From IMG/VR virus record IMGVR_UViG_3300033508_000321: a DNA stretch of 64,000 nt. The stretch is one strand, 5' to 3'. The DNA is from a virus. Made by a program: the position numbers and the translations under genes. The notes below the pieces were generated by a model. It made no database searches. It was not told where the DNA came from and was given only the letters and a program-made list of their open reading frames with translations. Positions 1 through 64,000 of the stretch are shown here, one piece after another; the stretch's first letter is position 1; every line of letters starts with the position of its first letter.

Positions 1-699
1 GACCGAGTTTCGTACACTGCCAATATCTACGAATGTATACAAAATAGCACTGGAAATTTACCTACGGTTGTTACTCATTGGGTTTTGGTATGTGAGGATA
101 AAGCACTGTTTTATGCGAATCGTGATACTACCGGAAATTTACCTACCGCCGCTTTTTCTGTTACCGTGGATAACGTTATCTTAGAATTAGAAGGTTGGAG
201 ACCTGCACAAACTTTGTACTTCAAGCGTGAGGATGATAGGCTTAGAATTTACCTGAGCAGCGCAGACCGTACCGGTGGTACTGATTACGTATGTGAAATT
301 GAGTACGATGAAAGGCCACTGGCCATACCCTCTCGCCGCCTTGTTTTTCCCGGCATAAATGCTGAAATTGAATTTACTGGTTATGTAACCATTACAAAAG
401 CAATCGCAGATTTAGCGGAATTTGACGCTACCAGTACCGGGTATTTCACAAAAGGTGATAACAGAAATCCACTTGTAAAGCGGTTAATGGTTAAAATGTG
501 CGTATATGAATTGCACAAAGTGATTAACCCGAGAAACATACCGCAGATGCGTGTGGATGATTACAGCGAAGCCTTAGACCTGCTAAAAAGTTTCGCAAAA
601 GGTGATACCACTATAGATCTACCTTCATACGAGAAACAAGAAGCAAAAGGGCAAAGAATACACTGGGGCATTAGCCCTAAAAGCAAATACAACTGGTAA
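1..699 (+). CDS. Virion protein with DUF1320 / Mu gp36-like C-terminal region (5' end runs off the window)
   Basis: Frame 1 has no stop from nt 1 to TAA 697-699, and the only in-window start is TTG 85. The C-terminus 'VKMCVYELHKVINPRNIPQMRVDDYSEALDLLKSFAKGDTTIDLP' fits my recollection of the DUF1320 connector pattern. 'TGNLPT' is duplicated near the N-terminus. Confidence 0.45.
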   Translation, partial: DRVSYTANIYECIQNSTGNLPTVVTHWVLVCEDKALFYANRDTTGNLPTAAFSVTVDNVILELEGWRPAQTLYFKREDDRLRIYLSSADRTGGTDYVCEIEYDERPLAIPSRRLVFPGINAEIEFTGYVTITKAIADLAEFDATSTGYFTKGDNRNPLVKRLMVKMCVYELHKVINPRNIPQMRVDDYSEALDLLKSFAKGDTTIDLPSYEKQEAKGQRIHWGISPKSKYNW

Positions 700-700
700 T

Positions 701-2116
701 ATGAGTTTACTAAGCAGAATAAAAAGTGTGTTCGTGGTTGAACCCGCAGCACCGGAAAAAAAGCCAAAGCGTAGAATTGGTGATAACGTTGTAAGTTTAC
801 CATTGTCTAGGTTGCGTCAAGATATAGCATCATGGCGTAATGGTGTGGATATGGCCGAGAACAAAACCGGGTATGATAGGTTTGATTTATACGAATTGTA
901 CAAGGAAATAAAAGATGATGGTCAGGTAATTGCTACCACAGGTTCTCGTACTGATAACATCACTTTGAGCGATTTTTCTATCTACGTCGGTGACGAACAA
1001 AACGATGGGGCGCAAAATTTGTTTGAGCAACGTTGGTTTTTTGACTTTCTGAAATACAGTGTAGAATCATTTTTCTGGGGCGCAAAAATCGTTCAAATTG
1101 ATAGCATAAACCCTTTGAAAATTTCATGCGTACCGGATGAAAACGTGGCAGTGGAATACGATGCCGTAAAGAAACTAGCAACCGGGGGCGTGAGTTCTGG
1201 AAACTTAGTGACATACGTAGGTAACGAGTACGAACCTCTGACGATACCGGTATATAATTCTCAGCATGACTTAGGTATTTTCAACGCTGTAGCACCGTAT
1301 TACTTATGGAAAAAAGTGTTGGGTGCATGGTCTGAATATGCTGATAGATTTGGTATGCCACTTCGTGCAATACATACCGATATAGATGACCCTGAGAGAG
1401 TAAAACACGCACAAGATATGCTCGAAAATATGATAGGTAGTACCTATGCTATTTTTCACATGGATGACAGGTTTGAAATAAACCAACTACCCGGACGTGA
1501 GGGTTTTCAAGTGTATGCAAAACTTATTGATTATTGCGATAGTCAGATAGCAAAAATAATGCTTCGTCAGACCGGTACTACAGATGAGAAAGCATACAGT
1601 GGATCATCACTGGTACACGCTGATGTGCTAGGTTCCCTTGCGAAAAGCGATAAAAAGTACATTCAATACCTGATAAACGATACACTTATTCCTAAACTCG
1701 TTGGTTTGGGAATCGTGCCGATGGGTACACGTTTCTACTGGGATTCATCCGACAACGTGTCTACTCTTGAGAAGGTAAACATCATCCAAATATTGACTAA
1801 TTCCGGGTATAAAATACCTGCCGAATATGTAGAAAAATGGACTGGGGTAGAAGTTGAACACGTTGAAGAAGTTGAACTGACTGAAATCGAAGAACCGGAA
1901 GAAACTACCGCTATCATGGATGTAGAAGATTATATGCCGGGGACGATGCGTAAAAAAAGCCTTGGGATGGGTATTAGTATGTTAACGGTAATGAAAGACG
2001 GTGTAGCAACGCCTAGAGCCTACAAGTTTGACCCGAAAATTTTTAAACCTGCTGATGTGGAAAATTATTTACGTACACATGGCATAAAAGCAACAGATGT
2101 ATGGCACGCACAATAG
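701..2116 (+). CDS. Portal protein (Mu gp29 / DUF935-like)
   Basis: 471 aa. 'YYLWKKVLGAWSEYADRFGMPLRAIHTD' and the overall size recall DUF935 portals. It sits in a Mu-like head gene set (F, G, protease-scaffold and capsid downstream). Confidence 0.75.
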   Translation: MSLLSRIKSVFVVEPAAPEKKPKRRIGDNVVSLPLSRLRQDIASWRNGVDMAENKTGYDRFDLYELYKEIKDDGQVIATTGSRTDNITLSDFSIYVGDEQNDGAQNLFEQRWFFDFLKYSVESFFWGAKIVQIDSINPLKISCVPDENVAVEYDAVKKLATGGVSSGNLVTYVGNEYEPLTIPVYNSQHDLGIFNAVAPYYLWKKVLGAWSEYADRFGMPLRAIHTDIDDPERVKHAQDMLENMIGSTYAIFHMDDRFEINQLPGREGFQVYAKLIDYCDSQIAKIMLRQTGTTDEKAYSGSSLVHADVLGSLAKSDKKYIQYLINDTLIPKLVGLGIVPMGTRFYWDSSDNVSTLEKVNIIQILTNSGYKIPAEYVEKWTGVEVEHVEEVELTEIEEPEETTAIMDVEDYMPGTMRKKSLGMGISMLTVMKDGVATPRAYKFDPKIFKPADVENYLRTHGIKATDVWHAQ

Positions 2117-2967
2117 CAGTTATTTACAACGCACTTATTTCCGAGAAGGAAACCTTCAGTACACTTAGCGGTTTAGCACCAGTTGGTGATACGTATACCA
2201 CTTTTTTGCGAGATTTAAACACCACTAGCAAGGCTGCCGTGTGGCGTATGCTTTTGTACGTTGTTGCCGTTGGTATACACATTCAAGAAGTGTATTATGG
2301 TCTTTTCATTGAAGAACTTGAAGCCCTTAGACCTACCCTAATTGCGGGAACAGACCAGTGGTATATAGATCAGGCGAAAGAATTTCAACTTGGTGACGCT
2401 CTCACGTGGAACGGCTCTCAATTCGTATACGCTACGGATGATGCCACCAAGAAAATAGTAACTTTTTCCGCCGCCGAAACCGTTGGAAATGTGCTGAATC
2501 TTAAAGTGGCAAAAGGTACAACACCAACAAAACTTTCAGCAGGTGAGTTATCAGCATTTACGGCATACGCAAATGAAATCGGATTTGCCGGCACGGAAAT
2601 AAACGTGATAAGTACCGATGGTGACCAGCTGTGGTTAGAGGCGAATTGTTATGTAAATCCTCTGTTAATAAATTTGGATGGTACTAGCGTTGCTGATGCT
2701 TCACTGGTGGTAGAAGATGCTTTGAACAGCTACTTAGCAAACTTGAATTTTAACGGTGTTTTCTCACTGTTTGAGCTATACAATTACATGAATAGTATAT
2801 CAGGTGTGACTAACTTTGTGGTGACCGTAGGTAACGTAAAAGCAGCTACTTCGCTTGCGTATACAGATTTGCTTATTACCTCGAGTCGGAGTTATGTACC
2901 TTATGCCGGTTATTTAATCGAAGACCCTGTAAACCCTTATAATATAACGTATTATGCGAGTGTATGA
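2101..2967 (+). CDS. Hypothetical virion protein (possibly baseplate-J-like, weak)
   Basis: 288 aa. Its ATG overlaps the portal 3' end by 16 nt. No firm motif. Placed by position in the morphogenesis block. Confidence 0.5.
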   Translation: MARTIAVIYNALISEKETFSTLSGLAPVGDTYTTFLRDLNTTSKAAVWRMLLYVVAVGIHIQEVYYGLFIEELEALRPTLIAGTDQWYIDQAKEFQLGDALTWNGSQFVYATDDATKKIVTFSAAETVGNVLNLKVAKGTTPTKLSAGELSAFTAYANEIGFAGTEINVISTDGDQLWLEANCYVNPLLINLDGTSVADASLVVEDALNSYLANLNFNGVFSLFELYNYMNSISGVTNFVVTVGNVKAATSLAYTDLLITSSRSYVPYAGYLIEDPVNPYNITYYASV

Positions 2968-3433
2968 TATAGATTACGCAAAACTTTTTGCCGGACTTTG
3001 GCCGTGGTTTATTCGTGGTGCAACATGGGTAGATTTCATGCTATCGTGGATTAACCCGATTTCGTATGTTAACTCACTTTTTACTTCGCAAGTGGATGAG
3101 GTTCGTGATACTTTGCTTTATGATAGTAGGGTAATTTACTTGCAAAAAAGGTTGTGGACGTTGTACGATAATTCAGAGGCTACGTATGTAGAAAAGCACA
3201 TCATTGACCGTAACCCGGTACTTAGTCAGATAAGCGAACAGCGAACGTCTTTTACGTATCAGATTAGTGAATCTTTACACGCTTACTTCTACCAACAAAA
3301 CGATGTGCTGAACCAAATAAATTACACAGTACATTTACCCGCCGCTTTATCTACTCTCGAAGATCGTATCCGAGCAACGGTGGTGCAATATAGGCAATCA
3401 GGAACGCAGTTCGACTTGGCTTTTGACTTATAA
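2954..3433 (+). CDS. Hypothetical virion protein
   Basis: 159 aa. Its ATG overlaps the upstream gene by 14 nt. Same-strand operon context. Confidence 0.5.
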   Translation: MRVYDIDYAKLFAGLWPWFIRGATWVDFMLSWINPISYVNSLFTSQVDEVRDTLLYDSRVIYLQKRLWTLYDNSEATYVEKHIIDRNPVLSQISEQRTSFTYQISESLHAYFYQQNDVLNQINYTVHLPAALSTLEDRIRATVVQYRQSGTQFDLAFDL

Positions 3434-3445
3434 AATAAAGGAATT

Positions 3446-4255
3446 ATGAATAAATTTATCAATACTTTTACCGGTGGTCTGGACTTATTTCACGATGATA
3501 TACGTTGGAATGACTATGCGTACCGTGGTGCTTTGAACAATCTACTGAATAGCTTCGCTATTGATACCAACACGAACTTTGTGATCAGCGGTTGTGTACC
3601 TACCTATACACCCGGTGTTTCATTGGCTGTTACCGATGGGTATATTTACTTGAATGGTGAGGTTTTACAAGTTGAAGCACAAACGTTTTTAAACGACGGT
3701 GCTGATTTCAAGTATACCAAGGTAACTACGTTCGATACTACAGGAAACCGTGTTACGAAAGCGGGTGCATCTGTACAAACTTATCAAAAAAACCGTGGTG
3801 TGGTGAGTGCCGGTGCTGCCGGAACTACTGAGTTGAATGCTCGTATAGTAACTACGCTAATAGACAAAATAAAACTGGCATTAGAACTGACTTACGATAC
3901 GTGGGTACAACCTACGTTTGAATCAGGTTTTGCGCATTCTACCGGCGAAGCAGATTTTGGTGTTTGGTACAAAAAAACCAAAGAAGGGAACTTGTTTATT
4001 CAAGGTGCTATGGTACTTTTAGCGGATAAAACGGGTGACGATCTTTTATTCACTTTACCTGCCGGTTATCGTCCTAGCGATGTTAACACACTACCAGCGA
4101 GTACTGTTTACAGATTCCCGTTTATTGGTGATACTGGCGGTGGCGTAAGTACAAACATTTTGGCCATAGATGAAACAGGCGCAGTTAAACTGGAAAACCC
4201 AGCGTTAACTGGGTACAAGTATTTCTTTAATCACATTATACCTTTGGATGTATGA
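3446..4255 (+). CDS. Hypothetical virion protein (fibre-like?)
   Basis: 269 aa. A purine-rich AAAGGAA lies just upstream of the ATG. The G/T/V-rich composition is typical of fibre or baseplate proteins. Confidence 0.55.
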   Translation: MNKFINTFTGGLDLFHDDIRWNDYAYRGALNNLLNSFAIDTNTNFVISGCVPTYTPGVSLAVTDGYIYLNGEVLQVEAQTFLNDGADFKYTKVTTFDTTGNRVTKAGASVQTYQKNRGVVSAGAAGTTELNARIVTTLIDKIKLALELTYDTWVQPTFESGFAHSTGEADFGVWYKKTKEGNLFIQGAMVLLADKTGDDLLFTLPAGYRPSDVNTLPASTVYRFPFIGDTGGGVSTNILAIDETGAVKLENPALTGYKYFFNHIIPLDV

Positions 4256-4575
4256 TAGTAGTTTTCCCATCAATAATTCCGAACGGGTACAAGGCTATGG
4301 CTTTGTATCCTTTTATTTTCGTATCTGAGCCAAAAGGTACGTACGTATTTAAACTTTTGAGCAAAGGTCTGGAATACTCAAAAGCGGTAGGACGGTGGGA
4401 AAGAATGATTGCGCATGAAAGAGTACACCACAAACAACAAAAAGAATTGCTTTTCATTGGCTTTTTACTTGTATATTTGTACTTTCACTTGCGTTATGGA
4501 TATAGACACAACCCAATGGAAAAAGAAGCCGTACACGGTAGAAAAAAACGCTTTGGCTGGACTGAGTACATATGA
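4252..4575 (+). CDS. Small HExxH metallopeptidase-like protein with a hydrophobic segment
   Basis: 107 aa. It has 'AHERVHHKQQ' (HExxH), a later 'NPMEKEA', and a hydrophobic stretch 'LLFIGFLLVYLYF'. ATGA overlaps on both sides. Confidence 0.5.
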   Translation: MIVVFPSIIPNGYKAMALYPFIFVSEPKGTYVFKLLSKGLEYSKAVGRWERMIAHERVHHKQQKELLFIGFLLVYLYFHLRYGYRHNPMEKEAVHGRKKRFGWTEYI

Positions 4576-5999
4576 TAACAGATAAGGAAATAGAGGAACT
4601 GGTAACAGGTTTGTATAATGGTACGGTGAGCATCTTGCGCTTGCCGCAAAATCTTTTTGCCGCCACTTATCTCGAGTTAATGGGTGGTGTGACTAAAGGT
4701 TTTGGAATACCCGAATTTGAAACACCGGCACACGATGTACTCACTAAGCTAGGCAATAATATCAGCTCTTTTTCCGGCTGTAAGACGTTCAAAGAAACTT
4801 ATGATATGCAGCAACTTCTTTTCGATTCACAGGGCTATAAAAAGCCTTTTAATGTGTTCAAGAATGAAGTAATGACCGTTTACACGAATTACAACGAACG
4901 TTATTTACAAGCTGAGTACAACACCGCTATAAATTCCGCTTTTTCTGCTGCTGACTGGGTAGAATACGAAGCGGATAAAGACATATTCCCACTTCTTCAG
5001 TACAAAACAGTACATGATGGTAGGGTACGGGAAGACCATGCAAAACTGCATAACATAGTGAAGCCGGTAGATGATCCTTTTTGGGATACTTTCATGCCGT
5101 GCAACGGTTGGAATTGTAGATGCAGGGTAATAAAATTAACAGAATTTGAAGCCGAAGAAACACCACTTTCAGAGGATAAGCTAAAAGAACTTACTGAAGG
5201 TATTCCTGATATATTTCAATTTAATCCGGGCAAACGAGGTGAGATATTTTCGCAAAGTCATGATTATTTTAATGCCAATACACTACCGCCAAAGGTACGT
5301 ACGTATTTCACCGAAGAACGCAAAACCAATTTCGGGTTCGTTACACCACCAATACAGGGTGTAACCTCACCGATTCCGCAAAAAATCGTTACTGACTATA
5401 CCCATGCTGTAGAAGAAGTTAACGACTGGTATCTTACTTTGGGTGAAGTTGACCGTAAAATACTACGGCAGTACACAACCTATGGGGATGTTATTATGAG
5501 TAATTACCTACGGGGCACATTAAAAAATAGCGGTGACGTTCGAACTATCATAGATGTTAACGGTGTTCCGGTTCTTGTTGGTGGTGGTAAACCGCCAAAG
5601 AAAACACTGGAAATGATCGCAAAAGATTTAGCCAATAAAACTACCGATTTGTACAAGAAAGCACCTAAATTTGTAGGTACTTCCTACCGTGGGTTGGAGT
5701 TTAATAAACGTAACGATTTATTGGCTAAGTTTGAATCGCTAAAACCCGGAGATGTATTTGTCGAACCCGGCTTTATGAGTACTACACAAACTATAAAGGT
5801 TGGTTTAGACTTCTCAGGTGCTGCGGAAGGTGCTTTGATTGAAATAAAAAATGCTGAAGGCTACGCCATAAAAAGTTTTTCGCGGTTCAAAGGGGAGGAA
5901 GAAATACTACTGATGCCCGATACAGTATTAAGATTTGTAGAAAAAGAACGCATAACAGTAAACAGAGATAAATACATATTTGAGTATGTCAAACAATGA
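4572..5999 (+). CDS. Head morphogenesis protein (Mu F / SPP1 gp7 family) fused to a C-terminal ADP-ribosyltransferase domain
   Basis: MuF signature: 'VHDGRVREDHAKLH...FMPCNGWNCRCRV' (aa 147-186). ART R-S-E triad: 'SYRGL' (R373, nt 5688-5690), 'FMSTTQT' (nt 5778-5786), 'GEEEILL' (nt 5895-5903), plus 'YTTYGDVIMSNYLRG'. Confidence 0.85.
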   Translation: MITDKEIEELVTGLYNGTVSILRLPQNLFAATYLELMGGVTKGFGIPEFETPAHDVLTKLGNNISSFSGCKTFKETYDMQQLLFDSQGYKKPFNVFKNEVMTVYTNYNERYLQAEYNTAINSAFSAADWVEYEADKDIFPLLQYKTVHDGRVREDHAKLHNIVKPVDDPFWDTFMPCNGWNCRCRVIKLTEFEAEETPLSEDKLKELTEGIPDIFQFNPGKRGEIFSQSHDYFNANTLPPKVRTYFTEERKTNFGFVTPPIQGVTSPIPQKIVTDYTHAVEEVNDWYLTLGEVDRKILRQYTTYGDVIMSNYLRGTLKNSGDVRTIIDVNGVPVLVGGGKPPKKTLEMIAKDLANKTTDLYKKAPKFVGTSYRGLEFNKRNDLLAKFESLKPGDVFVEPGFMSTTQTIKVGLDFSGAAEGALIEIKNAEGYAIKSFSRFKGEEEILLMPDTVLRFVEKERITVNRDKYIFEYVKQ

Positions 6000-6192
6000 T
6001 TCACCATTAAGCAAAGATTTTGAGCCGGTTTTTACGCAGTGCAACACGTGTAAACATTTCTATAGGGAAAATGCTGATATTTCGTGTAAAGCATTTGAGA
6101 AAATTCCTATGAGTATTCTCACCAATAAAATAAAACACGATAAACCAATAGAGGGTCAAGAAAACAAAGTAGTGCATGAAAAAGCTAGGTAA
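5986..6192 (+). CDS. Hypothetical small protein
   Basis: 68 aa from ATG 5986 (the track start at 5980 is TTG). Contains 'CNTC'. Overlaps both neighbours. Confidence 0.4.
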   Translation: MSNNDSPLSKDFEPVFTQCNTCKHFYRENADISCKAFEKIPMSILTNKIKHDKPIEGQENKVVHEKAR

Positions 6193-6679
6193 TTTCGGTT
6201 TTCTCGAGGGTAATGCTAAAGGATTTCACGCAACAAAACTTCGTCTTGCGAAAATTCTACCCAATACCGCTTTAAATCACTTTTTAGAAGGGTTTGAACT
6301 GGGTGGGTATAAAACCGATGCATCCGAAAGTGGGTGGCCTAAAAGAAAAAAGAATTACCAAATGAAGAAACGTGGTACACGTGTACCGGGTCAAGTTCGT
6401 AGCGTAAATCGTGACCGTGCTTTGCTTGTTAAATCGGGTGCTTTACGTCGCTCGTTAAAAGTTACAGATTCAAGTCCAAATCTTATGCGTATAGCATCAC
6501 GTGGTATCAGATATGCAGCTATTCATAACTTCGGTCTGATGGGAAAAGCATTCGGGAAATGGCCTTTTAAGATGCCTAAACGTGAGTTCGTGGGTAAAAG
6601 CAGAGAACTAGACTTGAAACTGAATAAAATCATCATAGCCGCTTTTAAACGCTACATGAGTAGCTTAAAAAATCCTTAA
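6176..6679 (+). CDS. Virion morphogenesis protein (Mu gpG-like)
   Basis: 167 aa. 'LLVKSGALRRSLKV', 'YAAIHNFG' and 'PKREFVG' fit the Mu G / virion morphogenesis family pattern as I recall it. Confidence 0.6.
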   Translation: MKKLGNFGFLEGNAKGFHATKLRLAKILPNTALNHFLEGFELGGYKTDASESGWPKRKKNYQMKKRGTRVPGQVRSVNRDRALLVKSGALRRSLKVTDSSPNLMRIASRGIRYAAIHNFGLMGKAFGKWPFKMPKREFVGKSRELDLKLNKIIIAAFKRYMSSLKNP

Positions 6680-6707
6680 AAATTAGGCTTTTAAAACAGT
6701 CTAGGTT

Positions 6708-6715
6708 TATATTTG
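6708..6715 (+). promoter_or_regulatory. TAnnTTTG box
   Basis: TATATTTG, 25 nt before ATG 6741, in a 61-bp AT-rich gap. Confidence 0.4.
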
Positions 6716-6740
6716 CATTAAAATTAAAATTAAAATCTCT

Positions 6741-7292
6741 ATGGTTGTTTTCGATATATACCGAGCCATACGTACAGCATTAGAAGCATCTACCATCATT
6801 GAGCACATTGGCTGGTATAATGACCAGATCAATAATGAAGAGCTTGAAACAGCCTACAATCATCCCGCCGTTTTTATCGAATTTCCTGACAATGCTTGGG
6901 AACAGCAAATGCATAGCACGTTCGGTAATACCGGTGCTCAGGCAAATGGTTACATTCAAATAAACGTACACGTGGAATTTACCCTGCTAAATGATATTAG
7001 TGATGAGGTTGATTACATGGAAAGCATCGTAGAAGAGGTTTATTACCGTTTGGTAGGTCTTTCCGGAACTAATTTTACCACATTCAAACGTTTTGCCGAT
7101 GGTGGCACACCAACAGCATCACGTGTGTACGAATGGGTACTAAAATTTTCAACAACCGGCATAGAAGAAGGTAAAGACTTAGGTGCTATAGATGTAACAG
7201 AGGGCGATACAAACCCAATAGACTTAGTGCTGAACACCGATTTAGATATTGATAACCAGATAATACGTACAGGCGATGGCAATTACATTTGA
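6741..7292 (+). CDS. Hypothetical head-tail joining / tail completion-like protein
   Basis: 183 aa. A TATATTTG box at 6708-6715 lies 26 nt upstream. The N-terminus loosely resembles DUF3168-type proteins (weak). Confidence 0.5.
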   Translation: MVVFDIYRAIRTALEASTIIEHIGWYNDQINNEELETAYNHPAVFIEFPDNAWEQQMHSTFGNTGAQANGYIQINVHVEFTLLNDISDEVDYMESIVEEVYYRLVGLSGTNFTTFKRFADGGTPTASRVYEWVLKFSTTGIEEGKDLGAIDVTEGDTNPIDLVLNTDLDIDNQIIRTGDGNYI

Positions 7293-7542
7293 GCGGCTAA
7301 CTGATAGCCGAAAAATTACCGTAAAGCGAGATGGTATTGTACAAAGAACGTTCGATGTGCAAGACAACGTAAGCATTTTGAGCACTAAAGAGGCGGGGGT
7401 AGAAAACCCAAACATGGTGCGCATGCTGAATAACTTAGAAGTGTACGAGTTTGACTGGAGAGAAGTGACCATAACACCTACCCCCGGTAGTAGAAATGAA
7501 CTGGTACAAACTTTGATCTTGAATTTTTTTTTTTTGACGTAG
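7276..7542 (+). CDS. Hypothetical virion protein, probably the 5' part of a frameshifted gene
   Basis: 88 aa. It ends 7 nt after a T12 run (7524-7535). The -1 frame is open from 7500 through the run into the next ORF. Confidence 0.5.
   Translation: MAITFERLTDSRKITVKRDGIVQRTFDVQDNVSILSTKEAGVENPNMVRMLNNLEVYEFDWREVTITPTPGSRNELVQTLILNFFFLT
7524..7535 (+). promoter_or_regulatory. T12 homopolymer: candidate -1 frameshift or transcriptional slippage site
   Basis: 'GAATTTTTTTTTTTTGAC'. A one-base back-slip (or a T13 transcript) fuses 7276-7535 in frame to 7536-8861. Confidence 0.5.
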
Positions 7543-7667
7543 GTCTTATTGGTAACACCCCTTTAAAAGTAGCTTATTATGAAGCAATTACAACAACTAG
7601 CGGACAAATCACGAAACCGACTGGATCAACAATCCTCCTCGACCAATGGTCTAACGGGGTTGATGCG

Positions 7668-8861
7668 TTGGTTTGTAAAATCGTTGGTGGAAAACCAGAT
7701 TTTGAGGATTCCGGTGTGGACGTTCTCACTTTTGACGTTGATGGTAATTATACAATTAGTGCAGCTTTACCTTCTAATCCGGCAGCATTAATATTTTACT
7801 TATCCGTACCGCTCAAGTTCATGGGTAATTTAGACATAAATTACACCATTCAGTACGTTGAGTTATCTTACACAGGGTTAGACCATAGCACGCTAATAAA
7901 TCGTGACGTTGCGGGAAATCATACACTGGTAAAACCGCTAGCAGATTCAACTACCGCATTTATGATGCAAAAAGCGGATGGTACACCTATATTTATTTTC
8001 GATAGTACGAGTGAAAGTATAAGTATAGCAGGGTTACTTGACGTACTAAAGCAAATTAGTCTTGGTGGAACGGATCTTGTAATATCGGACAATGGTAATA
8101 TAAATGCATACGGCAGCCGTATGATGAGCTTTGCCGATGGTACGCTGTATGACATGCAGGCAACTAACAGGGTAAGTATTGACTTCGTAAATCGTATACT
8201 TCAACGTATGTGGACAATCACCGGAACGAGTAATGACGGTAGCACACGTATTTTACAAGGAAATAATTCGGATAATACCACTGTATTTGCGGTAGACACC
8301 AATGGATTTGAGCTCGATCAGTATGACGACCTATTGCCATCTGCCCAGTGGCTAGCCACCAGCGGAGCACCGAGCCCAGACTTAGTGACTGCAACCATTG
8401 GTGGGGTAGTATTCAGCCTGTGGGCATTCGATGGGGGAAATACAGCAGAAAGTATGACTTCGTACTTCGAAGTTATACATGGGATTGATATTGACATTCT
8501 AAATGCCGATACACTACTTGCAGAAATTCATACACATGGGATGCCCAGTACTAACGCTGCCGGTGTGGTGAAGGTATTTTTCTCGATAGTGTACCTTCCG
8601 GTAGGTGGTGTCCCTCAGTTATTGGGTACTTTCAGCACGCTTATTACCATCGCGCTAAATCAGCAGTATTTCCACAAGCTGGGTGGCGTAGAAATACCTA
8701 AACCTACCTCCGGTTACGGTATTGGTGACCAAATACTGGTGAAGTATGAGCGAAAGCCTAACGATGCTCAAGATACATACGGTGCAGACTGGCTATTCTT
8801 GCAGTGTGCGTTGCATATGCCATTCAATTCCAGAGGTAGCCGCCAAAGATATGTGAAGTAA
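7668..8861 (+). CDS. Hypothetical virion protein, probably the 3' part of a frameshifted gene (frame open from 7500)
   Basis: The first start in this frame is TTG 7668. The frame has no ATG, GTG or TTG between the stop at 7497-7499 and 7668, although that stretch reads like protein ('DVGLIGNTPLKVAYYEAITTTSGQITKPTG'). Confidence 0.6.
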   Translation: MVCKIVGGKPDFEDSGVDVLTFDVDGNYTISAALPSNPAALIFYLSVPLKFMGNLDINYTIQYVELSYTGLDHSTLINRDVAGNHTLVKPLADSTTAFMMQKADGTPIFIFDSTSESISIAGLLDVLKQISLGGTDLVISDNGNINAYGSRMMSFADGTLYDMQATNRVSIDFVNRILQRMWTITGTSNDGSTRILQGNNSDNTTVFAVDTNGFELDQYDDLLPSAQWLATSGAPSPDLVTATIGGVVFSLWAFDGGNTAESMTSYFEVIHGIDIDILNADTLLAEIHTHGMPSTNAAGVVKVFFSIVYLPVGGVPQLLGTFSTLITIALNQQYFHKLGGVEIPKPTSGYGIGDQILVKYERKPNDAQDTYGADWLFLQCALHMPFNSRGSRQRYVK

Positions 8862-8898
8862 AAACACTTAAAAATTCTGATATTTCCCCCGCCACCGT

Positions 8899-8906
8899 TA
8901 GCTTTG
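8899..8906 (+). promoter_or_regulatory. TAnnTTTG box
   Basis: TAGCTTTG, 19 nt before ATG 8926. Confidence 0.4.
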
Positions 8907-8925
8907 AACCATAAAAATTAAAATC

Positions 8926-9633
8926 ATGGATATTCTATCTTTTTTCAAGTGGACTAACGAATTTTTGGCATTAATCGTTGCCATTGGTGGTAGTGGCGCT
9001 ACACTTTTTGGCCTTATATACAGTCACTTGAAACGTCAAAAAGCGGAGGAAAGCATCGCTGAGAAACTCAGTAGTATTGACTTACAACAAAATGAGAAAT
9101 TACAACAGATGGACGCAAGCGTACAAGAATTGGCTGTTATCGTTACCAACACGCAAGAGATTTTAAATATATTGCAAAAGGAAAAGCTAGATAAGGCTTT
9201 TTTGGATAACCTCAAAGTAAAAATTTCTGATTTGGGTGATACGATTATGAAGGTACATCACCTAGATAATGCTTTCGAAAGTCTGATAGTAGAAGCAACC
9301 GAAAAAGCGGGTAGTGTGTTCAAGGATATTTGGCGCACAGGTTACGTGAATTGGGATACTGAGGTACTAGCACGAAAAATTACATCTGCTATGCGTAGCC
9401 TACGTACTTATTACACTGGACACGTGGTTACACCGCCAGAGGTTATCGAAGAAATTCAACGTAGGGTTGCACAACCAGCCATAAAAAGGTTGCTTACCAG
9501 TTTGGAAATGTTCAAATCAGGTCAGTACAATGGTTCTACATCAAAAAAGTACGAGGAAGTAGTACTGAATTTTTGCCGGGAAATGATTGAAGGCGGTATA
9601 GAAATAAATCATTCTATTCAAAAGCGGACTTAA
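8926..9633 (+). CDS. Membrane-anchored helical protein, function unknown
   Basis: 235 aa. An N-terminal TM helix 'FLALIVAIGGSGATLFGLIY' is followed by a heptad-rich helical region. It has its own TAGCTTTG box at 8899-8906. Confidence 0.6.
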   Translation: MDILSFFKWTNEFLALIVAIGGSGATLFGLIYSHLKRQKAEESIAEKLSSIDLQQNEKLQQMDASVQELAVIVTNTQEILNILQKEKLDKAFLDNLKVKISDLGDTIMKVHHLDNAFESLIVEATEKAGSVFKDIWRTGYVNWDTEVLARKITSAMRSLRTYYTGHVVTPPEVIEEIQRRVAQPAIKRLLTSLEMFKSGQYNGSTSKKYEEVVLNFCREMIEGGIEINHSIQKRT

Positions 9634-10129
9634 GGTCAGTTAACACTTTTTGAGTGAGCGTATCTGGTAAGAATTTGCCGGATATTTTTATTTCCGTTTT
9701 TTCGATGCCGTTTGCTATGAATGTACCTACTTCGATTTTATCAAGATTCTTAGTGTATTGGATTACCTCGTCAAGTAGTTCATCATTTAAACAGCGTACC
9801 TCTGGCTGTAGCCAATCGTAATGATAGTGGTAAGCCTTCAAAACACCGTCAATAAACTTATAGGTTGATTTTACGATTTTAGGAATTTTCACATCCTTCG
9901 AATAAAAATAAAGTCTGGCGGTGGTAGGTGTGATGCTGTACATATCGGCAACCTCTTTCAAGTGATCCGGGTAGCGAAATGGTTTTTTATCTATGCTGTG
10001 CTGAATAGCTCGATCCCGCATTTCCATTTTTATTGCGTAGATAAGCATACTACGATCTGATACTAAACCGCATTCAATCCCATCCCGGATAGTTGGTACT
10101 GTATCGAAAACAAGCCTATGGTATTTCAT
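9614..10129 (-). CDS. Putative HTH DNA-binding regulator (only convincing minus-strand gene)
   Basis: 171 aa with an ATG start. HTH-like 'LKEVADMYSITPTTARLYF'. Convergent 20-nt overlap with 8926-9633. Divergent from 10233 across a 103-bp AT-rich gap that carries a 12-bp inverted repeat. Confidence 0.6.
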   Translation of the reverse strand: MKYHRLVFDTVPTIRDGIECGLVSDRSMLIYAIKMEMRDRAIQHSIDKKPFRYPDHLKEVADMYSITPTTARLYFYSKDVKIPKIVKSTYKFIDGVLKAYHYHYDWLQPEVRCLNDELLDEVIQYTKNLDKIEVGTFIANGIEKTEIKISGKFLPDTLTQKVLTDLKSAFE

Positions 10130-10157
10130 GAAAAATATTTTTTTGTAAAATTAAGTG

Positions 10158-10221
10158 AATTTTAACAAAAATGTATAAAAATTTTGTATCGGGCACGCTA
10201 AGAATTTACTTTGTTAAAATT
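10158..10221. repeat. 12-bp perfect inverted repeat AATTTTAACAAA / TTTGTTAAAATT in the divergent control region
   Basis: Arms at 10158-10169 and 10210-10221 with a 40-bp spacer. Each arm contains the TTAACAA half-site. Confidence 0.8.
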
Positions 10222-10232
10222 TTGTTATTGAT

Positions 10233-11417
10233 ATGATACAAAACGCAAAAAATGCTACTCTAAAGAACGGCGTGTACAGCATTAACATCTTTGGCGAAAT
10301 CAGAGATTCAAGTTGGTTAGCTGAGGTTATTGATATGTGTCAACGTGAAACTGACATAAGCACTATAGAGCTGCGCATTAATTCTACGGGTGGTTACGTG
10401 GTGGATGGTTTTTCCGTTGTTTCTGCTATGCTAAATTCAAGTAAGCCAATACGTACCGTGAATGAAGGTGTGGCCGCTTCTATTGCCGCTGTTATTTTCT
10501 TAGCCGGAAACGAACGTTGGATGCGTGATTATGCAAAAGTAATGATTCACGATCCCAGTATGTGGGGCGAAGAAATCGAAAAAATGCCCGATGGTAAAAA
10601 CAAAACCGGGTTAATAAATCTTCGTGAAATGATAGCGCAGTTTATCACGTCACAAAGTGGAATGAACCTACCTACCGTACGTAAGAAAATGAATGATGAA
10701 ACTTGGTTCACCGCACCTGAGTGCAAAGAACTGGGTATGGTAGAAAAGATACTCACTACCAAACGGAAAGTAGCACTGCCCGAAAATTCAATGGATGCTC
10801 TCTTAATGGCAACTAATATACTTAATTTTAACAATTTGAATATGATTCGTGAATTTTTTAACCTGCCAGAGGACGCTTCGGAAGAAATGATCCTCGATGC
10901 GGCTAAAAACTTGCAAAACGAAGCAGCAGAGGCAAAAGGCAAAGTTTCAGAAATGGAAAACAGCCTAAAAGACTTGAATGCTTCAATAGAGAGTTTGAAT
11001 GCCAATGTGACAAACAAAAATTCGGAAATCGAAAATTTGAAAGCCGAAAACGCTTCAAAACTCGAGGCAGTTACAAACGAACTTACCAGCGCAAAAAACG
11101 AACTGGAACAGTTGAACGGTGTTGTAGCTGAGCAAGAGGTAGAGGCCGCAATAAAAGCCGGAAAATTCACCGAAGCCGATAAAGAAACGCTGCTCGTATC
11201 TGCCAAAAACAACTTGGATACTTTCCGCAAAATCGCTGCCAGTGTACGCACTAACGTACCAAAGATTACTGACGTGATTAACAAACCTGCGGTTACTGAA
11301 TCCAAAAATGATTGGGGCTACAGCGAATGGTCTAAAAAAGACCCAGAGGGTTTGAAAAAACTGCAAGCAGAGAACCCTGCAAAATTCAAAAATTTACTTG
11401 ACAAATACCTAAACTAA
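10233..11417 (+). CDS. Prohead protease (ClpP / S14 family) fused to a coiled-coil scaffold domain
   Basis: 'INSTGGYVVDGFSV', 'GVAASIAAVIFLAG' (Ser) and 'KVMIHDPS' (His) are ClpP-type motifs. The C-terminal 190 aa are heptad-rich (E/K/N/L). Confidence 0.8.
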   Translation: MIQNAKNATLKNGVYSINIFGEIRDSSWLAEVIDMCQRETDISTIELRINSTGGYVVDGFSVVSAMLNSSKPIRTVNEGVAASIAAVIFLAGNERWMRDYAKVMIHDPSMWGEEIEKMPDGKNKTGLINLREMIAQFITSQSGMNLPTVRKKMNDETWFTAPECKELGMVEKILTTKRKVALPENSMDALLMATNILNFNNLNMIREFFNLPEDASEEMILDAAKNLQNEAAEAKGKVSEMENSLKDLNASIESLNANVTNKNSEIENLKAENASKLEAVTNELTSAKNELEQLNGVVAEQEVEAAIKAGKFTEADKETLLVSAKNNLDTFRKIAASVRTNVPKITDVINKPAVTESKNDWGYSEWSKKDPEGLKKLQAENPAKFKNLLDKYLN

Positions 11418-11424
11418 ACAAGCA

Positions 11425-11781
11425 ATGAGCGCAGATGCTAATTCTCATTTTGTAAGTTTTCCCTTCGGAGGTTTCGAAGAGGTAGACTTGACCGCTACGG
11501 GTGCACAAGCTATCGCCGTTGGTGGTAGTAACCTCTTAATAGATGGTGTATCGACCGTAGCTACTGGAAATAGAACCCTAAACCTGACCGTTGGTAGCAA
11601 CGTGACCGTGGGTACTGCTATTTTCCTGAAATCGAAAACCACTGGCACAGAAACTACCGTATTTGGCACAGGTTTCACAGCCCCTACTATTACCGGTGTA
11701 GCTGGTAAAACTTTCTCATGTATGTACGTTTACGATGGTGCGGCTTTCCGCCCTGTTGGGACAGCAGTTCAAAACGACTAA
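11425..11781 (+). CDS. Hypothetical head protein (decoration or auxiliary, by position)
   Basis: 118 aa, G/T/V-rich. Lies between the protease-scaffold and capsid genes. Confidence 0.45.
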   Translation: MSADANSHFVSFPFGGFEEVDLTATGAQAIAVGGSNLLIDGVSTVATGNRTLNLTVGSNVTVGTAIFLKSKTTGTETTVFGTGFTAPTITGVAGKTFSCMYVYDGAAFRPVGTAVQND

Positions 11782-11794
11782 TATTTAATCGAAT

Positions 11795-12712
11795 ATGGCA
11801 ACAGAAGTATTAAAAAGGTTGTTTAGCCGTGAAATCGCATCAAACCTTTTTCCCGACAACCAATTTTACAAGTATTCAAAGCTCGTTGGTGGTGTAAACC
11901 CTGACGTGGCCGTGGTAGAAATACCAAACGCAGGTGCAGTTCCTACTGTAGTAGTTAACCCTACCGTTTACCCTTTGCAGATTGTAGAGCGTAAAGACGA
12001 CCGCCAAACTTTCAACGTGGATTTGTTTGCAACAAAACCTACCCTTTTGACTGACGAAAATCAGTTGGTTGTAAGTTACGACAAACGTGCCGATGTGTTG
12101 AAAGACCATACAAGTACTTTGAATAGCGAAATCGCTTTTCGTATAGCTCACGCATGGGCAAGTGGTATACCCGCAGGTGGACTTTTCCCAACAACCGGTA
12201 CAACTACCCGTAGTGCTTCACTACCCTCAGCAACCGGTACACGTAAACGTGCAATCGCTGCCGACATACAAAAAATTCAGGAATACATGGACAAACAAGA
12301 CGTGCCAATGGATGGCCGTTACGCTGTTCTACCTGCTGAATTGTATGGTGACCTTGCATTGGTTGACGAGTTTATCTCGTACGACAGACGTGGTTTGGTT
12401 GACATGGTGAAAATGGGTCTGATTGGTGAGATTTACGGTTTCCGTATCTTCAAACGTAGCTCAGTGGTTCTTGCAAACGCTTCTAGTGGTGCATTGAAAG
12501 CCATAGGTGCTGCTGCCGCAACTACCGATTCATACGCTGGTCTTTTCTGGCATGAATCTTTTGCTTGGAGAGCAGAAGGAAACGCAAAAATCTACATTAA
12601 CCCTGATCAAGCCGAGTACCTTGGTACTGTTATGAACGCCGCAGTTCGTGCCGGTGGTGCTACTTCTTACCTTGACGGTAAAGGTGTTGCAATGCTTTAT
12701 CAAGCAAGCTAA
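11795..12712 (+). CDS. Major capsid protein (Mu gpT-like size and position)
   Basis: 305 aa, immediately after the protease-scaffold in a Mu-like head module. No search was run, so the call rests on position, size and composition. Confidence 0.65.
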   Translation: MATEVLKRLFSREIASNLFPDNQFYKYSKLVGGVNPDVAVVEIPNAGAVPTVVVNPTVYPLQIVERKDDRQTFNVDLFATKPTLLTDENQLVVSYDKRADVLKDHTSTLNSEIAFRIAHAWASGIPAGGLFPTTGTTTRSASLPSATGTRKRAIAADIQKIQEYMDKQDVPMDGRYAVLPAELYGDLALVDEFISYDRRGLVDMVKMGLIGEIYGFRIFKRSSVVLANASSGALKAIGAAAATTDSYAGLFWHESFAWRAEGNAKIYINPDQAEYLGTVMNAAVRAGGATSYLDGKGVAMLYQAS

Positions 12713-12930
12713 TGACCGAATTAACAAAACTATCCGGGGCGTATTTTGAAAAAGATACGTCTCTGGAGGTTATGTTTGCAACCTCTGATGGAAATTTCTT
12801 TTACCAAGAAACATATGCTACTGAGCATTCGAGGAAAAAAGGGATTGAAAAAATCAAAATAACCCGGGAAGACTGGGAAAAAAGTAAAAACATACCCAAA
12901 ATAAACAAAAATGGCATTAACAATAAATAA
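12712..12930 (+). CDS. Hypothetical protein
   Basis: 72 aa. TAATG overlap with the capsid gene stop. Confidence 0.45.
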   Translation: MTELTKLSGAYFEKDTSLEVMFATSDGNFFYQETYATEHSRKKGIEKIKITREDWEKSKNIPKINKNGINNK

Positions 12931-14524
12931 GAGTGCTAACGGTTTGGGAAGGCTACTGCCCGGTACTTCTCATGTATCGGGTTTGCTTTTTTACAGCAAT
13001 ACCTTACCGTCAGGCTTTTCATCTGGTAGCCGTATCAAAAAACTGTATTCATTACAGGATGCGGTGAATCTGGGTATAACTGGCAATAGCTCCGATGAAA
13101 CGAAAGCCGCAACCGGTGGAACAGTCTTGATGACTGCCGTAGGTTCAAGTGGTGACGTTTCTAGTATCACTGTTAACGGTGGTGTATTGGGTTCGTATAC
13201 GCATGGTGCTAGTGAAACTACCACTACCCTAGCTACCGCCCTTGCCGCCGCAATTAACACCAACACGTTTAAACATGGGTGGACTGCTTCATCTGCAACC
13301 GCTACCGTGACCGTTGTACCGCCTACCGGCTTAGGTGCTTTCTCTCTTACTTTGGCTCTGGCTACAAGTGGTACAGCAGCAGCTACCGTTACTCAATTAA
13401 GTGGTGGTGCGAGTTCAAAACTTGATCCGTTGTATTATCACATTTCCGAATTTTTCCGCTTAAATTCTCAGGGTATTCTTTACGTTGGTATTTATGCTGA
13501 GGGTTCGTACACTGGTGCTGAAATAAAAACGCTGCAAGATTACTCAGGTGGTGAGATAAACCAAATAGCTGTATACGTACCCGCCGTTACTTTTGCTTCG
13601 AGCCTTGTAACTGCTTCACAAACTTACGTAGATACCGTATACAACGAAGGTAAACCTTTGATGGTTACTTTAGCCGCCGATTTTACCTCACTTGCTATAG
13701 CTACATTGCCGAACATTACTACTTTGGACAGTGAAGGTGTACACGTGAATATTGGTGTAGATGGTTACTGGACTAGCCCCGTTTGGGCAGCAGCCGAAAC
13801 ATACGTTACCGGAACTCTGGTTAACTTCTGCGGTAAGATTTACAGCGCAAAGAGTAACGCAACCGGTGCTCCACAAAGCCCGTTGAATACTCAGTATTGG
13901 GCTGAAATCAGCAAAAACTATCAGGCTATCTTTGGAAAATCCGTACCCGCTCTAGGTACTGTACTCGGTGCAATGTCATTGGCGAAAGTTAGTGAAAATA
14001 TCGGATGGGTACAGAAATTTGACCTCTCAGGTACAAACGTATTTCAAAGTGGCGGTCTGGTATTTGGTACTGCTTATCGTGATTTAACAGAAAATCAGAA
14101 AACCGATATTACCAATAAGCACTATACGTTTATTGAAACTCACTACGGTATTTCGGGTAGTTATTTCACCGATTCGTGGACTGCTACACTTCGTACTAGC
14201 GATTATGCAACGATTGAAAACAATCGTACAATTAACAGTCTGATACGTAGTGTACGCCCAGAGGTTTTGCCCTTGCTCAAATCACCTTTGTTTGTTACAA
14301 GTGCGGGTAAACTTACCAATGGCACAGTGGCAATCTTCGAAAATTCCGTGAAACGTGGTGCAGATGTGCTCACAACTTCGCAGGATATAAGTGCTTACAG
14401 TGTACTCATTAACCCGGATCAAGATGTGTTAACTACTTCGCAAGTTGTGGTGACGCTTCGTGTTGTACCGGTTGGTGTTGCACGTGAGATAGTTGTTAAC
14501 ATTGGATTTACAACCGCATTATGA
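12911..14524 (+). CDS. Tail sheath protein (by position)
   Basis: 537 aa, followed by a tube-sized gene, a frameshifting chaperone pair, the tape measure and spike/wedge genes. This is the canonical contractile-tail order. Confidence 0.55.
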   Translation: MALTINKSANGLGRLLPGTSHVSGLLFYSNTLPSGFSSGSRIKKLYSLQDAVNLGITGNSSDETKAATGGTVLMTAVGSSGDVSSITVNGGVLGSYTHGASETTTTLATALAAAINTNTFKHGWTASSATATVTVVPPTGLGAFSLTLALATSGTAAATVTQLSGGASSKLDPLYYHISEFFRLNSQGILYVGIYAEGSYTGAEIKTLQDYSGGEINQIAVYVPAVTFASSLVTASQTYVDTVYNEGKPLMVTLAADFTSLAIATLPNITTLDSEGVHVNIGVDGYWTSPVWAAAETYVTGTLVNFCGKIYSAKSNATGAPQSPLNTQYWAEISKNYQAIFGKSVPALGTVLGAMSLAKVSENIGWVQKFDLSGTNVFQSGGLVFGTAYRDLTENQKTDITNKHYTFIETHYGISGSYFTDSWTATLRTSDYATIENNRTINSLIRSVRPEVLPLLKSPLFVTSAGKLTNGTVAIFENSVKRGADVLTTSQDISAYSVLINPDQDVLTTSQVVVTLRVVPVGVAREIVVNIGFTTAL

Positions 14525-14958
14525 ATACAGTACCCTTAATTAATGGCCGTGCGTACGACTATGCATCCATTGAGTTGATTTTAGCAGGTTCGCCGCTAGT
14601 TTCCGTTTCTTCTATCTCATACGTAGAATCACAGGAAAAAATGAATAACTACGGTTTGGGTACATTACCAACAAGCCGTGGCCGTGGTACGAAAGAAGTG
14701 AGCGTATCTATGGACATTTCAATGAATGAGGTTGAAAACCTACGTACTGCCGTGTTTGCTTTGGATTCACTCAGCAAAGGTTCTTTGCTTTCTTTACCCG
14801 CTTTCGATATTTTGGTTTCGTTCTTCAATGGTCAAAGTGTAGTGGTTCACACAGTGAAAAATTGTGAATTTACTGACGATGGTGTTGAAGGTTCAACCGG
14901 TGATGGTGAGCTGAAACGTTCTTTCAATTTGATTGCTTCACACGTGGAATACCGATGA
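14521..14958 (+). CDS. Tail tube protein (by position)
   Basis: 145 aa. ATGA overlap with the sheath gene. Directly upstream of the chaperone and tape measure genes. Confidence 0.55.
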   Translation: MNTVPLINGRAYDYASIELILAGSPLVSVSSISYVESQEKMNNYGLGTLPTSRGRGTKEVSVSMDISMNEVENLRTAVFALDSLSKGSLLSLPAFDILVSFFNGQSVVVHTVKNCEFTDDGVEGSTGDGELKRSFNLIASHVEYR

Positions 14959-15263
14959 AAAAAACAAAAGTAATTCGCAAAGAGGCTTTGCCGGTACAAG
15001 CGTTTGAAATCGTGGTGAGCGGTGTAGCATACGAATATGTTATACAGCAACCTACCTTTGAACAGCTATCACTAGCTACCTCGCAGATGATAAAATCAGG
15101 TGGTACTATGGATGTAGTTTCGCCCGGAAAAATCATTTTCGATACGTGTTGTGTAGAGCATACCGAAGGTATGGAATTAGAACCCTCAGTACTCATAAAA
15201 ATCTGTATAGGTTTAACGACCGAATATGTACAGGGTTTTGATTACGAGATTAAAAAAAAATAG
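14955..15263 (+). CDS. Tail assembly chaperone (G-like, short product)
   Basis: 102 aa. It ends '...EIKKK*' on the A9 run at 15252-15260, just upstream of the tape measure gene. Confidence 0.7.
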   Translation: MKKTKVIRKEALPVQAFEIVVSGVAYEYVIQQPTFEQLSLATSQMIKSGGTMDVVSPGKIIFDTCCVEHTEGMELEPSVLIKICIGLTTEYVQGFDYEIKKK

Positions 15264-15430
15264 ATGTTGAAACGCTGCCGGAGGCTGTTAGTTTCCGGCA
15301 CGTTTTCGCTCTTATCCGCTTTTACTATCACGTTAATCCCGAAGATTTGGACATGGAAACATACGTAAAATTACTTTCAGAATTGACTTGGTTAAGCAAA
15401 GTGGGTGTTCTTGGTGTAAAACTTTCATAA
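14955..15430 (+). CDS. Tail assembly chaperone, -1 frameshift product (GT-like)
   Basis: A -1 slip on the A9 run gives '...KKKIDVETLPEAVSFRHVFALIRFYYHVNPEDLDMETYVKLLSELTWLSKVGVLGVKLS*', ending at TAA 15428-15430 (I translated this by hand). Confidence 0.6.
15252..15260 (+). promoter_or_regulatory. A9 slippery run for the chaperone -1 programmed frameshift
   Basis: 'ATTAAAAAAAAATAG'. The -1 frame stays open for 56 further codons. Confidence 0.6.
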
Positions 15431-15456
15431 TGTTACTCTTACCAGTAACATTTTTA
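15431..15456 (+). terminator. Weak hairpin plus T-run between the chaperone and tape measure genes
   Basis: TGTTACT-cttacc-AGTAACA followed by TTTTTAATTT. The stem is AT-rich, so this could be an attenuator or nothing. Confidence 0.25.
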
Positions 15457-15466
15457 ATTTAAAGCT

Positions 15467-17170
15467 ATGGCCAATATAGTAGAATACATCATAAAATTAA
15501 ATGACCGCTTCGCACCGGTGCTCGATAAAACGCATTCGAAGTTAAAAACCTTTGAGAGCAGTTTATTTTCGGTAAATAGCACAGTACTTTCGCTCGGTGC
15601 TGCTATTGCCGGTATTGGTGTAGGTAGTAAAATCATTTCTGCTACATCCGATTTCGAGCGTTTTAACGCCGTTTTAACGAACGCATTTGGTGACGCTACA
15701 AAAGCAGCATCCAGTATGCAAATGATAACGGACATAGCAAGTAAAACGCCTTTCGAGATAGATAAATTAACCGAGAGCTACGTAAAACTTGTTAACCGTG
15801 GTTTTGTACCCACACGTGAGGAAATTATAAACCTAGGTGACTTAGCTAGTTCGCAAGGCAAAGAATTTGACCAGTTAACCGAGGCACTTTTGGACGCAGA
15901 AACAATGGAATTTGAGCGCCTAAAAGAATTTGGGATAAAAGCATCGAAAGAGGGTAATAAAGTAAAAATGACTTTCAGAGGTGTAACCACTACAATGGAT
16001 GCGACTGGTGAAAGTGTGCGTAACTATGTACTAGGTTTAGGGCAAGTAAAAGGAATTTCCGGATCGATGGCTGCTATCTCTGGTACGTTGGGTGGTAGGC
16101 TTAGCAATTTACAAGATTCATTAACACAATTGGCATTAAAAGTAGGTCTGGCACTCTCGAAAGAACTAAAAGGGTTTATTGACTGGTCAATAGAATTGAT
16201 CTCTAAGTACACACCGGCTATAGTTGCGGGTGTTGGTGCTATGATTGCAAAGTTCAAAGTTTTCGTAGGGTGGATTCAAGAAAATAAAGATATGCTGATG
16301 GGATTAATCACCGGTTTTGCCGCTTTTATTGCCATATATAAGACTCTAGGCATGGTTAGTCAGTCTATCACGTTGTTTCAATCTATAATGGCGTTTGCTG
16401 CCGCAAATCCTATTGTATTGATAGTAGCAGCCGTTGCCGGATTAATTGCATACATGGTACATCTGTACAAAACAAGTGAATCATTTCGTAAAGTTGTGGA
16501 TGACCTTTGGTCTTCAATAAAAGGGTTAGCTACTCAATTAAGCAAAGCATTTGCCCCTGCATTGTCTAAAATATGGGATATGTTCAAAAAACTTTGGGCA
16601 ATTTTAAAGCCTATTGTAGACAGAGCACTTACCGGGTTGCTTGGATACATTAACATGATAATAACGGCATTCGGTAAATTGGTTTCTTTTTTTACCGAAA
16701 CAAAAATAGGTACATTCATAGTTGACGTGCTGCTAGCACCATTAAAGCTAAGTATTATGTACGTAGAAAAGCTATTTTCGCTCGTAGAGTGGGGCATGGA
16801 AAAACTCGGTTTGATGCAAAAAGAACAAGCAAGTGGTATAACTACTGATGAGGACATGAATTTGATCGATCCGAACAGAAAGTACCGTATGGCAGGCCTA
16901 CATAATGGTGGAAATACTCTTGCAGGAAATTTAAACGCTGCAACCAATACAACAGCAAATGGTGGTGTGAATGCTATAACGAAAAATGCAAGTGGTGTGA
17001 GTGAAATTACCAATGCAGCACCAAAAGTGTTTAACGTGAACATAGAAAAGCTAATTGAGAATTTCGATATCAATACCACTAACATAAAAGAAAGCGGCGC
17101 ACAGCTAAAGGAAATGATTAAAAAAACGATTTTAGAGGCGGTAACAGATGTTTCACTTCAAATGAATTAA
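15467..17170 (+). CDS. Tail tape measure protein (TP901-type core)
   Basis: 567 aa. 'SDFERFNAVLTNAFGDATKAASSMQMITDIASKTPFEIDKLTESYVKLVNRGF' fits the TP901-family tape measure core. Central hydrophobic segments are present. Confidence 0.8.
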   Translation: MANIVEYIIKLNDRFAPVLDKTHSKLKTFESSLFSVNSTVLSLGAAIAGIGVGSKIISATSDFERFNAVLTNAFGDATKAASSMQMITDIASKTPFEIDKLTESYVKLVNRGFVPTREEIINLGDLASSQGKEFDQLTEALLDAETMEFERLKEFGIKASKEGNKVKMTFRGVTTTMDATGESVRNYVLGLGQVKGISGSMAAISGTLGGRLSNLQDSLTQLALKVGLALSKELKGFIDWSIELISKYTPAIVAGVGAMIAKFKVFVGWIQENKDMLMGLITGFAAFIAIYKTLGMVSQSITLFQSIMAFAAANPIVLIVAAVAGLIAYMVHLYKTSESFRKVVDDLWSSIKGLATQLSKAFAPALSKIWDMFKKLWAILKPIVDRALTGLLGYINMIITAFGKLVSFFTETKIGTFIVDVLLAPLKLSIMYVEKLFSLVEWGMEKLGLMQKEQASGITTDEDMNLIDPNRKYRMAGLHNGGNTLAGNLNAATNTTANGGVNAITKNASGVSEITNAAPKVFNVNIEKLIENFDINTTNIKESGAQLKEMIKKTILEAVTDVSLQMN

Positions 17171-17176
17171 CAAAGT

Positions 17177-17770
17177 ATGGCAGTATTCAAGCAACTAACC
17201 GCAAACGCAGTAGAACTCAGCATACGTGCTAAAGGAATTATCACATCATTAGTACAGCCTTTGCTTTTCAACGTACAGGCTTTGCAACGTGATACACCAG
17301 ATCGTTTTTCCGATTTTTTTGGTACACCGGTGCTCGGTTCTATGCTTTTCCCACAGGGTGCGTATGTTGATTTGACGGGAAATACCATAGCGTACCCGGA
17401 CTTGAATTTCAACGAGGCAATAGTAGAAGTAAGTAAAACGAATAACATAGAAAGCACCCCACTACCGGGTAGAGATGGTACGATAAAAGAGTACATTTCT
17501 GCATCCGATTACCAAATAACCGTAAATGCTTTGCTAGTTGGTGAGGGTGAGCAGTCACCGTATGATTTGGTTACCACTTGTAACTCCGTTTTTTCCGCTA
17601 CTCAGGCTATTGAAGTGTATAACGATTTACTCATAGCTTTGGATGTTACGACCGTGGTTATTCAATCGGTTACGTACCGCCAAAATCAGGCATTTTCAAA
17701 CGTTTTGGGTGTTACTATCACAATGACCTCGGATAAAAACGTTAACTTAGAAGAAAATGCTACGACCTAG
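17177..17770 (+). CDS. Hypothetical tail or baseplate protein
   Basis: 197 aa, directly after the tape measure gene. Confidence 0.5.
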   Translation: MAVFKQLTANAVELSIRAKGIITSLVQPLLFNVQALQRDTPDRFSDFFGTPVLGSMLFPQGAYVDLTGNTIAYPDLNFNEAIVEVSKTNNIESTPLPGRDGTIKEYISASDYQITVNALLVGEGEQSPYDLVTTCNSVFSATQAIEVYNDLLIALDVTTVVIQSVTYRQNQAFSNVLGVTITMTSDKNVNLEENATT

Positions 17771-18728
17771 TATAAAAATACAAATCGGGCAAACGGTTTT
17801 TACTTCGGTAGAATCGGTCACAATTACCCAAACATGGGAAGAGATGACCGATACCGCCATGTTTCGCCTACCTTCTACACTCTGGAAACGTGGCATTAAT
17901 CTGAAAACGCTGTTTCCATATGGAACTGCCGTTACTATTTGGATGGGTGTGGATAGAAATTTAGTCGAAATTTTTACTGGTTACGTTACTGCAATAAAGC
18001 AGGATTCAATCAGTGAGTTTGCGTGTCAAGATGCTATGTACCTGCTGAAAAAAAGCACCGTAAAAAGCTATTTTAAATCGAACGTTAGCTTAAAACAGTT
18101 GCTTTTAGATCTTGAAATACCCGCAACGGCGAATGTTGAAGTACCAAATCTAGGTACAGTGAAGTTTCAAAACGTAAACAAAGCTCAAATACTTGACAAA
18201 CTCAAAGAATACGGACTTTATACGTTCAATCGTAACGGCTTGCAAGTTGGCTTTCCTTACCTGTTAACGGGTAGCGAGTACAAGTTTTACTTCAATGGCG
18301 CAAAAGCAAGCATAATTGATAATAGTTTGAACTACGAAGAAGTAGAAGTAAATCAGATTTACCTGAAAAGCACATCGTTTTTGGCAGATGGTAGCAATAT
18401 TGTGCTTTATTCCTACTACCTGAATGGAAACATCGTGAGCAGTACTGAAAAGCCAGATGATGGTGATTCACGAAATGCTTTTTTCTACGGTTTATCATAC
18501 TCAGAATTAAAGCAGGTGAGCGAAGAACGTTTGCGCAAAATAAACTATGATGGTTATAGTGGTACTTTTAGCACTTTTATTTTGCCGAAAATTTATTTTG
18601 GTGATAAAGTAACGCTAGTAGATAACCGTTATGCTGAGCGTGAGGGTACGTACCTTGTAAAAGGTGTAGAACGTACGTATAGTACAGGTGGTGCACGTCA
18701 AACAATAATGTTAGATGCGAAAGTATGA
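17757..18728 (+). CDS. Baseplate hub-like protein (P2 gpD / Mu gpP-like, tentative)
   Basis: 323 aa. The N-terminus 'PSIKIQIGQTVFTSVESVTITQTWEEMTDTAMFRLP' resembles late-control-D-type tail proteins. Position is before the spike gene. Confidence 0.45.
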   Translation: MLRPSIKIQIGQTVFTSVESVTITQTWEEMTDTAMFRLPSTLWKRGINLKTLFPYGTAVTIWMGVDRNLVEIFTGYVTAIKQDSISEFACQDAMYLLKKSTVKSYFKSNVSLKQLLLDLEIPATANVEVPNLGTVKFQNVNKAQILDKLKEYGLYTFNRNGLQVGFPYLLTGSEYKFYFNGAKASIIDNSLNYEEVEVNQIYLKSTSFLADGSNIVLYSYYLNGNIVSSTEKPDDGDSRNAFFYGLSYSELKQVSEERLRKINYDGYSGTFSTFILPKIYFGDKVTLVDNRYAEREGTYLVKGVERTYSTGGARQTIMLDAKV

Positions 18729-19264
18729 GAGAAATAATAAAGCAACTTTTTGCCGATTTTTTTAATCAGCATGAAATTTACTCACGTTATGGTGTGGTTA
18801 CTCAGGTTAATTCTGATAACACGTGTAGCGTAAGTTTTGAGGGTTTTGCGTCTATGGAAAACATACCCTTTGCCGGAATTTCTGGCAATGATGGCATAGT
18901 AATAAAACCGAAATTGAATACTAAAGTACTGGTGACGTTTACCAGTTTTCAGACCGCTTTTATTTCTTACGTTGTAGAACCTGATACCATACAATTTAAA
19001 AATGAAAGTGTTAAAATTCTGTTATCTGATAAAGTCATTTTTAATGCTGGTGAGAACGATGGTACAGTGCTAATAAATCCATTATTGGAAAAAATAAACC
19101 GCTTAGAAGGTCAGATAAATGACCTTAAAACGCTTTTTTCATCATGGGTAGTAGCACCCGGTGATGGTGGTTTAGCGTTGAAAACCATACTTGCAACGTG
19201 GTACGCTGCTCAGATAAGCGAAACAACAAAAGACGAAATAGAAAATAAAACTATACTGCAATGA
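18725..19264 (+). CDS. Baseplate spike protein (gpV-like, tentative)
   Basis: 179 aa. 'YGVVTQVNSDNTCSVSFEG...IPFAGISGNDGIVIKPKLNTKVLVTF' fits the OB-fold gpV pattern. Confidence 0.5.
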   Translation: MREIIKQLFADFFNQHEIYSRYGVVTQVNSDNTCSVSFEGFASMENIPFAGISGNDGIVIKPKLNTKVLVTFTSFQTAFISYVVEPDTIQFKNESVKILLSDKVIFNAGENDGTVLINPLLEKINRLEGQINDLKTLFSSWVVAPGDGGLALKTILATWYAAQISETTKDEIENKTILQ

Positions 19265-19563
19265 ATGATATAATTTTTGATAATGGGGACGTGCAAATAA
19301 GCAACGGCGATTTCGTGGTTAGTGACAGCACGGCGCAGGAAACTGAGTTAATCATGTACGCTAACCTCGGTCAGTTACCTCTTAATCCTTTGCTCGGTGT
19401 TAACATTCAGAGCATGATCAACGGCTCAGCTAATCGTATGGCATTAACTGCCATAGTTAGAAAAAATATGAAAAACGATGACTTAGAAGTAGAAAATCTT
19501 AATATTGCACTCACTACCAACGGTACGCTTAGTGTGGATGTTAACACAAAACGGAAAAAATGA
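19261..19563 (+). CDS. Baseplate wedge protein (GPW / gp25-like, tentative)
   Basis: 100 aa. 'LGQLPLNPLLGVNIQSMINGS' fits the gp25-like motif. ATGA overlaps on both sides. Confidence 0.45.
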   Translation: MNDIIFDNGDVQISNGDFVVSDSTAQETELIMYANLGQLPLNPLLGVNIQSMINGSANRMALTAIVRKNMKNDDLEVENLNIALTTNGTLSVDVNTKRKK

Positions 19564-19868
19564 CTCGTGCTTTACCCGGACAAACGCTTTTAGATGTTGT
19601 ACTTCAAAACGCTGGTACGTTGGAGGCTATAGGTGATTTTTTGCGGGAAAATCCCTTATTTGACTTATCAGCAAACATACAAGAGGGTACAGCGTACCAG
19701 TATTCAGGCGCTACGGTTGATCGTGATGTGCTGGACACATTTATTCGTACAAATCACAAACCGGTGGCAATACAAAGTACGATTGAATTTGGTGAGGGTG
19801 GTGATTACATCTCTACCGATGGAATTTATTACAAATCTACTGATGGGATTTACTATTTAATAGCATAA
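19560..19868 (+). CDS. Hypothetical tail protein
   Basis: 102 aa. ATGA overlap. The N-terminus is weakly LysM-like ('QTLLDVVLQNAGTLEAIGDFLRENPL'). Confidence 0.45.
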   Translation: MTRALPGQTLLDVVLQNAGTLEAIGDFLRENPLFDLSANIQEGTAYQYSGATVDRDVLDTFIRTNHKPVAIQSTIEFGEGGDYISTDGIYYKSTDGIYYLIA

Positions 19869-19873
19869 AGAAA

Positions 19874-21052
19874 ATGGCAGGGGAAAAATTTAATTTTTGG
19901 AGTAAAAAACCCGGTGGAATAACCGGTACGGAAATATGGCCGATACAAGGTGCAAGTGGCGCACCCGGTGATAACTGGTCTTTGGATGGTAATGATATGG
20001 CTGCTTTTACAAAAGAGTATCTAAACGGTATATTACCCACAACAATCGGCACGGGTGGCGACTATACCAATGTTGCTGCTGCTATAGCAGCAGGGCTTAC
20101 AGATTCACAAAAAAGGAATATTGTTTTTGTGAGTGATGTGACTGAAAATACAAGTTTTATTTTAGGTGGCTCTATTACTGCACCTATTGGGATAGATATG
20201 AATACGTATAGATGGAATCTTGGCGCAACAACATGTACAATTGATACCGTTGTAATACAAAATGGAACAATAACTGGAACAGGCATAATGTTTTCTTTCG
20301 CATCTCAATATAGAAATGCCAGATTTTCAAGAGTTTCATTCAATACTAATTCATCTGGAGGTGCAATTTCAATACCTACTCGTATATTTGGGGGCTCTTC
20401 AAACTCGTATCTACACATGCAATATTGCAATATAAAATTAGGTAATAACTCTACAGGCTTTTGCGATGGTGCTTTTGAGGACATTAATATTGATTTCTGT
20501 GATTTTTATGGTGGTGGTAGTAGCTCCTCCGCTATATTAAGAGCTACATCAATAGCTTCAATCACAAATTGTATTTTTTACAATGCCTTCGACATTATAT
20601 ACATCAATGGATTATTCGCGAATAATCAGAATTCTGGTAATGACCAGGCCTTTTCTGCGAATAGAATAGAGACTGTATCCAATGCAGTTGCAACACCGAA
20701 TATCGCAAATTGTAAATTTCCAAGTACAGCTTTATACATCAACACTGGCACAGATACAACCGCAGCAAGAGTAAGTAATAGTAGATTTCTTGGTTACTTA
20801 TCTACTAGCCCAAAAAAAGATTGCTATTTAAGCAATGTTGTTTTCCACGATACTAATAGCATTACTATGGGTGGTAACACATCTAACTGTACATTTATGG
20901 GCCCGATTGTACTAAGTAATAATTCTCGCTCATCAACTTGTACGTATAATAGCACCCTAACAATTAATACTGGCACAACTGGGGTTAAGATATATGGAAG
21001 GATATCTGTAGGAGCTTATACTGACAGCGGAACGGGTACAGTAGACCTTTAA
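19874..21052 (+). CDS. Tail fibre / spike with a right-handed beta-helix-like repeat region (putative receptor-binding protein)
   Basis: 392 aa, N/S/T/G-rich. 'NC-x-F' type rungs recur (YCNI, FCDF, TNCIF, ANCKF, SNCTF). It looks more AT-rich than its neighbours from about 20100. Confidence 0.55.
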   Translation: MAGEKFNFWSKKPGGITGTEIWPIQGASGAPGDNWSLDGNDMAAFTKEYLNGILPTTIGTGGDYTNVAAAIAAGLTDSQKRNIVFVSDVTENTSFILGGSITAPIGIDMNTYRWNLGATTCTIDTVVIQNGTITGTGIMFSFASQYRNARFSRVSFNTNSSGGAISIPTRIFGGSSNSYLHMQYCNIKLGNNSTGFCDGAFEDINIDFCDFYGGGSSSSAILRATSIASITNCIFYNAFDIIYINGLFANNQNSGNDQAFSANRIETVSNAVATPNIANCKFPSTALYINTGTDTTAARVSNSRFLGYLSTSPKKDCYLSNVVFHDTNSITMGGNTSNCTFMGPIVLSNNSRSSTCTYNSTLTINTGTTGVKIYGRISVGAYTDSGTGTVDL

Positions 21053-21064
21053 AAATATAGAACT

Positions 21065-21571
21065 ATGAAATACATATACAGAGGACATACAGCAAGTTCA
21101 ATCACTTTTCGTGCGATAAGCGATAATGGCAATATTACAGATTACGGGGTTTTTGACTTTGAAGAACCTTTGCGCCCTTATTTTTCTCAGCTATTTGCGA
21201 AATTCGTAGGCACTGGGAAATTCGTAGATGACGGTACTTTTAATAAAGCGTGCGCCGATTACCTATTATTGTTAACCTGGCAATTTGATGATCGTTCTTT
21301 GCGAGTTAGTATACCGAATGACCTGATCACAAAAGCACAGGTAGCAGCAGCAGCCGGAACGGGTGATATGTTGGACTGGTTAGGGCAGATAATCGAACAA
21401 GTTTACCCTTTGCACTCGAATAGAATTGTGGTTACGGATGTTTATGCGGTTATTTACTTGAATTACATTCTACCCGAGCACGAACCTATTTTGCGCCATT
21501 TTTCCGAAATTTCAATAGAGTACAAACCCGAAGTAGCAACTATACCCGAGGGTGAAATAAATATCGTATGA
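21065..21571 (+). CDS. Hypothetical protein (fibre-associated by position)
   Basis: 168 aa, directly after the fibre gene. Confidence 0.5.
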   Translation: MKYIYRGHTASSITFRAISDNGNITDYGVFDFEEPLRPYFSQLFAKFVGTGKFVDDGTFNKACADYLLLLTWQFDDRSLRVSIPNDLITKAQVAAAAGTGDMLDWLGQIIEQVYPLHSNRIVVTDVYAVIYLNYILPEHEPILRHFSEISIEYKPEVATIPEGEINIV

Positions 21572-21834
21572 AACTGAATTTTCGCAAAAATTTAAAAGGT
21601 AACTTAGAAGCAGACCTACCGGTAGAGGAATTATGCTCAGATAAGGCGTTTTTAGACGCTCTGAGCAAAGTTCTACCAAAAGATGATACTTATATCATGC
21701 TTGAAAAGATAATCGCTAGAATCGAAAGAAAAACCAATGAGAGGATCGCATACGTTTACTTTGTCCTCGGTACATGGATTTTCTCTATGATTTTAGTAGG
21801 TGGATTCTTTGAGATGCTCAGGAATATTCATTGA
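21568..21834 (+). CDS. Small membrane protein (holin candidate, weak)
   Basis: 88 aa. C-terminal TM helix 'IAYVYFVLGTWIFSMILVGGFF'. It is the last gene of the late block, before the terminator at 21857. Confidence 0.45.
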   Translation: MKLNFRKNLKGNLEADLPVEELCSDKAFLDALSKVLPKDDTYIMLEKIIARIERKTNERIAYVYFVLGTWIFSMILVGGFFEMLRNIH

Positions 21835-21856
21835 CGTTTCGAAGATTCCACAACAA

Positions 21857-21884
21857 AAAAGCCCGTTTTACCGGGCTTTTTCTA
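21857..21884 (+). terminator. Rho-independent terminator ending the morphogenesis block
   Basis: AAAAGCCCG-ttttac-CGGGCTTTT followed by a T-run. Confidence 0.7.
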
Positions 21885-22066
21885 TTTAAAACTAACCAAA
21901 ACGAGTAAAAATATTATATAAACCAGTGAAAAAATATGAGAAGCGCACCAACCTAAAAGTGCTTGGGTTAACTAACCCGATACAAAGGTAAAATTTTTGC
22001 GCAAAGGTTTACGTCATTAACAAAATTTTAACATGATGGACTATTGACAAATACAAAAATCGGGTT

Positions 22067-22074
22067 TATCTTTG
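22067..22074 (+). promoter_or_regulatory. TAnnTTTG (-7-type) box for the tRNA, with TTGACA 17 nt upstream
   Basis: TATCTTTG lies 10 nt before the tRNA 5' end. TTGACA is at 22044-22049. Confidence 0.5.
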
Positions 22075-22083
22075 TAACATCAT

Positions 22084-22154
22084 TGCGGGATAGTGTAATG
22101 GTAAAACGCTGGTCTCATAAGCCAAAGCTGGTAGTTCGATTCTATCTCCCGCAA
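22084..22154 (+). tRNA. tRNA with anticodon CAU (Met, or Ile2 if lysidine-modified)
   Basis: Hand fold: acceptor TGCGGGA/TCCCGCA, D-loop with GG, anticodon loop CUCAUAA, T-arm GGTAG-TTCGATT-CTATC, discriminator A. 71 nt, no encoded CCA. Confidence 0.75.
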
Positions 22155-22194
22155 CTTAGATTCATCCTAAGTTTGTTTTTCTGTTAGGTTTTAG

Positions 22195-22227
22195 CCCCCG
22201 TGATAAAAAAATTTTGCGGGGGTTTTT
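22195..22227 (+). terminator. Hairpin terminator after the tRNA
   Basis: CCCCCG-(16 nt loop)-CGGGGG followed by TTTTT. Confidence 0.55.
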
Positions 22228-22258
22228 AAAAAACTTAGAATGATGTAAAAAATATTTA

Positions 22259-22266
22259 TATATTTG
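22259..22266 (+). promoter_or_regulatory. TAnnTTTG box at the head of the early/replication block
   Basis: TATATTTG, the first box after the tRNA terminator. About 176 nt of leader precede ATG 22443. Confidence 0.4.
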
Positions 22267-22442
22267 TACTGCAAGATTCCGACTATTGTAGTTCTAAAAA
22301 AGTGTAAGATGTTTGAAAATTTTGGTAATTATAATCTCAGCCCAAATAGGGTAGGTAAAGAAGAAAACGGATTTGACACTGTTTGCCGTTTTTCTTGCTG
22401 TCGGAAGCACCTACTCTATTTGGGTTTTACTTTTTATACGCT

Positions 22443-23528
22443 ATGGAAGAATTTGCTGTAGATGATTTACAGATCGTAAACTTGAAACGTGTTTACGCTT
22501 GTGGGATTAAACCCGGTGATTTGAGCATCCCTGCATTGGTAATATTTTTTTACTTTGGTAAGGTTGCTGCCGTTAGTCATAGACTCGAAGATCGTGAGTA
22601 CTTTTGGGTAGCACATGGTAAGGTTATAAAAGATAACCCGTACCATGAGTTCACAAAAACAATCATTCAAAACAACGTAACGAAGTTGATAAAATTTGGG
22701 TTGTTGGAAAGGCACTCAAACGTACGAGAGCTAAATAGGAGCTACTACAGATTGACTAATTTAGGTAAAACCGTTATTTTAGGTGATAGTGCTGATGATA
22801 ACACGTTTTTTAAAAGCAAGAAAAAATACGGCGCAGTTAAAAAAGTGGCAAAAAAACCTAAGATAACCGAAACAAGTAAAACCTATCATAAAAATATGAC
22901 AGGTAACGAAAAACCTATCATAAAAAAACGACACGAATATAATAATATAAATAATAAAGAATATATTAATAAGATTATAGAAGAAGAAAAAGAAAAGGCT
23001 TTTTTCCGAAAAAATCTTATTACACATTTTCCAAAAGATCAGAGAGAGAATATCGATGTAAATGATTTGGAAACTGCTAAAGATGATCCATACCTACAGG
23101 ACTTACTTACTGATGAGCTAACTTTTCAAATTAAGTACGATATAAAAGCAGATGAAAAAACATTACAATACAGAATGTATAACGAAGATGCTGTACATGA
23201 ATTTTGTGGTTTACTCGTATTGTTTAACCCCGATTATATGCGTAACTATGACATTTGGGATGCTTACCAGTTGTACATTCGTAGGCGAATTTTTGATGAC
23301 CTAGACACCATACGAGCTGTTATTTATTCTACGATGCAATCTCATTTGATTGAAGAAAAACCCTATTTGTTTACCCCGATTTTTTGCCTAAGGCGTAGCG
23401 TATTTTTAGCAAATAAAGCATCCGCAGGTGAAGAGAAAATAACCCACTACAGAAATGTAGATATTAACGATTTTATGAAATCCTACCCAACAGAAAACAC
23501 TTATCCGAATGGCTACGAATTACCATGA
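22443..23528 (+). CDS. Winged-helix-like DNA-binding protein with a Lys-rich linker (replication initiator or regulator candidate)
   Basis: First ATG is at 22443 (the track start 22383 is non-ATG). 'TKLIKFGLLERHSNVRELNRSYYRLTNLGK' resembles a MarR-type wing. The K/N-rich low-complexity stretch spans nt 22800-23010. Confidence 0.5.
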   Translation: MEEFAVDDLQIVNLKRVYACGIKPGDLSIPALVIFFYFGKVAAVSHRLEDREYFWVAHGKVIKDNPYHEFTKTIIQNNVTKLIKFGLLERHSNVRELNRSYYRLTNLGKTVILGDSADDNTFFKSKKKYGAVKKVAKKPKITETSKTYHKNMTGNEKPIIKKRHEYNNINNKEYINKIIEEEKEKAFFRKNLITHFPKDQRENIDVNDLETAKDDPYLQDLLTDELTFQIKYDIKADEKTLQYRMYNEDAVHEFCGLLVLFNPDYMRNYDIWDAYQLYIRRRIFDDLDTIRAVIYSTMQSHLIEEKPYLFTPIFCLRRSVFLANKASAGEEKITHYRNVDINDFMKSYPTENTYPNGYELP

Positions 23529-24042
23529 TTTATTAATTAAATTGGGTATGTTACCCAGACACGCTAGGACTGAATTTACAGACCTAGAAAAAACAAAACT
23601 TACTGATTTTGTACTAAATTACCCGATTGAGTCACCACATAGCTTTATAGTGCAAGGTTCTGACGGTATAGGCAAAAATACTGCACTTAGTATGCTTGTA
23701 AAGCGTGCTATTGAGTACAACAAATTGAATGAGTGTATAAATTTTGGCGGCGAAAAAATACTGGTTCGCAGAATGCCGAAATTTATCTATTCATGGGTAG
23801 GTGTAAAACCAGAGGATTTAATGAGCGGTGATATGCTTGTAATACCTAACTTCGAACAATGCCCGTTTGTAAATGATTTACCCGGAATACTGGCGAAAAG
23901 GTCTGCTAATCCGTTATTTTTTGCGTTAATGAGTTGTGGTTTACGTACGAACCCTAAATTGGTAGAATCATTCTCGCAAGTATGTACAATTTACACCACT
24001 AAGGACGTAAAAGCATTCACCAGAACAAGCAAAGAATTATGA
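23509..24042 (+). CDS. Putative P-loop protein with a deviant Walker A
   Basis: 177 aa. 'GSDGIGKNTAL' has GxxGxGK followed by N rather than S/T. Lies between the wHTH gene and the helicase gene. Confidence 0.4.
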   Translation: MATNYHDLLIKLGMLPRHARTEFTDLEKTKLTDFVLNYPIESPHSFIVQGSDGIGKNTALSMLVKRAIEYNKLNECINFGGEKILVRRMPKFIYSWVGVKPEDLMSGDMLVIPNFEQCPFVNDLPGILAKRSANPLFFALMSCGLRTNPKLVESFSQVCTIYTTKDVKAFTRTSKEL

Positions 24043-25517
24043 TAATAAGAAACTCAATGCTTCGCATACCAAACGGTATAGTGAGCGAAGAACAATTGGT
24101 TGACGATCTAAGCATTGACAATCCGAAATACGCAAGCGCAAAAAGGTTTTCACGTTACCCTGTTAGTATTCCAAAACGTTTGTACTTTTTTGCGAAATAT
24201 CCCGATGGTAGCTACTTAGTACCCAGAAACTACCCGATACATAGACCGATGGTGCAACAGGTGAGTTTGGGTGTACCCATCACTGGTGAAATAAATTTCA
24301 CGGCTCGAGAAGGTCAAACTGAAATCTTCAAAGAAATAGAGGAAAAATTGGCGGAAAATGTAACTGATTTTCTTCTTCATGTAGACACCGGCAAAGGTAA
24401 AACGATGCTCGCATTGTGGATGATTAACCGTTACAAACTACGTACACTGGTGGTAGTACCTACACGTGCACTAGGCTTACAATTCGTTGATAGGGTAAAG
24501 CAGTTTTCAAACTACTCAGCAGGTTTTTTCGCACCCGGAAAACCTTTGTACGATGTGACTATAGTTACATATCATTTGCTTGGTGGTGCGAAAGAAAGGG
24601 CGGCAAAAGACCCGGATTTTTACACGAAATTTGGACACGTGATATTTGACGAGTACCACAACGCAGGTGCTACGCAGTTTCACAAAGTAAACGAACTAGC
24701 AGCGTGTAAATACCGAACTATGTTAACAGCTACTTTTCGTAGGAAAGACGGCATGGACAAGGTATTGAAATACCATTTCGAGCACACAATCACGTGGAAA
24801 GACTCAGACCGCAATTTTGTAGATGTTTACCCGGTTATGATAACCGATATTGATCTGAATAAAGATTTTAACGGTTATGGCACACGTGCAACGGCACTAC
24901 GAATGCTTAGAAGAAATGACATCGTAAAGGTTAACGGTATGGTGGGGCGTATAGATGGGCTAAGACCTTACATTTTTGATTCGCCTAACGGTACTTTCGA
25001 GCTAGATTTAACGGATAAAGTATATCTGAGCAATGGGTTCTCGCACGTGATGTTTGAAACTAACTTGAGCAATGATGAAAAATTGCGGGAAAAAGCCCGG
25101 AAATTTATTGATGGTTTACCGAGTAAAAATATACTTGTATTGAGCAGTAGATTGAAACAACTAGAGGATCTGGACTCACTGCTCAAGAAAAAAAGCGGGG
25201 TGTTAAAAGGTAAGATAAAGGACAAAGAATATATAAAATATTTGCGGGATGATGCCGATGTAGTTTTGGGTATAGATAAACTAGCCAAAGAGGGTATGGA
25301 CTTACCACGAATGGACACGCTGGTGTTTTTAACCTCTTACCGTGATATAGAACAGGCTTTAGGTAGGGTAACACGTGAGTACAAAGGCAAGACCCGGGTA
25401 AGTGTTTACTTTTTCATTTATGATAGCCCGTACAGCAAGCTATTCTATGGAAGAAACGGGGCGCAAAAAATGTTCGAAAAGTTAGGTTGTACCATGATGC
25501 CAATGTTTGAAATCTGA
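24039..25517 (+). CDS. Superfamily 2 DNA helicase (DEAH-like)
   Basis: Motif I 'DTGKGKTMLAL', II 'FDEYHNAG', III 'TATFRR', VI 'QALGRVTR'. Confidence 0.8.
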   Translation: MIIRNSMLRIPNGIVSEEQLVDDLSIDNPKYASAKRFSRYPVSIPKRLYFFAKYPDGSYLVPRNYPIHRPMVQQVSLGVPITGEINFTAREGQTEIFKEIEEKLAENVTDFLLHVDTGKGKTMLALWMINRYKLRTLVVVPTRALGLQFVDRVKQFSNYSAGFFAPGKPLYDVTIVTYHLLGGAKERAAKDPDFYTKFGHVIFDEYHNAGATQFHKVNELAACKYRTMLTATFRRKDGMDKVLKYHFEHTITWKDSDRNFVDVYPVMITDIDLNKDFNGYGTRATALRMLRRNDIVKVNGMVGRIDGLRPYIFDSPNGTFELDLTDKVYLSNGFSHVMFETNLSNDEKLREKARKFIDGLPSKNILVLSSRLKQLEDLDSLLKKKSGVLKGKIKDKEYIKYLRDDADVVLGIDKLAKEGMDLPRMDTLVFLTSYRDIEQALGRVTREYKGKTRVSVYFFIYDSPYSKLFYGRNGAQKMFEKLGCTMMPMFEI

Positions 25518-25750
25518 TGTTTTGGAATCGCAAGCCTTTGAAGTATTTAGAATATAACAAGGCGCTGGACGTGTTTAGAATCGTGGATAAACCGACTGAG
25601 GAACTGAATTACATGGTAATTTTGAGACGAAAAAATCGGGCAAAACTAGAGGAATTTATCCGTGAAATTGAATACATAGCCCCACATATCCACCCGAAAA
25701 AGAAATTTGAATTAATACTTAAACGATCACTACTAAAAGAGAACAAATGA
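25517..25750 (+). CDS. Hypothetical protein
   Basis: 77 aa. Its start abuts the helicase stop (TGATG). Confidence 0.45.
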   Translation: MFWNRKPLKYLEYNKALDVFRIVDKPTEELNYMVILRRKNRAKLEEFIREIEYIAPHIHPKKKFELILKRSLLKENK

Positions 25751-26169
25751 ATAGAGAAATTAAATTTAGAGCGTGGGATTTAACAAGAAAAACCATGCTG
25801 GCAGATGTACAAGAGTATAAGCAGATTATTTTTACCATGCATAGCAATGTTCCAGATTGCATCACTTTTGGTAATATTTGCAATAGTAAAACTGAGGTGG
25901 TTATGCAAGCATCCGGACTGGTGGATAAAAACGGGTGGGAAATTTTCGAAGGTGATATACTACAAAGTACACACCAGTACGATAGAGTACGTTTTTACAA
26001 AGTTTTTCATAAACCGGGTGGATTGTGCGTAAATGACTTTCAAGACGATTTTAAAAGATCTCCGGATGAGATTGCTTTCTACGGGGCACTCGCAGACCCT
26101 CAAAATGCTAGTTTTTTATCTTCGTGTGAAATCATAGGAAACGTATTTGAAAACCCGGAATTGATATGA
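25747..26169 (+). CDS. YopX family protein
   Basis: 'MNREIKFRAWD', 'GWEIFEGDIL' and 'IIGNVFENPELI' are the characteristic YopX N-terminal, middle and C-terminal motifs. Confidence 0.8.
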   Translation: MNREIKFRAWDLTRKTMLADVQEYKQIIFTMHSNVPDCITFGNICNSKTEVVMQASGLVDKNGWEIFEGDILQSTHQYDRVRFYKVFHKPGGLCVNDFQDDFKRSPDEIAFYGALADPQNASFLSSCEIIGNVFENPELI

Positions 26170-26375
26170 TATTAAGATACGAAGAAATAATAAATCACGA
26201 TGTGCATTCACACATATACGAGGTTACTTTTATGATTCGTGACGGTGAAATTTGGCGGGAAAAACTAGAGGTTTATTCCGGCGAAGAAAAACACCAATAC
26301 GATGCAGTACTAAGAAGGTGGGAAAAGGACTACCGAAGTCACAAAGTACGCTTAGTTGCTGTGACTGATATTTGA
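26166..26375 (+). CDS. Hypothetical protein
   Basis: 69 aa. ATGA overlap with the YopX gene. Confidence 0.45.
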   Translation: MILRYEEIINHDVHSHIYEVTFMIRDGEIWREKLEVYSGEEKHQYDAVLRRWEKDYRSHKVRLVAVTDI

Positions 26376-26499
26376 AAAAAATGTAAAAATTTTGTGCATT
26401 TTTTACACATATTAAAAATATGTGTTCTATGTGGGCAAAATCTATATTTTTAACAAATCAATAACAAAGTAGTTAACAACCCTTTAACAATTGATGATT

Positions 26500-26507
26500 T
26501 AAATTTG
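26500..26507 (+). promoter_or_regulatory. TAnnTTTG box upstream of dut, preceded by a phased TTAACAA pair
   Basis: TAAATTTG. TTAACAA sits at 26473 and 26484, and the pair ends 9 nt before the box, the same spacing as in the three cassettes. Confidence 0.5.
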
Positions 26508-26525
26508 TATCAAACAAAAGCAACA

Positions 26526-26933
26526 ATGATAAAAGTAAACAAAGATTTAAATTACGCAACACCGGGTGCAAGCGGCTTCGATATAGAGGCCGCAGAAAAA
26601 GTGATAATTAACGCAGGTAGGACAGTAAGGGTAAAAACCGGCTTGCGAGTTTCTTTGCCCTACGTAGTAGAATTACAAGTAAGACCAAGAAGCGGTTTAT
26701 CTTCGCAAGGTATATTCGTTGTATTGGGCACAGTGGATAGCGATTATCGTGGCGAAATTTCAGTGATAATTCACAATTCAACTGATGAGTTCTTTTTAGT
26801 AGAACCCGGAATGCGTATAGCACAGGGTGTTTTTTCCTATGTAGAACGTGAATTTACTGTTGTACCTGAGCAAGAAATTTTGGCGGAAAAAACCGAGCGA
26901 GGCGAAAATGGTTTTGGCAGTACCGGAATTTAA
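26526..26933 (+). CDS. dut: dUTP diphosphatase
   Basis: 'GASGFDI', 'RPRSGL', 'GTVDSDYRGEI' and 'RGENGFGSTG' are dUTPase motifs. I prefer ATG 26526 because the TTG start at 26505 lies inside the promoter box. Confidence 0.9.
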   Translation: MIKVNKDLNYATPGASGFDIEAAEKVIINAGRTVRVKTGLRVSLPYVVELQVRPRSGLSSQGIFVVLGTVDSDYRGEISVIIHNSTDEFFLVEPGMRIAQGVFSYVEREFTVVPEQEILAEKTERGENGFGSTGI

Positions 26934-26994
26934 AAAAATGGTATTAACAAACAGTTAACAACAACCAAAGAAAAACATAGATAATTTTACACCT

Positions 26995-27906
26995 ATGAAA
27001 AAAGCAGAAACACTTAGGCTCGATAAAACCACATTAGGGTTGCTCAAGAAGATGCGACCGGAAAGTGGGTTTTTTGTATGCAATGGCAGTTACATCATTG
27101 CGGAAAAAATATATGACGGACAATTGTGCCTTATAGGCTTAGCTTATGAAAGTGATAAAATGACCATACCCTACGCACTGGTAGAAATGGCTAAAAAGTC
27201 ACTCGTGCTGTTCTACGGCAGTAATGCGCTGGTGGATGATTTCGCAGTAAACTGGGATGCATGGGAACCATACGTTGAACCAGATTTCAAACCCAAAGGC
27301 GATGTGTGGATAGACGATGAAGTGGTAACAAACCTACAGCTATTGAAAGCGAGCACCGGTAGTAAAATGGAAGCTGTACGTGTCTTTGCTGATTTAGCCG
27401 GAAACGTTATCTTTGATAACGGCCTTGCATACGTTTCCAGTGGTCATTACGTCCATGTACAACACACACCGGTAGAAGAAAAATTTGCAATGCGGTTAGG
27501 TGCTATTCAGCACATACCAAACACCGGGTGCTTTTATGGTAAAACCGAAAAAGCTACGTATTTCTACAACGAAAATATAGCGGTAAAAATTTCGGATATG
27601 CCTAACTTGAAACTACCTGAGTACACAGTAGTAAAAGGGTTTTTCGAAAAGGAATACGAGAAACTGCTAACCATAGATAAACAAACGGTGGTTAATCATT
27701 GTAAAGTAGCTTTGGCGAAAGAACCTGAAAAAAGGCAGCATAATAGCCTTGTGATAGAATTAACACTTGAGGATATAACTATAAAAGTACGCCCAAAACA
27801 GATTTTGAACCTCTTAGCAGGTGTTTTGGATGACGTGCTTACTCTCGAACATACGACAAATTTCTTTTTAATAAACAGTAATATTTTAGTAGCTAAAATC
27901 AATTAA
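26995..27906 (+). CDS. Hypothetical protein
   Basis: 303 aa. A TTAACAA pair at 26944 and 26955 lies upstream. No motif recognised. Confidence 0.6.
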   Translation: MKKAETLRLDKTTLGLLKKMRPESGFFVCNGSYIIAEKIYDGQLCLIGLAYESDKMTIPYALVEMAKKSLVLFYGSNALVDDFAVNWDAWEPYVEPDFKPKGDVWIDDEVVTNLQLLKASTGSKMEAVRVFADLAGNVIFDNGLAYVSSGHYVHVQHTPVEEKFAMRLGAIQHIPNTGCFYGKTEKATYFYNENIAVKISDMPNLKLPEYTVVKGFFEKEYEKLLTIDKQTVVNHCKVALAKEPEKRQHNSLVIELTLEDITIKVRPKQILNLLAGVLDDVLTLEHTTNFFLINSNILVAKIN

Positions 27907-27910
27907 ACAA

Positions 27911-28399
27911 ATGGCAACACAATTCATTTTAACAGACCCAGAAATTCGAGTAATTGACAGCAAGGTATACGCATACTTGCATGACCTACCAAAAACAGAA
28001 ACGGTAGAGGTAGTGGATGATACACAACCGAAAGCCGAGGTGGTAAAACCTGAAGTAAAACCAGAGCCTAAAGTTGAACCAAAGGTTGAACCAAAGGTTG
28101 AACCGAAAGTAACGGAAACACGAAGCAAGAAAGCAATCGAAAAGACGGTGGAAAAATCTGAATCAAACACCGTATGGGACTGGTCAACTATCGGACGTGG
28201 TGAAATGTTCACACTCGAGCACGCAGATGGCAATTGCGAAGTGGTAGCCGAAAGCGTAAAAACATTGGCGGGCGAAACTACAGTTTTCGTAGAAGTACTA
28301 AAAAGTGAAAACGAAAACCTAACGGTAGGTAAAAAATACGAACTATCTACCATTGACGATTTCGGTGATTTCATCTTTAAAACAGGTAACGTATTATGA
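27911..28399 (+). CDS. Hypothetical protein with a (P-K-V-E)n repeat linker
   Basis: 162 aa. 'KPEVKPEPKVEPKVEPKVEPKV' is encoded by the 12-nt tandem repeats at 28046-28111. Confidence 0.6.
   Translation: MATQFILTDPEIRVIDSKVYAYLHDLPKTETVEVVDDTQPKAEVVKPEVKPEPKVEPKVEPKVEPKVTETRSKKAIEKTVEKSESNTVWDWSTIGRGEMFTLEHADGNCEVVAESVKTLAGETTVFVEVLKSENENLTVGKKYELSTIDDFGDFIFKTGNVL
28046..28111 (+). repeat. In-frame 12-nt tandem repeat (CCAAAGGTTGAA-like units)
   Basis: 'cctaaagttgaaccaaaggttgaaccaaaggttgaaccgaaagta', read directly. Confidence 0.8.
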
Positions 28400-28839
28400 A
28401 AAAAGTAGGCGAAGAGTTCGACAAAGCAACGGTAGTAACCACTATCAATGCCGCAGCTAACAATCTGGAATTGGCACGAAAAAAAGCTAAGGAGATCAAA
28501 GAAATTGAGGATGACTCGAAAAACATTCTTAGCGAGTTTTTCAATCCAAAGTACTCAGTTTTTCATGATAAAAAAGCTAAAAACGCAACGATTGACACCG
28601 GCGAATGGCAAGTGATAAACGAAAAGCGTGAATCATTGAAACAGAAAGCCGATGCACTGGCAAGCCTTGAGCAGATGATTGACAAAAAAGATTTGGCACG
28701 GTACACGGTAACTCAGGTAGTACTACCTGATGATGCGCTGGTAAACATGGTGCGGGGTGGCGTACTTACCGAAGAACAAGCAAACAGTTTGCTCGAGAGC
28801 AAAGTATCTTACGCACTCAAAGTAAAACGCTTAGCATGA
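28396..28839 (+). CDS. Hypothetical protein (helical)
   Basis: 147 aa. ATGA overlap. Confidence 0.55.
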   Translation: MKKVGEEFDKATVVTTINAAANNLELARKKAKEIKEIEDDSKNILSEFFNPKYSVFHDKKAKNATIDTGEWQVINEKRESLKQKADALASLEQMIDKKDLARYTVTQVVLPDDALVNMVRGGVLTEEQANSLLESKVSYALKVKRLA

Positions 28840-29243
28840 AAGCAGTAGAACCGCAAACAGAAAAAATAACGCCTCTCTCTTACGAGAGGCTTATTACCCT
28901 CCCGCTTGTCAGTATCAATAGCATTAACAATATTTTCGGTCTGAAAGAAACCTCAGACATTAACGAAAAGTTGCAGAATATTATTGAAGCATCCAAAAAA
29001 GGTACGCCAAAGAACGTAGAAGCAATCATTAATGCTTATTCACAACGACGGGCTTATGTTACGATTGACTACACCAGAACCATCTCACCACAGAAATTTG
29101 AACCTATAAAACTGGGTGGTGGTGTTAGTATTCCGGTGGATTACACACCTGAGGAATTAAACCAAGCGATGAAAATTTGGCGGGAAACATTCCTAGAAAT
29201 GAAAGAACTGGTAGACAAAGAAGCAAAGAGTATGCTATCATGA
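28836..29243 (+). CDS. Hypothetical protein
   Basis: 135 aa. ATGA overlap. Confidence 0.55.
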   Translation: MKAVEPQTEKITPLSYERLITLPLVSINSINNIFGLKETSDINEKLQNIIEASKKGTPKNVEAIINAYSQRRAYVTIDYTRTISPQKFEPIKLGGGVSIPVDYTPEELNQAMKIWRETFLEMKELVDKEAKSMLS

Positions 29244-29806
29244 GAAAAACAAACTTAGATGAGTTAAATGATGATCAACTGTACGGCTATATGTTAGCCG
29301 TACATGGTGACCGTGGCCGGGTACACTTAGCAAACTCAGATTCGAAGTACATGAAACGCTTGTACGAAAGCGGGTATGTGACGAAAGATGGTAATTTTTA
29401 CTTGTTTGTTGCTACGCTCATTGATCAACCTGTGAGGTATGATTTCCCGGAAAGTTACAAGAATTTTTTAGAGGAATTTCGCAGCAATGCAACAACTTAC
29501 GGAAAGGGTACGGTACAGCATAACAACTTGAGTAACCTCATCCTTAGTCGGGTGAATACCGGAATAATGAGTGATGTAGATTTATGCAAATTTGCTTCTT
29601 TGTTGGTTGCTATTCGTGACGAAAATCTTACTTTTAACCCATCTTACACGCCCATAGCAAGCGAAAAAGCGGTGGCAAAGGGTATTTTATCTATGGCGGG
29701 GTTAAAAACGATTATAGACAACATGGTAGAATATTATTTATTTGACTCGAAAAAGCCCTCATCGTTAATTCAATACTATTACAATTTCAAAGCAGTATGC
29801 AGTTAA
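29240..29806 (+). CDS. Hypothetical protein (helicase-associated by position)
   Basis: 188 aa from ATG 29240 (ATGA overlap). The track start at 29177 would overlap the upstream gene by 67 nt. Confidence 0.5.
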   Translation: MRKTNLDELNDDQLYGYMLAVHGDRGRVHLANSDSKYMKRLYESGYVTKDGNFYLFVATLIDQPVRYDFPESYKNFLEEFRSNATTYGKGTVQHNNLSNLILSRVNTGIMSDVDLCKFASLLVAIRDENLTFNPSYTPIASEKAVAKGILSMAGLKTIIDNMVEYYLFDSKKPSSLIQYYYNFKAVCS

Positions 29807-30990
29807 ATTTACTATACGCAGTAATCCATAAATCGGATACCAAGATTTTAGCCAGTATCAAAGAAGAATTTTTTGATGATGATCACAAAGAAATTTTGCG
29901 TTTCGTTCGATTACATCATGCGAAGTATGGTAAATTTCCTGATGCAGAAACTGTAGAGCAGGAATTTGAAATTGAGTTTGAAAGAACCTCTGATCCCGCA
30001 CAATTTTGGTACGATAAATTACTGGTGAAATACCGTGAACGTTTGGTAGAGGAAGCGGTAAAAGAGGCGGTGAGGAAAAAAACCATCGAACCGTTCGCAG
30101 AAGCAATACAAAAATGGCATAAAGCCGATGGTAATGGCGAGGTAATAAACTACGGCGATAATACAGACGAACGCTTGCAGGTGTATACCGACCGACTGGG
30201 TACAAGTGGTATAGCTTACCTTAGTACCGGCGTACCTGAATTGGATGATCTCACTTTCGGAATCGGGAAGACTGACTATTGGTTAATCGGGGGGCAAGAG
30301 GGTGTTGGTAAAACATGGTGGCTGCTTCGCTTAGCGTACGGTATGAGTAACTCAGTACGTAGGTTGAAAGAAACACGTGGTAGACCGATATTTTTCATCA
30401 ACAATGAAATGGACGTTACTGAATTGATTGAACGCGTAGATGCGATGCAAGCACGAATAAGCTATACAAGGCTTACCACGGGCAAACTAAATGTGCAAGA
30501 ACAGGAAACACTTAGAGACTATTTGAGCACGGTAAAAGCGAGGAAAAATAGCGGAAAAGAGATATTCCGAGTGGTGAATGATATTAACCGAGTATCGGAA
30601 ATAGAACAGCTAATAAATCTATACAATCCGGCAATGATTATAGTGGATGGTATACACTTAGTAAGTAAGTCTTTCGATTGGCAGGACATGATGACTGCTA
30701 ACCGTGACCTGAAAGCACTCACACGCAGGTATAACGTACCAATTATTTCAGCGGCGCACCTGAAAGCAAAAGCGGGTGTAAAAGAAGATGAGGTAAACAC
30801 CGATTCTTTTGCATACTTCAAAGGTGCTAGAGATGCTGATGTAAGTTTTGTCTTTTTTCAAGATGACCAAATGGCCAATGATGATGAAATCGGGCTAAAA
30901 ATGGTAAAAGGGCGCAAAGGGCAAAAAGGTGCGATACTGTATAGGAATCACAGAGAAACAACCGAACAAACAATAATAAGAGTAGTATGA
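29797..30990 (+). CDS. Replicative DNA helicase (DnaB-like)
   Basis: 'STGVPELDDLTFGIGKTDYWLIGGQEGVGKTWWLL' is the DnaB C-domain Walker A context. Walker B-like 'AMIIVDGIHL'. Confidence 0.8.
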   Translation: MQLNLLYAVIHKSDTKILASIKEEFFDDDHKEILRFVRLHHAKYGKFPDAETVEQEFEIEFERTSDPAQFWYDKLLVKYRERLVEEAVKEAVRKKTIEPFAEAIQKWHKADGNGEVINYGDNTDERLQVYTDRLGTSGIAYLSTGVPELDDLTFGIGKTDYWLIGGQEGVGKTWWLLRLAYGMSNSVRRLKETRGRPIFFINNEMDVTELIERVDAMQARISYTRLTTGKLNVQEQETLRDYLSTVKARKNSGKEIFRVVNDINRVSEIEQLINLYNPAMIIVDGIHLVSKSFDWQDMMTANRDLKALTRRYNVPIISAAHLKAKAGVKEDEVNTDSFAYFKGARDADVSFVFFQDDQMANDDEIGLKMVKGRKGQKGAILYRNHRETTEQTIIRVV

Positions 30991-31256
30991 CAGTACCACA
31001 ATATTACAAAGGGAAAATCTTGTACGAGCAAATAAAACGGCAGGGAAGCATGATGGATTTCTTCTTCGATAAAGAAGCAGGTATAAAAGCAACCGAGGAA
31101 ACTGCCATAGGTACGCTGGTACAGTTTCTTACCGGCGCAAAAAATATCGGTGACGATGCCACTAAAAAACGTTTAGCTTTACAGGCAGTTTATGAGATAG
31201 CTACAATACTGAAAGAAGAACATACTGAGATGCTGAAAGAATTTGAAAACTTGTAG
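30987..31256 (+). CDS. Hypothetical protein
   Basis: 89 aa. ATGA overlap. Confidence 0.5.
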   Translation: MTVPQYYKGKILYEQIKRQGSMMDFFFDKEAGIKATEETAIGTLVQFLTGAKNIGDDATKKRLALQAVYEIATILKEEHTEMLKEFENL

Positions 31257-31259
31257 AAT

Positions 31260-32138
31260 ATGATATTAGATCAATATATGCTACAGCTACAAGGCGCAAG
31301 AAAAACACCACACGGGTATAATAGCTACTGCCCGCACCCAGACCATGTACATAAGAATAGTAAGTCATTTCATGTGAATTTACAGAAAGGGTACACAAAA
31401 TGTTTTTCGTGCGGAAAATTCATGCCGTTATTCGATTTTCTTATTGAAAGAAAAGTACCGTTTGACATAGCAGTAGATTACTTATTTGCAACGAAATTCG
31501 AGGACTTAGGGCTGCAAGAATTTACAAAGCCACAGCTAGGTACTAAGATACCGAAAAGCATGATAGACCGTGGTTTTTTAGTTGATACGCTTCTTCATTT
31601 TGAGGTTGGTTATGACGATGTAGAACAACGCACAACGATACCGCTCAGAATGAATAACACGCTTTTCGGCATTGTTTTTCGTGAGTACCCGAAGAAGTTT
31701 TACACTAGTGAGGGTTTTTCCCGCCAAAATTTTCTGTACAACTACGAAAAAACGCAAAAAAGATACTACGTAGAAGGTTTTACTGACTGCTGGAAACTAT
31801 GGCAACATGGTACACGAAATGTATCTGCAACACTGGGGACAAAGCCGGCAGAAGGACAGTTAAAACTGATGCGAAAGCATGACTTAGTGGTGATAGTACC
31901 TGATTACGATGTGCAGATGAAAAACGATGTTTTAGAATCGCCCGGAATATCGAATGCATACTACATCTACGAGCATCTAAAATACGATACCGAAGTACAC
32001 GTGGCTGTTTATGGTGCTACCGGCGACAAAATAGACCCGGGTGAAACAACACCCGAAAATTGGAAAAATCGGCGGGAAATACATTTTATGGAATTTGACT
32101 TAGAAATACAAAAAAACTTACCAAAATTAAGGCTATGA
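31260..32138 (+). CDS. DNA primase (DnaG-like: CHC2 zinc finger plus TOPRIM)
   Basis: 'CPHPDHVHKNSKSFHVNLQKGYTKCFSCGK' (CHC2 finger). 'YVEGFTDCWKLWQHG' and 'VPDYD' (TOPRIM). Confidence 0.8.
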   Translation: MILDQYMLQLQGARKTPHGYNSYCPHPDHVHKNSKSFHVNLQKGYTKCFSCGKFMPLFDFLIERKVPFDIAVDYLFATKFEDLGLQEFTKPQLGTKIPKSMIDRGFLVDTLLHFEVGYDDVEQRTTIPLRMNNTLFGIVFREYPKKFYTSEGFSRQNFLYNYEKTQKRYYVEGFTDCWKLWQHGTRNVSATLGTKPAEGQLKLMRKHDLVVIVPDYDVQMKNDVLESPGISNAYYIYEHLKYDTEVHVAVYGATGDKIDPGETTPENWKNRREIHFMEFDLEIQKNLPKLRL

Positions 32139-32248
32139 GTACTACAGAAATCATTTTAACAATCATAACGTTAGCAGTTATGTCATTCACAACCGTAGGA
32201 CTTTTCATGCTTGCAGAAATGTGGGCAAAAAAGAGCCGCAAGAAGTAG
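32135..32248 (+). CDS. 37-aa single-pass membrane peptide (not in the ORF track)
   Basis: ATGA overlap with the primase stop. 'MSTTEIILTIITLAVMSFTTVGLFMLAEMWAKKSRKK', hand translated, stop TAG 32246-32248. Confidence 0.45.
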   Translation: MSTTEIILTIITLAVMSFTTVGLFMLAEMWAKKSRKK

Positions 32249-32289
32249 ATTATTAACAACCAGTTAACAAATCACTAGCTATAAATTTA

Positions 32290-32297
32290 TACTTTTG
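32290..32297 (+). promoter_or_regulatory. TAnnTTTG box upstream of the SSB-like gene
   Basis: TACTTTTG. A TTAACAA pair at 32253 and 32264 lies upstream. Confidence 0.45.
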
Positions 32298-32345
32298 TAA
32301 TGAAGGCACAACGCCGAATTTTTAACCATTTTAATAATAATTTTT

Positions 32346-33023
32346 ATGAAACCAGTACAAAAAAGTACACAAAACGAACAACCCACTTCATGGGATGATT
32401 TACGGAAAAAAGCAGAATCCACAGGCTTTAAAAAACGTGAGGACGAAAACGGATTCTCAAAAGAAACCACAAATTTCTACGTTAGTGCGGACGACGGTAA
32501 AGCCGAAATTGTATTACTTGACCCCGGCACGTTTCCGCTAACCGTTCGGGTACACAACGTGAAAATGAAAAGTAAAAACGGGAAGGAGTATTACCATACC
32601 GAAACCTGCCAGAAATCAGAGCAAGATCATTGCACGTTATGTGATGCAAAAAAAGCGGGAAATGGTGCGATTAGCGATGCATACGATGTATTCGCATTCA
32701 CAGTGCTCGACCTTCGTGGTAAACGTGCCGAAGACGGAAAATTTGATGGCGAACCAACACCCCTAATTTGGATGGCGACCAAAAAAATGCTGATGCAGCT
32801 AATCGAATTGAAAGAGCAATACGAAGACCTTAGTGGTTTGGTGCTCGAGGTAAAGCGCCTGAACAAAGACACCTATGTAACGGTGAAGATGGAGAAAGAT
32901 CCAAAAAACCCACGTGTTCAACGCATGGTACAGTGGGAAGAAGAACTACCGGTTGCGCTACCAAATCGTGATTTCCTTTGGGAAGCACAAAGTGATAAGG
33001 ATCTAGCTTGGTTACTAAAATAG
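32346..33023 (+). CDS. Putative ssDNA-binding protein (T4 gp32-like zinc site)
   Basis: 'AEIVLLDPGTFPLTVRVHNVKMKSKNGKEYYHTETCQKSEQDHCTLC' parallels T4 gp32 'AVIRFLPS...[29 protein letters not shown]' (from memory). It has its own promoter and terminator. Confidence 0.5.
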   Translation: MKPVQKSTQNEQPTSWDDLRKKAESTGFKKREDENGFSKETTNFYVSADDGKAEIVLLDPGTFPLTVRVHNVKMKSKNGKEYYHTETCQKSEQDHCTLCDAKKAGNGAISDAYDVFAFTVLDLRGKRAEDGKFDGEPTPLIWMATKKMLMQLIELKEQYEDLSGLVLEVKRLNKDTYVTVKMEKDPKNPRVQRMVQWEEELPVALPNRDFLWEAQSDKDLAWLLK

Positions 33024-33029
33024 TGAGGG

Positions 33030-33052
33030 GCGGGGCTTAACCCCGCTTTTTT
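33030..33052 (+). terminator. Rho-independent terminator
   Basis: GCGGGG-cttaa-CCCCGC followed by TTTTTT. Confidence 0.7.
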
Positions 33053-33055
33053 ATT

Positions 33056-33283
33056 ATGTTACATCTCACACCAAAAGCGTATATTCAATTCATGGACTGG
33101 CTATCATTGTATAGCAATGAGATTGAAGAAAAAACCGGCCTAAATGCGTATGATTACGTAGTACAGCCGGTAGGCACACCACTTGGACTTACAGTAGGTA
33201 AGTTTCCCGAACCTCTGGCAATGTATATCATTGCACACTGCACGCAGCAAGAACCAGTAACAAAATTAAAGAAGATATGGTAA
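33056..33283 (+). CDS. Hypothetical protein
   Basis: 75 aa. The ATG follows directly after the terminator T-run. Confidence 0.45.
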   Translation: MLHLTPKAYIQFMDWLSLYSNEIEEKTGLNAYDYVVQPVGTPLGLTVGKFPEPLAMYIIAHCTQQEPVTKLKKIW

Positions 33284-35292
33284 ATAAACTGATGCAGTGG
33301 TTTGAAGAAAACTATCGAATAATTAACACGTTGGATGATTTTTTGGCGTTTAATCTCGGAAAAGAATTTTCGTTTGATACCGAAACCACCGGGCTTAATC
33401 CTACAATAGCAAACCTGATTGGTGTTAGCTTTTGGGATCACAAAAATAGCCCGGTATTCGTACAGTTTAACTTTGAACATTTTTTCATTGGCCAAGTACC
33501 AGACCCAAAAAACGGGCGCAAAAAACTGAGTTTGAAAGTACCCTACAAAAAAGAGGATGCCATAAATTTAGCTGATGCACTGCCGCACCTGAGAGAGATA
33601 TTTACAGACGCAAAAATCGTTGGCGCAAATAGCAAGTTCGATGCCAAAATCATGATGCGATACGGCATTAAGTACGATATAATGGGTGATACCATGATAG
33701 CATCATTTTTAGCGGATAGCAGTACCGATAATGACCTGAAAAGTAATGCCCGAAGATACTTAGACCTTGACATGATAAGTTATGCAGAAACGGCGGGGGC
33801 GAAGAAAATCAAAGGTTTTCTAAATGTGGAATGGCCTAGCGTAGACTGGGAAAAATACGGGCGGTACGGTGCTTTAGATAGCTATTCTACGTACCTTTTG
33901 CATGATAAATTACTGGTTGAAATGGAAAATGCCGGAAAAAGTAAATTTGCAAGCATACCCGGCAGTGATGTTTTGAACTGTTACTATAACGTAGAACTAC
34001 CTTTGATACCGGTGGTTGCCGATATGGAATTTTCTGGTGTGAAAATAGATAAGCAATTGATACGAAACATTGCCAAAGATTTGGACAAGGAAATTGAAAA
34101 ATCGGAAAAGGCGATTTACGAAGCATCTGGGTGCAAGTTTAATATCGGAAGCAGTCAGCAATTAGGGGAAATCCTATTTACCCGAATGAAAATAAAACCA
34201 AAGAAACAAACGAAAGCGGGAAAAGACTCAGTAGATGAAGAAACGCTAAAAGAACTTGCTTTTGATGGTCACAAAATAGCAGATTACTTGCTCAGGTATA
34301 GAAAATTGTTAAAACTAAGTGGCACGTATACTGACTCACTTATTGAACAAGTTGATGCCGATGGTAGACTTCGGGCAGGTTTTAATCAAATTGGTGCTTT
34401 AACTGGCAGATTTTCAAGCAGTTCGCCAAATTTGCAGAATATACCGACGAACAAGAAATTTCGCATTCGTGATGCTTTTATTCCCGGCAATGGTAATGTT
34501 ATAGTAGGTGGTGACTTTAGTCAATTAGAGCTGCGTACAATGGCTCACATGAGCAAGGACAAAGCACTGATTGAAGCCTATCATAATAACGAGGATATAC
34601 ACCAAAAAACGGCAAACGGTATTAATAAAGCTAACGGTTTATCCATTACCAGATCAGAAGGTAAGACGTTGAATTTCAGTGTGTTGTATGGAATGTCAGC
34701 ACCTACGCTGATGTACACGATTAACATGAAATTGCGTGAAAATTTCCATGAGGGTTCTATCACGTTCGAGGAAATGAATAGTAAGTTAATCACAAAAGAA
34801 ACGGCGCAAAAGATGATCGACGGGTATTATTCTACCTACTCAGGATTCGAGAAAATGGGTGCACATGAAGTACAGAAAGCGAAAAAGCGAGGTTTTGCCA
34901 GTACGTTATCCGGTAGAGTAAGACACATACCAGAGTTGAAAGATAAAATGACTTTCGGTAGTGGTAAGCGTTACACGATTTCAACATGGATACAAGGCTC
35001 AGCAGCCGATATTGTGAAAATAGGCATGGTAAAGGCTTACTACGCATTAAAAGCGGAAGGAATACCATTTAAACCACTTTTACAGGTGCATGATGAATGG
35101 ATGCTCGAAGTACCGAGAAGTAAAGCAAAATTGGCGGAAGAAATCTTGAAACGTACAATCGAAAATTCAATGTCAGACTTCGCAGTACCTTTAATCTTCG
35201 ATACCGGAATTTATGAAACATGGGGTGAGGCAAAGTACGGAAAAAAGAAAAAAGACGATGTAGCAATGTTAAAAATACTGGGAATCATATGA
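33277..35292 (+). CDS. DNA polymerase, family A, with a 3'-5' exonuclease domain
   Basis: Exo I 'FSFDTETTGL'. Motif A 'DFSQLELRTMAH'. Motif B 'RSEGKTLNFSVLYGMS'. Motif C 'QVHDEWMLEV'. Also 'TGRFSSSSPNLQNIP'. Confidence 0.92.
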   Translation: MVNKLMQWFEENYRIINTLDDFLAFNLGKEFSFDTETTGLNPTIANLIGVSFWDHKNSPVFVQFNFEHFFIGQVPDPKNGRKKLSLKVPYKKEDAINLADALPHLREIFTDAKIVGANSKFDAKIMMRYGIKYDIMGDTMIASFLADSSTDNDLKSNARRYLDLDMISYAETAGAKKIKGFLNVEWPSVDWEKYGRYGALDSYSTYLLHDKLLVEMENAGKSKFASIPGSDVLNCYYNVELPLIPVVADMEFSGVKIDKQLIRNIAKDLDKEIEKSEKAIYEASGCKFNIGSSQQLGEILFTRMKIKPKKQTKAGKDSVDEETLKELAFDGHKIADYLLRYRKLLKLSGTYTDSLIEQVDADGRLRAGFNQIGALTGRFSSSSPNLQNIPTNKKFRIRDAFIPGNGNVIVGGDFSQLELRTMAHMSKDKALIEAYHNNEDIHQKTANGINKANGLSITRSEGKTLNFSVLYGMSAPTLMYTINMKLRENFHEGSITFEEMNSKLITKETAQKMIDGYYSTYSGFEKMGAHEVQKAKKRGFASTLSGRVRHIPELKDKMTFGSGKRYTISTWIQGSAADIVKIGMVKAYYALKAEGIPFKPLLQVHDEWMLEVPRSKAKLAEEILKRTIENSMSDFAVPLIFDTGIYETWGEAKYGKKKKDDVAMLKILGII

Positions 35293-35504
35293 GAGAATCA
35301 ATAAGACTTGAAACCGGACATAAACTAGATTACTACTTCGGTGATCTGGTTTACTTGAAATCAGACCCCGAACAAAGAATGCGGATAGTGGTAGGTGTAC
35401 TGCTTAGCCCTGACAAATGCGTGTGTTATCAGTTAGCCTGTGGTGAGGTGGTAAGTACACACTATTATGTAGAAATTTCAACCGATAAAAACGTGATGTT
35501 ATGA
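35289..35504 (+). CDS. Hypothetical protein
   Basis: 71 aa. ATGA overlaps on both sides. Confidence 0.5.
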   Translation: MRESIRLETGHKLDYYFGDLVYLKSDPEQRMRIVVGVLLSPDKCVCYQLACGEVVSTHYYVEISTDKNVML

Positions 35505-36724
35505 GTTTACAAGATCAGATTAAGAAGATAAACGAAATGTACGGTAAAAACGTAATAAAACAGGGTAGTGAGCTACAAGCGGTGCTTAAAGTACCGATGC
35601 GTGAGCCTATACTTGACTACGTTTTGGGTGGTGGATTACCGACCGGCAGAATAATAGAATTTCTTGGTGATGAGCATACCGGAAAAACTCGTGATAGTTA
35701 CGTAGCCTTGGAACGTTTTCAGCATTTTTGCTTTGCTTGTGGTGGTTCTGATACGTTGCAAGCAGAGTGGGAAAATAGCACCGGATTTCCAAAACTTGTA
35801 TCTGCAACGTGCTCGAATTGCGAAAACCCTAGAACGTGTATTCAGGTCATTATTGACTATGAAAATACAACGGATAAAGACTTCTTGATAAAGTATTTTG
35901 ACGTGGATTTAAACGGGGTTCTTTTCAACGTGAGTGATACACCGTCTATGCTGATTAATACCGTAGAAACGTTTCTACGTAGCCCGGAAATCGGTCTTAT
36001 CATTGTGGATTCAATGGGTAGCATTAGCAGCGATGCCGAAATAGATTCACGCATGGAAGATATAAAAATGAATAGTGGCGCAAGAAACACAAATACTGCT
36101 GTACGTAAATGGCAAGCCGCTTTGAACTTCAACAGCAATAGCGTAGCACACCAAATACCTACAACGTGCATAGTGATTAATCGAGAGTACGAGACCCTAA
36201 GCATTTACAGTGCAAAAGTACCGCAGGGTGGCCGTGGTTTACGCCATGCGAAAAGCATATCCATATCCCGAAAAATCAAAGAAAAGGTGCAAGTAAAAAC
36301 ACCGAACGGTGACGTGGTAGTAGGTATTCACCGGTTGATTGAATCAAAGAAAAATAAGGCGGGAATGCCTTATCGAAAAGGTGAGGATTATCTGAATTTG
36401 GACATTAACAACCCTATTGGTTATGTTCGTGTAGATAGAGCAAGTCAGATTGTGGACATAGCTCTTCAGGAACGCATGGTAAAAAGTAGCGGCGGGTGGT
36501 TCCAGATTGGTGATGATAAATTTCACGGACGGGCGGAACTGATGAAAGAAATAGATAATACCGAATTACCAAACAAAATAGATTTATTAGTATATGGAAA
36601 ATCATTGGCTACAAGCGCAGGAAAAACCAAGCCGGAAACAAAGCCAGAAGCAGGAATTGAAACTGGCAAAAAGACTACAGGGAAAAGTAACAGCAAACTC
36701 GGGGGCGGCAAAAAACCAAAATGA
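35501..36724 (+). CDS. RecA-family recombinase with an inserted four-Cys zinc ribbon and a Lys-rich tail
   Basis: 'LDYVLGGGLPTGRIIEFLGDEHTGKT' (Walker A). 'LIIVDSMGS' (Walker B). Insert 'CFACGG...CSNCENPRTC'. Confidence 0.75.
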   Translation: MSLQDQIKKINEMYGKNVIKQGSELQAVLKVPMREPILDYVLGGGLPTGRIIEFLGDEHTGKTRDSYVALERFQHFCFACGGSDTLQAEWENSTGFPKLVSATCSNCENPRTCIQVIIDYENTTDKDFLIKYFDVDLNGVLFNVSDTPSMLINTVETFLRSPEIGLIIVDSMGSISSDAEIDSRMEDIKMNSGARNTNTAVRKWQAALNFNSNSVAHQIPTTCIVINREYETLSIYSAKVPQGGRGLRHAKSISISRKIKEKVQVKTPNGDVVVGIHRLIESKKNKAGMPYRKGEDYLNLDINNPIGYVRVDRASQIVDIALQERMVKSSGGWFQIGDDKFHGRAELMKEIDNTELPNKIDLLVYGKSLATSAGKTKPETKPEAGIETGKKTTGKSNSKLGGGKKPK

Positions 36725-36923
36725 TGTAGTGAGTAAAGATCACGAATTTGAGATTAAGTACACCGATGCTGCCAGTTATAAGTTGAACATCTCAGACCTT
36801 GAGAAACTAGAGCGCAAATGTAGTATGAACCGTGAGCCGGTCTTTTTGGTGGAATTCCGTCAAATTGGTAAGACCTATGCCATAGTAGAATTAGGATATT
36901 TAGAAACTCTGGTTAAGTTTTAA
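36594..36923 (+). CDS. Small PD-(D/E)xK nuclease, Holliday-junction-resolvase-like (start uncertain)
   Basis: It has the E...SG...D...ExK arrangement: 'ELKLAKRLQG', 'NSGA', 'NDVV', 'FEIKY'. ATG 36594 overlaps the recombinase gene by 131 nt. An alternative start is TTG 36657. Confidence 0.5.
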   Translation: MENHWLQAQEKPSRKQSQKQELKLAKRLQGKVTANSGAAKNQNDVVSKDHEFEIKYTDAASYKLNISDLEKLERKCSMNREPVFLVEFRQIGKTYAIVELGYLETLVKF

Positions 36924-37068
36924 CAACTTATTTACAATTTTAGGAAACTTTGTTAAAAACTTGTTAATTTCTTATAGATTTTAACAAATCATTAACAAAG
37001 TTTCCTTTTATAATTTATTGGTGTTTAACAACTTATTAACAAATGCTGCTTTATCTTTGTTGTATAAA
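36920..37068 (+). repeat. 149-bp intergenic cassette, copy A
   Basis: Direct repeat at 36920-36937 and 37025-37042. Inverted arms AGGAAACTTTGTTAA 36942-36956 and TTAACAAAGTTTCCT 36992-37006. TATCTTTG at 37052-37059. Confidence 0.9.
37052..37059 (+). promoter_or_regulatory. TAnnTTTG box of cassette A
   Basis: TATCTTTG at cassette offset 132. Confidence 0.5.
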
Positions 37069-37102
37069 TTTTTAAACAGAAAACAACTAAAATTTTAAAA
37101 TC

Positions 37103-38263
37103 ATGACAACAATCAATTTCAACCCAAAACGAACCACTCAGGTTAAAGACGATTTTCGTTTTTACAAAGTAATAGAATCAGCCTTTGAAATTAAGGCAGA
37201 GGAGGTAGCAATACCTTACGAAACGGTGTATTCGAGTCGTACGGGTATGACCATGGCAATCAGAGCACGCATCCCCGCCGATGTACGTATAGTAGATTGT
37301 GAAACCCAGCGTACGAAATTCAACGACAAAATTTCACTGTCACAAATAGGACGCAAAGGCACACCAATGATTATCCTACATGAATGGAAAGATAGTCAAA
37401 CCGTAACCTTTGCAATCAGCGAAGCAAAGTACGGTATATGGAAACAAGCAGAAACTGAACTCAATGTTTTCTGTATATACAAGTCCGACAACACAAAGGA
37501 TCATACATATCAACTTAATGTTCACACTTGTAAGAGGGATAACCTCCGTGAGCTGCATCGCATAATAAGCCCTATGGCTGGGTTTGACCAGCCAAAAATA
37601 GGTGAGGAGTCAATAAGTATATTCAAAAACTTGGTAGTTGACCGCTTCGATGATTATTTCATCACATCGAAGGGGTGTGCGTACTACAAGTTTGGCAGGT
37701 ACAATCCGCTGGTGGAGTTCGATATGCTAATTCCCGGAAATGATTATTGGGAAGTTGCGAACGAGACAGGAATGGATGAGCGTACGTACAACGTATTGAA
37801 GCGCATGCGTACTGAGTTTACGGTGGTTACATATGGTATGCTATATGCCGAAATAACCATGACCCACCTTGAAATAGGTGAGGATTTTGCTGTATTTACA
37901 AATGGTAAAAAACAGCTATATATCTACGAAGGCAGTACACAGTACTATGAGTACGAGGATGAAAAAGGCGAATGCACAGCATCTGAAATGCGTTACAGCT
38001 GCCGCAAAAAAGAAATTTTTTACTTGCGTAGCCAGAATGACGCCGCAAGAATTTTAGAAAAAATAAATAGTATATCAGACGATACCGTTTTTACGGTAAC
38101 TGATTCGTATCTTGCTGGTAACTGCGCGGTTGGTACCAGCAATTTTATGAAAAAATATAATTTAAAAAGCCCCATCAGTATTGGTGACCTAAGGCAGCAC
38201 CCTCAGTATGTCGAGTTGCTAAGTAACGCTAGATTTCTAGCGGTGCTAGTTGGGAAAGAGTAG
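37103..38263 (+). CDS. Hypothetical protein (cargo of cassette A)
   Basis: 386 aa. No motif recognised. Bracketed by cassette A and the GGGGCGAAAGCCCC hairpin. Confidence 0.7.
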   Translation: MTTINFNPKRTTQVKDDFRFYKVIESAFEIKAEEVAIPYETVYSSRTGMTMAIRARIPADVRIVDCETQRTKFNDKISLSQIGRKGTPMIILHEWKDSQTVTFAISEAKYGIWKQAETELNVFCIYKSDNTKDHTYQLNVHTCKRDNLRELHRIISPMAGFDQPKIGEESISIFKNLVVDRFDDYFITSKGCAYYKFGRYNPLVEFDMLIPGNDYWEVANETGMDERTYNVLKRMRTEFTVVTYGMLYAEITMTHLEIGEDFAVFTNGKKQLYIYEGSTQYYEYEDEKGECTASEMRYSCRKKEIFYLRSQNDAARILEKINSISDDTVFTVTDSYLAGNCAVGTSNFMKKYNLKSPISIGDLRQHPQYVELLSNARFLAVLVGKE

Positions 38264-38271
38264 TAAAAAAC

Positions 38272-38288
38272 GGGGCGAAAGCCCCTTT
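38272..38288 (+). terminator. GNRA-loop hairpin terminator GGGGC-GAAA-GCCCC (copy 1 of 3)
   Basis: Identical 14-mer at 38272, 54228 and 58956, here followed by TTT. Confidence 0.6.
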
Positions 38289-38382
38289 AAAACCTAGATA
38301 ATTATGTTTTAATATGAATTTTTTAGATATAGAAGTTTCGGAGAAACTTATACTCTGTAAGTAATTAATAAGCTAAAGTAAC

Positions 38383-38616
38383 ATGATACACGATTTGGAC
38401 AACGTTTTATTAAGCCCTCGTATAGAGGCAACATGGCTGACAATGCTAACTACTATGAGTAGTGAGCTTATGGAGAAATACCCTGATTTAACACTGGGTG
38501 AAGTACCCGACGAACAGTTACGGGTACTACCAAGTGGTAATGCCGAGTTATTCATCCAAGTTCGTGAAAGCGAACTGAAACTAGCAGTACCAAGGGACGA
38601 ATACGCAATAGTTTAA
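38383..38616 (+). CDS. Hypothetical protein
   Basis: 77 aa with an ATG start. Confidence 0.45.
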   Translation: MIHDLDNVLLSPRIEATWLTMLTTMSSELMEKYPDLTLGEVPDEQLRVLPSGNAELFIQVRESELKLAVPRDEYAIV

Positions 38617-38624
38617 ATAGTGTA

Positions 38625-39776
38625 ATGGAAAAACTAGTTTACGTAAAAAAAAGGGAGGGGAACTGGTATGTAGAACCAAATACCCTAATAAGTCAGCCTA
38701 GCGTTAGCAACATAAACCAATGGTATGACTTCGATATTTCAGGAAAGAGAATGATCCTCAGACCGCAGCATCCCGGTTACAATGATGGTGACATAATCGG
38801 CTTTAAATCCGCCGCTTTTTTTCCTGATGATGACTACGTAGGTGCAGGTGCAGAATGGACAGAGGTATGTATTTCCGGTGTATGGAAACACGAACCATAC
38901 TTCGAGAAATATCCATCGGCAAAACCAAAAATTCGTGAGTTGGATATCTTGAAAAAGAACATCGAACCGATGACAATAGAAGCAAGTGGATTTGCTATTG
39001 ATACCGATTTGTGGTACTACCTGCTACTACTGATGAAACAAGGTAAGCAGGTGCTACTAAGCGGTGCGAGCGGTAGCGGAAAAACGGAGCTACCGATGTA
39101 CTTAGTTAAACATTTGAACGGATTGAAAAACGTTAGCGCACGAAAACTTGATATCTTTGATATGGCAGTGAGTAACCCGGAGGCGAATTTCAAAGGTCAG
39201 ATGCATATGGTTAACGGTACAACCGAATTTGTATATAGCAGATTCGCAAAAAGGATTCAAGAACCTCACCAAGTGATAGTACTGGACGAGGTAAACCGTG
39301 GTGACTTGGACGTGCAAAATATGCTGATGCCGTTGTTCGATGGACGTAGAACTCTATTTGTAGAGCGTGGACATACCGAAGAGATAAAAGCACACCCCAC
39401 TACCGTTTTTTGGGCGACTGCCAATGTAGGTAACGAATTTGCGGGTACAAACATGATTGACTTAGCATTCCTGCAACGTTTTCATGTGGTAGAAGTGCCA
39501 TTTCCAAAACCAGAGGACGAAGTAAAAGTACTCGAGATGCGTACTAGGGTTGAACATGATTCGGCTGTAAAACTGGTAAAATTGGCGGGAAAAGTTCGTG
39601 AAAACCCTAGTATAAAACCAATATCCACACGCCAGTTAATTTTTACATCTGAGCTAGTCGTGGCAGGTTATCCAATAGTGAAAGCAATAGAACTTTCAAT
39701 CCTTACTCAGTACCCTACTGATGGGTTTTCAGGCGGTGACCGTGGAATAGTAAAAGCAGAAATTTTGAAGCTATGA
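38625..39776 (+). CDS. AAA+ ATPase (MoxR / CobS / NorQ-like, AAA_5 type)
   Basis: Walker A 'LLSGASGSGKTE'. Walker B 'VIVLDEVNRGDLDVQNMLMPLFDGRR'. Paired by an ATGA overlap with a vWA protein. Confidence 0.8.
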   Translation: MEKLVYVKKREGNWYVEPNTLISQPSVSNINQWYDFDISGKRMILRPQHPGYNDGDIIGFKSAAFFPDDDYVGAGAEWTEVCISGVWKHEPYFEKYPSAKPKIRELDILKKNIEPMTIEASGFAIDTDLWYYLLLLMKQGKQVLLSGASGSGKTELPMYLVKHLNGLKNVSARKLDIFDMAVSNPEANFKGQMHMVNGTTEFVYSRFAKRIQEPHQVIVLDEVNRGDLDVQNMLMPLFDGRRTLFVERGHTEEIKAHPTTVFWATANVGNEFAGTNMIDLAFLQRFHVVEVPFPKPEDEVKVLEMRTRVEHDSAVKLVKLAGKVRENPSIKPISTRQLIFTSELVVAGYPIVKAIELSILTQYPTDGFSGGDRGIVKAEILKL

Positions 39777-41446
39777 GAGTATTCGATGCATTAAAAACTG
39801 ACTGGCTTGGACGTGGTGAAAACTATGTGAAACGTGCAGAATTAACTTTTGATTTGTTAACGCTTGAACCTTATTCTACTTTCATGTACAAAATACCGGC
39901 GGGTGCAGTTAGTTTCGTACAACCGCTCACCACTAAATTTGTCAGCACGATAAAACCGGTGACGATAAAGTATAGCGATAAAGGTAGCAGCACTGATGGT
40001 AAGCAAATTATAATCAGCACCGAGCCAGAGGCTACTTTAGAACCACAGAAAGCGTTGGACGTGATGATCGGTCTGGGATGCCGTGAAGTAGCGCACATCA
40101 TGTATACAACATTTGAGGTGGAGAAAAATGAGGTTTTGCGAGCGATTATAAACATTGTAGAGGATGAACGTATAGAGGATCGAATGGTAACAGATTTGCC
40201 CGGCGTTTTTCCATTCTTACAGCGTGCAAAAGCGTTCTTTTTTGACAGAATACCCGATGCGCCTAAAAACGAATTACAAGAGATATTTTTGGCCTTTTTA
40301 CGCTTAGTACGTTACCCTGCTACACTACCCGAGGAATTAGCTGATAAGTATAATGATGTGCTGGAACAGATACTTGAAATCTTGACACCGTACCCGAGCA
40401 CGTTCGAAGAGGTAAAAATTGCATCGAAAAAAATATACGAACTGTTTCTACAATTCATGGACGAGCAAGAAGAACAGCAACAACGGAATGAGCAAGGCGA
40501 AAGTGAGGATGTGGAAGAGGGCGAAGGGCAAAGCAGTGGTGAGGAATCTACTGAGGAAAAAATGCTACGTATGCTGAAAAGTTTGGCGCAAGCATTAGAA
40601 CCAGAGGTAGAAGGTGAAAAGCCAGAGGATACTCGAATACTACCAACCGAGGGCACGTGTGATGTATTTTCGGTAAGGTGGCAAAAACCCGGCGGAATGA
40701 TAAAAGGTAAACCTGACTTAAGTAGCGTAGCAGCTATCCGCCGTGAATTTCTACCGATTGACTATACCAAGAAACACGTGCTACACAATAAAAATAGCGG
40801 TAGCTTAGATGATACTGAACTGGTACGAGGCTTTGCCGGTAGTAAGAACATCTACGAGGTAACATCATACGGAAAAGCCGATATTTTGAATCTTGTTCTT
40901 TTGGTGGATCAATCTGGTAGCATGGATGGTAGCCGAATAGAAATGGCAAGAAACGTAGCTATAATCGTGAGGGAAGCAACACGTGGATTTTCATTTATTC
41001 GCTTTTTTGCTTATGGTCATTCTACTGAGGATAGTGGTAGACCTACACCTACGGACTTAGATATTTTTTGCGAAAAGGGCGTGGATAAATTGGATTCGAT
41101 ACAAGCGAAAAATGCTTGCAATCGTGATGGTAGCGCAATCATGGAGGTTACTGCTCGAGTACAAGCATTAAGCCCCTACAAAACTGTTATTCTGATGATC
41201 AGCGATGGCCAACCGAATGCCTTAGTACCACACGGGTTTACGGATGAAAGTTTTATACGTCACGCAGTAAAATTTGCGGAAAAACGGAAAACCAAAATAG
41301 CACACATAAGCATGGTAGGTTTATCGTGGAAAAACGTATACGCATACGAGATGGATGCAAGCAGTAATTTTACCATGAAAATGGTACTGATGCTTAGACA
41401 GGTATTGAAAGATAATTTTGCTCAAAATGTGTTAACAAAACTTTAA
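39773..41446 (+). CDS. vWA-domain protein (CobT / NorD-like partner of the AAA+ ATPase)
   Basis: MIDAS 'LVLLVDQSGSMDG', with a later 'MISDGQPN'. An acidic low-complexity stretch 'EEQQQRNEQGESEDVEEGEGQSSGEESTEE' lies mid-protein. Confidence 0.75.
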   Translation: MRVFDALKTDWLGRGENYVKRAELTFDLLTLEPYSTFMYKIPAGAVSFVQPLTTKFVSTIKPVTIKYSDKGSSTDGKQIIISTEPEATLEPQKALDVMIGLGCREVAHIMYTTFEVEKNEVLRAIINIVEDERIEDRMVTDLPGVFPFLQRAKAFFFDRIPDAPKNELQEIFLAFLRLVRYPATLPEELADKYNDVLEQILEILTPYPSTFEEVKIASKKIYELFLQFMDEQEEQQQRNEQGESEDVEEGEGQSSGEESTEEKMLRMLKSLAQALEPEVEGEKPEDTRILPTEGTCDVFSVRWQKPGGMIKGKPDLSSVAAIRREFLPIDYTKKHVLHNKNSGSLDDTELVRGFAGSKNIYEVTSYGKADILNLVLLVDQSGSMDGSRIEMARNVAIIVREATRGFSFIRFFAYGHSTEDSGRPTPTDLDIFCEKGVDKLDSIQAKNACNRDGSAIMEVTARVQALSPYKTVILMISDGQPNALVPHGFTDESFIRHAVKFAEKRKTKIAHISMVGLSWKNVYAYEMDASSNFTMKMVLMLRQVLKDNFAQNVLTKL

Positions 41447-41504
41447 CAAGCGTACGGGTAAGTAACTAAGTGAAATACAACTATATTTACAAGAAATAAA
41501 CAAC

Positions 41505-42323
41505 ATGGCAAATCCATTGAAGGAAATAAAGAAAATGATAGATGACCCGATGCAAGCGGTTGTGTATGATTTGCCCTCAGGTACGAGGGATGAGTATAAA
41601 GACCGTTTGCGAGATTTTAAGGGTATGATTGACCAGTATTTAGATGGTCAGATACGTAGTAAACACATTGCTTTGGCCGCTTTTGAACTGGCATTCTGGC
41701 AATTTAAACGTAGCTACGGTGGTGGTTTTCACCCGAGTGAAGTAAGTAAAGGCGATTACTGCAAAAGAAAATTGTACTTCGAATACGTAGGTACAGAACC
41801 TGAAAAAAGTCGGAGTTTCAGTCAGCAAACTATGCGTATCTTTAATCTCGGTACTATGGTGCATTTGTATATGCAGTATGTACTGTTGAAAGAAAAAGTA
41901 ATTACCGATTTCGAAGTGCCGGTGGTGAGCAAAACCCTAGGAATAAACGGTAGTGCTGATGGTGAAAACACGGCGGAAGAGATAACGTTTGAAATAAAAA
42001 CGATGTCTTCATTCATCTTCGCAAAACTGGTTGAACCGGTAAAGGAACACGTCAGACAGGCAACAATGTACGCTTATCCTAGAGGTATGAAACGTATAAG
42101 ACTAATTTATGTGAATAAAGATTCGCTCGAGTTAAAAACGTTTTTAGTGCCCTTAGATATGGATTTCCTGAATCAATTTGCCGAGGTAGTATTCGAGTTA
42201 AAAACGCTGAAGAAAGAAAACGAAAAAAGCGGGGTGGAAACCCTACCTGAAAAACGCTGTAAAAATCGCATGGATAACCGAGCACTCGAATGTCCGTTTG
42301 CCAATAAATGTTTTGAAGCATGA
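41505..42323 (+). CDS. Cas4 / RecB-like PD-(D/E)xK exonuclease with Cys cluster
   Basis: 'GSADG', 'FEIKT' (ExK), 'QATMYAY' (QxxxY). One N-terminal Cys ('DYCKRK') and C-terminal 'CKNRMDNRALECPFANKC'. Confidence 0.7.
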   Translation: MANPLKEIKKMIDDPMQAVVYDLPSGTRDEYKDRLRDFKGMIDQYLDGQIRSKHIALAAFELAFWQFKRSYGGGFHPSEVSKGDYCKRKLYFEYVGTEPEKSRSFSQQTMRIFNLGTMVHLYMQYVLLKEKVITDFEVPVVSKTLGINGSADGENTAEEITFEIKTMSSFIFAKLVEPVKEHVRQATMYAYPRGMKRIRLIYVNKDSLELKTFLVPLDMDFLNQFAEVVFELKTLKKENEKSGVETLPEKRCKNRMDNRALECPFANKCFEA

Positions 42324-42823
42324 AAAAAGCGGTAAAATATCCATTTTTAGACGATATACCCGAGGATCTGGTATTAAAGATAGAACGCCTGTATAAAATA
42401 TATGCTAAGCTAGGTTTACAAGAGCAAAGCGATGTACCGGACACGCTAATGAATTACCCGAGCACGATTTCTTCACTCAGTACGTATGATGTTGCGGATT
42501 TACACGCAAATTATACAGCATGGTCAGGTTTTACAAGCGATAAATTCAAATACTTAATGGCTGCTACTTTGGTGTTAAAATCGGAACTCGAAAGCAAGAT
42601 AAACCAGAAAATAGCCATTACCACATACCCAAAAGGTGTGACCGCATTAGAGAAAAAAGCAAGGGCGGCAAATGGTACAAACGTTATTCAGTTAAAGGAA
42701 AAACTAGAGGAATTAGAAGCACTAGGCGAAATGATAAAAATTGAACGTGAAAGACTTGATATGCAGGTTATGGCATTACGTAGTGAACTAAGAAGAAGGG
42801 AAGCAGAATATGGGAACGCATAA
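42320..42823 (+). CDS. Hypothetical coiled-coil protein
   Basis: 167 aa. ATGA overlap. The C-terminal half is heptad-rich. Confidence 0.55.
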   Translation: MKKAVKYPFLDDIPEDLVLKIERLYKIYAKLGLQEQSDVPDTLMNYPSTISSLSTYDVADLHANYTAWSGFTSDKFKYLMAATLVLKSELESKINQKIAITTYPKGVTALEKKARAANGTNVIQLKEKLEELEALGEMIKIERERLDMQVMALRSELRRREAEYGNA

Positions 42824-43253
42824 AGGAACTTGGAAACATTTTGAACGTGAAGTAGCCGCTTACTTCGGATCTCACCGTGTACCGTTATCCGGGATGAGTA
42901 ATTACATTCAAAAAGGTGATGTATTGCATGAGTTTCTTCATGTAGAATGCAAGTACAGGGCACAGTGGCCGAAGTACGTACCCTTGGAATTTGCCGGGCG
43001 ACTTATCATAAATGGTGAGTATGTGATGTGGTGCAAACCGGTAGGTAAGAACGGTAAAAAAGGCGAAGAAATAGTAGCTGAAGCAATCTTGAGGGAGGGT
43101 ACATCACTGGAGGTATTATTTGCTTACACAGAAAAAGAAGCGGCGGAAAAAATTCCGGTGGTAGCGCTAAAGAAAAAAGGGCACGTAGGATTTGTGCTGA
43201 TGTGCAGAAAAGAACATTACGAAAAAGTAAAAAGTTATGTGGTACAAAATTAA
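42810..43253 (+). CDS. Small PD-(D/E)xK nuclease, Holliday-junction-resolvase-like
   Basis: 'FEREVAAYFG', 'PLSG', 'KGDVL' and 'VECKY' show the same E-SG-D-ExK layout as 36594-36923. Confidence 0.55.
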   Translation: MGTHKGTWKHFEREVAAYFGSHRVPLSGMSNYIQKGDVLHEFLHVECKYRAQWPKYVPLEFAGRLIINGEYVMWCKPVGKNGKKGEEIVAEAILREGTSLEVLFAYTEKEAAEKIPVVALKKKGHVGFVLMCRKEHYEKVKSYVVQN

Positions 43254-43626
43254 CAAAGAGAATTTAGAACCTACCATGCAGGTAGCACACCGACCAAAAA
43301 TAACACCGCTAGAGGTGTTCAGAAAATTGGCGGCAGAGGTAACAGACGATGCACTTATAACGTATTTAGAAGTGCTTAGGAAACGTTTCTACGTAGAAGA
43401 AAGAATACTTGTACACAATGTCGGTTTGCTCACACACATGGAAAAAAACAACGTGCTGAGCGAAGTTGTAAACCGTATTCAGCATCTAGGATTGAAGGGC
43501 GAAATAAAGCGGGAAAATGTGCTGGCGTTTCTTGCTTTGCTCAAATATCACTACTCAATAAACGTAGAAAATTTGGGTGGAAAAGATCGTTTAACAGTGT
43601 TAAATTACTTTTATGAGCGTAGCTAG
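43237..43626 (+). CDS. Hypothetical protein
   Basis: 129 aa. Overlaps both neighbours. Confidence 0.5.
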   Translation: MWYKINKENLEPTMQVAHRPKITPLEVFRKLAAEVTDDALITYLEVLRKRFYVEERILVHNVGLLTHMEKNNVLSEVVNRIQHLGLKGEIKRENVLAFLALLKYHYSINVENLGGKDRLTVLNYFYERS

Positions 43627-43912
43627 GGTAGAAAGCATAAAGCTATCAGAGGTAACACATGAGCGTGATTTCGTACTCAAAACGCTGGGTTTTGCTAATC
43701 GTCAGTGGGAAAGTAGTAGGCTGCAGCTTACTTTTGGCGAGGCACTGGGTGTTTTTCGGGCAGTTACTGAGCTAGGGTCGTTTGTTGGTATGTCAGCGCA
43801 CACGCCTCAGATGTTTATTTTTGTTGACGTGAACATAAAGAGTCACGCAGCAATGGACATGGTAGCCAATTTAGAGTACAGATGTAAAGTAAAAACGGCA
43901 AAAGATTTTTAA
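43613..43912 (+). CDS. Small paralogue family member 1 (C-terminal 'LEYRCKVK' motif)
   Basis: 99 aa. It has the shared C-terminal motif plus a 5-aa tail. Confidence 0.55.
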   Translation: MSVARVESIKLSEVTHERDFVLKTLGFANRQWESSRLQLTFGEALGVFRAVTELGSFVGMSAHTPQMFIFVDVNIKSHAAMDMVANLEYRCKVKTAKDF

Positions 43913-43916
43913 TGTT

Positions 43917-44213
43917 ATGAGTTTCCAAACCTACGCAGGTAAACAAGCAATGAAAGACATAGTTTTTTCTTTCGAGGACTTAGCTCGGAAGGTTACATGG
44001 GTAAAAGGGCAAGCACCAACAAATGCAGAATACGAAAAACGGGCGAAAATAAACGGGAAACTGACCATGTATAGAGATTGGGTAAAAGCACCTACAACAA
44101 TAGGTACGGTAGACTATATAAGTGATACCGGATGGCATTTCACAAACTCAGGTTTGGACGTAATTAGTTGGGATAAACTTGTAAACCTTGAGTACCTATG
44201 TCGAGTGAAGTAG
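43917..44213 (+). CDS. Small paralogue family member 2 ('LEYLCRVK*')
   Basis: 98 aa. It shares 'VFSFEDLARKVTW' with member 3. Confidence 0.55.
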   Translation: MSFQTYAGKQAMKDIVFSFEDLARKVTWVKGQAPTNAEYEKRAKINGKLTMYRDWVKAPTTIGTVDYISDTGWHFTNSGLDVISWDKLVNLEYLCRVK

Positions 44214-44470
44214 ATTGGATGTTAACATCAGCTAAAATGGTTTTTTCGGTGGATGATCTATACAAGAAAGTAAGCTATGCTGTAATGGTGAAAGGTACAG
44301 ATTTTAGAGAGATAATGAAAGAGGGTATAGCTGATAATTTCTGGCTGCTCAGAGGCGTTTTAAGCTGTGGTGTAGTTACGAAATTTAAAGTCGGTGAAAT
44401 ACATTACCCAAATACAGTTGTGAAGTTTGCCCAACTTAAATACATAGAATACCAATGCGAGATAAAATAA
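44198..44470 (+). CDS. Small paralogue family member 3 ('IEYQCEIK*')
   Basis: 90 aa. Its ATG is nested in the C-terminal motif codons of member 2. Confidence 0.55.
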   Translation: MSSEVDWMLTSAKMVFSVDDLYKKVSYAVMVKGTDFREIMKEGIADNFWLLRGVLSCGVVTKFKVGEIHYPNTVVKFAQLKYIEYQCEIK

Positions 44471-44688
44471 TATACGATGCCGATTCAGTTTACAGAATTT
44501 CCGGGAAAACGGTTCTTGACTTAGAAGATGGAAAAAGTAAACGGCGGGTGGGAAAACCTTATTTCTTGCAAGATTTAAGAATGTTCAAAACCATAAACAA
44601 AGAGATAAACATAAAAATGCCGGGAAGCGAGTATTTCGTGAAAAGAAAAGCGGCGGAAATAATGGAATTTATATGCGAAGTGAAATAA
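44455..44688 (+). CDS. Small paralogue family member 4 ('MEFICEVK*')
   Basis: 77 aa. Its ATG is nested in the C-terminal motif codons of member 3. Confidence 0.55.
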   Translation: MRDKIIYDADSVYRISGKTVLDLEDGKSKRRVGKPYFLQDLRMFKTINKEINIKMPGSEYFVKRKAAEIMEFICEVK

Positions 44689-45041
44689 CACTTGACCCAA
44701 ATAGTACTCTCAGCGATTACTATTCAATGTTTTGTGCTGACGCACAAATTACAAATAAGAAAAACACCATGAAAACAATGACTCGGACAGAAAAAAGAAA
44801 TACTTTATTACTTGCTAAAGTAACAGTAAGCCCACTAACGGTGGAATCAGAGAAAGCCTTTTTTAAAAGCCGGGTTAAAGAGCAGCATTTAGCTCTTATT
44901 GTGACTGATGATAACCTTTGGAAAGGATACCAGAGTTACAACGCTCTGATGAAAGAATCGGGTGATACCGATTACAAACACCTAACTTCTAAAGAAGTAT
45001 TAGTACTGAGGGAGGAAATAAAAAAGGAATTTAACTTATGA
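44673..45041 (+). CDS. Hypothetical protein
   Basis: 122 aa. Its ATG is nested in the C-terminal motif of member 4. Confidence 0.5.
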   Translation: MRSEITLDPNSTLSDYYSMFCADAQITNKKNTMKTMTRTEKRNTLLLAKVTVSPLTVESEKAFFKSRVKEQHLALIVTDDNLWKGYQSYNALMKESGDTDYKHLTSKEVLVLREEIKKEFNL

Positions 45042-45421
45042 TTGTTACCCTATTCCATGATTACGAAGTAGTAAAAAAGCTACGTACCTCAACACTTGTG
45101 CGCATCTTTTTTGACCGCAAAGGTAAGAATACTGATGTATTTTACCTATCCGCTAAACAACTGGATAAGCTGCATGCATCATACAGCAAAGTACAAAATT
45201 CAAGGGTAAAAGATACCCACGGGTTGGTTGTTATTGATGATGATAGATTTGTATGGTCTGGTGTTGAATTTCCTGATTATTCAGACCGTGAAAACCTTTG
45301 TAAGCATTTTTCTGGCGGTTTTTCATCTATTTACGAGAAAGTAGAAGTTACAAAGGAAACGCACACCCCCGAAGAAGTAAAACCCGTAGAAACAAAACCG
45401 AATGATGATCTTGTTAGATGA
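45038..45421 (+). CDS. Hypothetical protein
   Basis: 127 aa. ATGA overlap. Confidence 0.5.
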   Translation: MIVTLFHDYEVVKKLRTSTLVRIFFDRKGKNTDVFYLSAKQLDKLHASYSKVQNSRVKDTHGLVVIDDDRFVWSGVEFPDYSDRENLCKHFSGGFSSIYEKVEVTKETHTPEEVKPVETKPNDDLVR

Positions 45422-46598
45422 CCAGGCAAAAGCATTTGAAAAGCTAAAAACCCTTAAAGTAGGTGCACTTTTCATGTCACCGGGTGCGGGTAAAACCCTA
45501 ACAGCCTTTGAGCTTATTCATAGTGTAGAAGGTATTAACTACGTGTTATGGTTAACACCCTTTCAGACGAAAGAAAATTTGCGCAAAGAATTAACAGAGT
45601 ATGGTGGTTTTGACTTTGCCCATGATGTAGTGGGTATAGAAACACTTTCATCATCTGATGCTGTTTATCTGAAATTAAGTAAGAAGATACAAGAGCATAA
45701 CACATTTATAGTGTGTGATGAAAGCCTGAAAATAAAAAATTTGGCGGCAAAGCGTACCCAAAGAATCCTAGAACTGAGCAAATTTTGTGAGTACAAACTC
45801 ATATTGAATGGTACACCGCTAAGCAAGAATGTAATGGATTTATGGGCACAGTTACAATTCCTTAGCCCTAAAATACTAAATATGCCTTTGGCTCAGTACA
45901 AGAGTGTATTCGTGAAATACACCACCATCACGAAGAAAATAAACGGCTATAAAGTAACAAGGGAGTTTATCGATGGCTACGCCAATATTGATTACCTGTA
46001 CTCACTTATTAAACCCTACGTGTACGAGTGTGACCTTACAGTAAATGTAGAAAAACATTATGTAGAGTACATTTATGAGGTAGGTGAAGAAGCAAAAGAA
46101 GAGTATAACAGGTTAAAAAAGTTCATGTCTGAGCATGAATATTTGCTTTTCAGGAATAACAACGTATTCTTGGAACTGATACAAAACTTACAAATGGCTT
46201 ACTGTACAGTACCTGAAAAATTCGAACTCCTGGGGTGGGTGCTTACTCAGGTAGAACCAAAGAAAACCATTGTTTTTTGTAAATTTATACGTAGTGTTGA
46301 ATCCATTAGTAAGAAATTTCCATACCTTAAAGTACTGACCTACGGTAAACACGCATACGGGTTAAATTTGCAGGAATATAATACGGTTGTATTTTGGGAT
46401 AAAACCTTTGATTATGCGTTACGATTACAAGCCGAAAGGCGTATCTTTAGAACCGGGCAAACTGATATTTGTACGTATTATGACCTAACAGCTAGTACGG
46501 GTTTGGATAACATGATAAACGGAAATATAGAGCGGAAAGAATCCATGCTCAGTTACTTTAAGAAAATAGCATTTAAAACTTTTATTGAAAACTTATGA
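45402..46598 (+). CDS. SNF2-family helicase / ATPase
   Basis: Walker A 'SPGAGKTLTAFE'. 'VCDESLKIKN'. 'LNGTPLSKNVMDLWAQLQFLSP' (SNF2_N). Motif VI 'LQAERRIFRTGQT'. Confidence 0.8.
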   Translation: MMILLDDQAKAFEKLKTLKVGALFMSPGAGKTLTAFELIHSVEGINYVLWLTPFQTKENLRKELTEYGGFDFAHDVVGIETLSSSDAVYLKLSKKIQEHNTFIVCDESLKIKNLAAKRTQRILELSKFCEYKLILNGTPLSKNVMDLWAQLQFLSPKILNMPLAQYKSVFVKYTTITKKINGYKVTREFIDGYANIDYLYSLIKPYVYECDLTVNVEKHYVEYIYEVGEEAKEEYNRLKKFMSEHEYLLFRNNNVFLELIQNLQMAYCTVPEKFELLGWVLTQVEPKKTIVFCKFIRSVESISKKFPYLKVLTYGKHAYGLNLQEYNTVVFWDKTFDYALRLQAERRIFRTGQTDICTYYDLTASTGLDNMINGNIERKESMLSYFKKIAFKTFIENL

Positions 46599-47143
46599 AA
46601 AAAGCAGCGTTTAAAAGCCCTGTGTACAGTGTTGTAGCTGTACCGATTTATAAAATTGAGGCAAATAACTACAATCCAAACCACGTTGCAAAGCGTGAAA
46701 TGGACTTACTCTACCAAAGCATAAAATGTGATGGGTACACTATGCCTATTGTATGTTTCTATGATGATGAAAGGGATAAATACATTATCGTGGATGGTTT
46801 TCACCGTTATACGATTATGCTCAAATACAAAGATATTTTTGAGCGAGAAAATGGTATGTTACCGGTATCAGTTATTCACAAAGATCTAAGTGACCGAATG
46901 GCTTCAACAATTCGTCATAACAGGGCACGAGGTAAACATGAAGTGGAACTGCAAGCATCTTTAGTCGGGATGTTAAAATCTGGGTGGGATGAGCTAAAAA
47001 TAATGAAAGAGCTGGGCATGACCTTAGAAGAAGTACAACGTTTGATAGGTTTACGTGGTATAGCAAGTGAGATAAAAGGTGTACCTTATTCAATCGAACG
47101 CCAAATAATAGAAGCAGGGGAGGACGTTACTGATGAAGATTAA
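46595..47143 (+). CDS. ParB-like nuclease-domain protein (IbrB-like)
   Basis: 'NNYNPNHV', 'IIVDGFHRYTIM' and 'TIRHNRARGKH' fit the ParB/Srx-fold IbrB-type pattern as I recall it. Confidence 0.7.
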   Translation: MKKAAFKSPVYSVVAVPIYKIEANNYNPNHVAKREMDLLYQSIKCDGYTMPIVCFYDDERDKYIIVDGFHRYTIMLKYKDIFERENGMLPVSVIHKDLSDRMASTIRHNRARGKHEVELQASLVGMLKSGWDELKIMKELGMTLEEVQRLIGLRGIASEIKGVPYSIERQIIEAGEDVTDED

Positions 47144-47714
47144 ATTTATAGTAATGACCAGCGAGGATCCTAAAAGGATTGAAAATGTACAAAAAATGGA
47201 AATTCCGGACTTAGTAATTTACAGGGGTGATAACGATGACGTATTTCAAAAGTATCTTAATTGTTTTATCCTAGAATCTGAGTATGATGGCGTGCTAGTA
47301 CTTGAGGATGATGTACAACTTTGCTGGGATTTTTATACTAAAGTGTTAGGTATAATTCAAAAATATGCCAGTGATGTGATTAGCTTTTTTGAAAAGCCTA
47401 ATTCTAGACAGGTACTTGAAAAAGGTTTTAGGCCGGGGCGTGACTTTATGTTCAACCAGTGTAATTATTACCCTAAAGCTACATGTGAGTTATTTTTAGG
47501 TTCGGAAAACGTAGCTGAGTTTAAAAACTCATATTTCACTAAATACAAAGTTTGGGTAGCCCCGATCGATATTTACATAGCACACGTGCTAAGTAAATAC
47601 AAGTTAGAGTACCTTATGTACTTACCTTTTTTGGTGCAGCATTTACCCTTTAAATCTATTTTGGGTAACAGGTCTACCAAACGTCAAACCAAATTTTTTA
47701 TAGATGACCTATGA
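47133..47714 (+). CDS. Glycosyltransferase-like protein (GT25-like, tentative)
   Basis: 193 aa. 'IKFIVMTSEDPKRIENVQKM' and 'VLVLEDDVQLCWDF' resemble the GT25 N-terminus and EDD motif. Confidence 0.4.
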   Translation: MKIKFIVMTSEDPKRIENVQKMEIPDLVIYRGDNDDVFQKYLNCFILESEYDGVLVLEDDVQLCWDFYTKVLGIIQKYASDVISFFEKPNSRQVLEKGFRPGRDFMFNQCNYYPKATCELFLGSENVAEFKNSYFTKYKVWVAPIDIYIAHVLSKYKLEYLMYLPFLVQHLPFKSILGNRSTKRQTKFFIDDL

Positions 47715-48868
47715 AAAGAACTACAACGCTGGGCACGGAAAACGTGTTGGAATCTACACTAAAACGTATTGCTTACCTGTTTGATCACTATGATAATATT
47801 TCCTTATCATTCTCTGGTGGTAAAGATAGCACTGCTTTGTTTCATTTGGTGAATAACGAGGCTGTGAAACGTGATAGGAAATTTATTCTATACTTTCAAG
47901 ATCAGGAAGCAGAGTATCAGGGTACTATTGACCTAATGGAATGGGCTATGACTAGGCCAAACGTAATACCACTTTGGTATCAAGTACCGATTTTTATGAC
48001 CAATGCAGCTAGTCACCAACAACTATTTTTGTGGGCGTGGGGTGAGGGTGAAAAATGGGTGCGAGAAAAGCATCCGATGGCCATACAATCTATTGATGGA
48101 AAATATCCTAAGCGGTTTTATAAGTTTAACTTGTGGGTAGGTCAGCAACTAAGAAAATTGCCCGGAAATCATGTATCAATAATCGGATTAAGAGCCGAAG
48201 AAAGCCCTGATAGACGTTTTGTGATGTTTGGCGAAGACAGTGATTTGTTTTGGTTACGTAGAAAAACAGAGCCACATAAAGCATATCCTATTATTGATTG
48301 GGCATATACCGATGTGTGGAAGTACCTTATTGAAGGTAGTTACAGGTACAATAACGTGTATGATAAGATGTATATGCTAGGTGGTAATTTACGCCAATTC
48401 AGGGTTTCAAATTTGGTGCATGAAAAGGCATTCCGGTGTTTAACTGATTTGCAGGAATTAGAACCTGAAACGTATGATAAGTTAGAAGAACGTTTGCAGG
48501 GTGTACATACGGCAGCTATCTATGGCAAAGAAGCCTTGATTTATTCGATAAAAACCTTACCGGAAAGTTTTAAAACATGGAAAGAGTACAAGGATTTTCT
48601 ACTAAGTAGTATACACCCAGACCTGAGCAAATTGTTTCGTTATCAATGGTCACGTTTTGGTGATACGGACGATGTACGAGCTTGTAAATACATGGTAAAA
48701 CGTATTCTATTATGCGACTGGGAGGGTAACATCAAAGAACAGGATTGGATGAAATACTACCCTGAGTGGACTGTTAATAAATTCAACTACACCAAGGAAC
48801 AGATACTAGAAAAAAATAGGCAGAAACGTGAAGATCCAGTAATAAATAAATGGATGGCCAAGCTGTGA
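47711..48868 (+). CDS. PAPS reductase-family PP-loop protein (IbrA / DndC-like)
   Basis: PP-loop 'LSFSGGKDSTALFHL'. 'IIGLRAEESPDRR'. A long C-terminal extension follows. Confidence 0.75.
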   Translation: MKRTTTLGTENVLESTLKRIAYLFDHYDNISLSFSGGKDSTALFHLVNNEAVKRDRKFILYFQDQEAEYQGTIDLMEWAMTRPNVIPLWYQVPIFMTNAASHQQLFLWAWGEGEKWVREKHPMAIQSIDGKYPKRFYKFNLWVGQQLRKLPGNHVSIIGLRAEESPDRRFVMFGEDSDLFWLRRKTEPHKAYPIIDWAYTDVWKYLIEGSYRYNNVYDKMYMLGGNLRQFRVSNLVHEKAFRCLTDLQELEPETYDKLEERLQGVHTAAIYGKEALIYSIKTLPESFKTWKEYKDFLLSSIHPDLSKLFRYQWSRFGDTDDVRACKYMVKRILLCDWEGNIKEQDWMKYYPEWTVNKFNYTKEQILEKNRQKREDPVINKWMAKL

Positions 48869-48874
48869 AATGTT

Positions 48875-48906
48875 AAAACGCTGCTTAATTGCAGCGTTTT
48901 TTATTA
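48875..48906 (+). terminator. Rho-independent terminator
   Basis: AAAACGCTGC-ttaatt-GCAGCGTTTT followed by a T-rich run. Confidence 0.7.
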
Positions 48907-48926
48907 TTTTTGTTAAAATAAATGCA

Positions 48927-48934
48927 TAGATTTG
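48927..48934 (+). promoter_or_regulatory. TAnnTTTG box
   Basis: TAGATTTG, 17 nt upstream of ATG 48952. It lies inside the longer track ORF that starts at 48922. Confidence 0.45.
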
Positions 48935-48951
48935 TAAAAATTTTACATTTT

Positions 48952-49827
48952 ATGGACATAAACGAATTAAAAGAACTCATAAAACCCGCTTTTGCAAGCG
49001 TCGGTAAACTACCAAAAGAAGAGGCGAAGAACTACGGTAATTACAAATTGATGCCGGTAGAGATATTGGTGAAAGCGGGTTGGAATTACAAGCAAGAAAA
49101 CCCGTATACGAGTGATAAACTAAACGCTAATTTAAAGCGTAACGGGCAGGTAGAAAATATACAAGTACGATTACTTGATACAGGTTACTACGAGGTAGTA
49201 AATGGTAACCACCGCTTAGATGAAATCATAAAACTTGGGCGCAAAATGGTGGTGGTTTATGACCATGGAAAAGTAAGTTTAGCCGAGGCGAAGCGTATTG
49301 CCATTGAAACAAACGAAACGAAATTTAAAGCGGAAGAAACGCTTTTGGCGGAAGCAATCCGAGAACTCGAAGCAGAATTTGGCTTAGAAGACCTAGAGCA
49401 AACATTACCATTCTCGGATGAAGAAATGGAAAAAATGATGTCGGAAATGGATTCTGAGTTTGAGGAACCAACACAGGGTAATTATACACGCAAGATTGAA
49501 TCGCCTACCTATGAGCCAAAGAATGAAAAACCGCACACCATAGACTTGTACGACAAAAGCAAGTATGAGCAACTTTTAGAGGGTATAGAGGGTAGCTCAG
49601 CAGATCCAGAGGTTAAGATGTTTCTAAAAATTGCGGCGGCAAGGCACATAGTTTTTGACTATTCTAAGATAGCCGATTTTTATGCGCACAGCGATGCACA
49701 GGTACAACGTTTGATGGAGGATTCAGCACTCGTAATTATAGACTTTAATAGAGCTATTGAGCTAGGTTTTGTGCAGTTATCGGAGAATATAGCAAAACAA
49801 TACACAGAGGATTATGGAAAAGCCTAA
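48952..49827 (+). CDS. ParB-like nuclease-domain protein (second copy) with acidic linker and C-terminal domain
   Basis: 'YYEVVNGNHRLDEI' (DGxHR-type motif). I prefer ATG 48952 because the box at 48927 sits inside the alternative start at 48922. Confidence 0.65.
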   Translation: MDINELKELIKPAFASVGKLPKEEAKNYGNYKLMPVEILVKAGWNYKQENPYTSDKLNANLKRNGQVENIQVRLLDTGYYEVVNGNHRLDEIIKLGRKMVVVYDHGKVSLAEAKRIAIETNETKFKAEETLLAEAIRELEAEFGLEDLEQTLPFSDEEMEKMMSEMDSEFEEPTQGNYTRKIESPTYEPKNEKPHTIDLYDKSKYEQLLEGIEGSSADPEVKMFLKIAAARHIVFDYSKIADFYAHSDAQVQRLMEDSALVIIDFNRAIELGFVQLSENIAKQYTEDYGKA

Positions 49828-50677
49828 AGATTTTTGCATTTTTATTATCTCACATGGTAGGCCTGATAAGGTAATGACGTGGAATACTTTGAAAAAAGTT
49901 GGTAATACATCACCAGTTTACATTGTTATAGATGATACGGATAAAACATCGGAAAAATACTACACTAATTTCGGTAAAGAAACAGTAGTGATGTTCGATA
50001 AAGAAGCGATAGCCAAAACTACGGATCATGGAGATAATTTTTGGAACCTACGCACAACTACTCACGCACGAAATGCTTGCTTCGACATAGCTAAAAAATT
50101 AGGGTACACGTACTTTTTAGTGCTAGACGATGATTATACCTACTTTGCGTACACGGCAGACGATGCCTTTAACTACAATAGTAAGGGCACACCAGTAAAA
50201 GATATAAATAAAACTTTTTGTTTGTTTATCGATTTTTACAAGAGTATTCCAGCACTTAGTGTATGTTTTGCTCAAGGGGGCGACTTTGTGGGCGGCGAAA
50301 ATTCTGCTGTATTTAAAAAAGAACTATCAAGAAAGGCTATGAACTCGTGGTTTTGTTCTGTAGATCGCCCCTTTAAATTCATAAGTAGGTTGAATGAGGA
50401 TGTTAACACTTACTTGTGTCTGGGTGCCACAGGCGGTTTATTCTTTACAGTTACGTGGATAAGACTTGAGCAGATACAAACGCAGCTAAATTCAGGTGGA
50501 ATGACGGAGGCATACCTAGAAGGTGGTACATACGTAAAATCATTCTACACAGTGATGTACTGTCCATCTTTTGCTAAGGTAGGATTAATGGGTAACACCA
50601 ATAAAAGGTTGCACCATAGAATATCATGGAATAATGCAGTACCTAAGATTGTAAATGAAAATATTAGAAAAATATGA
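49814..50677 (+). CDS. GT-A-like glycosyltransferase candidate (DxD motif)
   Basis: 287 aa. 'FIISHGRPDKVMTWNTLKK', 'YIVIDDTD' and 'FLVLDDDYTYF'. The assignment is tentative. Confidence 0.4.
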   Translation: MEKPKDFCIFIISHGRPDKVMTWNTLKKVGNTSPVYIVIDDTDKTSEKYYTNFGKETVVMFDKEAIAKTTDHGDNFWNLRTTTHARNACFDIAKKLGYTYFLVLDDDYTYFAYTADDAFNYNSKGTPVKDINKTFCLFIDFYKSIPALSVCFAQGGDFVGGENSAVFKKELSRKAMNSWFCSVDRPFKFISRLNEDVNTYLCLGATGGLFFTVTWIRLEQIQTQLNSGGMTEAYLEGGTYVKSFYTVMYCPSFAKVGLMGNTNKRLHHRISWNNAVPKIVNENIRKI

Positions 50678-51168
50678 AAAAGAAAGAAAAAATTTGGGCG
50701 GAGGTTCAACCAAAAATATACGATGAAAAATACCACGATATAAAGATGGAAGAATTGGTGATGGAAGGGTTAACGTTGCAAGAAATTGCAGAAAAATTGG
50801 CGGTAGAATATCGAACATTAACAAAATGGTTAGTACGTTACCCATCACTGGCAGAAGCATTCAATCGTGGACGTATACCGAGAGATTTGGCGGTGGAAAA
50901 TGCCCTTTACAAGAGAGCTATTGGATATACGTATGAAGAAAAAATAGCTGAGTCAACTGGTACGATGGAGGAGGCGGAGGGGAAAAAAAGGGCGGGAAAA
51001 TTCCGAAGAGTAACAAAACATATGCCACCAGATGTAGAAGCAATAAAGATGTGGTTAAGTAATAAAAAACCACACCTGTGGTCAAACACTCAAAAGATAG
51101 ATGTAACATCGAAAGGACAACAAATGCCGATTGTAATGATAGGTGCACCACCGGAAGAGGAAAAATAG
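50674..51168 (+). CDS. Terminase small subunit-like HTH protein (gp3-type), or a regulator
   Basis: HTH 'LTLQEIAEKLAVEYRTLTKWL'. 'ALYKRAIGYTYEE' and 'PPDVEAIKMWLSNKKPHLW' fit small-terminase patterns. It lies 12.4 kb upstream of the terL start in this window. Confidence 0.45.
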   Translation: MKKKEKIWAEVQPKIYDEKYHDIKMEELVMEGLTLQEIAEKLAVEYRTLTKWLVRYPSLAEAFNRGRIPRDLAVENALYKRAIGYTYEEKIAESTGTMEEAEGKKRAGKFRRVTKHMPPDVEAIKMWLSNKKPHLWSNTQKIDVTSKGQQMPIVMIGAPPEEEK

Positions 51169-51301
51169 GCGTATATACTCGCCGACCAATTTCGGAACTC
51201 ATTCTTATAACTGATTGAAAATGTTATCGTGTAAGTGTTATTTCAGATATTTATTAACAAAGTGCGTACCCCGTTAACAATAGTTTTTGTATACTTGTCA
51301 G

Positions 51302-51336
51302 CCTGTTAGAGTGTTACAAACTTTAACAGGTTTTTT
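51302..51336 (+). terminator. Hairpin plus T-run in the 260-bp non-coding gap
   Basis: CCTGTTA-(15 nt)-TAACAGG followed by TTTTTTAATTTT. Confidence 0.4.
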
Positions 51337-51427
51337 AATTTTGTATGCTGATAATTAACAAGCTATTAACAATAAGTAAAAAGTTAATTAACTATTTTTA
51401 CATGGTCACTAAATATGTTAAAAACCG

Positions 51428-51715
51428 ATGGCAAAACTACAAAAACATGACACAGTGCACGTTATGCAATGCACTGATTTACAATCAGGTAAGACCGTAG
51501 GAAAACACTACGGATGCATAGAAGAAAGCAAGGGTCTGGTCGGATACATCGTTAAGTTATTCACACACAGGCACAAAGGAAATACACCGGCAGACAAATG
51601 CAAATGTCATGGCCGTTTGAAAGGACTGATAGACGAAAACACGTTTATCACAGAACCGAAGTTCTACGCAAGTAAGCACAATATCACTAAAATCAAAGGT
51701 TATTATGAAGAGTAA
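51428..51715 (+). CDS. Hypothetical protein
   Basis: 95 aa with an ATG start. First gene after the AT-rich gap. Confidence 0.5.
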   Translation: MAKLQKHDTVHVMQCTDLQSGKTVGKHYGCIEESKGLVGYIVKLFTHRHKGNTPADKCKCHGRLKGLIDENTFITEPKFYASKHNITKIKGYYEE

Positions 51716-51971
51716 TTTTTTACGAAAAATTTTAGCTGTAATTTTTGCACCCAAAAAATGCAAAACGTTAGTGTACAGTATGGTTAACCCGGCGGAAATT
51801 CTCATCGAAGATGAGGAAATCCTAGACGAATATTTAGATTATTTTCACATTGGAAGTAAGGTTTATCTGTATAAATTTAATTTATGGGTAGCCAATTCCG
51901 ATGCGTACATGGTACAGCTGGGTGAAGTATACCCGGCAGTGATAAAAAATGGTAAAATTTACAAGAAATGA
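51705..51971 (+). CDS. Hypothetical protein
   Basis: 88 aa. Overlaps the upstream gene by 11 nt. Confidence 0.5.
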   Translation: MKSNFLRKILAVIFAPKKCKTLVYSMVNPAEILIEDEEILDEYLDYFHIGSKVYLYKFNLWVANSDAYMVQLGEVYPAVIKNGKIYKK

Positions 51972-52225
51972 AACAACAGTTTAAAGATTGGCGAGCCGTG
52001 AAAAACGCAATAGAAAGCGGTAAATTATGCATGAAACCCACAGCACTCGAAAGGTATTTCACAGAAAGAAACATTTACTTACCTAGCATCATGCATCTAC
52101 TAGCACCAAAAGGTATAGCAGCTAGGGGCAAATCTGCCGATGCGCTTTTTTCCGCCGTTTCCTTTAACGATCCTGCTTATTTGGATGCAATTATCCAAGA
52201 TAAATACGAACGCTTAAACACATAA
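51968..52225 (+). CDS. Hypothetical protein
   Basis: 85 aa. ATGA overlap. Confidence 0.5.
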   Translation: MKQQFKDWRAVKNAIESGKLCMKPTALERYFTERNIYLPSIMHLLAPKGIAARGKSADALFSAVSFNDPAYLDAIIQDKYERLNT

Positions 52226-52313
52226 ACCGTGAATTGCGTAGATCCATTTTTGGGCACAAATGAAACATTAAGCCCAAAGCAAATAGAAAAAATCGAACAA
52301 AAAGCAAACGAAA

Positions 52314-52898
52314 ATGAAAGAATTGAAAGAAGCACTAACGAACCTAGCCCGGTACTGGGCAACACAACTGAGTAAAGCAGGCGTAAGCCCTGTTTTCCCG
52401 GAACCAAAAACAGCTACAGAAGTTAGCATCATGCAAGGACATTTGCAGTGTCCACCGGATGGTGTAGTACTTTTTAGCATAAATCCCGATACCTATGATG
52501 TAACGGTGAAAAACGATAAAGGCGAAATGCATTTTCCCGCCGGTGAAATTTACGACGTAATAAAAAGATGCGGCCAAAGTTTGGGTAAACACAAGTTCGG
52601 TAACATCGACAAACCCGGATTGAACATGCAAAAATTCTTTGTCCAGATGCTCAGACAAAAGCGTGAATACGTAGTACAGTACTTAGATTTTTGTGAAGAG
52701 TACGAAAGACTGCATAATGAGTTTTACTCAAAGCAGCCCAAAGATAATAATGCATTTCGTTGGACAGCCGATTATAATGCTCATAGGGATATAGATGCTT
52801 CACTTTTGGCACGTCACCCATACTATGAAGAGTTTAAACGTGCATACCAGTATCGTGATTTAATCAAAGCAAATTTACGGATGTGGCGGGAATCTTAG
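52314..52898 (+). CDS. Hypothetical protein
   Basis: 194 aa with an ATG start. Confidence 0.55.
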   Translation: MKELKEALTNLARYWATQLSKAGVSPVFPEPKTATEVSIMQGHLQCPPDGVVLFSINPDTYDVTVKNDKGEMHFPAGEIYDVIKRCGQSLGKHKFGNIDKPGLNMQKFFVQMLRQKREYVVQYLDFCEEYERLHNEFYSKQPKDNNAFRWTADYNAHRDIDASLLARHPYYEEFKRAYQYRDLIKANLRMWRES

Positions 52899-53146
52899 AG
52901 AAGAAAAAATCGGCAAAAGATAGGGTACTCAAAATGGCGTACCCTGTAGCCGATAAAAGGGTAAGCGGAAAAGACCTTTTAGAGCAGGGTTTAATCTTGC
53001 GAAAATTTAAACGCAAAATGCTATGTTTTGCAGAACTCACAACCGGCGAAACGCTGGTAATACCTGAAGCATTTTTTAACATGATAAACCTGCATAAAAA
53101 TGACCGAAAACGAAAAGAATCTGCTCAATCAAATAGCAGGCCTTAA
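52883..53146 (+). CDS. Hypothetical protein (start uncertain: GTG 52883 or ATG 52934)
   Basis: 87 or 70 aa. Basic C-terminus. Confidence 0.4.
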   Translation: MAGILEKKKSAKDRVLKMAYPVADKRVSGKDLLEQGLILRKFKRKMLCFAELTTGETLVIPEAFFNMINLHKNDRKRKESAQSNSRP

Positions 53147-53357
53147 AGATGAAATTACCATGCTCGAGTATGAGCTGGCAAGGCTAAAAGTGGAAAAAAT
53201 GAGCTTTAATACTATGCTGCAATCCGAGTTAAAAAAGCAAAGATTCCTGATAGCAGAAAAAGCGGACGTGAAACAAGAAGTATTACCTGATGAAACCGTA
53301 GTATGGGTAGTAGACAAAGATTCAATTTATAATAACCCTTTAATACTGATGAAATGA
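53100..53357 (+). CDS. Hypothetical coiled-coil protein
   Basis: 85 aa with an ATG start. Confidence 0.45.
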   Translation: MTENEKNLLNQIAGLKDEITMLEYELARLKVEKMSFNTMLQSELKKQRFLIAEKADVKQEVLPDETVVWVVDKDSIYNNPLILMK

Positions 53358-53734
53358 GCACACGTGCCTACATAGCAAGAAAAATAGATGATGGTTTTGA
53401 GTACATCTACTGCCACAATTCCGGTGAAGAAGACATAGCAGTATTGATAGACGATTACGGTACTGATGAAAAGGTAAAAGAACTAATATCCCTTGGTGAC
53501 ATTTCATCTTTGGGCTCGAAAGTAATCCCAAACCCAGGAAGACGTCACACATTCGAACATCCACAAAAAGACGTAACCGTAGCCTATTACCGAGACCGCA
53601 ACGAAGGCTGGTTACGAGTGAAACCGGGCAGAGTACCAGCGTTACACGAGCTGTTAGGTATAGCAGAAAGAGGAGGAATAGACTTTGTGTTTACATTTGA
53701 CAATGGTGTATGGGCTAGTTATGAGATAGTTTAA
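53354..53734 (+). CDS. Hypothetical protein
   Basis: 126 aa. ATGA overlap. Its stop lies inside the first direct repeat of cassette B. Confidence 0.55.
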   Translation: MSTRAYIARKIDDGFEYIYCHNSGEEDIAVLIDDYGTDEKVKELISLGDISSLGSKVIPNPGRRHTFEHPQKDVTVAYYRDRNEGWLRVKPGRVPALHELLGIAERGGIDFVFTFDNGVWASYEIV

Positions 53735-53879
53735 CAACTTATTTACAAATTGAGGAAACTTTGTTAAAAACTTGTTAATTTCTTATAGATTTTAACAAAT
53801 CATTAACAAAGTTTCCTTTTACAATTTTCTGGGTGTTAACAACTTATTAACAAATGTTACTTTATCTTTGTTGTATAAA
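53731..53879 (+). repeat. 149-bp intergenic cassette, copy B
   Basis: Same offsets as copy A: arms at 53753-53767 and 53803-53817, TATCTTTG at 53863-53870. The identical leader CAAATAAGAAAAACAC is shared with copy C. Confidence 0.9.
53863..53870 (+). promoter_or_regulatory. TAnnTTTG box of cassette B
   Basis: TATCTTTG, 26 nt before ATG 53897. Confidence 0.5.
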
Positions 53880-53896
53880 CAAATAAGAAAAACACA

Positions 53897-54220
53897 ATGG
53901 AAACTCAATTAGCAATCAGAACCAGACAACAAGAAATAGCTCAAACTATACTGGAACAACTAGGTGGATTAAATCGTTTAAATGCGATGTTAGGCTTAAA
54001 AGACTTGATGGTAAACGGTTATGGCCTCAGTTTCAAAATCAGCGTAAAAGCAGCCGCAAACTATGTAAACATCACATTAACCAGTGATGGTCTGTACTAC
54101 GTAGAATTGGGTAAAATTCGTGGCAAATCTTACAACATAGTAGCTAACTTTCAAGGCGTGTATGCTGACCAATTGAAAAGCATAATCGAAGATACAGCAA
54201 AAGTAAGACTATCATTATAA
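53897..54220 (+). CDS. Hypothetical protein (cargo of cassette B)
   Basis: 107 aa. Bracketed by cassette B and the GGGGCGAAAGCCCC hairpin. Confidence 0.65.
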   Translation: METQLAIRTRQQEIAQTILEQLGGLNRLNAMLGLKDLMVNGYGLSFKISVKAAANYVNITLTSDGLYYVELGKIRGKSYNIVANFQGVYADQLKSIIEDTAKVRLSL

Positions 54221-54227
54221 AAACAAA

Positions 54228-54241
54228 GGGGCGAAAGCCCC
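54228..54241 (+). terminator. GNRA-loop hairpin GGGGC-GAAA-GCCCC (copy 2 of 3)
   Basis: Identical 14-mer. The T-tract after this copy is weak. Confidence 0.45.
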
Positions 54242-54270
54242 TACTTAAAACAACAGAAAAACACCAGAGC

Positions 54271-54432
54271 ATGAAAACTTTTGAAATCGAATTTACTACC
54301 TTAGGTGGTAACACGCAATCAGTATTGGTAGACGCTTACTCGCAGCTACAAGCAATTCGCACATTTGAGAAAAACTATGCGGTGGATGAGATACTGAACA
54401 TTGAAGAAATAGAAATCCCAGAAATAGACTAA
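54271..54432 (+). CDS. Hypothetical 53-aa protein (not in the ORF track)
   Basis: ATG 54271 to TAA 54430-54432. 'MKTFEIEFTTLGGNTQSVLVDAYSQLQAIRTFEKNYAVDEILNIEEIEIPEID', hand translated. It fills the gap before the methyltransferase gene. Confidence 0.45.
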   Translation: MKTFEIEFTTLGGNTQSVLVDAYSQLQAIRTFEKNYAVDEILNIEEIEIPEID

Positions 54433-54433
54433 T

Positions 54434-55939
54434 ATGTGGAATCAAGATTTTTTCCCCACGCCGGCAGAGGTAGTATCACAGATGCTACTCGGTGAGGATT
54501 TAATCGGCAAAATAATTTTAGAGCCTTCAGCAGGTAAAGGTAACATAGTGGACATATTGGTAGAACGTGGTGCAAAAGAAGTGTTAGCGTGTGAGCAAGA
54601 ACCACAACTACGTAGAATACTCAAAGGCTGCAAAATCTTAGCCGCTGATTTTCTCACTCTTACCAGTGAGGCTGTTAGCCACATTGACTACATCATAGCA
54701 AACCCACCGTTTTCAGAGCAAGAAAAGCACATACAGCACATGATCGATATAGCACCCGATGGTTGCATCATTGTAACGTTGTGCAACTCGAATTTAACAA
54801 ACGCAAATACTACCTCACGCCATAGAATAATGAGCTACGCAAGTCAGTATGGCTATTCGCAGGATTTGGGTAGCGTTTTTAGTGATGCTGAGCGCACAAC
54901 GGATGTAAGCGTTTCAATGCTCAAAATTTTTAAACCGAAAACGGCGGAAAATGAGTTTGATGGGTATTTCGAATTAGACGATACACCAGAGGAGGATGGC
55001 GAAGGCATTATGAGCTATTCAATCATTCGGGAGTTCGTTAACCGATACGTAGGTGCGATAAAAGATTTTGACTCAGTATACGAAGCCCAAAAGCGGATGA
55101 ATAACCTAATACAGCCATTCAATAGCAGTATCGTTTTTTCCGCTCACGATGACAAAACACCACTAACACGTGAAGCATTCAAAAAGCAATTACAAAAAGC
55201 GGCGTGGAAAATGATTTTTTCGAAAATGGATATGCATAAGTACACTACCGAAAAGCTAATGACGCAGTTAAATAAATTCGTAGAACGTCAGCAACACGTG
55301 CCCTTTACCGTTAAAAATGTGTGGAAAATGATCGACATGATTGTCGGTACACATGATTCCCGGATGCAGTCTTTAATCGTAGAAATCTTTGATAAAATCA
55401 CAGCACACACACCCGATAATAAACTGGTGCAAGAAGGGTGGAAAACCAACAGCGAGTATATTGTTAACAAGCGATTTATTCTACCTTCGCACGATGTTCG
55501 AATGGGTTACAACGGTAAACCGGATTGGAACTGGAACCGAAATAATTATTTCTTAGATGACCTCACAAAAGCACTTAGGCTTGTAATGGGCAACGAGTTG
55601 GGAAAAGCAGCGAGAGCGGAATTTATTAAGTTAGAAGGTATACGTCCGGTGCAATGGTATGCCGTTGGTAGCTGCAAATGTATGCTTGAAAATGATGGTA
55701 CAATTCGTGAAGAACCCTTGGGATTCTCAGAGGTAATAAAATCGGCGGAATGGGGTGAGTGGTGTAGTTTCGGATACATAAAATTCAGATGCTACAAGAA
55801 GGGTACAGTACACGTGGAATTTCAAACAGAAGAAGTTTGGGCAAAATTTAACAACGTAGCAGCAAAAGCAAAAGGATTTCAGTTAGCAAGCAATTTCAAA
55901 CCAAATACTAAAAAGAATGGAAATAAGTTTAATTCCTAA
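54434..55939 (+). CDS. N6-adenine DNA methyltransferase with a roughly 300-aa C-terminal extension
   Basis: Motif I 'ILEPSAGKGN'. Motif IV 'IIANPPFSEQ'. Confidence 0.75.
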   Translation: MWNQDFFPTPAEVVSQMLLGEDLIGKIILEPSAGKGNIVDILVERGAKEVLACEQEPQLRRILKGCKILAADFLTLTSEAVSHIDYIIANPPFSEQEKHIQHMIDIAPDGCIIVTLCNSNLTNANTTSRHRIMSYASQYGYSQDLGSVFSDAERTTDVSVSMLKIFKPKTAENEFDGYFELDDTPEEDGEGIMSYSIIREFVNRYVGAIKDFDSVYEAQKRMNNLIQPFNSSIVFSAHDDKTPLTREAFKKQLQKAAWKMIFSKMDMHKYTTEKLMTQLNKFVERQQHVPFTVKNVWKMIDMIVGTHDSRMQSLIVEIFDKITAHTPDNKLVQEGWKTNSEYIVNKRFILPSHDVRMGYNGKPDWNWNRNNYFLDDLTKALRLVMGNELGKAARAEFIKLEGIRPVQWYAVGSCKCMLENDGTIREEPLGFSEVIKSAEWGEWCSFGYIKFRCYKKGTVHVEFQTEEVWAKFNNVAAKAKGFQLASNFKPNTKKNGNKFNS

Positions 55940-56132
55940 AAGTGGGTACGAGCACATGATAAAATTTGCGGTGCAACGTGGTGAGGTAGAAAATACAATC
56001 TACTATACCGATGGCACAATAGGCATAGAGGTAGAACCTGACGAGGCGGATGCTCAGGTAGCGTACATAAAAACGGTGCTGCTTAAGTACGATGTTTCGG
56101 AAAACGATTACACTTTGAGATATGAGCCTTAG
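55917..56132 (+). CDS. Hypothetical protein
   Basis: 71 aa. Overlaps the upstream gene by 23 nt. Confidence 0.4.
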   Translation: MEISLIPKSGYEHMIKFAVQRGEVENTIYYTDGTIGIEVEPDEADAQVAYIKTVLLKYDVSENDYTLRYEP

Positions 56133-56697
56133 TAAGAAAATCATAAAAGAATACGGCATTGACGTGAATAGCGGGGAAACTGTAGAGGTTTTCCCCCCCA
56201 CGATTGACGATATACTTATTGAGTATGCCATACGTTTACGCCGCCGTGAGCGTTTTTTCTTTCACCGGACGTATAAACGTAATCTTTCGATGCGTGGAAT
56301 GTACTTAGCGCAGATAAAACGCCTTAAAGCGGAAAATGTGAAGTTAAAGTATGATATGTTCGCATTGCAAGTTGAAACCGATAAAAAGATAGTGCAAACG
56401 TTGAAGCACCCGATACCCAAACCACCGGTAAAACGGGCGGTAAAAAATTCTGGTGAAATACCGAAAACCGTTAAAAGCATATTGACTGGCTATACAATGG
56501 TAGAGGGTGACGTGATAACTACCTTCATAAAACGCTGGGATGCATACTCGCATGAAATAAAAATGGTAAAAGTAAAGGGTGCTTACTTGTTTAACTTTTG
56601 TTTGTACGAAGGTGAAAAAATAAAAACCCGCAGCAAACTAACTACCGCTTCAACCGCAGTTATTACTAACGAATTAAAGCAAAGAATGTACGTATGA
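56122..56697 (+). CDS. Hypothetical protein
   Basis: 191 aa with an ATG start. Confidence 0.55.
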   Translation: MSLSKKIIKEYGIDVNSGETVEVFPPTIDDILIEYAIRLRRRERFFFHRTYKRNLSMRGMYLAQIKRLKAENVKLKYDMFALQVETDKKIVQTLKHPIPKPPVKRAVKNSGEIPKTVKSILTGYTMVEGDVITTFIKRWDAYSHEIKMVKVKGAYLFNFCLYEGEKIKTRSKLTTASTAVITNELKQRMYV

Positions 56698-56969
56698 TAA
56701 ACCAGAAAATTAAAGATGCTATTGAGAATGGCTATTTAGATGATAGCGTATGCGTTAACCCCGATGGTTATTTTGTAACCGTAGAAGTTAAGTTACGCAT
56801 ACCGAAGAGTTTTATGCACCAAGTTCATACAAGGCAGATAGAGAAAGGATTGAAGAAGTACGGTAAAACCATTGACGATTGCGAACCGGATGAGCATCCG
56901 TGGGAACTGATGGCGATTGAAGAAATGATCGATTTATTGGCATATTACTTTAAAAACAAGCAACAATGA
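56694..56969 (+). CDS. Hypothetical protein
   Basis: 91 aa. ATGA overlaps on both sides. Confidence 0.5.
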   Translation: MINQKIKDAIENGYLDDSVCVNPDGYFVTVEVKLRIPKSFMHQVHTRQIEKGLKKYGKTIDDCEPDEHPWELMAIEEMIDLLAYYFKNKQQ

Positions 56970-57625
56970 AAGTAGAAAGATCATTGCGTGTACTAATAAC
57001 GCATGAAGAAAGTCAAACAGTAATGGAGGCGTTTTTGAATGCCGGACATGATGCGTATAGCTGCGACTTATTGCCAGCAAGTGGTAAATACCCTGAAAGG
57101 CACTTGCAGATGGATTGCTTTGAGGCCATAAAATTTATTAAACCGGATTTTTTAGGGATGCACCCGGAGTGTACTCGATTAACAGTTGCGGCAAATAAAT
57201 ATTACAAGCCCGAATATGCTGAAAGGTTTCCAGATATACACACGCAGCGAGCCGAGGCGGTTGACCATTTTTTGAAATGCGCCGAAGCACTAGAGCACGT
57301 TGGTACGGGTTACATTGAAAACCCAATAGGCATAATGAGCAGGTTGCATAAAAAGCCAACTCAAATAGTACAACCTTATCAATTCGGACATTCTGAACGT
57401 AAAAGCACTTGTTTATGGCTTGCCGGATTGCCTACGTTGTACGCCACTAAAGTAGTTGAGCCTGATATAATCGTGCATAAAAGTGGTAGAACTGACAGCC
57501 GCTTGCACTACGAAACTCTTAAACTGCCAAGAGAGGAAAGAAGAAAAGCACGGTCAAAAACATTTCCGGGTATCGCTCAGGCAATGGCCGAACAATGGAC
57601 TAATTATTTACTTAATAAATTATAA
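56966..57625 (+). CDS. C5-cytosine-methyltransferase-like protein with a non-canonical motif I
   Basis: 'GMHPECTRL' (PC-like), 'YIENPIG' (ENV-like), 'FGHSERKSTCLW', 'RSKTFPGIAQAMAEQW'. The N-terminus is 'VLITHEESQTV' instead of a Gly-rich SAM loop. Confidence 0.5.
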   Translation: MKVERSLRVLITHEESQTVMEAFLNAGHDAYSCDLLPASGKYPERHLQMDCFEAIKFIKPDFLGMHPECTRLTVAANKYYKPEYAERFPDIHTQRAEAVDHFLKCAEALEHVGTGYIENPIGIMSRLHKKPTQIVQPYQFGHSERKSTCLWLAGLPTLYATKVVEPDIIVHKSGRTDSRLHYETLKLPREERRKARSKTFPGIAQAMAEQWTNYLLNKL

Positions 57626-57627
57626 CA

Positions 57628-58446
57628 ATGAAAGTAGAAATTTTAGCAGATTCACTGCACCGAGGCCACCGCCTCACCACTTTCCGACTCACGTTTCCTC
57701 AAATCATAGTAAAGGAAATGCTTCGGCATAGAATGTTTTCTTTCGCAAGTCTGAGTATGCGGGCTATTGGCTTAGATAGAAACATAGAAAAAATAAAGGC
57801 GGATATGTGGCGACCTTTGAGCTGGTTACCTGAGCACAAAGGTATGTGTACTGATGAGGTAATTGAAAACCGGGAAGAACTGGACGAGCTACATAATGAG
57901 CTATTCCAAATCACTATGCGATACGTAAGACAGTTGCAGCAAAGAAACGTATCCCACCAAATCGTTAACCGGTACATAGAACATTTCGGGCAAGTGCAGA
58001 TGATTGTATCAGCAACCGAATGGGAAAACTTCTACAAGTTACGCAGGGGTAAACGTGCTGAGCAGCACATAAAACTTTTGGCGGAAACGATGTACGATGC
58101 TCAAAATACGAGTACACCATACACGTCCGATGACCGCTTCTGGCATATGCCATTCGTTGGTGGTATAGAAGAAAACGTGGCGAAAGTAGCACGTGTTTCG
58201 TTTAGTCAAGATAAGGTATTCACACCAGAGGAAAATAAAAACTTGTACAAGAAACTTTTAGCAAGCGGTGAAATGTCACCATTTGAACACGTGGCCGTGG
58301 CAATGGGTAGCCGTTACTATGATTATTCACGAACCGTTACCGGTGGTTTAGAGCATGGATGGGATAAAAATTTCCGTGGTTTTATTTCTCTTCGCACGCT
58401 GGTGGAAAACCCTTTGAACGTAGACTACGTGGAAATGGCAGTGTAG
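57628..58446 (+). CDS. thyX: Flavin-dependent thymidylate synthase
   Basis: Exact ThyX signature RHRxxSxxxxSxR in 'LRHRMFSFASLSMRA'. 272 aa. Confidence 0.85.
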   Translation: MKVEILADSLHRGHRLTTFRLTFPQIIVKEMLRHRMFSFASLSMRAIGLDRNIEKIKADMWRPLSWLPEHKGMCTDEVIENREELDELHNELFQITMRYVRQLQQRNVSHQIVNRYIEHFGQVQMIVSATEWENFYKLRRGKRAEQHIKLLAETMYDAQNTSTPYTSDDRFWHMPFVGGIEENVAKVARVSFSQDKVFTPEENKNLYKKLLASGEMSPFEHVAVAMGSRYYDYSRTVTGGLEHGWDKNFRGFISLRTLVENPLNVDYVEMAV

Positions 58447-58448
58447 TT

Positions 58449-58597
58449 TTAACAACTTATTTACAATTAAAGGAAACTTTGTTAAAAACTTGTTAATTTC
58501 TAATAGATTTTAACAAATCATTAACAAAGTTTCCTTTTATAATTTATTGGTGTTTAACAACTTATTAACAAATGATGCTTTATCTTTGTTGTATAAA
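58449..58597 (+). repeat. 149-bp intergenic cassette, copy C
   Basis: Same offsets as the other copies: arms at 58471-58485 and 58521-58535, TATCTTTG at 58581-58588. Confidence 0.9.
58581..58588 (+). promoter_or_regulatory. TAnnTTTG box of cassette C
   Basis: TATCTTTG, 26 nt before ATG 58615. Confidence 0.5.
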
Positions 58598-58614
58598 CAA
58601 ATAAGAAAAACACC

Positions 58615-58941
58615 ATGAGAACTTTAACAAGCAGTTTCACAAGATTAGAGGAAAACACACTTTTTTCCGCTGAATTTCAACAAGCATTAACAGAAGTGCA
58701 AAATATGGTACTGGGATTAAGCCCAATGAAAGCCGAACAGGGAAAGTTATACGCAGCGGAAGCAGCCGGGGAACTTTCCGAGTACGAGGTTGACAAGCTG
58801 GTAGAAACTACCATAGTTGAGCACAAGAAATTCACGGCAAAGTTCTACAAATTGGAACTTAACGATGATGACCAAGGGCAGTATTCAGCTACCGAGGGTG
58901 CGTTTTTTGCCTCCGGTGTAGCCACACTAACAATATACTAG
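58615..58941 (+). CDS. Hypothetical protein (cargo of cassette C)
   Basis: 108 aa. Bracketed by cassette C and the GGGGCGAAAGCCCC hairpin. Confidence 0.65.
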   Translation: MRTLTSSFTRLEENTLFSAEFQQALTEVQNMVLGLSPMKAEQGKLYAAEAAGELSEYEVDKLVETTIVEHKKFTAKFYKLELNDDDQGQYSATEGAFFASGVATLTIY

Positions 58942-58955
58942 TAGTCACAAACAAC

Positions 58956-58972
58956 GGGGCGAAAGCCCCTTT
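58956..58972 (+). terminator. GNRA-loop hairpin GGGGC-GAAA-GCCCC (copy 3 of 3)
   Basis: Identical 14-mer followed by TTT. Confidence 0.6.
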
Positions 58973-58985
58973 AAAAAACTAAAAA

Positions 58986-59738
58986 ATGGAAAAATTAATT
59001 TTAAACCCAGTTTCAAGGGCGCACAGGAGAAACCGCCAAAGTAGAACAATTTTGGTTACCAAAACTAAAATTTATACTTTCAATGGTCAAAGTATTGACG
59101 GCGTTTGCGTTTCAGAATTAGTAGATGCAAATAAAAACGGCAAGTGGAGTACCAAAGATTATGCTGTTATTCTTGCAGAGGGTGTTTCTGTGATACACTT
59201 AAAGGAAGACTGGGAAACATGCGAATACATAAATGATGTATCGTCTGTTAAATCAATGGCTAAGGCATTAAACCTCGAAAATTCAGCACCGTCTATCGTT
59301 GCTGAGTACATAAAAAGTGAATTGCCTGACGCATGGGAACGACACCTCAGTTTCAAGAAACGGGTGGCAGCATTAGACGATGCGGGTATATCAGAAACTC
59401 TCGAGATAGAGTACAACTATGAGTTCAGGAATAATAGATGTGGGCATCTGCACTTGCTGCTTGATGAGAAAGTTTGGGATTTCAAAGAAATACCCGGAAA
59501 GCTAGTTATAAAAGAAGAAAACCATTATTCAGGACGTGGCGGAGGCGGATGCCATTACAAGTTAATAATTGATGCCAGTATCAAAGTAGAAGAACTGTAC
59601 GAAAGCGATTACGGCGATGATGCCCTTGATACTAGAGGCTGGAAAAAAGAGTATAATGGGGGGTGGGTAAAAGAAGTTGTTGCCGTAAACTCAAATTCTC
59701 CATTTGCGAATTTAGCACATATGCTCAATAAAAAATAA
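58986..59738 (+). CDS. Hypothetical protein
   Basis: 250 aa with an ATG start. No motif recognised. Confidence 0.6.
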   Translation: MEKLILNPVSRAHRRNRQSRTILVTKTKIYTFNGQSIDGVCVSELVDANKNGKWSTKDYAVILAEGVSVIHLKEDWETCEYINDVSSVKSMAKALNLENSAPSIVAEYIKSELPDAWERHLSFKKRVAALDDAGISETLEIEYNYEFRNNRCGHLHLLLDEKVWDFKEIPGKLVIKEENHYSGRGGGGCHYKLIIDASIKVEELYESDYGDDALDTRGWKKEYNGGWVKEVVAVNSNSPFANLAHMLNKK

Positions 59739-59761
59739 ATTAGCTTTTGAGGTTTAGTCAG

Positions 59762-59769
59762 TATCTTTG
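59762..59769 (+). promoter_or_regulatory. TAnnTTTG box upstream of the lysozyme gene
   Basis: TATCTTTG. It lies inside the longer track ORF (59747), which supports ATG 59816 as the start. Confidence 0.45.
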
Positions 59770-59815
59770 TGTTTTCTCTGGGATAAATACCCGGCTAAAC
59801 ACTAAATTTCAAAAT

Positions 59816-60292
59816 ATGAAACTAATTTTAACAATCATTTTTTCCGCCTTTTTTCTTTCAGCATACGCACCAAGTGAAAAGGTAAGCTACTCAATCATGA
59901 GTCACTACGAAAGCATAGTGCAGTACATAAAAGACCATGAAGGTTTCTCTAGTACAGTGTATAATGATAACGGTTATCAGGCCATAGGGTACGGTGTAAG
60001 GCTTTTAAACCTGAGCTACGTACCTGATACGGTGGACAAAAAAGCGGCGGAAAAAATGCTTAGAGCGGTGTTCGATAAAAACATACAGTACATAGAACAC
60101 CACTACCCTAGATTACCAGAAAATAAAAAATTGGCCTTAGCTCATCTCTCATATTGTGTGGGCATTGGTACAGTGATAAAGTATAATGGAATTTTGCCGG
60201 AAAAAACATTCGGCCAAAGTATAAACCTACGTAATTTTGAAAAACGTATATGGACACAATTAGTAAGGAAGAGTTTATTGAAGCGGTTTTAA
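59816..60292 (+). CDS. Endolysin, T4-type lysozyme (GH24-like) with an N-terminal signal peptide
   Basis: 'MKLILTIIFSAFFLSAYA|PS' looks like a signal peptide. 'HEGFSSTVYNDNGYQAIGYG' has the E-x8-D spacing and aligns with T4 lysozyme '[21 protein letters not shown]' (from memory). Confidence 0.65.
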   Translation: MKLILTIIFSAFFLSAYAPSEKVSYSIMSHYESIVQYIKDHEGFSSTVYNDNGYQAIGYGVRLLNLSYVPDTVDKKAAEKMLRAVFDKNIQYIEHHYPRLPENKKLALAHLSYCVGIGTVIKYNGILPEKTFGQSINLRNFEKRIWTQLVRKSLLKRF

Positions 60293-60423
60293 AAGGCATT
60301 ATACCGCACCTGAGCACGTATGATGCTACGCATCTGCTACAGCAAGTAGAAAGCCTGTATGGTCGGAAAACCATTGAAGAAGCCATCTTATTTTTACAAA
60401 TGACTTACACCGGCAGAGTATGA
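60250..60423 (+). CDS. Hypothetical 57-aa protein (not in the ORF track)
   Basis: ATG 60250 to TGA 60421-60423. The stop overlaps the next ATG (ATGAATG). 'MDTISKEEFIEAVLKGIIPHLSTYDATHLLQQVESLYGRKTIEEAILFLQMTYTGRV'. Confidence 0.4.
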   Translation: MDTISKEEFIEAVLKGIIPHLSTYDATHLLQQVESLYGRKTIEEAILFLQMTYTGRV

Positions 60424-60848
60424 ATGATGCAATGTTTAGCAGTAAGAGGCATGACTACGAAACACCGTTGGATTTTTTCGCTTTGCTCAATGAGCAGTAC
60501 TTCTTCGATTTGGATGTGTGTGCAAGCAGTGCAAATACCAAGTGCTCGAATTTCTTTTCGGTAGATGATAACGGTCTGGAAAAAGAATGGTACGGAACGT
60601 GTTGGATGAATCCACCCTATGGTCGTGAAATCGGGAAATGGGTAGCAAAAGCGGCAAGCGAAGCCGAGAAAGGAATTACCATTGTAGCGTTGCTACCTGC
60701 CAGACCAGACACGAAATGGTTTCACCAACACATCTACGGTAAACACGAAATACAGTTTATCAAAGGGCGTCTAAAATTTGTTGGTGCCCCTAGCTCAGCC
60801 CCGTTTCCTTCAATGCTCGTAATATTTCGCAAAGAATGGAAGCAGTAA
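60420..60848 (+). CDS. Phage-type N6-adenine DNA methyltransferase (Dam-like small family)
   Basis: 'YETPLDFF', 'DVCAS', 'WMNPPYGREIGKWVAKA' (NPPY), 'LLPARPDTKWFH'. Confidence 0.8.
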   Translation: MNDAMFSSKRHDYETPLDFFALLNEQYFFDLDVCASSANTKCSNFFSVDDNGLEKEWYGTCWMNPPYGREIGKWVAKAASEAEKGITIVALLPARPDTKWFHQHIYGKHEIQFIKGRLKFVGAPSSAPFPSMLVIFRKEWKQ

Positions 60849-60925
60849 TAACCGCCTGTATACTGGGCACGATTTTTATAGTTTGTTTAATTGATTATAC
60901 GTTATTAGATGAAAAAGACGATTGA
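60836..60925 (+). CDS. 29-aa membrane peptide candidate (not in the ORF track)
   Basis: 'MEAVITACILGTIFIVCLIDYTLLDEKDD', hand translated. It overlaps both neighbours. Confidence 0.3.
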   Translation: MEAVITACILGTIFIVCLIDYTLLDEKDD

Positions 60926-61118
60926 ATCAGATTTGCCGGTACACGATAAAATACGCATAGCGCACGTGCATGGTATTCGAGAATTTAAACTCATAGCAAA
61001 AAACACGCAGGAAATTGCATCTGCAAAAAACATAGCAAGTCAGCTACGCTACAAAGTAAAAGAGAGCCGAAATTGGTTTACCGGCGTGGTTACATTAAAA
61101 TTCAAATGGACGTTATGA
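60909..61118 (+). CDS. Hypothetical protein
   Basis: 69 aa with an ATG start. Confidence 0.45.
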   Translation: MKKTIESDLPVHDKIRIAHVHGIREFKLIAKNTQEIASAKNIASQLRYKVKESRNWFTGVVTLKFKWTL

Positions 61119-61354
61119 GTGATCTGAATGCACTAAAAGAGGGTAAGCTATTACAAGTAATAAACAAAGTTTGGCGTTTCCCTGATTGTGAGGAATCCTA
61201 CAAGCAGCGTATTGAACGTGGTAAAATAGTGGATGTAGAAATAATTTCCGGTAAACATTGCGCTGTAGAAGATACAGGCGACCTATGGAAAATATCAAAG
61301 ACGATTTACGAGTACTTTAAAAACTTAAAGAATCACGTGGAAAATACTGAATAA
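61100..61354 (+). CDS. Hypothetical protein
   Basis: 84 aa from ATG 61100 (the track start at 61073 is non-ATG). Confidence 0.45.
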   Translation: MQMDVMSDLNALKEGKLLQVINKVWRFPDCEESYKQRIERGKIVDVEIISGKHCAVEDTGDLWKISKTIYEYFKNLKNHVENTE

Positions 61355-61400
61355 ATTATTCGACTGGGATTACGTAGCAGTAACAGGTATTTTCAAGGGT

Positions 61401-61667
61401 GTGTACCGGGTAAGAACCCTACCAAGTGGGGTAGTAGTATACGAAGGTAGTGCATACACACCAATAGAAAACTGGGCAGAAGTTCTTTGGCTTACTTGCA
61501 CACAGGAAAAGTATGGTTTTGTGAGATGCGGAATACCGGACATACAAAACCCGATAACGTCAGAGCACGCTGTATGCAAATACATACCCGGTACATCTTC
61601 AATCATGGATGTAGCGGTTGAATGGTTCGAGTCACGTTATCCCGGACAATTCAGAAAAACATCATGA
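61401..61667 (+). CDS. Hypothetical protein (start uncertain)
   Basis: GTG 61401 is the first canonical start, but the frame is open and protein-like from 61329. Confidence 0.45.
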   Translation: MYRVRTLPSGVVVYEGSAYTPIENWAEVLWLTCTQEKYGFVRCGIPDIQNPITSEHAVCKYIPGTSSIMDVAVEWFESRYPGQFRKTS

Positions 61668-61909
61668 AAATAATAGAGATTAAAGGCGGCAAAATAATAT
61701 CAGATGGGAGACTTTGGTCAAAAGTTAGGAGAAACTTTGACTTAGGTAACCAAATACTAGACGTGTTGTACTATACTAACAAGGCATTCGAGCCCGTCAG
61801 CATTATTGTAAGTGGTAAAGATGAAACTGAGCAATTTGTCTTTGAAGTACGCCAAAAGTACGAAAATACTAACCTGAGTTACTTACTCAATTACTGTGGT
61901 ATTAAATGA
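61664..61909 (+). CDS. Hypothetical protein
   Basis: 81 aa from ATG 61664 (ATGA overlap). The track start at 61622 is non-ATG. Confidence 0.45.
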   Translation: MKIIEIKGGKIISDGRLWSKVRRNFDLGNQILDVLYYTNKAFEPVSIIVSGKDETEQFVFEVRQKYENTNLSYLLNYCGIK

Positions 61910-62697
61910 AAACATTACACTACAAAAACTACACGATGGTAATAGGTGAGCCAGAATGGCCACACTGTTATGTGGATGTTATAAAAAGCGATGGCAGAGG
62001 TAACGTTCAAACTCGTAAGATAGATGAACCGATTTATCCGGTATCCTACCAACATAGAGAAAAGAACATTTCATCAGGTCTTACCGTTGCTATTCCAGTG
62101 AGCAAGTATGCTGAGAAAATACCTGTTTTATTTGCCGAATTTAAAGCCTTGGTAGAAACCAGAAGAACGGAAAGACTCGAAAGGGTTGTAGAAAAACGCA
62201 AAGAACTGGCAATCGGTAGAACATACCCTAGGTTAACACATTTCGAGTTTAAAAACGTAACGGTACACATCATAGAAGATTTTCGTGGTAAGATGTGGGA
62301 TGTAAAAGAACCTTATTTGGGTAAGTCCTACCAGCTATTTTTCAATAAGCGTAGATTGTACCCACACATTAACGAACCAGTAGAACACGAACTTTCCGCC
62401 GATTTTATCCTAGGTGCTTTGCACCCGGGTAGATTAGAAGATTACGGACACGTGTACCAAGATTTTTTGGGTGAGAGAAAACCTTACAGCGAAACAACAT
62501 ACAAAGAAGCTATAAACCTGCTACCCATGTACGAGTTTCTAGGGTATGAAGTAAAATTTCGTGGTGAGGTATTAAAAATACTGGACTTAAATTTTAAGTT
62601 CGGTGTGCGTGATTACCTCGAGTACGAGGTGTTAGGGGAACTAGATACCTGGGGTATGTTTACAGCATTACAAAACAAATTAAAATACTTATCATGA
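61906..62697 (+). CDS. Hypothetical protein
   Basis: 263 aa. ATGA overlap. Confidence 0.6.
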   Translation: MKTLHYKNYTMVIGEPEWPHCYVDVIKSDGRGNVQTRKIDEPIYPVSYQHREKNISSGLTVAIPVSKYAEKIPVLFAEFKALVETRRTERLERVVEKRKELAIGRTYPRLTHFEFKNVTVHIIEDFRGKMWDVKEPYLGKSYQLFFNKRRLYPHINEPVEHELSADFILGALHPGRLEDYGHVYQDFLGERKPYSETTYKEAINLLPMYEFLGYEVKFRGEVLKILDLNFKFGVRDYLEYEVLGELDTWGMFTALQNKLKYLS

Positions 62698-63023
62698 AGG
62701 AGTTTATTATTTGTGCCGCAAATTATTATAATGACGGCAAAGTTTACGAACAGCAGCCAAAAAATATAGAAATTGGTTTTGTTGTTTGTGGTAGAGGACA
62801 CCATAATTGTATTTTTGTTTTTGCGCAAATTGCCGGATTTCCCTACAACGAATTTTGGCAAAATGTAAGCAATAATGAAATTCAAGGTTTTATTACTAAT
62901 ACAAACCGGTTCGTAAACCGAAAAGAGGCGTATCATATTGCCTACAGTGCTGATCAAATTACCGGACCAACTAAAGGTTGTCCCACGAATAACATAGGAT
63001 TAACAAGTGAAGATTTATACTAA
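62694..63023 (+). CDS. Hypothetical protein
   Basis: 109 aa. ATGA overlap. Confidence 0.55.
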   Translation: MKEFIICAANYYNDGKVYEQQPKNIEIGFVVCGRGHHNCIFVFAQIAGFPYNEFWQNVSNNEIQGFITNTNRFVNRKEAYHIAYSADQITGPTKGCPTNNIGLTSEDLY

Positions 63024-63035
63024 AACGCATAAAAA

Positions 63036-63287
63036 ATGAAAGAAGAACAAACAGCAGATGCTTACGTACAACATGTATTTTCCGTAGCTGAGAAAATGCA
63101 CAACGCAATACTGAGTAACCAAGCGTATTTAGACCACATAGAAGGTGAAATTCGTAAACAGGTAAAAGACCCGGAAGCCCGCACAAAATTTTTCTACCAA
63201 ACGGTAGCAGAAGAAGCATGGCGACACGCAAATGCTTTCGTGGGTGTATCAAAAAACCTAAAAGAATTAGGACTATGGAAACCATAA
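63036..63287 (+). CDS. Hypothetical protein
   Basis: 83 aa with an ATG start. Confidence 0.5.
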   Translation: MKEEQTADAYVQHVFSVAEKMHNAILSNQAYLDHIEGEIRKQVKDPEARTKFFYQTVAEEAWRHANAFVGVSKNLKELGLWKP

Positions 63288-63493
63288 TAGTACCGGGTGG
63301 TACAATCACTTTAGGCAATAGCGATTTTAAATGCCCTAAATGCGATTTTTTGCATACTGAAAAGGATTACTACAAGCAACTAGACAAAAGCAAGTCTGGT
63401 GTAATAAAAAAGCTGTGTAAAAGTTGTAAAACGTGGTTAGGCATTACCGTGGATATGCAAAGCGATGTGCGAGTCTGGTTACACACGAAATGA
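63275..63493 (+). CDS. Small zinc-ribbon protein
   Basis: 72 aa from ATG 63275. 'CPKCDF' and 'CKSCKTW' form two CxxC pairs. Confidence 0.5.
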   Translation: METIIVPGGTITLGNSDFKCPKCDFLHTEKDYYKQLDKSKSGVIKKLCKSCKTWLGITVDMQSDVRVWLHTK

Positions 63494-63499
63494 AGTTTT

Positions 63500-63534
63500 A
63501 AAAGCTATTTAGTAAATGAGTAGCTTTTTTATTT
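63500..63534 (+). terminator. Hairpin terminator ending the early/middle block
   Basis: AAAAGCTA-(13 nt)-TAGCTTTT followed by a T-rich run. Confidence 0.55.
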
Positions 63535-63535
63535 C

Positions 63536-63543
63536 TATATTTG
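63536..63543 (+). promoter_or_regulatory. TAnnTTTG box upstream of the large terminase gene
   Basis: TATATTTG, 17 nt before ATG 63561. Confidence 0.45.
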
Positions 63544-63560
63544 CGGTAAATACCCGTTGT

Positions 63561-64000
63561 ATGCTCACTTCACCGCAATATTATTTCACCTCTACCGTAC
63601 GTCCGATTAACTTATTCATGGCAGGTTATGGCTCAGGAAAAACCCGAAGCATGGGTGATCTTAGTTTGTATTTCATTTCTAATTTTCCAGAAATTATTGG
63701 ACTCATTGCCGCAAATACTTTTTCGCAGTTAACACGTTCAACGTTATTCCGGGTTTATCAGGTATGGGAAGAAAATGGTGTTGGTGAGTACAGCGAAAAC
63801 AACCCAAAGGGTCAGTACGTAATGGGTAAGATTCCGCCCCGGCATTTTAAGCGTTCGAAATATCGCTTGGATGATTATTCGAATGTAATAAGTTTCATTA
63901 ACGGTGCTATAGTTTTCAAAGGTACACTGGAAAATTACAAGGCGTTGGATGGTATGGAGGTCGGGTGGGCTATGTTGGATGAAACGAAAGATACGAGAAG
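63561..64000 (+). CDS. terL: Terminase large subunit (N-terminal ATPase part; 3' end runs off the window)
   Basis: ATG 63561 with no stop before the window end. Walker A 'FMAGYGSGKTRS'. Walker B-like 'WAMLDETKD'. It is absent from the ORF track because it is open-ended. Confidence 0.8.
   Translation, partial: MLTSPQYYFTSTVRPINLFMAGYGSGKTRSMGDLSLYFISNFPEIIGLIAANTFSQLTRSTLFRVYQVWEENGVGEYSENNPKGQYVMGKIPPRHFKRSKYRLDDYSNVISFINGAIVFKGTLENYKALDGMEVGWAMLDETKDTR

What the first reader, a model, noticed from the sequence alone, without database searches (positions are those of the whole stretch)
7276..8861. T12 tract splits a roughly 530-codon virion gene: programmed -1 shift, RNA polymerase slippage, phase variation or assembly error
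The frame-1 ORF (7276-7542) stops 7 nt after a T12 run (7524-7535). The -1 frame opens at 7500, immediately after a TGA, and runs through the tract to 8861. It has no ATG, GTG or TTG until 7668, even though the intervening 56 codons read like protein.

A one-base back-slip, or one extra U in the mRNA, gives a continuous protein of about 528 aa. This is separate from the canonical chaperone frameshift 7.7 kb downstream. Homopolymers of this length are also hypermutable, so the gene could switch on and off in the population.
Basis: seen in the sequence. Interest (0 to 1): 0.6.

Follow-up and report, generated by a model that had tools for sequence, protein, structure and literature searches.

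The report
Slippery T-run switch in phage fibre gene
A run of twelve T's breaks one fibre-like virion gene of a Bacteroidota phage; the same run is exactly ten T's and in frame in relatives as distant as about 30-50% identity, so it is most likely a conserved slippage-prone on/off (or two-product) site caught in an 'off' length, not a frameshift the ribosome must perform.

Summary
In detail: T12 at 7524-7535 separates an 88-codon ORF (7276-7542) from a -1 frame open from 7500 to 8861.

It is one gene. A 99.93%-identical metagenome contig has T10 and a single 527-aa ORF, and the tract is the only indel in 13 kb. A third assembly of the same phage (99.5%) has T11. A contig from a fourth data set has T10.

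In eight diverged lineages of this gene family the site is always xxT TTT TTT TTT (T10, Phe-Phe-Phe). Neighbouring third codon positions are randomised (28% identity), and two lineages prefer TTC elsewhere. A stop follows at once in the T11 frame in 7 of 8 lineages, and within 2-4 codons in the other frame in 7 of 8.

No conserved RNA structure flanks the tract. TTG 7668 lies inside a confidently folded conserved domain, so it is not a natural start.

Best reading: a conserved slippage-prone tract at a domain boundary of an accessory fibre/adhesin gene, here in an OFF length. A programmed -1 shift as the normal route to the protein is not supported. A homopolymer sequencing or assembly error for T12 is not excluded, because no raw reads were available.

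This scan has reported poly-G switches in other phage fibre genes. This one is poly-T and fixed in length across a family.

The parts
7276..7542 (+). 5' part of the split gene. It encodes the N-terminal domain of about 85 aa, ending in N-F-F-F, plus two off-frame codons (L, T) and TAG.
   Evidence: Identical to residues 1-86 of the intact 527-aa orthologue P0003. The model shows beta strands plus helix 73-85.
7524..7535 (+). T12 homopolymer. It is T10 in the in-frame allele and T11 in a third assembly. It encodes the invariant FFF at the domain boundary.
   Evidence: It is the only indel in 13.2 kb against L001 and in 5.1 kb against L019.
7536..8861 (+). 3' part of the gene in the -1 frame. 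It holds a conserved middle beta domain, a poorly modelled variable region and a C-terminal beta-sandwich domain that resembles carbohydrate-binding and ligand-binding modules.
7668..7670 (+). TTG, the first possible start in the -1 frame. Rejected as a natural start.
   Evidence: It is codon 131 of the intact protein. That lies inside the high-confidence middle domain and downstream of three of its strands and of invariant residues.
7348..7385 (-). Protospacer matched 38/38 by a spacer of a CRISPR array in a Bacteroidetes MAG. It lies in the N-domain coding part. It bears on host assignment, not on the switch.
   Evidence: (a contig runs from 7385 into the repeat).

Best explanation
Positions 7276-8861 are one gene for a modular fibre/adhesin-like virion protein. 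It has an N-terminal domain of about 85 aa, a conserved middle domain and a variable, glycan-binding-like C-terminus.

At the boundary after the N-domain, the family keeps a run of exactly ten T's (last base of an N/D/S codon plus three TTT Phe codons). Stop codons follow closely in both other frames. Such a run slips during replication and transcription.

Shown:
- The run is T10 (in frame, 527 aa) in one near-identical assembly (L001) and in a contig of a further sequencing run (X2). It is T11 (86 aa plus remnant) in another assembly and T12 (88 aa plus remnant) in this window, with no other indel nearby.
- The T10 is conserved to the base where flanking synonymous sites are randomised.

Inferred:
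- The tract is maintained by selection as a slippage site.
- T11 and T12 are real OFF alleles that make only the N-domain.
- RNA polymerase slippage (or rare ribosomal slips) on the run gives some full-length protein from OFF alleles and some N-domain-only product from ON alleles.

The result is an on/off or dosage switch for an accessory host-recognition fibre.
For: One gene:
- P0003 (527 aa) covers both ORFs.
- L001 is 99.93% identical over 13,162 bases, with 7 SNPs and a single 2-base indel, which lies in the tract.

Length variation:
- L019 from another sample has T11. It differs from the window by 26 SNPs and no other indel.
- A contig in run X2 spans the tract with T10 and carries the L001 SNP at 7938.
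- In the best-holding run X1, a contig ends exactly after 10 T's. That is where a k-mer graph would branch between T10 and longer alleles.
- The A9 run at 15252-15260 is identical between L001 and the window.

Conservation:
- All 8 lineages with the N-domain have T10. That is 24 of 24 Phe codons as TTT and 8 of 8 preceding codons ending in T.
- From each locus's codon use, the probabilities are 1.3e-6 and 6e-3 if lineages are treated as independent.
- The 36 nt upstream are 43% identical, and third positions 28%.
- The T11 frame stops immediately in 7 of 8 lineages (P about 0.004). The other frame stops within 2-4 codons in 7 of 8.
- Two FF lineages have T7 with the same stop arrangement.

Fibre-like nature:
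- Domains are modular and the gene sits at different positions among phages.
- The C-terminal domain matches carbohydrate-binding modules, the Eph ligand-binding domain and tailspike C-termini. BFVD hits are tail fibres.

Published behaviour of such runs:
- E. coli RNA polymerase slips from 7 T upward, and more with length (PMC6260861).
- In T. thermophilus dnaX, an A9 run with nearby off-frame stops gives about 50% short product (PMC1088944).
- Contingency loci have been reported in phages (bioRxiv 10.1101/2025.10.21.683753).
Against: - No raw reads could be examined. All runs were available only as assembler contigs, which hide tract heterogeneity. T11 and T12 could therefore be consensus errors at a difficult homopolymer in low-coverage metagenomes (depth about 3-7).
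- The hole at 7386-7525 in X1 is also affected by a CRISPR-spacer branch, so the argument that the contig end marks a graph branch is weak.
- The eight lineages are not phylogenetically independent, so the P values are upper-bound impressions.
- Full-length orthologues were found through protein databases, which favours in-frame alleles.
- FFF is also invariant at protein level, so part of the conservation may be structural.
- The fibre function rests on partial fold matches with low TM-scores. The N and middle domains have no structural match.
Confidence: 0.55

Rival explanations
1. Sequencing or assembly artefact. The phage in this sample really has T10 and an intact gene. T12 here, and T11 in L019, are consensus errors at a long homopolymer in low-coverage short-read metagenomes.
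For: - The intact T10 form exists at 99.93% identity.
- Depth in the holding runs is only about 3-7.
- Contigs of the best holder break at the tract.
- Homopolymers of 10 or more are known trouble spots for library PCR and base calling (general knowledge).
Against: - Two independent assemblies from different samples and haplotypes are each off, and by different amounts (+1 and +2).
- No other indel occurs in 13 kb or 5 kb of alignment, and the A9 run is unchanged.
- Consensus errors of +2 are uncommon.
- The tract is under nucleotide-level conservation, which is the expectation for a genuinely slippery functional site.
Confidence: 0.25
2. dnaX-type two-product expression is the selected function. 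The T10 run exists to make polymerase (or the ribosome, on U UUU UUU) slip in a fixed fraction of events. Each infection would then yield full-length fibre plus an N-domain-only protein of about 86 aa. The T11 and T12 DNA alleles would be incidental mutants of an unavoidably unstable site.
For: - The length is exactly T10 in all eight lineages, not a spread of in-frame lengths.
- A stop comes immediately in the frame reached by +1 U or a -1 ribosomal slip in 7 of 8 lineages, and a near stop in the other frame.
- The preceding codon always ends in T, which completes a U UUU UUU heptamer.
- The tract sits at a domain boundary, so the short product is a whole domain.
- The logic matches T. thermophilus dnaX (PMC1088944).
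Against: - There are no RNA data.
- No conserved upstream or downstream stimulatory hairpin was found.
- No function is known for the N-domain alone.
- Nearby stops are also what selection to limit the cost of accidental slippage would give.
- DNA-level variation is what was actually observed.
Confidence: 0.15
3. A programmed -1 ribosomal frameshift (or obligatory +1 U insertion) on T12 is the normal route to the full-length protein in this phage.
For: - T12 contains several U UUU UUU/UUG heptamers in the right phase.
- A -1 slip gives a continuous 528-aa protein.
Against: - The nearest relative and seven other lineages are in frame.
- The T11 allele needs the opposite shift.
- There is no downstream structure: z = +0.5 and +1.2 in the window, and nothing conserved in orthologues.
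- The out-of-frame layout is not conserved anywhere.
Confidence: 0.03

Closest known systems
Hypermutable poly-G tracts in receptor-binding protein genes of Campylobacter (Fletchervirus) phages (Sorensen et al. 2021, Cell Rep 35:109214; cited in PMC10877375)
   Same: - A homopolymer sits inside a phage fibre/receptor-binding-type gene.
- Its length differs between otherwise identical genomes.
- The length changes switch the frame on and off.
   Different: - The tract here is poly-T, not poly-G, so RNA polymerase slippage is also expected.
- The host is a Bacteroidota bacterium from a microbial mat.
- The in-frame length is fixed at exactly 10 across lineages with saturated synonymous sites, and stops lie directly behind it.
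- No phenotype or read-level heterogeneity is shown here.
Phage contingency loci in T2/T4 (agt, rIIA) and other phages (Gomez, Barrick and Waters, bioRxiv 10.1101/2025.10.21.683753)
   Same: Simple-sequence runs in phage genes give reversible frameshift mutants through polymerase slippage, proposed as bet-hedging.
   Different: - Those runs are 6-9 bases and were shown by deep sequencing and reversion assays.
- Here the evidence is comparative: three alleles in metagenomes plus deep conservation.
- The tract is longer, and it lies in a structural fibre-like gene.
Thermus thermophilus dnaX A9 transcriptional slippage (tau/gamma), and E. coli dnaX -1 frameshift (as reviewed in PMC1088944)
   Same: - An in-frame A/T run sits within a gene.
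- Standard decoding gives the long product.
- Any +/-1 slip meets a stop within a few codons and gives a defined short N-terminal product.
   Different: - The gene and its biology are unrelated.
- The short product here is only about 16% of the protein, against seven-eighths in dnaX.
- No RNA or protein data exist.
- The stimulatory elements of E. coli dnaX are absent.
Shigella flexneri mxiE (T9 run, +1 U by RNA polymerase fuses two ORFs; PMC1088944)
   Same: For the T12 allele as sequenced, one extra U in the mRNA would fuse the two ORFs, as in mxiE.
   Different: In mxiE the split arrangement is the conserved design. Here the split is an allele-specific departure from an in-frame ancestor.

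Membership tests
Homopolymer contingency locus (phase-variable gene) in a phage fibre/receptor-binding gene | Homopolymeric tract inside the coding sequence whose +/-1 or 2 changes shift the frame | tested here: met
   T12 at 7524-7535. T10 gives 527 aa, T11 gives 86 aa and T12 gives 88 aa.
Homopolymer contingency locus (phase-variable gene) in a phage fibre/receptor-binding gene | Tract length differs between otherwise near-identical genomes | tested here: met
   T10 in L001 and the X2 contig, T11 in L019 and T12 in the window. It is the only indel in 13.2 kb and 5.1 kb alignments. Assembly error is not excluded.
Homopolymer contingency locus (phase-variable gene) in a phage fibre/receptor-binding gene | Length heterogeneity within one population (reads) | tested here: inconclusive
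   Only Logan contigs were available. The X1 contig ends exactly at 10 T's and nothing spans the tract.
Homopolymer contingency locus (phase-variable gene) in a phage fibre/receptor-binding gene | The gene encodes a host-recognition or surface structure | tested here: inconclusive
   The C-terminal beta-sandwich resembles carbohydrate-binding modules and tailspike C-termini, BFVD hits are tail fibres, and the architecture is modular. There is no Pfam or PHROG hit and no match for the N and middle domains.
Homopolymer contingency locus (phase-variable gene) in a phage fibre/receptor-binding gene | Reversible switching with a phenotype | not testable with these tools
   Needs a cultured phage and host.
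Programmed -1 ribosomal frameshift (tail-chaperone G/GT type, dnaX type) | Two-frame arrangement conserved among orthologues | tested here: not met
   All eight orthologous lineages, and the 99.93% relative, are in one frame.
Programmed -1 ribosomal frameshift (tail-chaperone G/GT type, dnaX type) | Slippery heptamer X XXY YYZ in the zero frame | tested here: met
   U UUU UUU, and U UUU UUG in the T12 allele. The preceding codon ends in T in 8 of 8 lineages.
Programmed -1 ribosomal frameshift (tail-chaperone G/GT type, dnaX type) | Stimulatory downstream RNA structure | tested here: not met
   z-scores run from -1.3 to +1.65 in eight lineages, and no common fold appears.
Programmed transcriptional slippage giving a truncated product (T. 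thermophilus dnaX type) | In-frame A/T run of about 9 or more, conserved at nucleotide level | tested here: met
   Exactly T10 in 8 of 8 lineages, while flanking third positions are 28% identical.
Programmed transcriptional slippage giving a truncated product (T. thermophilus dnaX type) | Stops close behind the run in both alternative frames | tested here: met
   Zero codons in 7 of 8 lineages for one frame, and 2-4 codons in 7 of 8 for the other.
Programmed transcriptional slippage giving a truncated product (T. thermophilus dnaX type) | Heterogeneous mRNA run lengths and a functional short product | not testable with these tools
   No RNA run holding the locus was found, and the single read-laying run was already spent.

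The most novel reading that the evidence does not exclude
The T10 run is a family-wide recoding signal. Its nucleotide sequence, not the Phe-Phe-Phe it encodes, would be what selection keeps.

Through polymerase (or ribosome) slippage, one fibre gene would yield two products in a set ratio: the full fibre and its 86-aa N-terminal anchor domain alone. This is dnaX-like logic in a virion gene of Bacteroidota phages. The same run would double as a DNA-level switch that resets the ratio (T10, T11, T12).
Probability: 0.3. Interest if true: 0.75.

Novelty: new variant of a known kind. Interest (0 to 1): 0.55.

Why it matters
Mutational switches in phage host-recognition genes have been shown experimentally almost only for poly-G runs in Campylobacter phages, and very recently in T-even phages.

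This is a poly-T site kept to the base across a diverged gene family in uncultured Bacteroidota phages, with stop codons placed directly behind it. That points to selection for slippage itself. The design can be tested: break the run with synonymous TTC codons.

For annotation, genes of this family that appear split at the run should be joined and flagged, not called as two ORFs or as a TTG-started fragment.

Tried and rejected
- Near and protein-level searches of the deposited-phage collection found nothing.
- An exact-pattern scan for the tract flank in viral contigs and metagenome contigs found nothing.
- The protein alignment found no relative in genome contigs.
- PHROGs and Pfam gave no family for either part or for the joined protein.
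- A search with the first 110 residues found only the protein itself.
- An exact look-up of the 397-aa TTG ORF failed, probably because the first residue is read as L rather than M.
- Intrinsic terminator at the run: rejected for the window and six of the seven other lineages. Only L002 has a strong hairpin in front of it.
- Downstream frameshift stimulator: rejected.
- A fold search of the N plus middle domains gave only chance-level hits. Atlas hits for the N-domain were below the level that means anything.
- A first N-domain alignment was too diverged to scan viral contigs. The narrower one found only lineages already known, lineages without the N-domain, and one T7 lineage. No out-of-frame allele turned up there.

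Full report
**Observation.** The window has T12 at 7524-7535.
- The frame-1 ORF runs from ATG 7276 to TAG 7540-7542 (88 aa, P0001).
- The -1 frame is closed by TGA 7497-7499 and open from 7500 to 8861 (P0002). Its first possible start is TTG 7668.
- On the window alone the run is not statistically remarkable. Dinucleotide-preserving shuffles give on average 4.5 T10 matches. It is, however, the longest homopolymer in the 64 kb.

**One gene.**
- A protein search with the downstream part returned a 527-aa protein, P0003. It carries the 88-aa ORF's sequence (minus its last two residues) at its N-terminus.
- Its contig L001 (JGI 3300002026, 15.8 kb) is 99.93% identical to window 3698-16861. The two differ by 7 substitutions and a single indel of two bases, which lies in the tract. 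L001 has T10 and reads N-F-F-F-D in frame.
- The A9 run at 15252-15260 is identical in both.

**More alleles.**
- A search with the 88-aa product found an 86-aa protein ending in FFF (P0014).
- Its contig L019 (JGI 3300033516, 5.1 kb) is 99.5% identical to the window and has T11. The tract is again the only indel. L019 carries 24 clustered substitutions at 6153-6556, so it is a distinct haplotype.
- Laying Logan contigs of four microbial-mat runs on 6500-9500 gave two results:
  - In X2 (2020, another study), a contig spans the tract with T10 and carries the L001 variant at 7938.
  - In X1 (2014, the best holder), no contig spans it. One contig ends exactly after ten T's. In a k-mer graph that is where T10 and longer alleles would branch.
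- The X1 result is only suggestive, because a second graph branch lies nearby at 7385 (see Host, below).
- No raw reads were available, so heterogeneity within a sample is untested.

**Conservation of the tract.** Orthologues with the same N-terminal domain were collected from two protein searches and their DNA was fetched.
- Eight lineages end the N-domain with [N/D/S]-F-F-F: L001, L002-5, L006, L007, L023/24, L025, L026 and L027. They are 32-51% identical to the window's protein over the N and middle domains.
- All eight encode the site as xxT TTT TTT TTT, exactly T10.
- Outside the tract, TTT makes up only 33% and 23% of Phe codons in L002 and L006, and 58-84% in the others.
- Treating lineages as independent, 24 of 24 TTT has P = 1.3e-6, and eight preceding codons ending in T has P = 6e-3.
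- The 36 nt upstream are 43% identical on average, and third positions 28%. Synonymous sites are therefore saturated.
- The codon after the run is GAC, CAA, AGC, AGC, GAT, AAT, GAA or AGC. One extra T therefore reads TGA, TAG or TAA at once in 7 of 8 lineages (P about 0.004 at the background frequency of 0.35).
- The other frame stops after 2-4 codons in 7 of 8 lineages.
- Two lineages with F-F have T7 with the same arrangement (L008/9 and L029).
- The lineages are related, so these probabilities overstate the case. Even so, the contrast with the randomised flanks is plain.
- In the N-domain alignment, the only invariant residues are one Leu and the three Phe.

**No recoding stimulators.**
- Downstream RNA folds no better than shuffles in the window (z = +0.5 and +1.2) and in seven orthologues (z from -1.3 to +1.65).
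- Upstream, only L002 has a strong hairpin (z = -3.7). The window and the other six lineages do not.
- No terminator-like site lies at the run.

**What the protein is.** No Pfam or PHROG family matches it.
- Exhaustive profile search gives 1039 relatives. The middle and C-terminal domains occur separately and in many architectures.
- The AlphaFold model (pLDDT 78) has four parts:
  - an N-domain of strands plus helix 73-85, with the FFF at the helix end;
  - a confident middle beta domain (95-190);
  - a poorly modelled region (195-330);
  - a confident C-terminal beta sandwich (350-520).
- The C-terminal domain resembles carbohydrate-binding modules, the Fbs1 sugar-binding domain, the Eph ligand-binding domain and tailspike C-termini.
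- BFVD hits are tail fibres, collagen-repeat fibres and minor tail proteins.
- The N and middle domains have no structural match.
- The gene's position varies among phages:
  - after the Mu-G-like gene in this window;
  - between tube and tape measure in L027;
  - after the tape measure and three further genes in L008.
- This fits an accessory fibre or adhesin, not a core part.
- TTG 7668 is residue 131 of the intact protein, inside the confident middle domain. It is not a natural start.

**Host and phage.**
- A contig in X1 ran from 7385 into a 29-nt foreign sequence.
- That sequence is the repeat of a CRISPR array in a Bacteroidetes MAG (bin_57, JAIFMY010000006.1; 51 copies in the fetched 8 kb).
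- At least seven of its spacers match the window over their full 36-43 nt, four of them perfectly, at sites from 1.4 to 55.9 kb. One is 7348-7385, inside this gene. Shorter partial matches extend to 62.6 kb.
- The window is therefore phage from 1.4 kb to at least 55.9 kb, and probably throughout. The phage infects that lineage.
- It has a Mu-type portal, MuF, protease, sheath and tape measure.
- It also has its own family-A DNA polymerase, a RecA-like protein and helicases.

**Mechanism.**
- Shown: one gene; three tract lengths among near-identical genomes; base-level conservation of T10 with adjacent stops.
- From the literature:
  - E. coli RNA polymerase slips on runs from 7 T upward, with 5-10% frame rescue at T7/8. 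Rescue rises with length, and the polymerase is biased toward poly-T (PMC6260861).
  - T. thermophilus dnaX uses an in-frame A9 with nearby off-frame stops to make about 50% short product (PMC1088944).
  - Long A/T runs are also hypermutable in replication (PMC1088944).
  - Contingency loci exist in phages (bioRxiv 10.1101/2025.10.21.683753; Sorensen et al. 2021, cited in PMC10877375).
- Inferred: the run is kept as a slippage site. T11 and T12 are OFF alleles that yield only the N-domain. Polymerase slippage blurs the switch in both directions.
- Whether selection acts mainly on DNA-level switching or on RNA-level two-product expression cannot be decided here.

**Verdict.** A programmed -1 shift as the designed route is not supported. 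A sequencing or assembly error for T12 remains possible, at about one in four. Earlier reports of this scan describe poly-G switches in other phage fibre genes. This is the same kind of thing with a poly-T run, fixed in length across a family.

Noticed in passing
window 1436-1478, 7348-7385, 34119-34156, 38057-38092, 38165-38202, 38326-38361, 55871-55908; locus L022: A CRISPR array in the MAG 'Bacteroidetes bacterium bin_57' (JAIFMY010000006.1; repeat begins GTTTCAATCCTTGTTATAGTGGAAATGGG) holds at least seven spacers that match this phage at 93-100% identity. Three of them cluster in 38.0-38.4 kb. This assigns the host and shows the window is phage from 1.4 kb to at least 55.9 kb, and probably throughout.
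   Followed up: partly
window 15252-15260: An A9 run sits at the very end of the 102-aa ORF (14955-15263), just before the tape-measure gene. It is identical in L001. It also serves as an internal control for homopolymer errors.
   Followed up: no
L018:120-419: A deletion derivative of the P0004 orthologue: the first 51 or so residues of the N-domain are fused in frame to the last 24 residues of the C-terminal domain.
   Followed up: no
L002:6155-6222: In this lineage only, a strong hairpin (-23 kcal/mol, z = -3.7) lies directly before the T10 run. Together they look like an intrinsic terminator inside the gene.
   Followed up: partly
L014:3-437: A relative of the C-terminal domain has an in-frame stop where its close relative L013 has Arg (…SGVV*MFLDW versus …SGVVRMFLDW). 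This is either a nonsense allele or an error.
   Followed up: no
window 6153-6556 versus L019:12-415: 24 of the 26 substitutions between the window and L019 cluster in 400 bases of the Mu-G-like (Phage_tail_S) gene. This suggests a recombination patch between strains.
   Followed up: no
L027:3001-4188, L008:6001-7377, L025:3001-4164: The fibre-like gene with the T10 site occupies different places in related Mu-type morphogenesis modules: between tube and tape measure, after the tape measure, and before the Mu-G-like gene. It behaves like a mobile cassette.
   Followed up: partly

What the first reader, a model, noticed from the sequence alone, without database searches (positions are those of the whole stretch)
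9614..10232. Single antisense gene in 64 kb: an HTH protein embedded in the head module with a TTAACAA-bearing inverted repeat in its control region
All other convincing genes are on the + strand. The 9614-10129 gene (171 aa, HTH-like 'LKEVADMYSITPTTARLYF') is transcribed against the flow. It sits between virion genes and diverges from the prohead protease gene.

The 103-bp divergent gap has a perfect 12-bp inverted repeat (10158-10169 / 10210-10221). Each arm contains the TTAACAA half-site found across the early-region promoters. One hypothesis is that this protein recognises TTAACAA, autoregulates, and gates the switch to late capsid/tail transcription. I have no direct evidence for this.
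Basis: inference. Interest (0 to 1): 0.6.

Follow-up and report, generated by a model that had tools for sequence, protein, structure and literature searches.

The report
Lone antisense regulator-slot gene before phage head protease

Summary
Observation confirmed. ORF 9614-10129(-) is the only convincing minus-strand gene in the window. Its codon score is the best of 147 minus-strand ORFs. All 12 listed natural SNPs inside it are third-position and synonymous, so it is translated and under purifying selection. The 12-bp perfect inverted repeat is real (about 2% of shuffles reach 12).

Interpretation partly supported. The protein is an ORFan: no hit in Pfam, PHROGs, NCBIfam, PADLOC, PDB or 1.84 billion HMMER representatives. 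Its HTH has only soft support.

The repeat arms are not a private operator. They are the proximal half-sites of two face-to-face copies of the genome-wide TTAACAA-N4-TTAACAA box.

New context:
- The gap lies at the junction where phage Mu has its late promoter P_I.
- Of 80 IMG/VR loci with related proteases, 72 carry a minus-strand HTH- or RHH-like gene just upstream of the protease.
- In 37 of these (families A-C), all six loci whose gene layout I mapped show a lone antisense gene arranged like this one.

Best reading (about 0.5): a local DNA-binding regulator of this divergent control region.

The scan noted this same stretch once before, in an overlapping window of the same genome, as a 'moron-like pair' that was not followed up.

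The parts
9614..10129 (-). P0001: 171-aa orphan protein gene. It has a possible central helix-turn-helix (about residues 34-77) and an unassigned alpha/beta C-terminal half.
   Evidence: ORF and translation. Gene-like codon score, best of 147 minus-strand ORFs. 12 of 12 listed population SNPs are synonymous third-position changes. No family hit. No homologue.
10130..10232 (.). 103-nt divergent control region (19% GC) between P0001 and the protease gene. It corresponds positionally to the Mu G|I operon boundary, which holds late promoter P_I.
   Evidence: Mu annotation. Synteny with L002, L003 and family-A loci.
10158..10169 (+). Left arm of the perfect 12-bp inverted repeat AATTTTAACAAA. It is the spacer plus proximal half-site of a degenerate + strand dyad.
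10210..10221 (-). Right arm of the inverted repeat. It is the spacer plus proximal half-site of the minus-strand dyad.
10211..10228 (-). Dyad box ATAACAA-AATT-TTAACAA (13 of 14 specified bases), co-oriented with P0001. It ends 81 nt before the P0001 ATG. It lies on top of the -7-like box that abuts the protease ATG.
   Evidence: One of 25 dyads against 1.7 expected. Coordinates read.
10151..10168 (+). Degenerate dyad TTAAGTG-AATT-TTAACAA (11 of 14), co-oriented with the protease gene. It lies 10 nt upstream of a -7-like box.
   Evidence: Read. The canonical boxes have 9 nt between the dyad and TAnnTTTG.
10145..10153 (-). TAATTTTAC, a variant Bacteroidota-type -7 box, 15 nt before the P0001 ATG and 57 nt after the minus-strand dyad. 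Candidate P0001 promoter.
   Evidence: The same TAnnTTTAC variant lies just before gene starts at 26982, 41482, 51393 and 60389.
10217..10224 (+). AAATTTTG (7 of 8 match to TAnnTTTG), ending 8 nt before the protease ATG. Candidate head-operon promoter giving a near-leaderless mRNA. A second copy lies at 10179-10186 (direct repeat AAAATTTTGT).
   Evidence: direct repeat. Relatives have a TTTG box ending 4-8 nt before the protease start in 9 of the 14 family A-C gaps listed, and the window's own gap shows it too.
10233..11417 (+). Prohead protease-scaffold gene (ClpP plus Mu-like I protein). It is the first gene of the downstream head-tail operon.
   Evidence: Pfam CLP_protease 2e-23 and Mu-like_Pro 9e-11; PHROG head maturation protease 1e-38.
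8926..9633 (+). P0010: 235-aa orphan with an N-terminal hydrophobic helix. It is the convergent neighbour and overlaps P0001 by 20 nt. It is also under purifying selection.
   Evidence: 8 of 10 listed SNPs are synonymous; the other 2 fall in one codon.
9660..9685 (+). Terminator-like hairpin plus T-run for + strand transcripts, embedded in the 3' coding part of P0001. Weak evidence.
   Evidence: 1 found, 1.1 expected in shuffles. Fold z-score only -1.66.

Best explanation
P0001 is a real, translated, phage-specific protein. It occupies a conserved 'regulator slot': the lone antisense gene immediately upstream of, and divergent from, the prohead-protease / major-capsid operon of Mu-like-head phages of Bacteroidota.

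It is most likely a DNA-binding protein that acts on the 103-bp region it shares with the protease gene. There it would set its own expression and the firing of the head-operon promoter that abuts the protease ATG.

The 12-bp inverted repeat is formed by the proximal half-sites of two face-to-face copies of the genome-wide TTAACAA-N4-TTAACAA promoter box. The better copy points at P0001 and lies on top of the protease promoter's -7-like box. The weaker copy points at the protease gene and touches P0001's -7-like box.

The box is probably read by another factor, either a host or widely shared response-regulator-type protein. That would tie P0001 expression to the non-structural gene class and could hold the head promoter off while the factor is bound.

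Shown: the gene is real and under selection; the slot architecture is conserved; the boxes and their geometry are as described. Inferred: DNA binding by P0001, the promoter assignments, and any regulatory outcome.
For: Real gene:
- Codon score is in the gene range and is the best of 147 minus-strand ORFs.
- 12 of 12 listed SNPs from three metagenome runs are third-position and synonymous, where 21% is expected by chance.

Slot:
- 73 of 80 IMG/VR loci with a related protease have a family A-D gene next to it, 72 of them on the minus strand.
- Families A (HTH, 21 minus-strand loci), B and C (ribbon-helix-helix-like by eye, 10 and 6 loci) were lone antisense genes in all six loci mapped (L136, L164, L137, L146, L155, L188). 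There they lie between + structural genes and the + protease, with 3' ends overlapping the upstream gene, exactly as here.
- Family-A loci are syntenic with the window.
- The cultured Flavobacterium phage FPSV-S1 has a 166-aa minus-strand gene in the same place.
- Family-specific repeats sit in those gaps, for example TGGTCTA-N4-TGGTCTA in family C.

HTH leads:
- All named Atlas neighbours of residues 30-100 are HTH families, while those of 95-171 are scattered.
- The best hhalign alignment to the family-A profile falls in register on residues 34-71.

Position: Mu has a terminator plus late promoter P_I at the same G|I junction (PMC4461284, PMC2582627).

Boxes.
Against: - No profile or structure method assigns an HTH or any other fold. 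Pfam gives nothing even on fragments at E up to 10. AF2 pLDDT is 34 and 51. The Foldseek result is meaningless.
- hhalign against family A gives E 0.037 and probability 1.4%, which is not significant.
- P0001 is 2.5-3.5 times larger than the family A-C proteins.
- The protein-DNA co-fold scored 0.00, the same as its controls, and the tool gives no verdict for this kind of complex.
- No exact TAnnTTTG lies in the gap on either strand, so both promoter assignments rest on 7-of-8 or variant boxes.
- No RNA run was listed, so transcription is unobserved.
- A conserved slot shows where regulators sit in relatives. It does not show that this non-homologous occupant is one.
Confidence: 0.5

Rival explanations
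1. One reading: P0001 is itself the TTAACAA-recognising factor. It binds the two inverted arms, autoregulates, and switches on late capsid and tail transcription.
For: The only perfect copies of the extended half-site AATTTTAACAAA are the two arms in its own control region. In relatives, family-specific repeats in the equivalent gap look like operators of the resident small regulator. By analogy, the repeat here would be P0001's operator.
Against: - The motif works as head-to-tail dyads with 11-bp phasing at about 25 sites. That arrangement suits tandem winged-helix binders, not a symmetric HTH dimer.
- The arms here are about 49 bp apart start to start, too far for one dimer.
- Dyad arrays occur in other viral contigs, for example 10 co-oriented copies in L117, nine of them 62-90 nt before an ORF. 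The fetched stretches show no P0001 relative.
- P0001 has no homologue among 1.84 billion representatives.
- Each arm is half of a dyad pointing at a gene.
- The co-fold with gap DNA scored 0.00 (the tool gives no verdict, so this is weak evidence).
Confidence: 0.15
2. Accessory 'moron'-type gene. P0001, together with the fibre-like and membrane-protein genes 7276-9633, is cargo inserted at an operon boundary. It acts on the host (takeover, anti-defence or exclusion) and has no role at the neighbouring promoter.
For: - The block 7276-10129 is absent from syntenic relatives, which go from the g183 homologue through one or two small genes (a single small antisense gene in L002 and the family-A loci; two + strand genes in L003) to the protease.
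- Both P0001 and its neighbour P0010 are ORFans.
- P0001 appears to have its own dyad-box promoter of the non-structural class.
- Haplotype breakpoints fall at the gene's start.
Against: - Its codon usage is indistinguishable from the rest of the phage.
- No PADLOC or other defence-related hit.
- No terminator of its own was found.
- Its strand and position reproduce the conserved regulator slot.
- Residues 30-100 draw only HTH-type neighbours.
Confidence: 0.3
3. Not a gene: a chance open frame in a non-coding spacer.
For: No homologues and no confident fold.
Against: - A 171-codon ORF fills a 600-nt stretch that has no + strand ORF.
- Its codon score is gene-like.
- 12 of 12 listed SNPs are synonymous in this frame, with chance probability about 0.21^12.
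Confidence: 0.02

Closest known systems
Phage Mu late promoter P_I and the Mor/C family activators
   Same: Same gene order: portal, F, G-like, then the I-type protease-scaffold and the T-type capsid gene. In Mu, the G|I junction carries a terminator and the C-activated late promoter P_I (PMC2582627, PMC4461284). The window's gap is at that junction. A small protein with a possible HTH sits next to it.
   Different: - Mu C is encoded far away in the middle operon, is 140 aa, and has a C-terminal HTH.
- P0001 shows no Mor/C profile or BLAST similarity.
- P0001 is antisense and adjacent to the promoter.
- The host promoter type is Bacteroidota TAnnTTTG, not sigma-70.
Lone antisense small HTH/RHH genes upstream of the protease in related uncultured Bacteroidota-type phages (families A, B, C defined here), and the 166-aa minus-strand gene of Flavobacterium phage FPSV-S1
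   Same: Same slot and same strand. In the loci mapped, the 3' end overlaps the upstream + gene convergently, and the gap to the protease is short and AT-rich, with repeats and a TTTG box abutting the protease ATG.
   Different: - Those proteins are 48-69 aa; P0001 is 171 aa.
- No significant sequence relation.
- Their gap repeats are family-specific, whereas here the repeat is the genome-wide TTAACAA box.
- None of these genes has been studied experimentally.
immI region of phage P22 (mnt, arc, ant), from my own knowledge
   Same: Small DNA-binding repressor genes, one transcribed against the flow, embedded in a late structural operon. They have overlapping face-to-face promoters and operators in a short control region.
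   Different: P22 immI controls an antirepressor in a temperate phage. Here no integrase or antirepressor was seen among the genes scanned, and the divergent partner is the head protease operon.
Pho-box-type direct repeats read by PhoB/PhoP (OmpR-family) regulators. Lead from earlier notes e1-3777927 and e1-2903796.
   Same: Seven-base half-sites in direct repeat with 11-bp phasing, placed just upstream of the core promoter element.
   Different: The copy at 10211-10228 overlaps a -7-like box of the opposite promoter, which is a repression geometry. No paper was found for a Bacteroidota Pho box.

Membership tests
Helix-turn-helix DNA-binding proteins (Pfam HTH clan) | Significant match to an HTH family profile | tested here: not met
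   No Pfam family for the whole protein at E up to 1, or for four fragments at E up to 10. No NCBIfam or PDB match.
Helix-turn-helix DNA-binding proteins (Pfam HTH clan) | Three-helix fold with a recognition helix | tested here: inconclusive
   AF2 without an alignment gives pLDDT 34 (full length) and 51 (residues 1-100). Foldseek gives no hit below E = 3. Atlas neighbours of residues 30-100 are all HTH families, but at scores of 0.71-0.74, below the tool's reliability mark.
Mor/C late-transcription activators (PF08765) | Profile or sequence similarity to Mor/C | tested here: not met
   No Pfam hit. BLASTP against Mu C gives E = 11.
Mor/C late-transcription activators (PF08765) | About 130-140 aa with an N-terminal dimerisation domain and a C-terminal HTH | tested here: not met
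   P0001 is 171 aa. The candidate HTH is central (about residues 55-77) and is followed by a 95-residue unassigned domain.
Lone antisense regulator upstream of the prohead protease (positional class, families A-C of this report) | Minus-strand gene immediately upstream of the protease, flanked by + structural genes, with its 3' end overlapping the upstream gene | tested here: met
   The window layout matches L136, L164, L137, L146, L155 and L188. 37 loci carry a minus-strand family A-C gene in this slot.
Lone antisense regulator upstream of the prohead protease (positional class, families A-C of this report) | Sequence homology to family A, B or C | tested here: inconclusive
   BLASTP finds nothing. 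hhalign of the family-A profile against P0001 aligns the HTH region in register, but with E 0.037 and probability 1.4%.
Reader of the TTAACAA dyads (OmpR/PhoB-type winged-helix regulator) | Trans_reg_C-type winged-helix domain | tested here: not met
   No such Pfam hit.
Reader of the TTAACAA dyads (OmpR/PhoB-type winged-helix regulator) | Co-occurrence with the dyad in other genomes | tested here: not met
   Dyad arrays occur in L117, L111 and L056, with no tblastn match to P0001 in those loci. Only the fetched stretches (14 kb or less) were searched.
Moron (independently transcribed accessory gene in a late operon) | Absent from close syntenic relatives; has its own promoter and terminator; atypical composition | tested here: inconclusive
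   Absent from relatives: yes. Own promoter: plausible. Own terminator: not found. Composition: typical of the phage.
Small terminase subunit (family D of this report) | Terminase-type N-terminal HTH, followed by the large terminase gene on the same strand | tested here: not met
   Family D hits HTH_23, Terminase_5 and Phage_terminase, and precedes a 497-524-aa ORF that matches annotated terminase large subunits. P0001 has neither feature. By synteny, the window's terminase genes lie upstream of the Gp36-like ORF at 1-699.

The most novel reading that the evidence does not exclude
The lone antisense gene before the prohead protease is the late-switch regulator of a large group of Bacteroidota phages with Mu-like heads. 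It has been repeatedly replaced by non-homologous DNA-binding proteins: HTH, ribbon-helix-helix-like, and here the 171-aa P0001. In this phage, P0001 and a TTAACAA-reading factor (host or shared) compete on interlocked, face-to-face promoters. Each dyad lies on top of the opposing promoter's -7 box. This would form a compact toggle that times head-gene expression relative to the non-structural genes.
Probability: 0.15. Interest if true: 0.7.

Novelty: new variant of a known kind. Interest (0 to 1): 0.45.

Why it matters
How phages of Bacteroidota time their late (virion) genes is poorly understood in my knowledge, and their hosts use a non-standard promoter (TAnnTTTG).

This analysis turns an apparent oddity, one backward gene in 64 kb, into an instance of a conserved layout. 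In 72 of 80 related viral loci a minus-strand gene with HTH- or RHH-like features faces the protease-capsid operon. The families occupying the slot differ, and family-specific repeats sit in the shared gap.

That gives a concrete, testable candidate for the head-operon switch. One relative, Flavobacterium phage FPSV-S1, is cultured and could be used for such tests.

It also corrects the attractive but unsupported idea that this orphan protein reads the TTAACAA boxes.

Tried and rejected
Searches that found nothing for P0001:
- Pfam, PHROGs, NCBIfam, PADLOC and PDB-sequence searches, whole protein and fragments.
- tblastn against 50,697 phage records.
- IMG/VR peptide scan.
- Word search of 5.8 billion proteins: only the protein itself.
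- Full HMMER search of 1.84 billion representatives: two apparent hits, 1975 and 4830 aa. Both are summed scores over tandem repeats (12 and 5 matched stretches), each stretch about 25-33 bits. Rejected as artefacts.

Structure and binding:
- AF2 without an alignment gave unusable models, and Foldseek on the better one was meaningless.
- The ESMFold2 co-fold of two P0001 copies with the gap DNA scored 0.00, like its controls; the tool gives no verdict for this kind of complex.

Context searches:
- The neighbour P0010 has no homologues.
- The exact-pattern scan of metagenome contigs for the gap core found nothing. The pattern itself is correct, since it is found in L001.
- No RNA run was listed.
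- Literature searches for a PhoP TTAACA box failed or returned nothing.

Ideas considered and dropped:
- Homing endonuclease or nuclease: no motif or hit.
- CI-type lysogeny repressor: no integrase among the 20 larger genes scanned, and the phage has a lytic-type replication set of PolA, DnaB-type helicase, RecA-like protein, dUTPase and ThyX.
- Small terminase.
- Loose ends of contigs at 10131 and 10172 as evidence for a variant lacking P0001: the matched parts are only about 40 nt of low-complexity sequence, so I left this uninterpreted.
Full report
**What is there**

The window is most of a 66-kb contig of an uncultured tailed phage. The phage has a Mu-type head module:
- portal at 701-2116
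- MuF fused to an ADP-ribosyltransferase at 4572-5999
- ClpP/Mu-I protease-scaffold at 10233-11417
- capsid gene at 11795-12712

It also has a lytic-type replication set: family-A polymerase, DnaB-type helicase, RecA-like protein, dUTPase and ThyX. No integrase was found among the 20 larger genes scanned.

The nearest cultured relatives by protease are Flavobacterium psychrophilum phages at 27% identity. Intergenic gaps carry the Bacteroidota -7 box TAnnTTTG (motif as in PMC6847099 and PMC2483708). The phage recurs in microbial-mat metagenomes from 2014 to 2023 and in one freshwater sample.

ORF 9614-10129 on the minus strand encodes 171 aa (P0001). Its 3' end overlaps the + gene 8926-9633 by 20 nt. 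It diverges from the protease gene across 103 nt of 19% GC.

**Is it a gene, and the only antisense one?**

A codon-usage log-odds model was trained on 44 sure + genes. P0001 scores 0.22-0.25, against 0.286 +/- 0.065 for the training genes in leave-one-out. All 15 other minus-strand ORFs of 100 aa or more score negative. P0001 ranks first of 147 minus-strand ORFs of 50 aa or more.

I laid the contigs of four public metagenome runs on 6100-11500. This showed natural variants, and all 12 listed differences inside the ORF fall on third codon positions and are synonymous. Ten of them belong to a second haplotype in one mat sample, and three are in the freshwater relative (two shared with that haplotype). 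A random change is synonymous only 21% of the time. A few further differences were not displayed by the tool.

The neighbour P0010 shows the same pattern: 8 of 10 listed SNPs are synonymous. So both are translated genes under purifying selection. No RNA run was listed, so transcription itself remains unobserved.

**What the protein is**

No family can be assigned.
- Pfam (whole protein and four fragments, up to E = 10), PHROGs, NCBIfam, PADLOC and PDB sequences give no usable match; the only entries are a PHROG of unknown function at E 0.047 and a PDB chorismate mutase at E 1.3, both non-significant.
- The 5.8-billion-protein word search returns only the protein itself.
- The full HMMER search of 1.84 billion representatives returns two giant repeat proteins. 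Their scores are sums over many weak repeat matches and are artefacts.
- Single-sequence AF2 models are poor, with pLDDT 34 and 51, and Foldseek on the better one is noise.

The HTH idea therefore has only soft support:
- The ESM Atlas neighbours of residues 30-100 are all HTH families (Sigma70_r4, HTH_23, Mor, HTH_psq, Spo0A_C, Myb), at low scores of 0.71-0.74.
- The neighbours of residues 95-171 are scattered, which serves as an internal control.
- The best hhalign alignment to a nine-member profile of the small HTH proteins found in the same slot of relatives falls in register on residues 34-71, but is not significant: E 0.037, probability 1.4%.

**What the inverted repeat is**

The 12-bp repeat is exact and is reached by 1.9% of dinucleotide shuffles of the gap.

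Its arms are extended TTAACAA half-sites. One-mismatch copies of the 12-mer elsewhere are the upstream half-sites of the genome's TTAACAA-N4-TTAACAA dyads.

A scan for dyads with at most 2 mismatches finds 25, against 1.7 in shuffles. One is ATAACAA-AATT-TTAACAA at 10228-10211 on the minus strand, pointing at P0001. The left arm belongs to a degenerate + strand dyad, TTAAGTG-AATT-TTAACAA at 10151-10168, pointing at the protease gene.

So the 'inverted repeat' is two face-to-face promoter boxes with the same AATT spacer.

The gap has no exact TAnnTTTG on either strand. It does have:
- on the minus strand, TAATTTTAC at 10153-10145, 15 nt before the P0001 ATG. This variant also lies just before four other gene starts.
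- on the + strand, two copies of AAATTTTG. One lies 10 nt after the + dyad; the canonical spacing is 9 nt. The other, at 10217-10224, ends 8 nt before the protease ATG.

The second + strand box lies inside the minus-strand dyad. The minus-strand -7-like box overlaps the distal half of the + dyad. A factor on either dyad would therefore sit on the opposing promoter. This geometry is read from the sequence; its function is inferred.

**Who reads TTAACAA?**

Earlier notes of this scan (e1-3777927, e1-2903796) read the dyads as PhoB/PhoP-type boxes. I did not re-test that assignment. I did check how widely the dyads occur.

An exact-pattern scan of IMG/VR was capped, and most contigs showed single, chance-level matches. 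A few fetched stretches, however, carry arrays:
- L117 has ten co-oriented dyads, nine of them 62-90 nt upstream of an ORF.
- L111 has eight.
- L056 has nine.

None of these stretches encodes anything like P0001, and P0001 has no homologue anywhere. A widely shared, direct-repeat element is unlikely to be read by a singleton orphan. Because P0001's own upstream region carries a good dyad, it looks like a member of that regulon.

The co-fold of two P0001 copies with the gap DNA scored 0.00, like its controls. The tool gives no verdict for this kind of complex, so this is uninformative.

**Comparative context (the main new result)**

Distant syntenic phages (protease about 31% identical) lack the block 7276-10129. 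Next to the protease they have a small gene whose product looks DNA-binding:
- a 64-aa minus-strand protein in L002
- its 56-aa homologue on the + strand in L003
- a 53-aa minus-strand protein in L126

A protease-profile scan of IMG/VR returned 80 loci. Of these, 73 have a member of one of four families beside the protease, and 72 of those are on the minus strand.

- **Family A** (21 minus, 1 plus; 54-69 aa) gives sub-threshold HTH_11, HTH_DeoR and HTH_22 hits. Two members weakly hit the PHROG 'late transcriptional activator'.
- **Families B** (10 loci) and **C** (6 loci) are 48-61-aa proteins (one family-C member is called as 87 aa) that look ribbon-helix-helix-like by eye. No profile supports this.
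- **Family D** (35 loci, 151-180 aa) is a small-terminase-type HTH protein. It heads a leftward operon with a 497-524-aa ORF that matches annotated terminase large subunits. This is a different architecture.

In all six family A-C loci whose layout I mapped, the gene is a lone antisense gene lying between + structural genes and the + protease. Its 3' end overlaps the upstream gene by 4-30 nt, and the gap to the protease is 47-86 nt in those six loci (29-121 nt over all gaps measured). This is the same layout as P0001.

Family-A loci share the window's Phage_tail_S-like and 183-aa genes upstream.

The gaps carry family-specific repeats: TGGTCTA-N4-TGGTCTA in family C and GTTAC-type repeats in family B. 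Most have a TTTG box ending 4-8 nt before the protease start. The L188 sequence just before its ATG is nearly the same as the window's.

The cultured phage FPSV-S1 has an unannotated 166-aa minus-strand gene in the slot. It shows no similarity to P0001.

In phage Mu, the homologous G|I junction carries a terminator and the C-dependent late promoter P_I (PMC2582627, PMC4461284).

By synteny, the window's own terminase genes lie upstream of the Gp36-like ORF at 1-699, so P0001 is not the small terminase.

**Reading**

The antisense orientation is not an accident of this genome. It is the local version of a conserved arrangement at an operon boundary, where a promoter for the protease-capsid operon is expected.

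The usual logic of a divergently transcribed regulator with a shared control region applies, and so do the family-specific repeats in relatives. Together they make a locally acting DNA-binding regulator the best single reading for P0001 (about 0.5).

The main rival (about 0.3) is that P0001 is accessory cargo with a host-directed function. On that reading it was inserted, with the fibre-like and membrane genes, at a permissive boundary.

P0001 cannot be filed in any known protein family. Mor/C, winged-helix response regulators and small terminases were tested and not met. HTH in general remains unproven.

**Verdict**

This is a new variant of a known kind: a phage regulator-type gene at a late-operon boundary, here an orphan occupant of a conserved slot. 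Interest is moderate. The conserved slot, with its non-homologous occupants, is the part worth following up.

Noticed in passing
window 21860-21990 (minus strand): This is the only exact intergenic TAnnTTTG on the minus strand (TACCTTTG, starting at 21990). It shares the 11-mer TTTGTATCGGG with the + strand of the 10130-10232 gap. It points leftward at a bidirectional-looking hairpin near 21860-21885. This may be a roughly 110-130-nt minus-strand transcript (small RNA or peptide) next to the tRNA gene.
   Followed up: no
L155, L183, L188 (gaps between the small minus-strand gene and the protease): Family-C loci carry direct repeats of TGGTC(T/C)A with 11-bp phasing next to the small gene's start. 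Family-B loci carry GTTAC-type inverted or direct repeats. These are likely operators of the resident small proteins.
   Followed up: partly
L145, L151, L159-L162, L166-L173, L177-L179, L181, L185, L186, L189-L194, L196, L199, L200, L203-L205, L207, L209, L210, L212: In 35 of 80 related loci, the gene divergent from the protease is a small-terminase-type HTH protein. In the four loci mapped, it is followed on the same strand by a large-terminase-like ORF. The closest annotated matches are in Porphyromonas and Bacteroides phages. In these phages the terminase operon and the protease-capsid operon diverge from one control region.
   Followed up: partly
L117 (IMGVR_UViG contig, 31% GC): Ten co-oriented TTAACAA-N4-TTAACA(A/C) dyads occur in 14 kb. 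Most are followed by a short GC hairpin with a T-run and then TATATTTAC about 25 nt before an ATG. This looks like a repeated terminator-promoter cassette, like the window's cassettes, in an apparently unrelated phage.
   Followed up: partly
window 10024-10129 and 6153-6556: The divergence is mosaic. One mat sample holds a second haplotype with at least 10 synonymous differences in the first 30 codons of P0001. It has none across the gap or the next 1 kb of the protease gene. The 99.5%-identical contig L001 has 24 of its 27 differences clustered in 6153-6556. Together these suggest recombination breakpoints at gene boundaries.
   Followed up: partly
window 7513-7524 (T-run): The T-run length varies between natural copies: one T fewer in L001 and two fewer in run X2.
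   Followed up: no
window 9660-9685: A terminator-like hairpin with a T-run on the + strand lies 27 nt after the stop of gene 8926-9633, inside the coding sequence of the antisense gene. If it is functional, the head operon must restart in the 10130-10232 gap.
   Followed up: partly
L213 2685-3185 (Flavobacterium phage FPSV-S1, MK764442): This cultured phage has an unannotated 166-aa minus-strand gene between + structural genes, 258 nt upstream of its CLP protease. It offers a tractable system for testing the antisense slot.
   Followed up: partly

What the first reader, a model, noticed from the sequence alone, without database searches (positions are those of the whole stretch)
36920..38288. 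149-bp non-coding cassette (copy A of 3) plus an orphan 386-aa gene plus a GGGGCGAAAGCCCC hairpin: a triplicated self-contained expression unit
Nt 36920-37068, 53731-53879 and 58449-58597 are collinear. There are no indels and only a handful of substitutions by eye.

Every copy has the same parts at the same offsets:
- An 18-nt direct repeat TTAACAACTTATT(T/A)ACAA at offsets 0 and 105.
- Perfect 15-nt inverted arms AGGAAACTTTGTTAA / TTAACAAAGTTTCCT at offsets 22 and 72, enclosing an inner TTGTTAA...TTAACAA palindrome.
- A T-run after the right arm.
- An exact TAnnTTTG box (TATCTTTG) at offset 132.

In copies A and B the cassette begins on the stop codon of the upstream gene (2 nt after it in copy C). 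Each is followed by exactly one gene with no recognisable motif. That gene is closed by the identical GNRA-loop hairpin GGGGC-GAAA-GCCCC (38272, 54228, 58956).

The non-coding DNA is conserved far better than the unrelated cargo genes. That implies selection on the cassette itself (a shared regulator, an RNA element, or a terminator-plus-promoter insulator) or recent copy-paste of a mobile promoter module. The copy A cargo (37103-38263) is the largest orphan protein in the window.
Basis: seen in the sequence. Interest (0 to 1): 0.8.

Follow-up and report, generated by a model that had tools for sequence, protein, structure and literature searches.

The report
Repeated phage terminator-promoter regulatory cassette
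A 149-base non-coding block found four times in a roughly 66-kb phage genome of Bacteroidota type is most likely a combined stop-and-restart signal for transcription that carries binding sites for a shared regulator: a known kind of phage gene-control module in a new guise, not a new system.

Summary
Three collinear copies, 92-97% identical and without indels, lie between unrelated flanks. A fourth, degenerate copy lies in the 2.2 kb that closes the circular genome.

All 16 substitutions among copies A, B and C avoid the eight TTAACAA heptamers, the stem extension and the TATCTTTG box (P = 3.6e-6). The motifs are therefore under selection.

The "18-nt direct repeat" is a general regulatory site, TTAACAA-N4-TTAACAA. 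It occurs four times per cassette and at seven other intergenic loci. It sits 9, 19-20 or 32 nt upstream of a Bacteroidota -7 box. The same 18-mer precedes TAnnTTTG at sharply preferred distances (30, 20 nt) in more than 100 unrelated viral contigs.

Best reading: a composite terminator, regulator-site and promoter cassette, like the PeSLs of T4-type phages.

The "self-contained unit" claim is only partly supported. The GGGGCGAAAGCCCC hairpin follows the first gene in 4 of 4 units. However, it lacks a sense-strand U-tract, no promoter follows it, and in unit A it splits a gene pair conserved in a crAss-like phage.

The 386-aa cargo is not an orphan: it has 23 distant relatives of unknown function. 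The factor that binds the 18-mer is unidentified.

The parts
36920..37068 (+). Cassette copy A (149 nt): terminator-like hairpin, four 18-mer sites and a promoter
36920..36937 (+). 18-mer site 1 (TTAACAA-CTTA-TTTACAA). Its TAA is the stop codon of upstream ORF 36594-36923
36942..37006 (+). Interrupted hairpin: 15-bp outer stem, 4x4 internal loop, 7-bp inner stem. The arms contain 18-mer site 2 (reverse, 36950-36967) and site 3 (forward, 36981-36998). The hairpin is followed by TTTTATAATTTATT
   Evidence: RNA fold -26 kcal/mol, z = -5.8; heptamer positions
37025..37042 (+). 18-mer site 4, next to the promoter, 9 nt upstream of the -7 box. There is no TTG/TTTG -33 element
37052..37059 (+). TATCTTTG, a Bacteroidota-type -7 box. 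TATCTTTGTTGTATAAA matches the class consensus TATaTTTGta.TATAA
37103..38263 (+). Cargo A, 386 aa. Member of an uncharacterised family with a conserved C-terminal DS..GNC..GT..F..H domain
38265..38292 (+). 28-nt element AAAAAAC-GGGGCGAAAGCCCC-TTTAAAA (GNRA hairpin at 38272-38285)
38383..38616 (+). 77-aa gene, the conserved partner of cargo A. It is 51% identical to the gene directly after the cargo-A homologue in crAss-like contig L011
53731..53879 (+). Cassette copy B
53897..54220 (+). Cargo B, 107 aa, phrog_9437 (function unknown). Homologues occur in many unrelated phages
54228..54241 (+). GNRA hairpin B
58449..58597 (+). Cassette copy C, after the ThyX-like gene 57628-58446
58615..58941 (+). 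Cargo C, 108 aa, no match in Pfam, PHROGs, NCBIfam or by tblastn against the phage collection
58956..58969 (+). GNRA hairpin C. The next ATG is 17 nt downstream
26450..26490 (+). Two tandem 18-mers upstream of the dUTPase gene. The proximal one is 9 nt from TAAATTTG (26500)
26944..26961 (+). Single 18-mer, 20 nt upstream of TAATTTTA, before gene 26995
32253..32270 (+). Single 18-mer, 19 nt upstream of TACTTTTG, before gene 32346
41432..41449 (+). Single 18-mer before the Cas4-like exonuclease gene 41505. TATATTTA lies 32 nt downstream and TAATTTTG lies 11 nt upstream
51355..51372 (+). Single 18-mer, 20 nt upstream of TATTTTTA, before gene 51428. TAATTTTG lies 11 nt upstream
22017..22034 (+). 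18-mer with 1 mismatch, 32 nt upstream of TATCTTTG. This promoter has a -33 TTG and precedes tRNA-Met
10211..10228 (-). 18-mer with 1 mismatch, in the divergent intergenic region between the only minus-strand gene (9614-10129) and the prohead protease gene

Best explanation
The cassette is a composite transcription punctuation module: terminator, regulator sites and promoter. The phage is a roughly 66-kb myovirus-type phage of a Bacteroidota host.

Proposed mechanism:

1. Transcripts of the upstream operon end at the long interrupted hairpin and its U-rich tail (inferred).
2. Host RNA polymerase restarts at the TATCTTTG -7 box, about 45 nt downstream of the hairpin (inferred from consensus).
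3. This promoter has no -33 TTG. In its place sits a TTAACAA-N4-TTAACAA 18-mer, and three more 18-mers lie upstream. Two of them form the hairpin arms.
4. The 18-mer consists of two 7-bp direct repeats, 11 bp centre to centre. This is the site architecture of tandem-binding factors such as OmpR/PhoB/ArcA-family response regulators, or of the two alpha-CTDs of RNA polymerase. It is probably bound by a conserved, most likely host-encoded, factor. That factor would co-regulate the four cassettes and seven other promoters of this phage (inferred; the factor and the sign of regulation are unknown).
5. The first gene after each cassette is followed by a very stable GGGGC-GAAA-GCCCC hairpin. This most likely acts as a leaky attenuator or a 3'-end stabiliser, raising expression of the first gene relative to the genes behind it. 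It is unlikely to be a full stop (inferred).
6. As with PeSLs, the repeated copies can also serve as substrates for recombination. Copy D is a 44-nt deletion exactly between two heptamer repeats.
For: - Four copies with sharp boundaries, three of them starting on the upstream stop codon.
- Substitutions avoid all 80 motif positions (P = 3.6e-6).
- Hairpin -26 kcal/mol, z = -5.8, with 6-7 T in the first 10 nt from the last stem base.
- Many other intergenic regions of this phage carry TAnnTTTG 25-45 nt before the start codon. Start regions are A-rich and have no Shine-Dalgarno sequence, as in Bacteroidota.
- There are 20 18-mers in the window against 0.25 expected. All seven non-cassette loci are intergenic, although intergenic DNA is only 5.8% of the genome.
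- The distance from 18-mer to -7 box falls into discrete classes in this phage: 9 nt (five sites), 19-20 nt (three sites) and 32 nt (three sites).
- In a variable-gap scan of IMG/VR, 115 distinct sites from more than 100 contigs peak at 30 nt (50 sites) and 20 nt (14 sites). Chi-square against a uniform distribution gives p of about 1e-124. The 30-nt class has the consensus 18-mer-aaTAAATTTG-N20-TATaTTTGta.TATAA.
- Inverted 18-mer pairs in other phages (L035, L036) have non-complementary spacers and no stem extension. The heptamers therefore look like protein-binding sites, and only this cassette adds GGAAAC/GTTTCC plus a T-run.
- Terminator hairpin plus 18-mer plus promoter also occurs in other contigs (L044, L124/L190/L196, L140).
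- The GNRA hairpin follows the first gene in 4 of 4 units and occurs nowhere else. Chance is about 2.6e-7 for about 100 genes.
- The ArcA box has the same 18-bp architecture: two direct repeats 11 bp apart, with 3-5 repeats common (PMC3798270).
- PeSLs are defined by the same combination of stop codon, stem-loop and promoter, placed upstream of ORFans (PMC2839356).
Against: - There are no transcript data, so no transcription start or 3' end has been shown.
- The cassette promoter lacks a -33 element. The 9-nt spacing is rare elsewhere (2 of 115 sites), so at this position the 18-mer could repress rather than activate.
- No DNA-binding domain was found in about 55 phage ORFs scanned.
- Host-genome hits to the same promoter pattern have unrelated downstream genes.
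- No diverged cassette homologue exists, so covariation cannot separate an RNA hairpin from a pair of protein-binding sites.
- Only four copies are present, against about 50 PeSLs per T4-type genome.
- Apart from the deletion in copy D, there is no evidence of cassette-mediated shuffling.
Confidence: 0.68

Rival explanations
1. Each cassette plus one gene plus the GNRA hairpin is a closed, monocistronic, moron-like expression unit. The hairpin is an efficient terminator, so the unit is insulated on both sides.
For: The association between cassette, first gene and hairpin holds in 4 of 4 units. The stem is stable at -11.4 kcal/mol. About 28 nt around the hairpin are conserved.
Against: The sense-strand tail has only 3-4 T in 8 nt, whereas bona fide terminators in this genome have long U-runs. 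No -7 box lies between the hairpin and the next ORF in units A, B or C, so downstream genes such as the AAA ATPase, the 501-aa methyltransferase and the 250-aa gene would lack a promoter. In unit A the hairpin separates a gene pair that overlaps in a crAss-like contig.
Confidence: 0.2
2. The cassette is a recently copied, mobile promoter module. The copies are alike only because they are young or homogenised by gene conversion, and no selection acts on the internal motifs.
For: Copies are 92-97% identical with sharply bounded homology. Copies B and C also share the leader through the ATG. Copy D shows repeat-mediated deletions.
Against: The 16 substitutions that did accumulate all avoid the 80 motif positions (P = 3.6e-6). 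The same heptamers and -7 box recur at independent loci in this phage and in other phages. No other carrier and no strain with different cargo was found in the viral or metagenome scans.
Confidence: 0.15
3. The heptamer arrays are iterons of replication origins, or terminase-binding (pac-like) sites, rather than transcription signals.
For: The cassette has direct and inverted repeats at helical spacing in AT-rich DNA. In L036 an 18-mer cluster adjoins AT-rich tandem repeats, and in L087 heptamers are flanked by TTATCCACA boxes. A TerS-like gene (50674-51168) lies directly before an intergenic region with four heptamers.
Against: There are eleven separate loci per genome, each just upstream of a gene. 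Their distances to a -7 box fall into discrete classes. The same grammar holds in more than 100 contigs. An origin or pac site is normally unique.
Confidence: 0.05
4. The conserved block encodes a structured cis-regulatory RNA or a small RNA.
For: The fold is strong and significant (z = -4.6 for the whole cassette).
Against: There is no Rfam match. The predicted start lies downstream of the hairpin, so the hairpin belongs to the upstream transcript's 3' end. The stem is built from the same heptamers that occur unpaired elsewhere. There are no compensatory changes, because the stems are invariant.
Confidence: 0.04

Closest known systems
PeSLs (promoter-early stem-loops), the 'mobile regulatory cassettes' of T4-type phages (Arbiol et al. 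2010, PMC2839356; Comeau et al. 2014, PMC4122927)
   Same: Both are repeated intergenic blocks that start at the upstream stop codon. Both combine a terminator or attenuator stem-loop with a host-type promoter. Both sit mostly in front of small genes of unknown function, outside and occasionally inside core modules. In both, the repeats can recombine; copy D here is a deletion between repeats.
   Different: There is no sequence relationship. The phage lineage and host phylum differ. The promoter grammar is Bacteroidota -7 TAnnTTTG rather than sigma70 -35/-10. There are 4 copies rather than about 50, and the copies are much longer and more uniform (149 nt, over 92% identical). The cassette embeds four 18-bp direct-repeat sites and is paired with a fixed 3' GNRA hairpin. 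Shuffling and mini-circles have not been shown.
Morons (promoter-gene-terminator insertions in lambdoid phages; own knowledge: Juhala et al. 2000, Hendrix et al. 2000)
   Same: A single accessory gene is preceded by its own promoter and followed by a hairpin, and is inserted between functional genes.
   Different: The 3' hairpin is not a convincing sense-strand terminator. Cargo GC content (36-43%) is close to the genome's 39.5%. Absence from relatives could not be tested. In unit A the functional partner gene lies beyond the hairpin.
Binding sites of OmpR/PhoB-family response regulators (ArcA box, Pho box)
   Same: An 18-bp site of two 7-bp direct repeats, 11 bp centre to centre. Extra repeats lie in helical phase: sites 3 and 4 are 44 bp apart. 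The site can replace the upstream promoter hexamer (PMC3798270). The reverse strand, TTGTTAA-N4-TTGTTAA, resembles the ArcA core GTTAATTAAATGTTA (own knowledge).
   Different: No binding protein has been identified. Bacteroidota have no known ArcA. A link to a host regulon was not found.
UP elements of bacterial and Bacteroides phage promoters (alpha-CTD sites; 'UP elements' of P_BfP1E6 are mentioned in bioRxiv 10.1101/2025.03.18.644028, citing Whitaker et al. 2017)
   Same: In the commonest architecture (30-nt gap) the 18-mer lies directly upstream of the -33 TTTG. Placing the -7 box at about -11 to -4 puts it at about -59 to -42, the UP-element position, with two subsites.
   Different: In the cassettes the proximal 18-mer lies at about -38 to -21, inside the core promoter, where alpha-CTD is not expected to act. 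The sequence of the published UP elements could not be read (the paper is not held).

Membership tests
PeSL-type composite terminator/promoter cassette | Repeated intergenic motif, several copies per genome | tested here: met
   4 copies, against about 50 per genome in phi1/RB49
PeSL-type composite terminator/promoter cassette | Contains a host-consensus promoter | tested here: inconclusive
   An exact TAnnTTTG -7 box with a class-consensus downstream flank, but no -33 element. Activity was not measured.
PeSL-type composite terminator/promoter cassette | Stable stem-loop able to terminate or attenuate upstream transcription | tested here: met
   Computationally only: -26 kcal/mol, z = -5.8, U-rich tail
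PeSL-type composite terminator/promoter cassette | Sits preferentially in front of ORFans or plastic genes | tested here: met
   Cargo A, C and D have no functional assignment. Cargo B is a widespread protein of unknown function.
PeSL-type composite terminator/promoter cassette | Mediates indels or gene swaps between related phages; mini-circles | not testable with these tools
   No related genome was found. The only hints are the 44-nt and 12-nt deletions between repeats in copy D.
Moron | Own terminator directly after the gene | tested here: not met
   The sense tail has 3-4 T of 8. There is no downstream promoter. A conserved gene pair straddles the hairpin.
Moron | Base composition differs from the surrounding genome | tested here: not met
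   Cargo GC is 0.36-0.43 against a genome GC of 0.395
Moron | Absent from the same position in related phages | not testable with these tools
   No relatives are available
OmpR/PhoB/ArcA-type response-regulator site | Two direct repeats of about 7 bp, 11 bp centre to centre (18-bp box); extra repeats in phase | tested here: met
   architecture as described in PMC3798270
OmpR/PhoB/ArcA-type response-regulator site | Bound by a winged-helix response regulator; belongs to a host regulon | tested here: inconclusive
   No such domain was found in the phage ORFs scanned. There were 22 host-genome hits, about 11 in Bacteroidota, with heterogeneous downstream genes. Binding cannot be tested here.
Intrinsic terminator (GNRA hairpin, sense strand) | GC-rich stem followed by a U-tract | tested here: not met
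   1-3 consecutive U after the stem in all 4 copies. The antisense strand has 5-7 T of 8.
Iteron-type origin | A single locus with iterons, an AT-rich unwinding element and an adjacent initiator gene | tested here: not met
   11 dispersed loci, each promoter-proximal
Any Rfam RNA family | Match at the gathering threshold | tested here: not met
   Only tRNA-Met matched in the window

The most novel reading that the evidence does not exclude
TTAACAA-N4-TTAACAA is the recognition site of one conserved host factor, for example an OmpR/PhoB-family response regulator that reports host physiological state. More than 100 unrelated Bacteroidota phages would then have recruited this site at discrete positions (-59, -49, -38) to activate or repress their promoters. 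In this phage the 149-nt cassette plus the 3' GNRA hairpin would form a portable 'socket' gated by that regulator. It would capture and express accessory genes and mediate their exchange by recombination.
Probability: 0.18. Interest if true: 0.7.

Novelty: new variant of a known kind. Interest (0 to 1): 0.4.

Why it matters
Transcription signals of Bacteroidota phages are poorly mapped. This cassette, together with the spacing pattern of the 18-mer across more than 100 viral contigs, gives a concrete and testable promoter grammar: 18-mer, -33 TTTG, -7 TAnnTTTG.

It also gives a natural example of a terminator-promoter module with built-in regulator sites. If the 18-mer is bound by a host regulator, it would show how many phages of this phylum couple gene expression to host state. 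It would also offer compact parts for Bacteroidota synthetic biology.

For genome annotation, the cassette marks operon boundaries and flags four accessory genes likely to be strongly or specially expressed. These include a conserved gene pair of unknown function that is shared with crAss-like phages.

Tried and rejected
- Close relatives of the region. Megablast and blastn of the region and the cassette against 50,697 phage records gave no match. tblastn with cargo A and cargo C gave no match.
- Relatives found through proteins. The search for related loci with cargo A and UvsX in IMG/VR found none.
- Exact and degenerate cassette patterns in IMG/VR and in JGI metagenomes. Only this phage (L001 = JFJP01044535.1) plus chance hits. 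Covariation and strain comparison were therefore impossible.
- Three tandem heptamers in IMG/VR. The hits were mostly plain 11-mer tandem repeats, including some in giant viruses, and were uninformative.
- The Pho-box idea. Hits in host genomes had heterogeneous downstream genes (CotH-like, VTC-like by my own reading of the sequences, a protease, a sensor kinase). Two literature searches found no Bacteroidota Pho box. The idea is neither supported nor excluded.
- A phage-encoded regulator. No DNA-binding domain was found in about 55 ORFs, and the weak HTH_23 hit turned out to be a TerS-like protein. The only minus-strand gene (9614-10129) has an HTH-like stretch but no homologues and no PDB match.
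- Proteins shared between this phage and other 18-mer-bearing contigs. Only the cargo-A pair in L011.
- Structure of cargo A. The single-sequence model was useless (pLDDT 33). With 24 sequences only residues of about 320-386 were confident. Foldseek against PDB and BFVD gave nothing with E below 0.001. A profile search against PDB, Pfam and NCBIfam gave nothing.
- BLAST of a consensus promoter against cultured phages. Only marginal hits, to phages of Tenacibaculum and Polaribacter.
- Whitaker et al. 2017 could not be read because it is not held.
Full report
**1. The observation**

Pairwise identity over the 149 nt is 93.3% (A/B), 97.3% (A/C) and 91.9% (B/C). The 100 nt on either side are 20-41% identical, which is unrelated.

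All the offsets hold. The 18-mer is at offsets 0 and 105, the 15-nt inverted arms at 22 and 72, and TATCTTTG at 132. The TAA inside the first TTAACAA is the stop codon of the upstream ORF in A and B. In C the stop lies 2 nt upstream.

GGGGCGAAAGCCCC is exact at 38272, 54228 and 58956. It is absent elsewhere even with two mismatches, against an expectation of 0.10.

**2. A fourth unit and the genome**

A 26-nt core of the cassette found one IMG/VR contig, L001. L001 is 99% identical to window 58152-64000, then has 2,234 new bases, then matches window 1-3024. The genome is therefore circular or circularly permuted and about 66.2 kb long. The same proteins occur on a 66,454-nt NCBI WGS contig of project JFJP01 and in JGI sample 3300002026.

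The gap contains copy D (L001 6978-7081). D again starts on the stop codon of the upstream gene, here a terminase large subunit. D lacks exactly 44 nt, lost between two ATTAACAAA repeats. This removes the right hairpin arm and the T-run. D also lacks 12 nt of the leader, including the ATG that B and C share.

A short ORF follows, 51 aa if it starts at a GTG. Five nt after its stop lies a fourth identical GGGGCGAAAGCCCC. So the pattern of cassette, first gene and hairpin holds in 4 of 4 units, and the hairpin occurs nowhere else. For about 100 genes, the chance of this is about 2.6e-7.

**3. The organism**

The window encodes portal, prohead protease, sheath, tape measure and baseplate proteins in its first 22 kb. 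After that come a tRNA-Met gene and then a replication and nucleotide-metabolism region: helicases, dUTPase, DnaB, primase, PolA, UvsX, a Cas4-like nuclease, ThyX-like and methyltransferases. Nearly everything is on the + strand.

The phage has no close cultured relative. The best UvsX hit is a Bacteroides phage at 32% identity.

Many intergenic regions carry TAnnTTTG 25-45 nt before the start codon, sometimes with TTG or TTTG about 20 nt upstream. Start regions are A-rich and lack a Shine-Dalgarno sequence. This is the promoter and translation grammar of Bacteroidota (own knowledge: -33 TTTG and -7 TAnnTTTG). Over the whole window TAnnTTTG is only mildly enriched, 98 found against 81.5 expected. 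Position therefore carries the signal, not the count.

**4. What is conserved inside the cassette**

Each cassette contains eight heptamers (TTAACAA, one of them TTTACAA) arranged as four 18-mers, TTAACAA-N4-TTAACAA. Site 1 is at offset 0 (forward) and site 2 at offset 30 (reverse). Site 3 is at offset 61 (forward) and site 4 at offset 105 (forward). Sites 2 and 3 are the hairpin arms.

The 12 positions that vary among A, B and C within the 149 nt, and 4 more just downstream, all fall outside the 80 positions occupied by the heptamers, the 8+8-nt stem extension and the -7 box. The hypergeometric P is 3.6e-6. The copies have therefore diverged, and their motifs are under purifying selection.

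**5. The 18-mer is a genome-wide, promoter-linked site**

With at most one mismatch there are 20 18-mers in the window, against 0.25 expected. The eight outside the cassettes form seven loci. All seven are intergenic, although intergenic DNA is 5.8% of the genome, giving a chance of about 2e-9.

The distance from 18-mer to a -7-type box falls into discrete classes (the 32-nt gaps were counted from the sequence):

| Gap | Sites |
|---|---|
| 9 nt | the four cassettes and the dUTPase promoter |
| 19-20 nt | 32253, 26944, 51355 |
| 32 nt | 22017, 26450, 41432 |

**6. The same grammar elsewhere**

It yielded 115 distinct 18-mers with a TAnnTTTG within 30 nt, from more than 100 contigs.

The gap distribution is very uneven: 30 nt (50 sequences in 46 loci), 20 nt (14), 29 nt (7), 7 nt (6) and 9 nt (2). 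Chi-square against a uniform distribution gives p of about 1e-124.

The 30-nt class has the consensus TTAACAAaatTTTAACAAaaTAAATTTG-N20-TATaTTTGta.TATAA. That is the 18-mer placed directly upstream of a canonical -33 TTTG.

The cassette's TATCTTTGTTGTATAAA fits the downstream part of this consensus. This is the best available evidence that its -7 box is a real promoter of this class.

Some contigs carry many such promoters (L155). Several show a terminator hairpin followed by the 18-mer and the promoter (L044, L124/L190/L196, L140).

A fixed-gap scan of 185,579 species genomes gave 22 hits, about half of them in Bacteroidota. The downstream genes were heterogeneous.

**7. Protein site or hairpin?**

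Probably both. In other phages, inverted pairs of 18-mers occur with 5- or 7-nt gaps, with non-complementary N4 spacers and no complementary flanks (L035, L036). This fits protein sites rather than a selected stem.

Only this cassette extends the arms by GGAAACT/AGTTTCC and adds TTTTATAATTTATT. The RNA hairpin folds at -26 kcal/mol (z = -5.8). Its tail is T-rich only in the + direction.

I therefore read it as an intrinsic terminator built out of two regulator sites. Copy D lacks the right arm. It lies between the terminase and head genes, where read-through would be needed. This fits the terminator reading but does not prove it.

**8. What binds the 18-mer**

Two 7-bp direct repeats with 11 bp between centres, and extra repeats in phase, are the architecture of the ArcA box and of OmpR/PhoB-family sites in general (PMC3798270).

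In the commonest arrangement the 18-mer lies at about -59 to -42, the UP-element position. A recent preprint refers to 'UP elements' in the Bacteroides phage promoter P_BfP1E6. I could not read the original paper.

The discrete positions (9, 20 and 30-32 nt), which reach into the core promoter in the cassettes, favour a transcription factor over alpha-CTD. Neither has been tested.

No DNA-binding domain was detected in about 55 phage ORFs scanned. Unrelated phages share the motif, and they share no protein within the loci I held. A host factor is therefore more likely. The sign of regulation at the cassettes is open.

**9. The GNRA hairpin**

It is very stable for its size, at -11.4 kcal/mol. 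On the sense strand only 1-3 U follow directly, or 3-4 T in the next 8 nt. On the antisense strand 5-7 T of 8 follow in all four copies. Clear terminators elsewhere in the genome have long U-runs.

No -7 box lies between the hairpin and the next gene, which is 97, 30 and 17 nt away in A, B and C.

In unit A the hairpin separates the 386-aa gene from a 77-aa gene. The homologues of these two genes (30% and 51% identical) are adjacent and overlapping in a crAss-like contig.

The hairpin is therefore unlikely to be a full stop in the sense direction. A leaky attenuator or a 3'-end stabiliser that raises expression of the first gene is the most economical reading. A terminator for antisense transcription is an alternative.

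**10. The cargo**

*Cargo A.* It has no word-index homologue. A full HMMER scan of 1.84 billion representatives found 23 relatives. They share an N-terminal YYxSRSGxSGAG motif and a C-terminal domain with invariant D334, S335, G339, N340, C341, G344, F348 and F378. AlphaFold models only this C-terminal domain with confidence. No Pfam, NCBIfam, PDB or fold match was found. Members occur in a crAss-like phage, near a bacterial ftsK gene, and in a contig where HTH_3-family genes flank it.

*Cargo B.* It belongs to phrog_9437, a widespread phage protein of unknown function.

*Cargo C and the D ORF.* Neither has a detectable homologue.

**11. Comparison with known systems, and verdict**

The closest described systems are the PeSLs of T4-type phages. 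These are repeated intergenic blocks that start at the upstream stop codon. They combine a terminator stem-loop with a strong host-type promoter, sit in front of ORFans, and recombine with each other.

This cassette works like a PeSL. It differs in promoter grammar, copy number and uniformity. It also differs in its embedded array of 18-bp sites and its fixed 3' partner hairpin. Shuffling has not been shown for it.

It fails two moron criteria: an own terminator and deviant base composition.

I rate it a new variant of a known kind, of moderate interest. The more interesting open question is what binds the 18-mer across so many Bacteroidota-type phage promoters.

Noticed in passing
window 37103-38263 and 38383-38616; L011 2980-4538: The 386-aa protein and the following 77-aa protein form a gene pair that is also adjacent, and overlapping, in a crAss-like phage contig with crAss_MUZ downstream. 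The 386-aa family has at least 24 clusters at 50% identity. It has an invariant C-terminal DS..GNC..GT..F..H motif and no known fold or function.
   Followed up: partly
more than 100 IMG/VR contigs (L117-L231), e.g. L155 with 6 matches in 10 kb: A widespread promoter grammar: TTAACAA-N4-TTAACAA, then aaTAAATTTG (-33), then N20, then TATaTTTGta.TATAA. The 18-mer sits 30, 20 or (rarely) 9 or 7 nt from the -7 box. This may correspond to the 'UP elements' reported for a Bacteroides phage promoter.
   Followed up: partly
window 45402-50677 and 54434-60848: An apparent DNA-hypermodification gene set. It includes a TET-associated glycosyltransferase (49814-50677, PF20691, 7e-32), two ParB-like proteins (46595-47143, 48922-49827) and a PAPS-reductase-like protein (47711-48868). 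It also includes three DNA methyltransferase-like genes (54434-55939, 56966-57625, 60420-60848) and a ThyX-like gene (57628-58446). No TET/JBP gene was identified among the ORFs scanned.
   Followed up: no
window 38272-38285, 54228-54241, 58956-58969; L001 7291-7304: The GNRA hairpin has a conserved A-rich tract on its 5' side. On the minus strand it therefore reads as a canonical terminator (GGGGC-TTTC-GCCCC followed by 5-7 T of 8) in all four copies. There are no minus-strand genes nearby.
   Followed up: partly
window 9614-10129 (-) and 10130-10232: This is the only minus-strand gene of the genome. It encodes a 171-aa protein with an HTH-like stretch (LKEVADMYSITPTTARLYFY). It has no homologue among 5.8 billion proteins and no Pfam, PHROG or PDB match. 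Its divergent intergenic region holds a 1-mismatch 18-mer. It is a candidate regulator.
   Followed up: partly
window 50674-51168; L001 5365-6981: A TerS-like gene (phrog_309, 1e-33) lies about 12 kb upstream of the TerL gene, inside the nucleotide-metabolism region. It is directly followed by an intergenic region with four TTAACAA heptamers.
   Followed up: no
window 44751-44776, 53879-53904, 58597-58622, 61646-61671: A conserved A-rich leader, ACAAATAAGAAAAACACCATG, occurs at four gene starts, including cargo B and cargo C. Copy D has lost 12 nt of it, including the ATG.
   Followed up: partly
L036 3950-4200; L087 and L065: In other viral contigs, TTAACAA 18-mer clusters adjoin AT-rich tandem repeats (L036) or are flanked by two TTATCCACA DnaA-box-like 9-mers (L087). 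The same heptamer may therefore also occur in origin-like regions.
   Followed up: no
window 22017-22155: tRNA-Met (CAT) at 22084-22155 has a textbook Bacteroidota promoter: TTG, then 19 nt, then TATCTTTG ending 9 nt before the tRNA. An 18-mer lies 32 nt upstream of the -7 box.
   Followed up: no
window 36594-36923: The ORF that ends on cassette A's first heptamer matches a Holliday-junction-resolvase PHROG (1e-16). As listed, it overlaps the UvsX gene by 130 nt. Gene callers on other contigs gave a shorter gene or none, so its true start is probably later.
   Followed up: no
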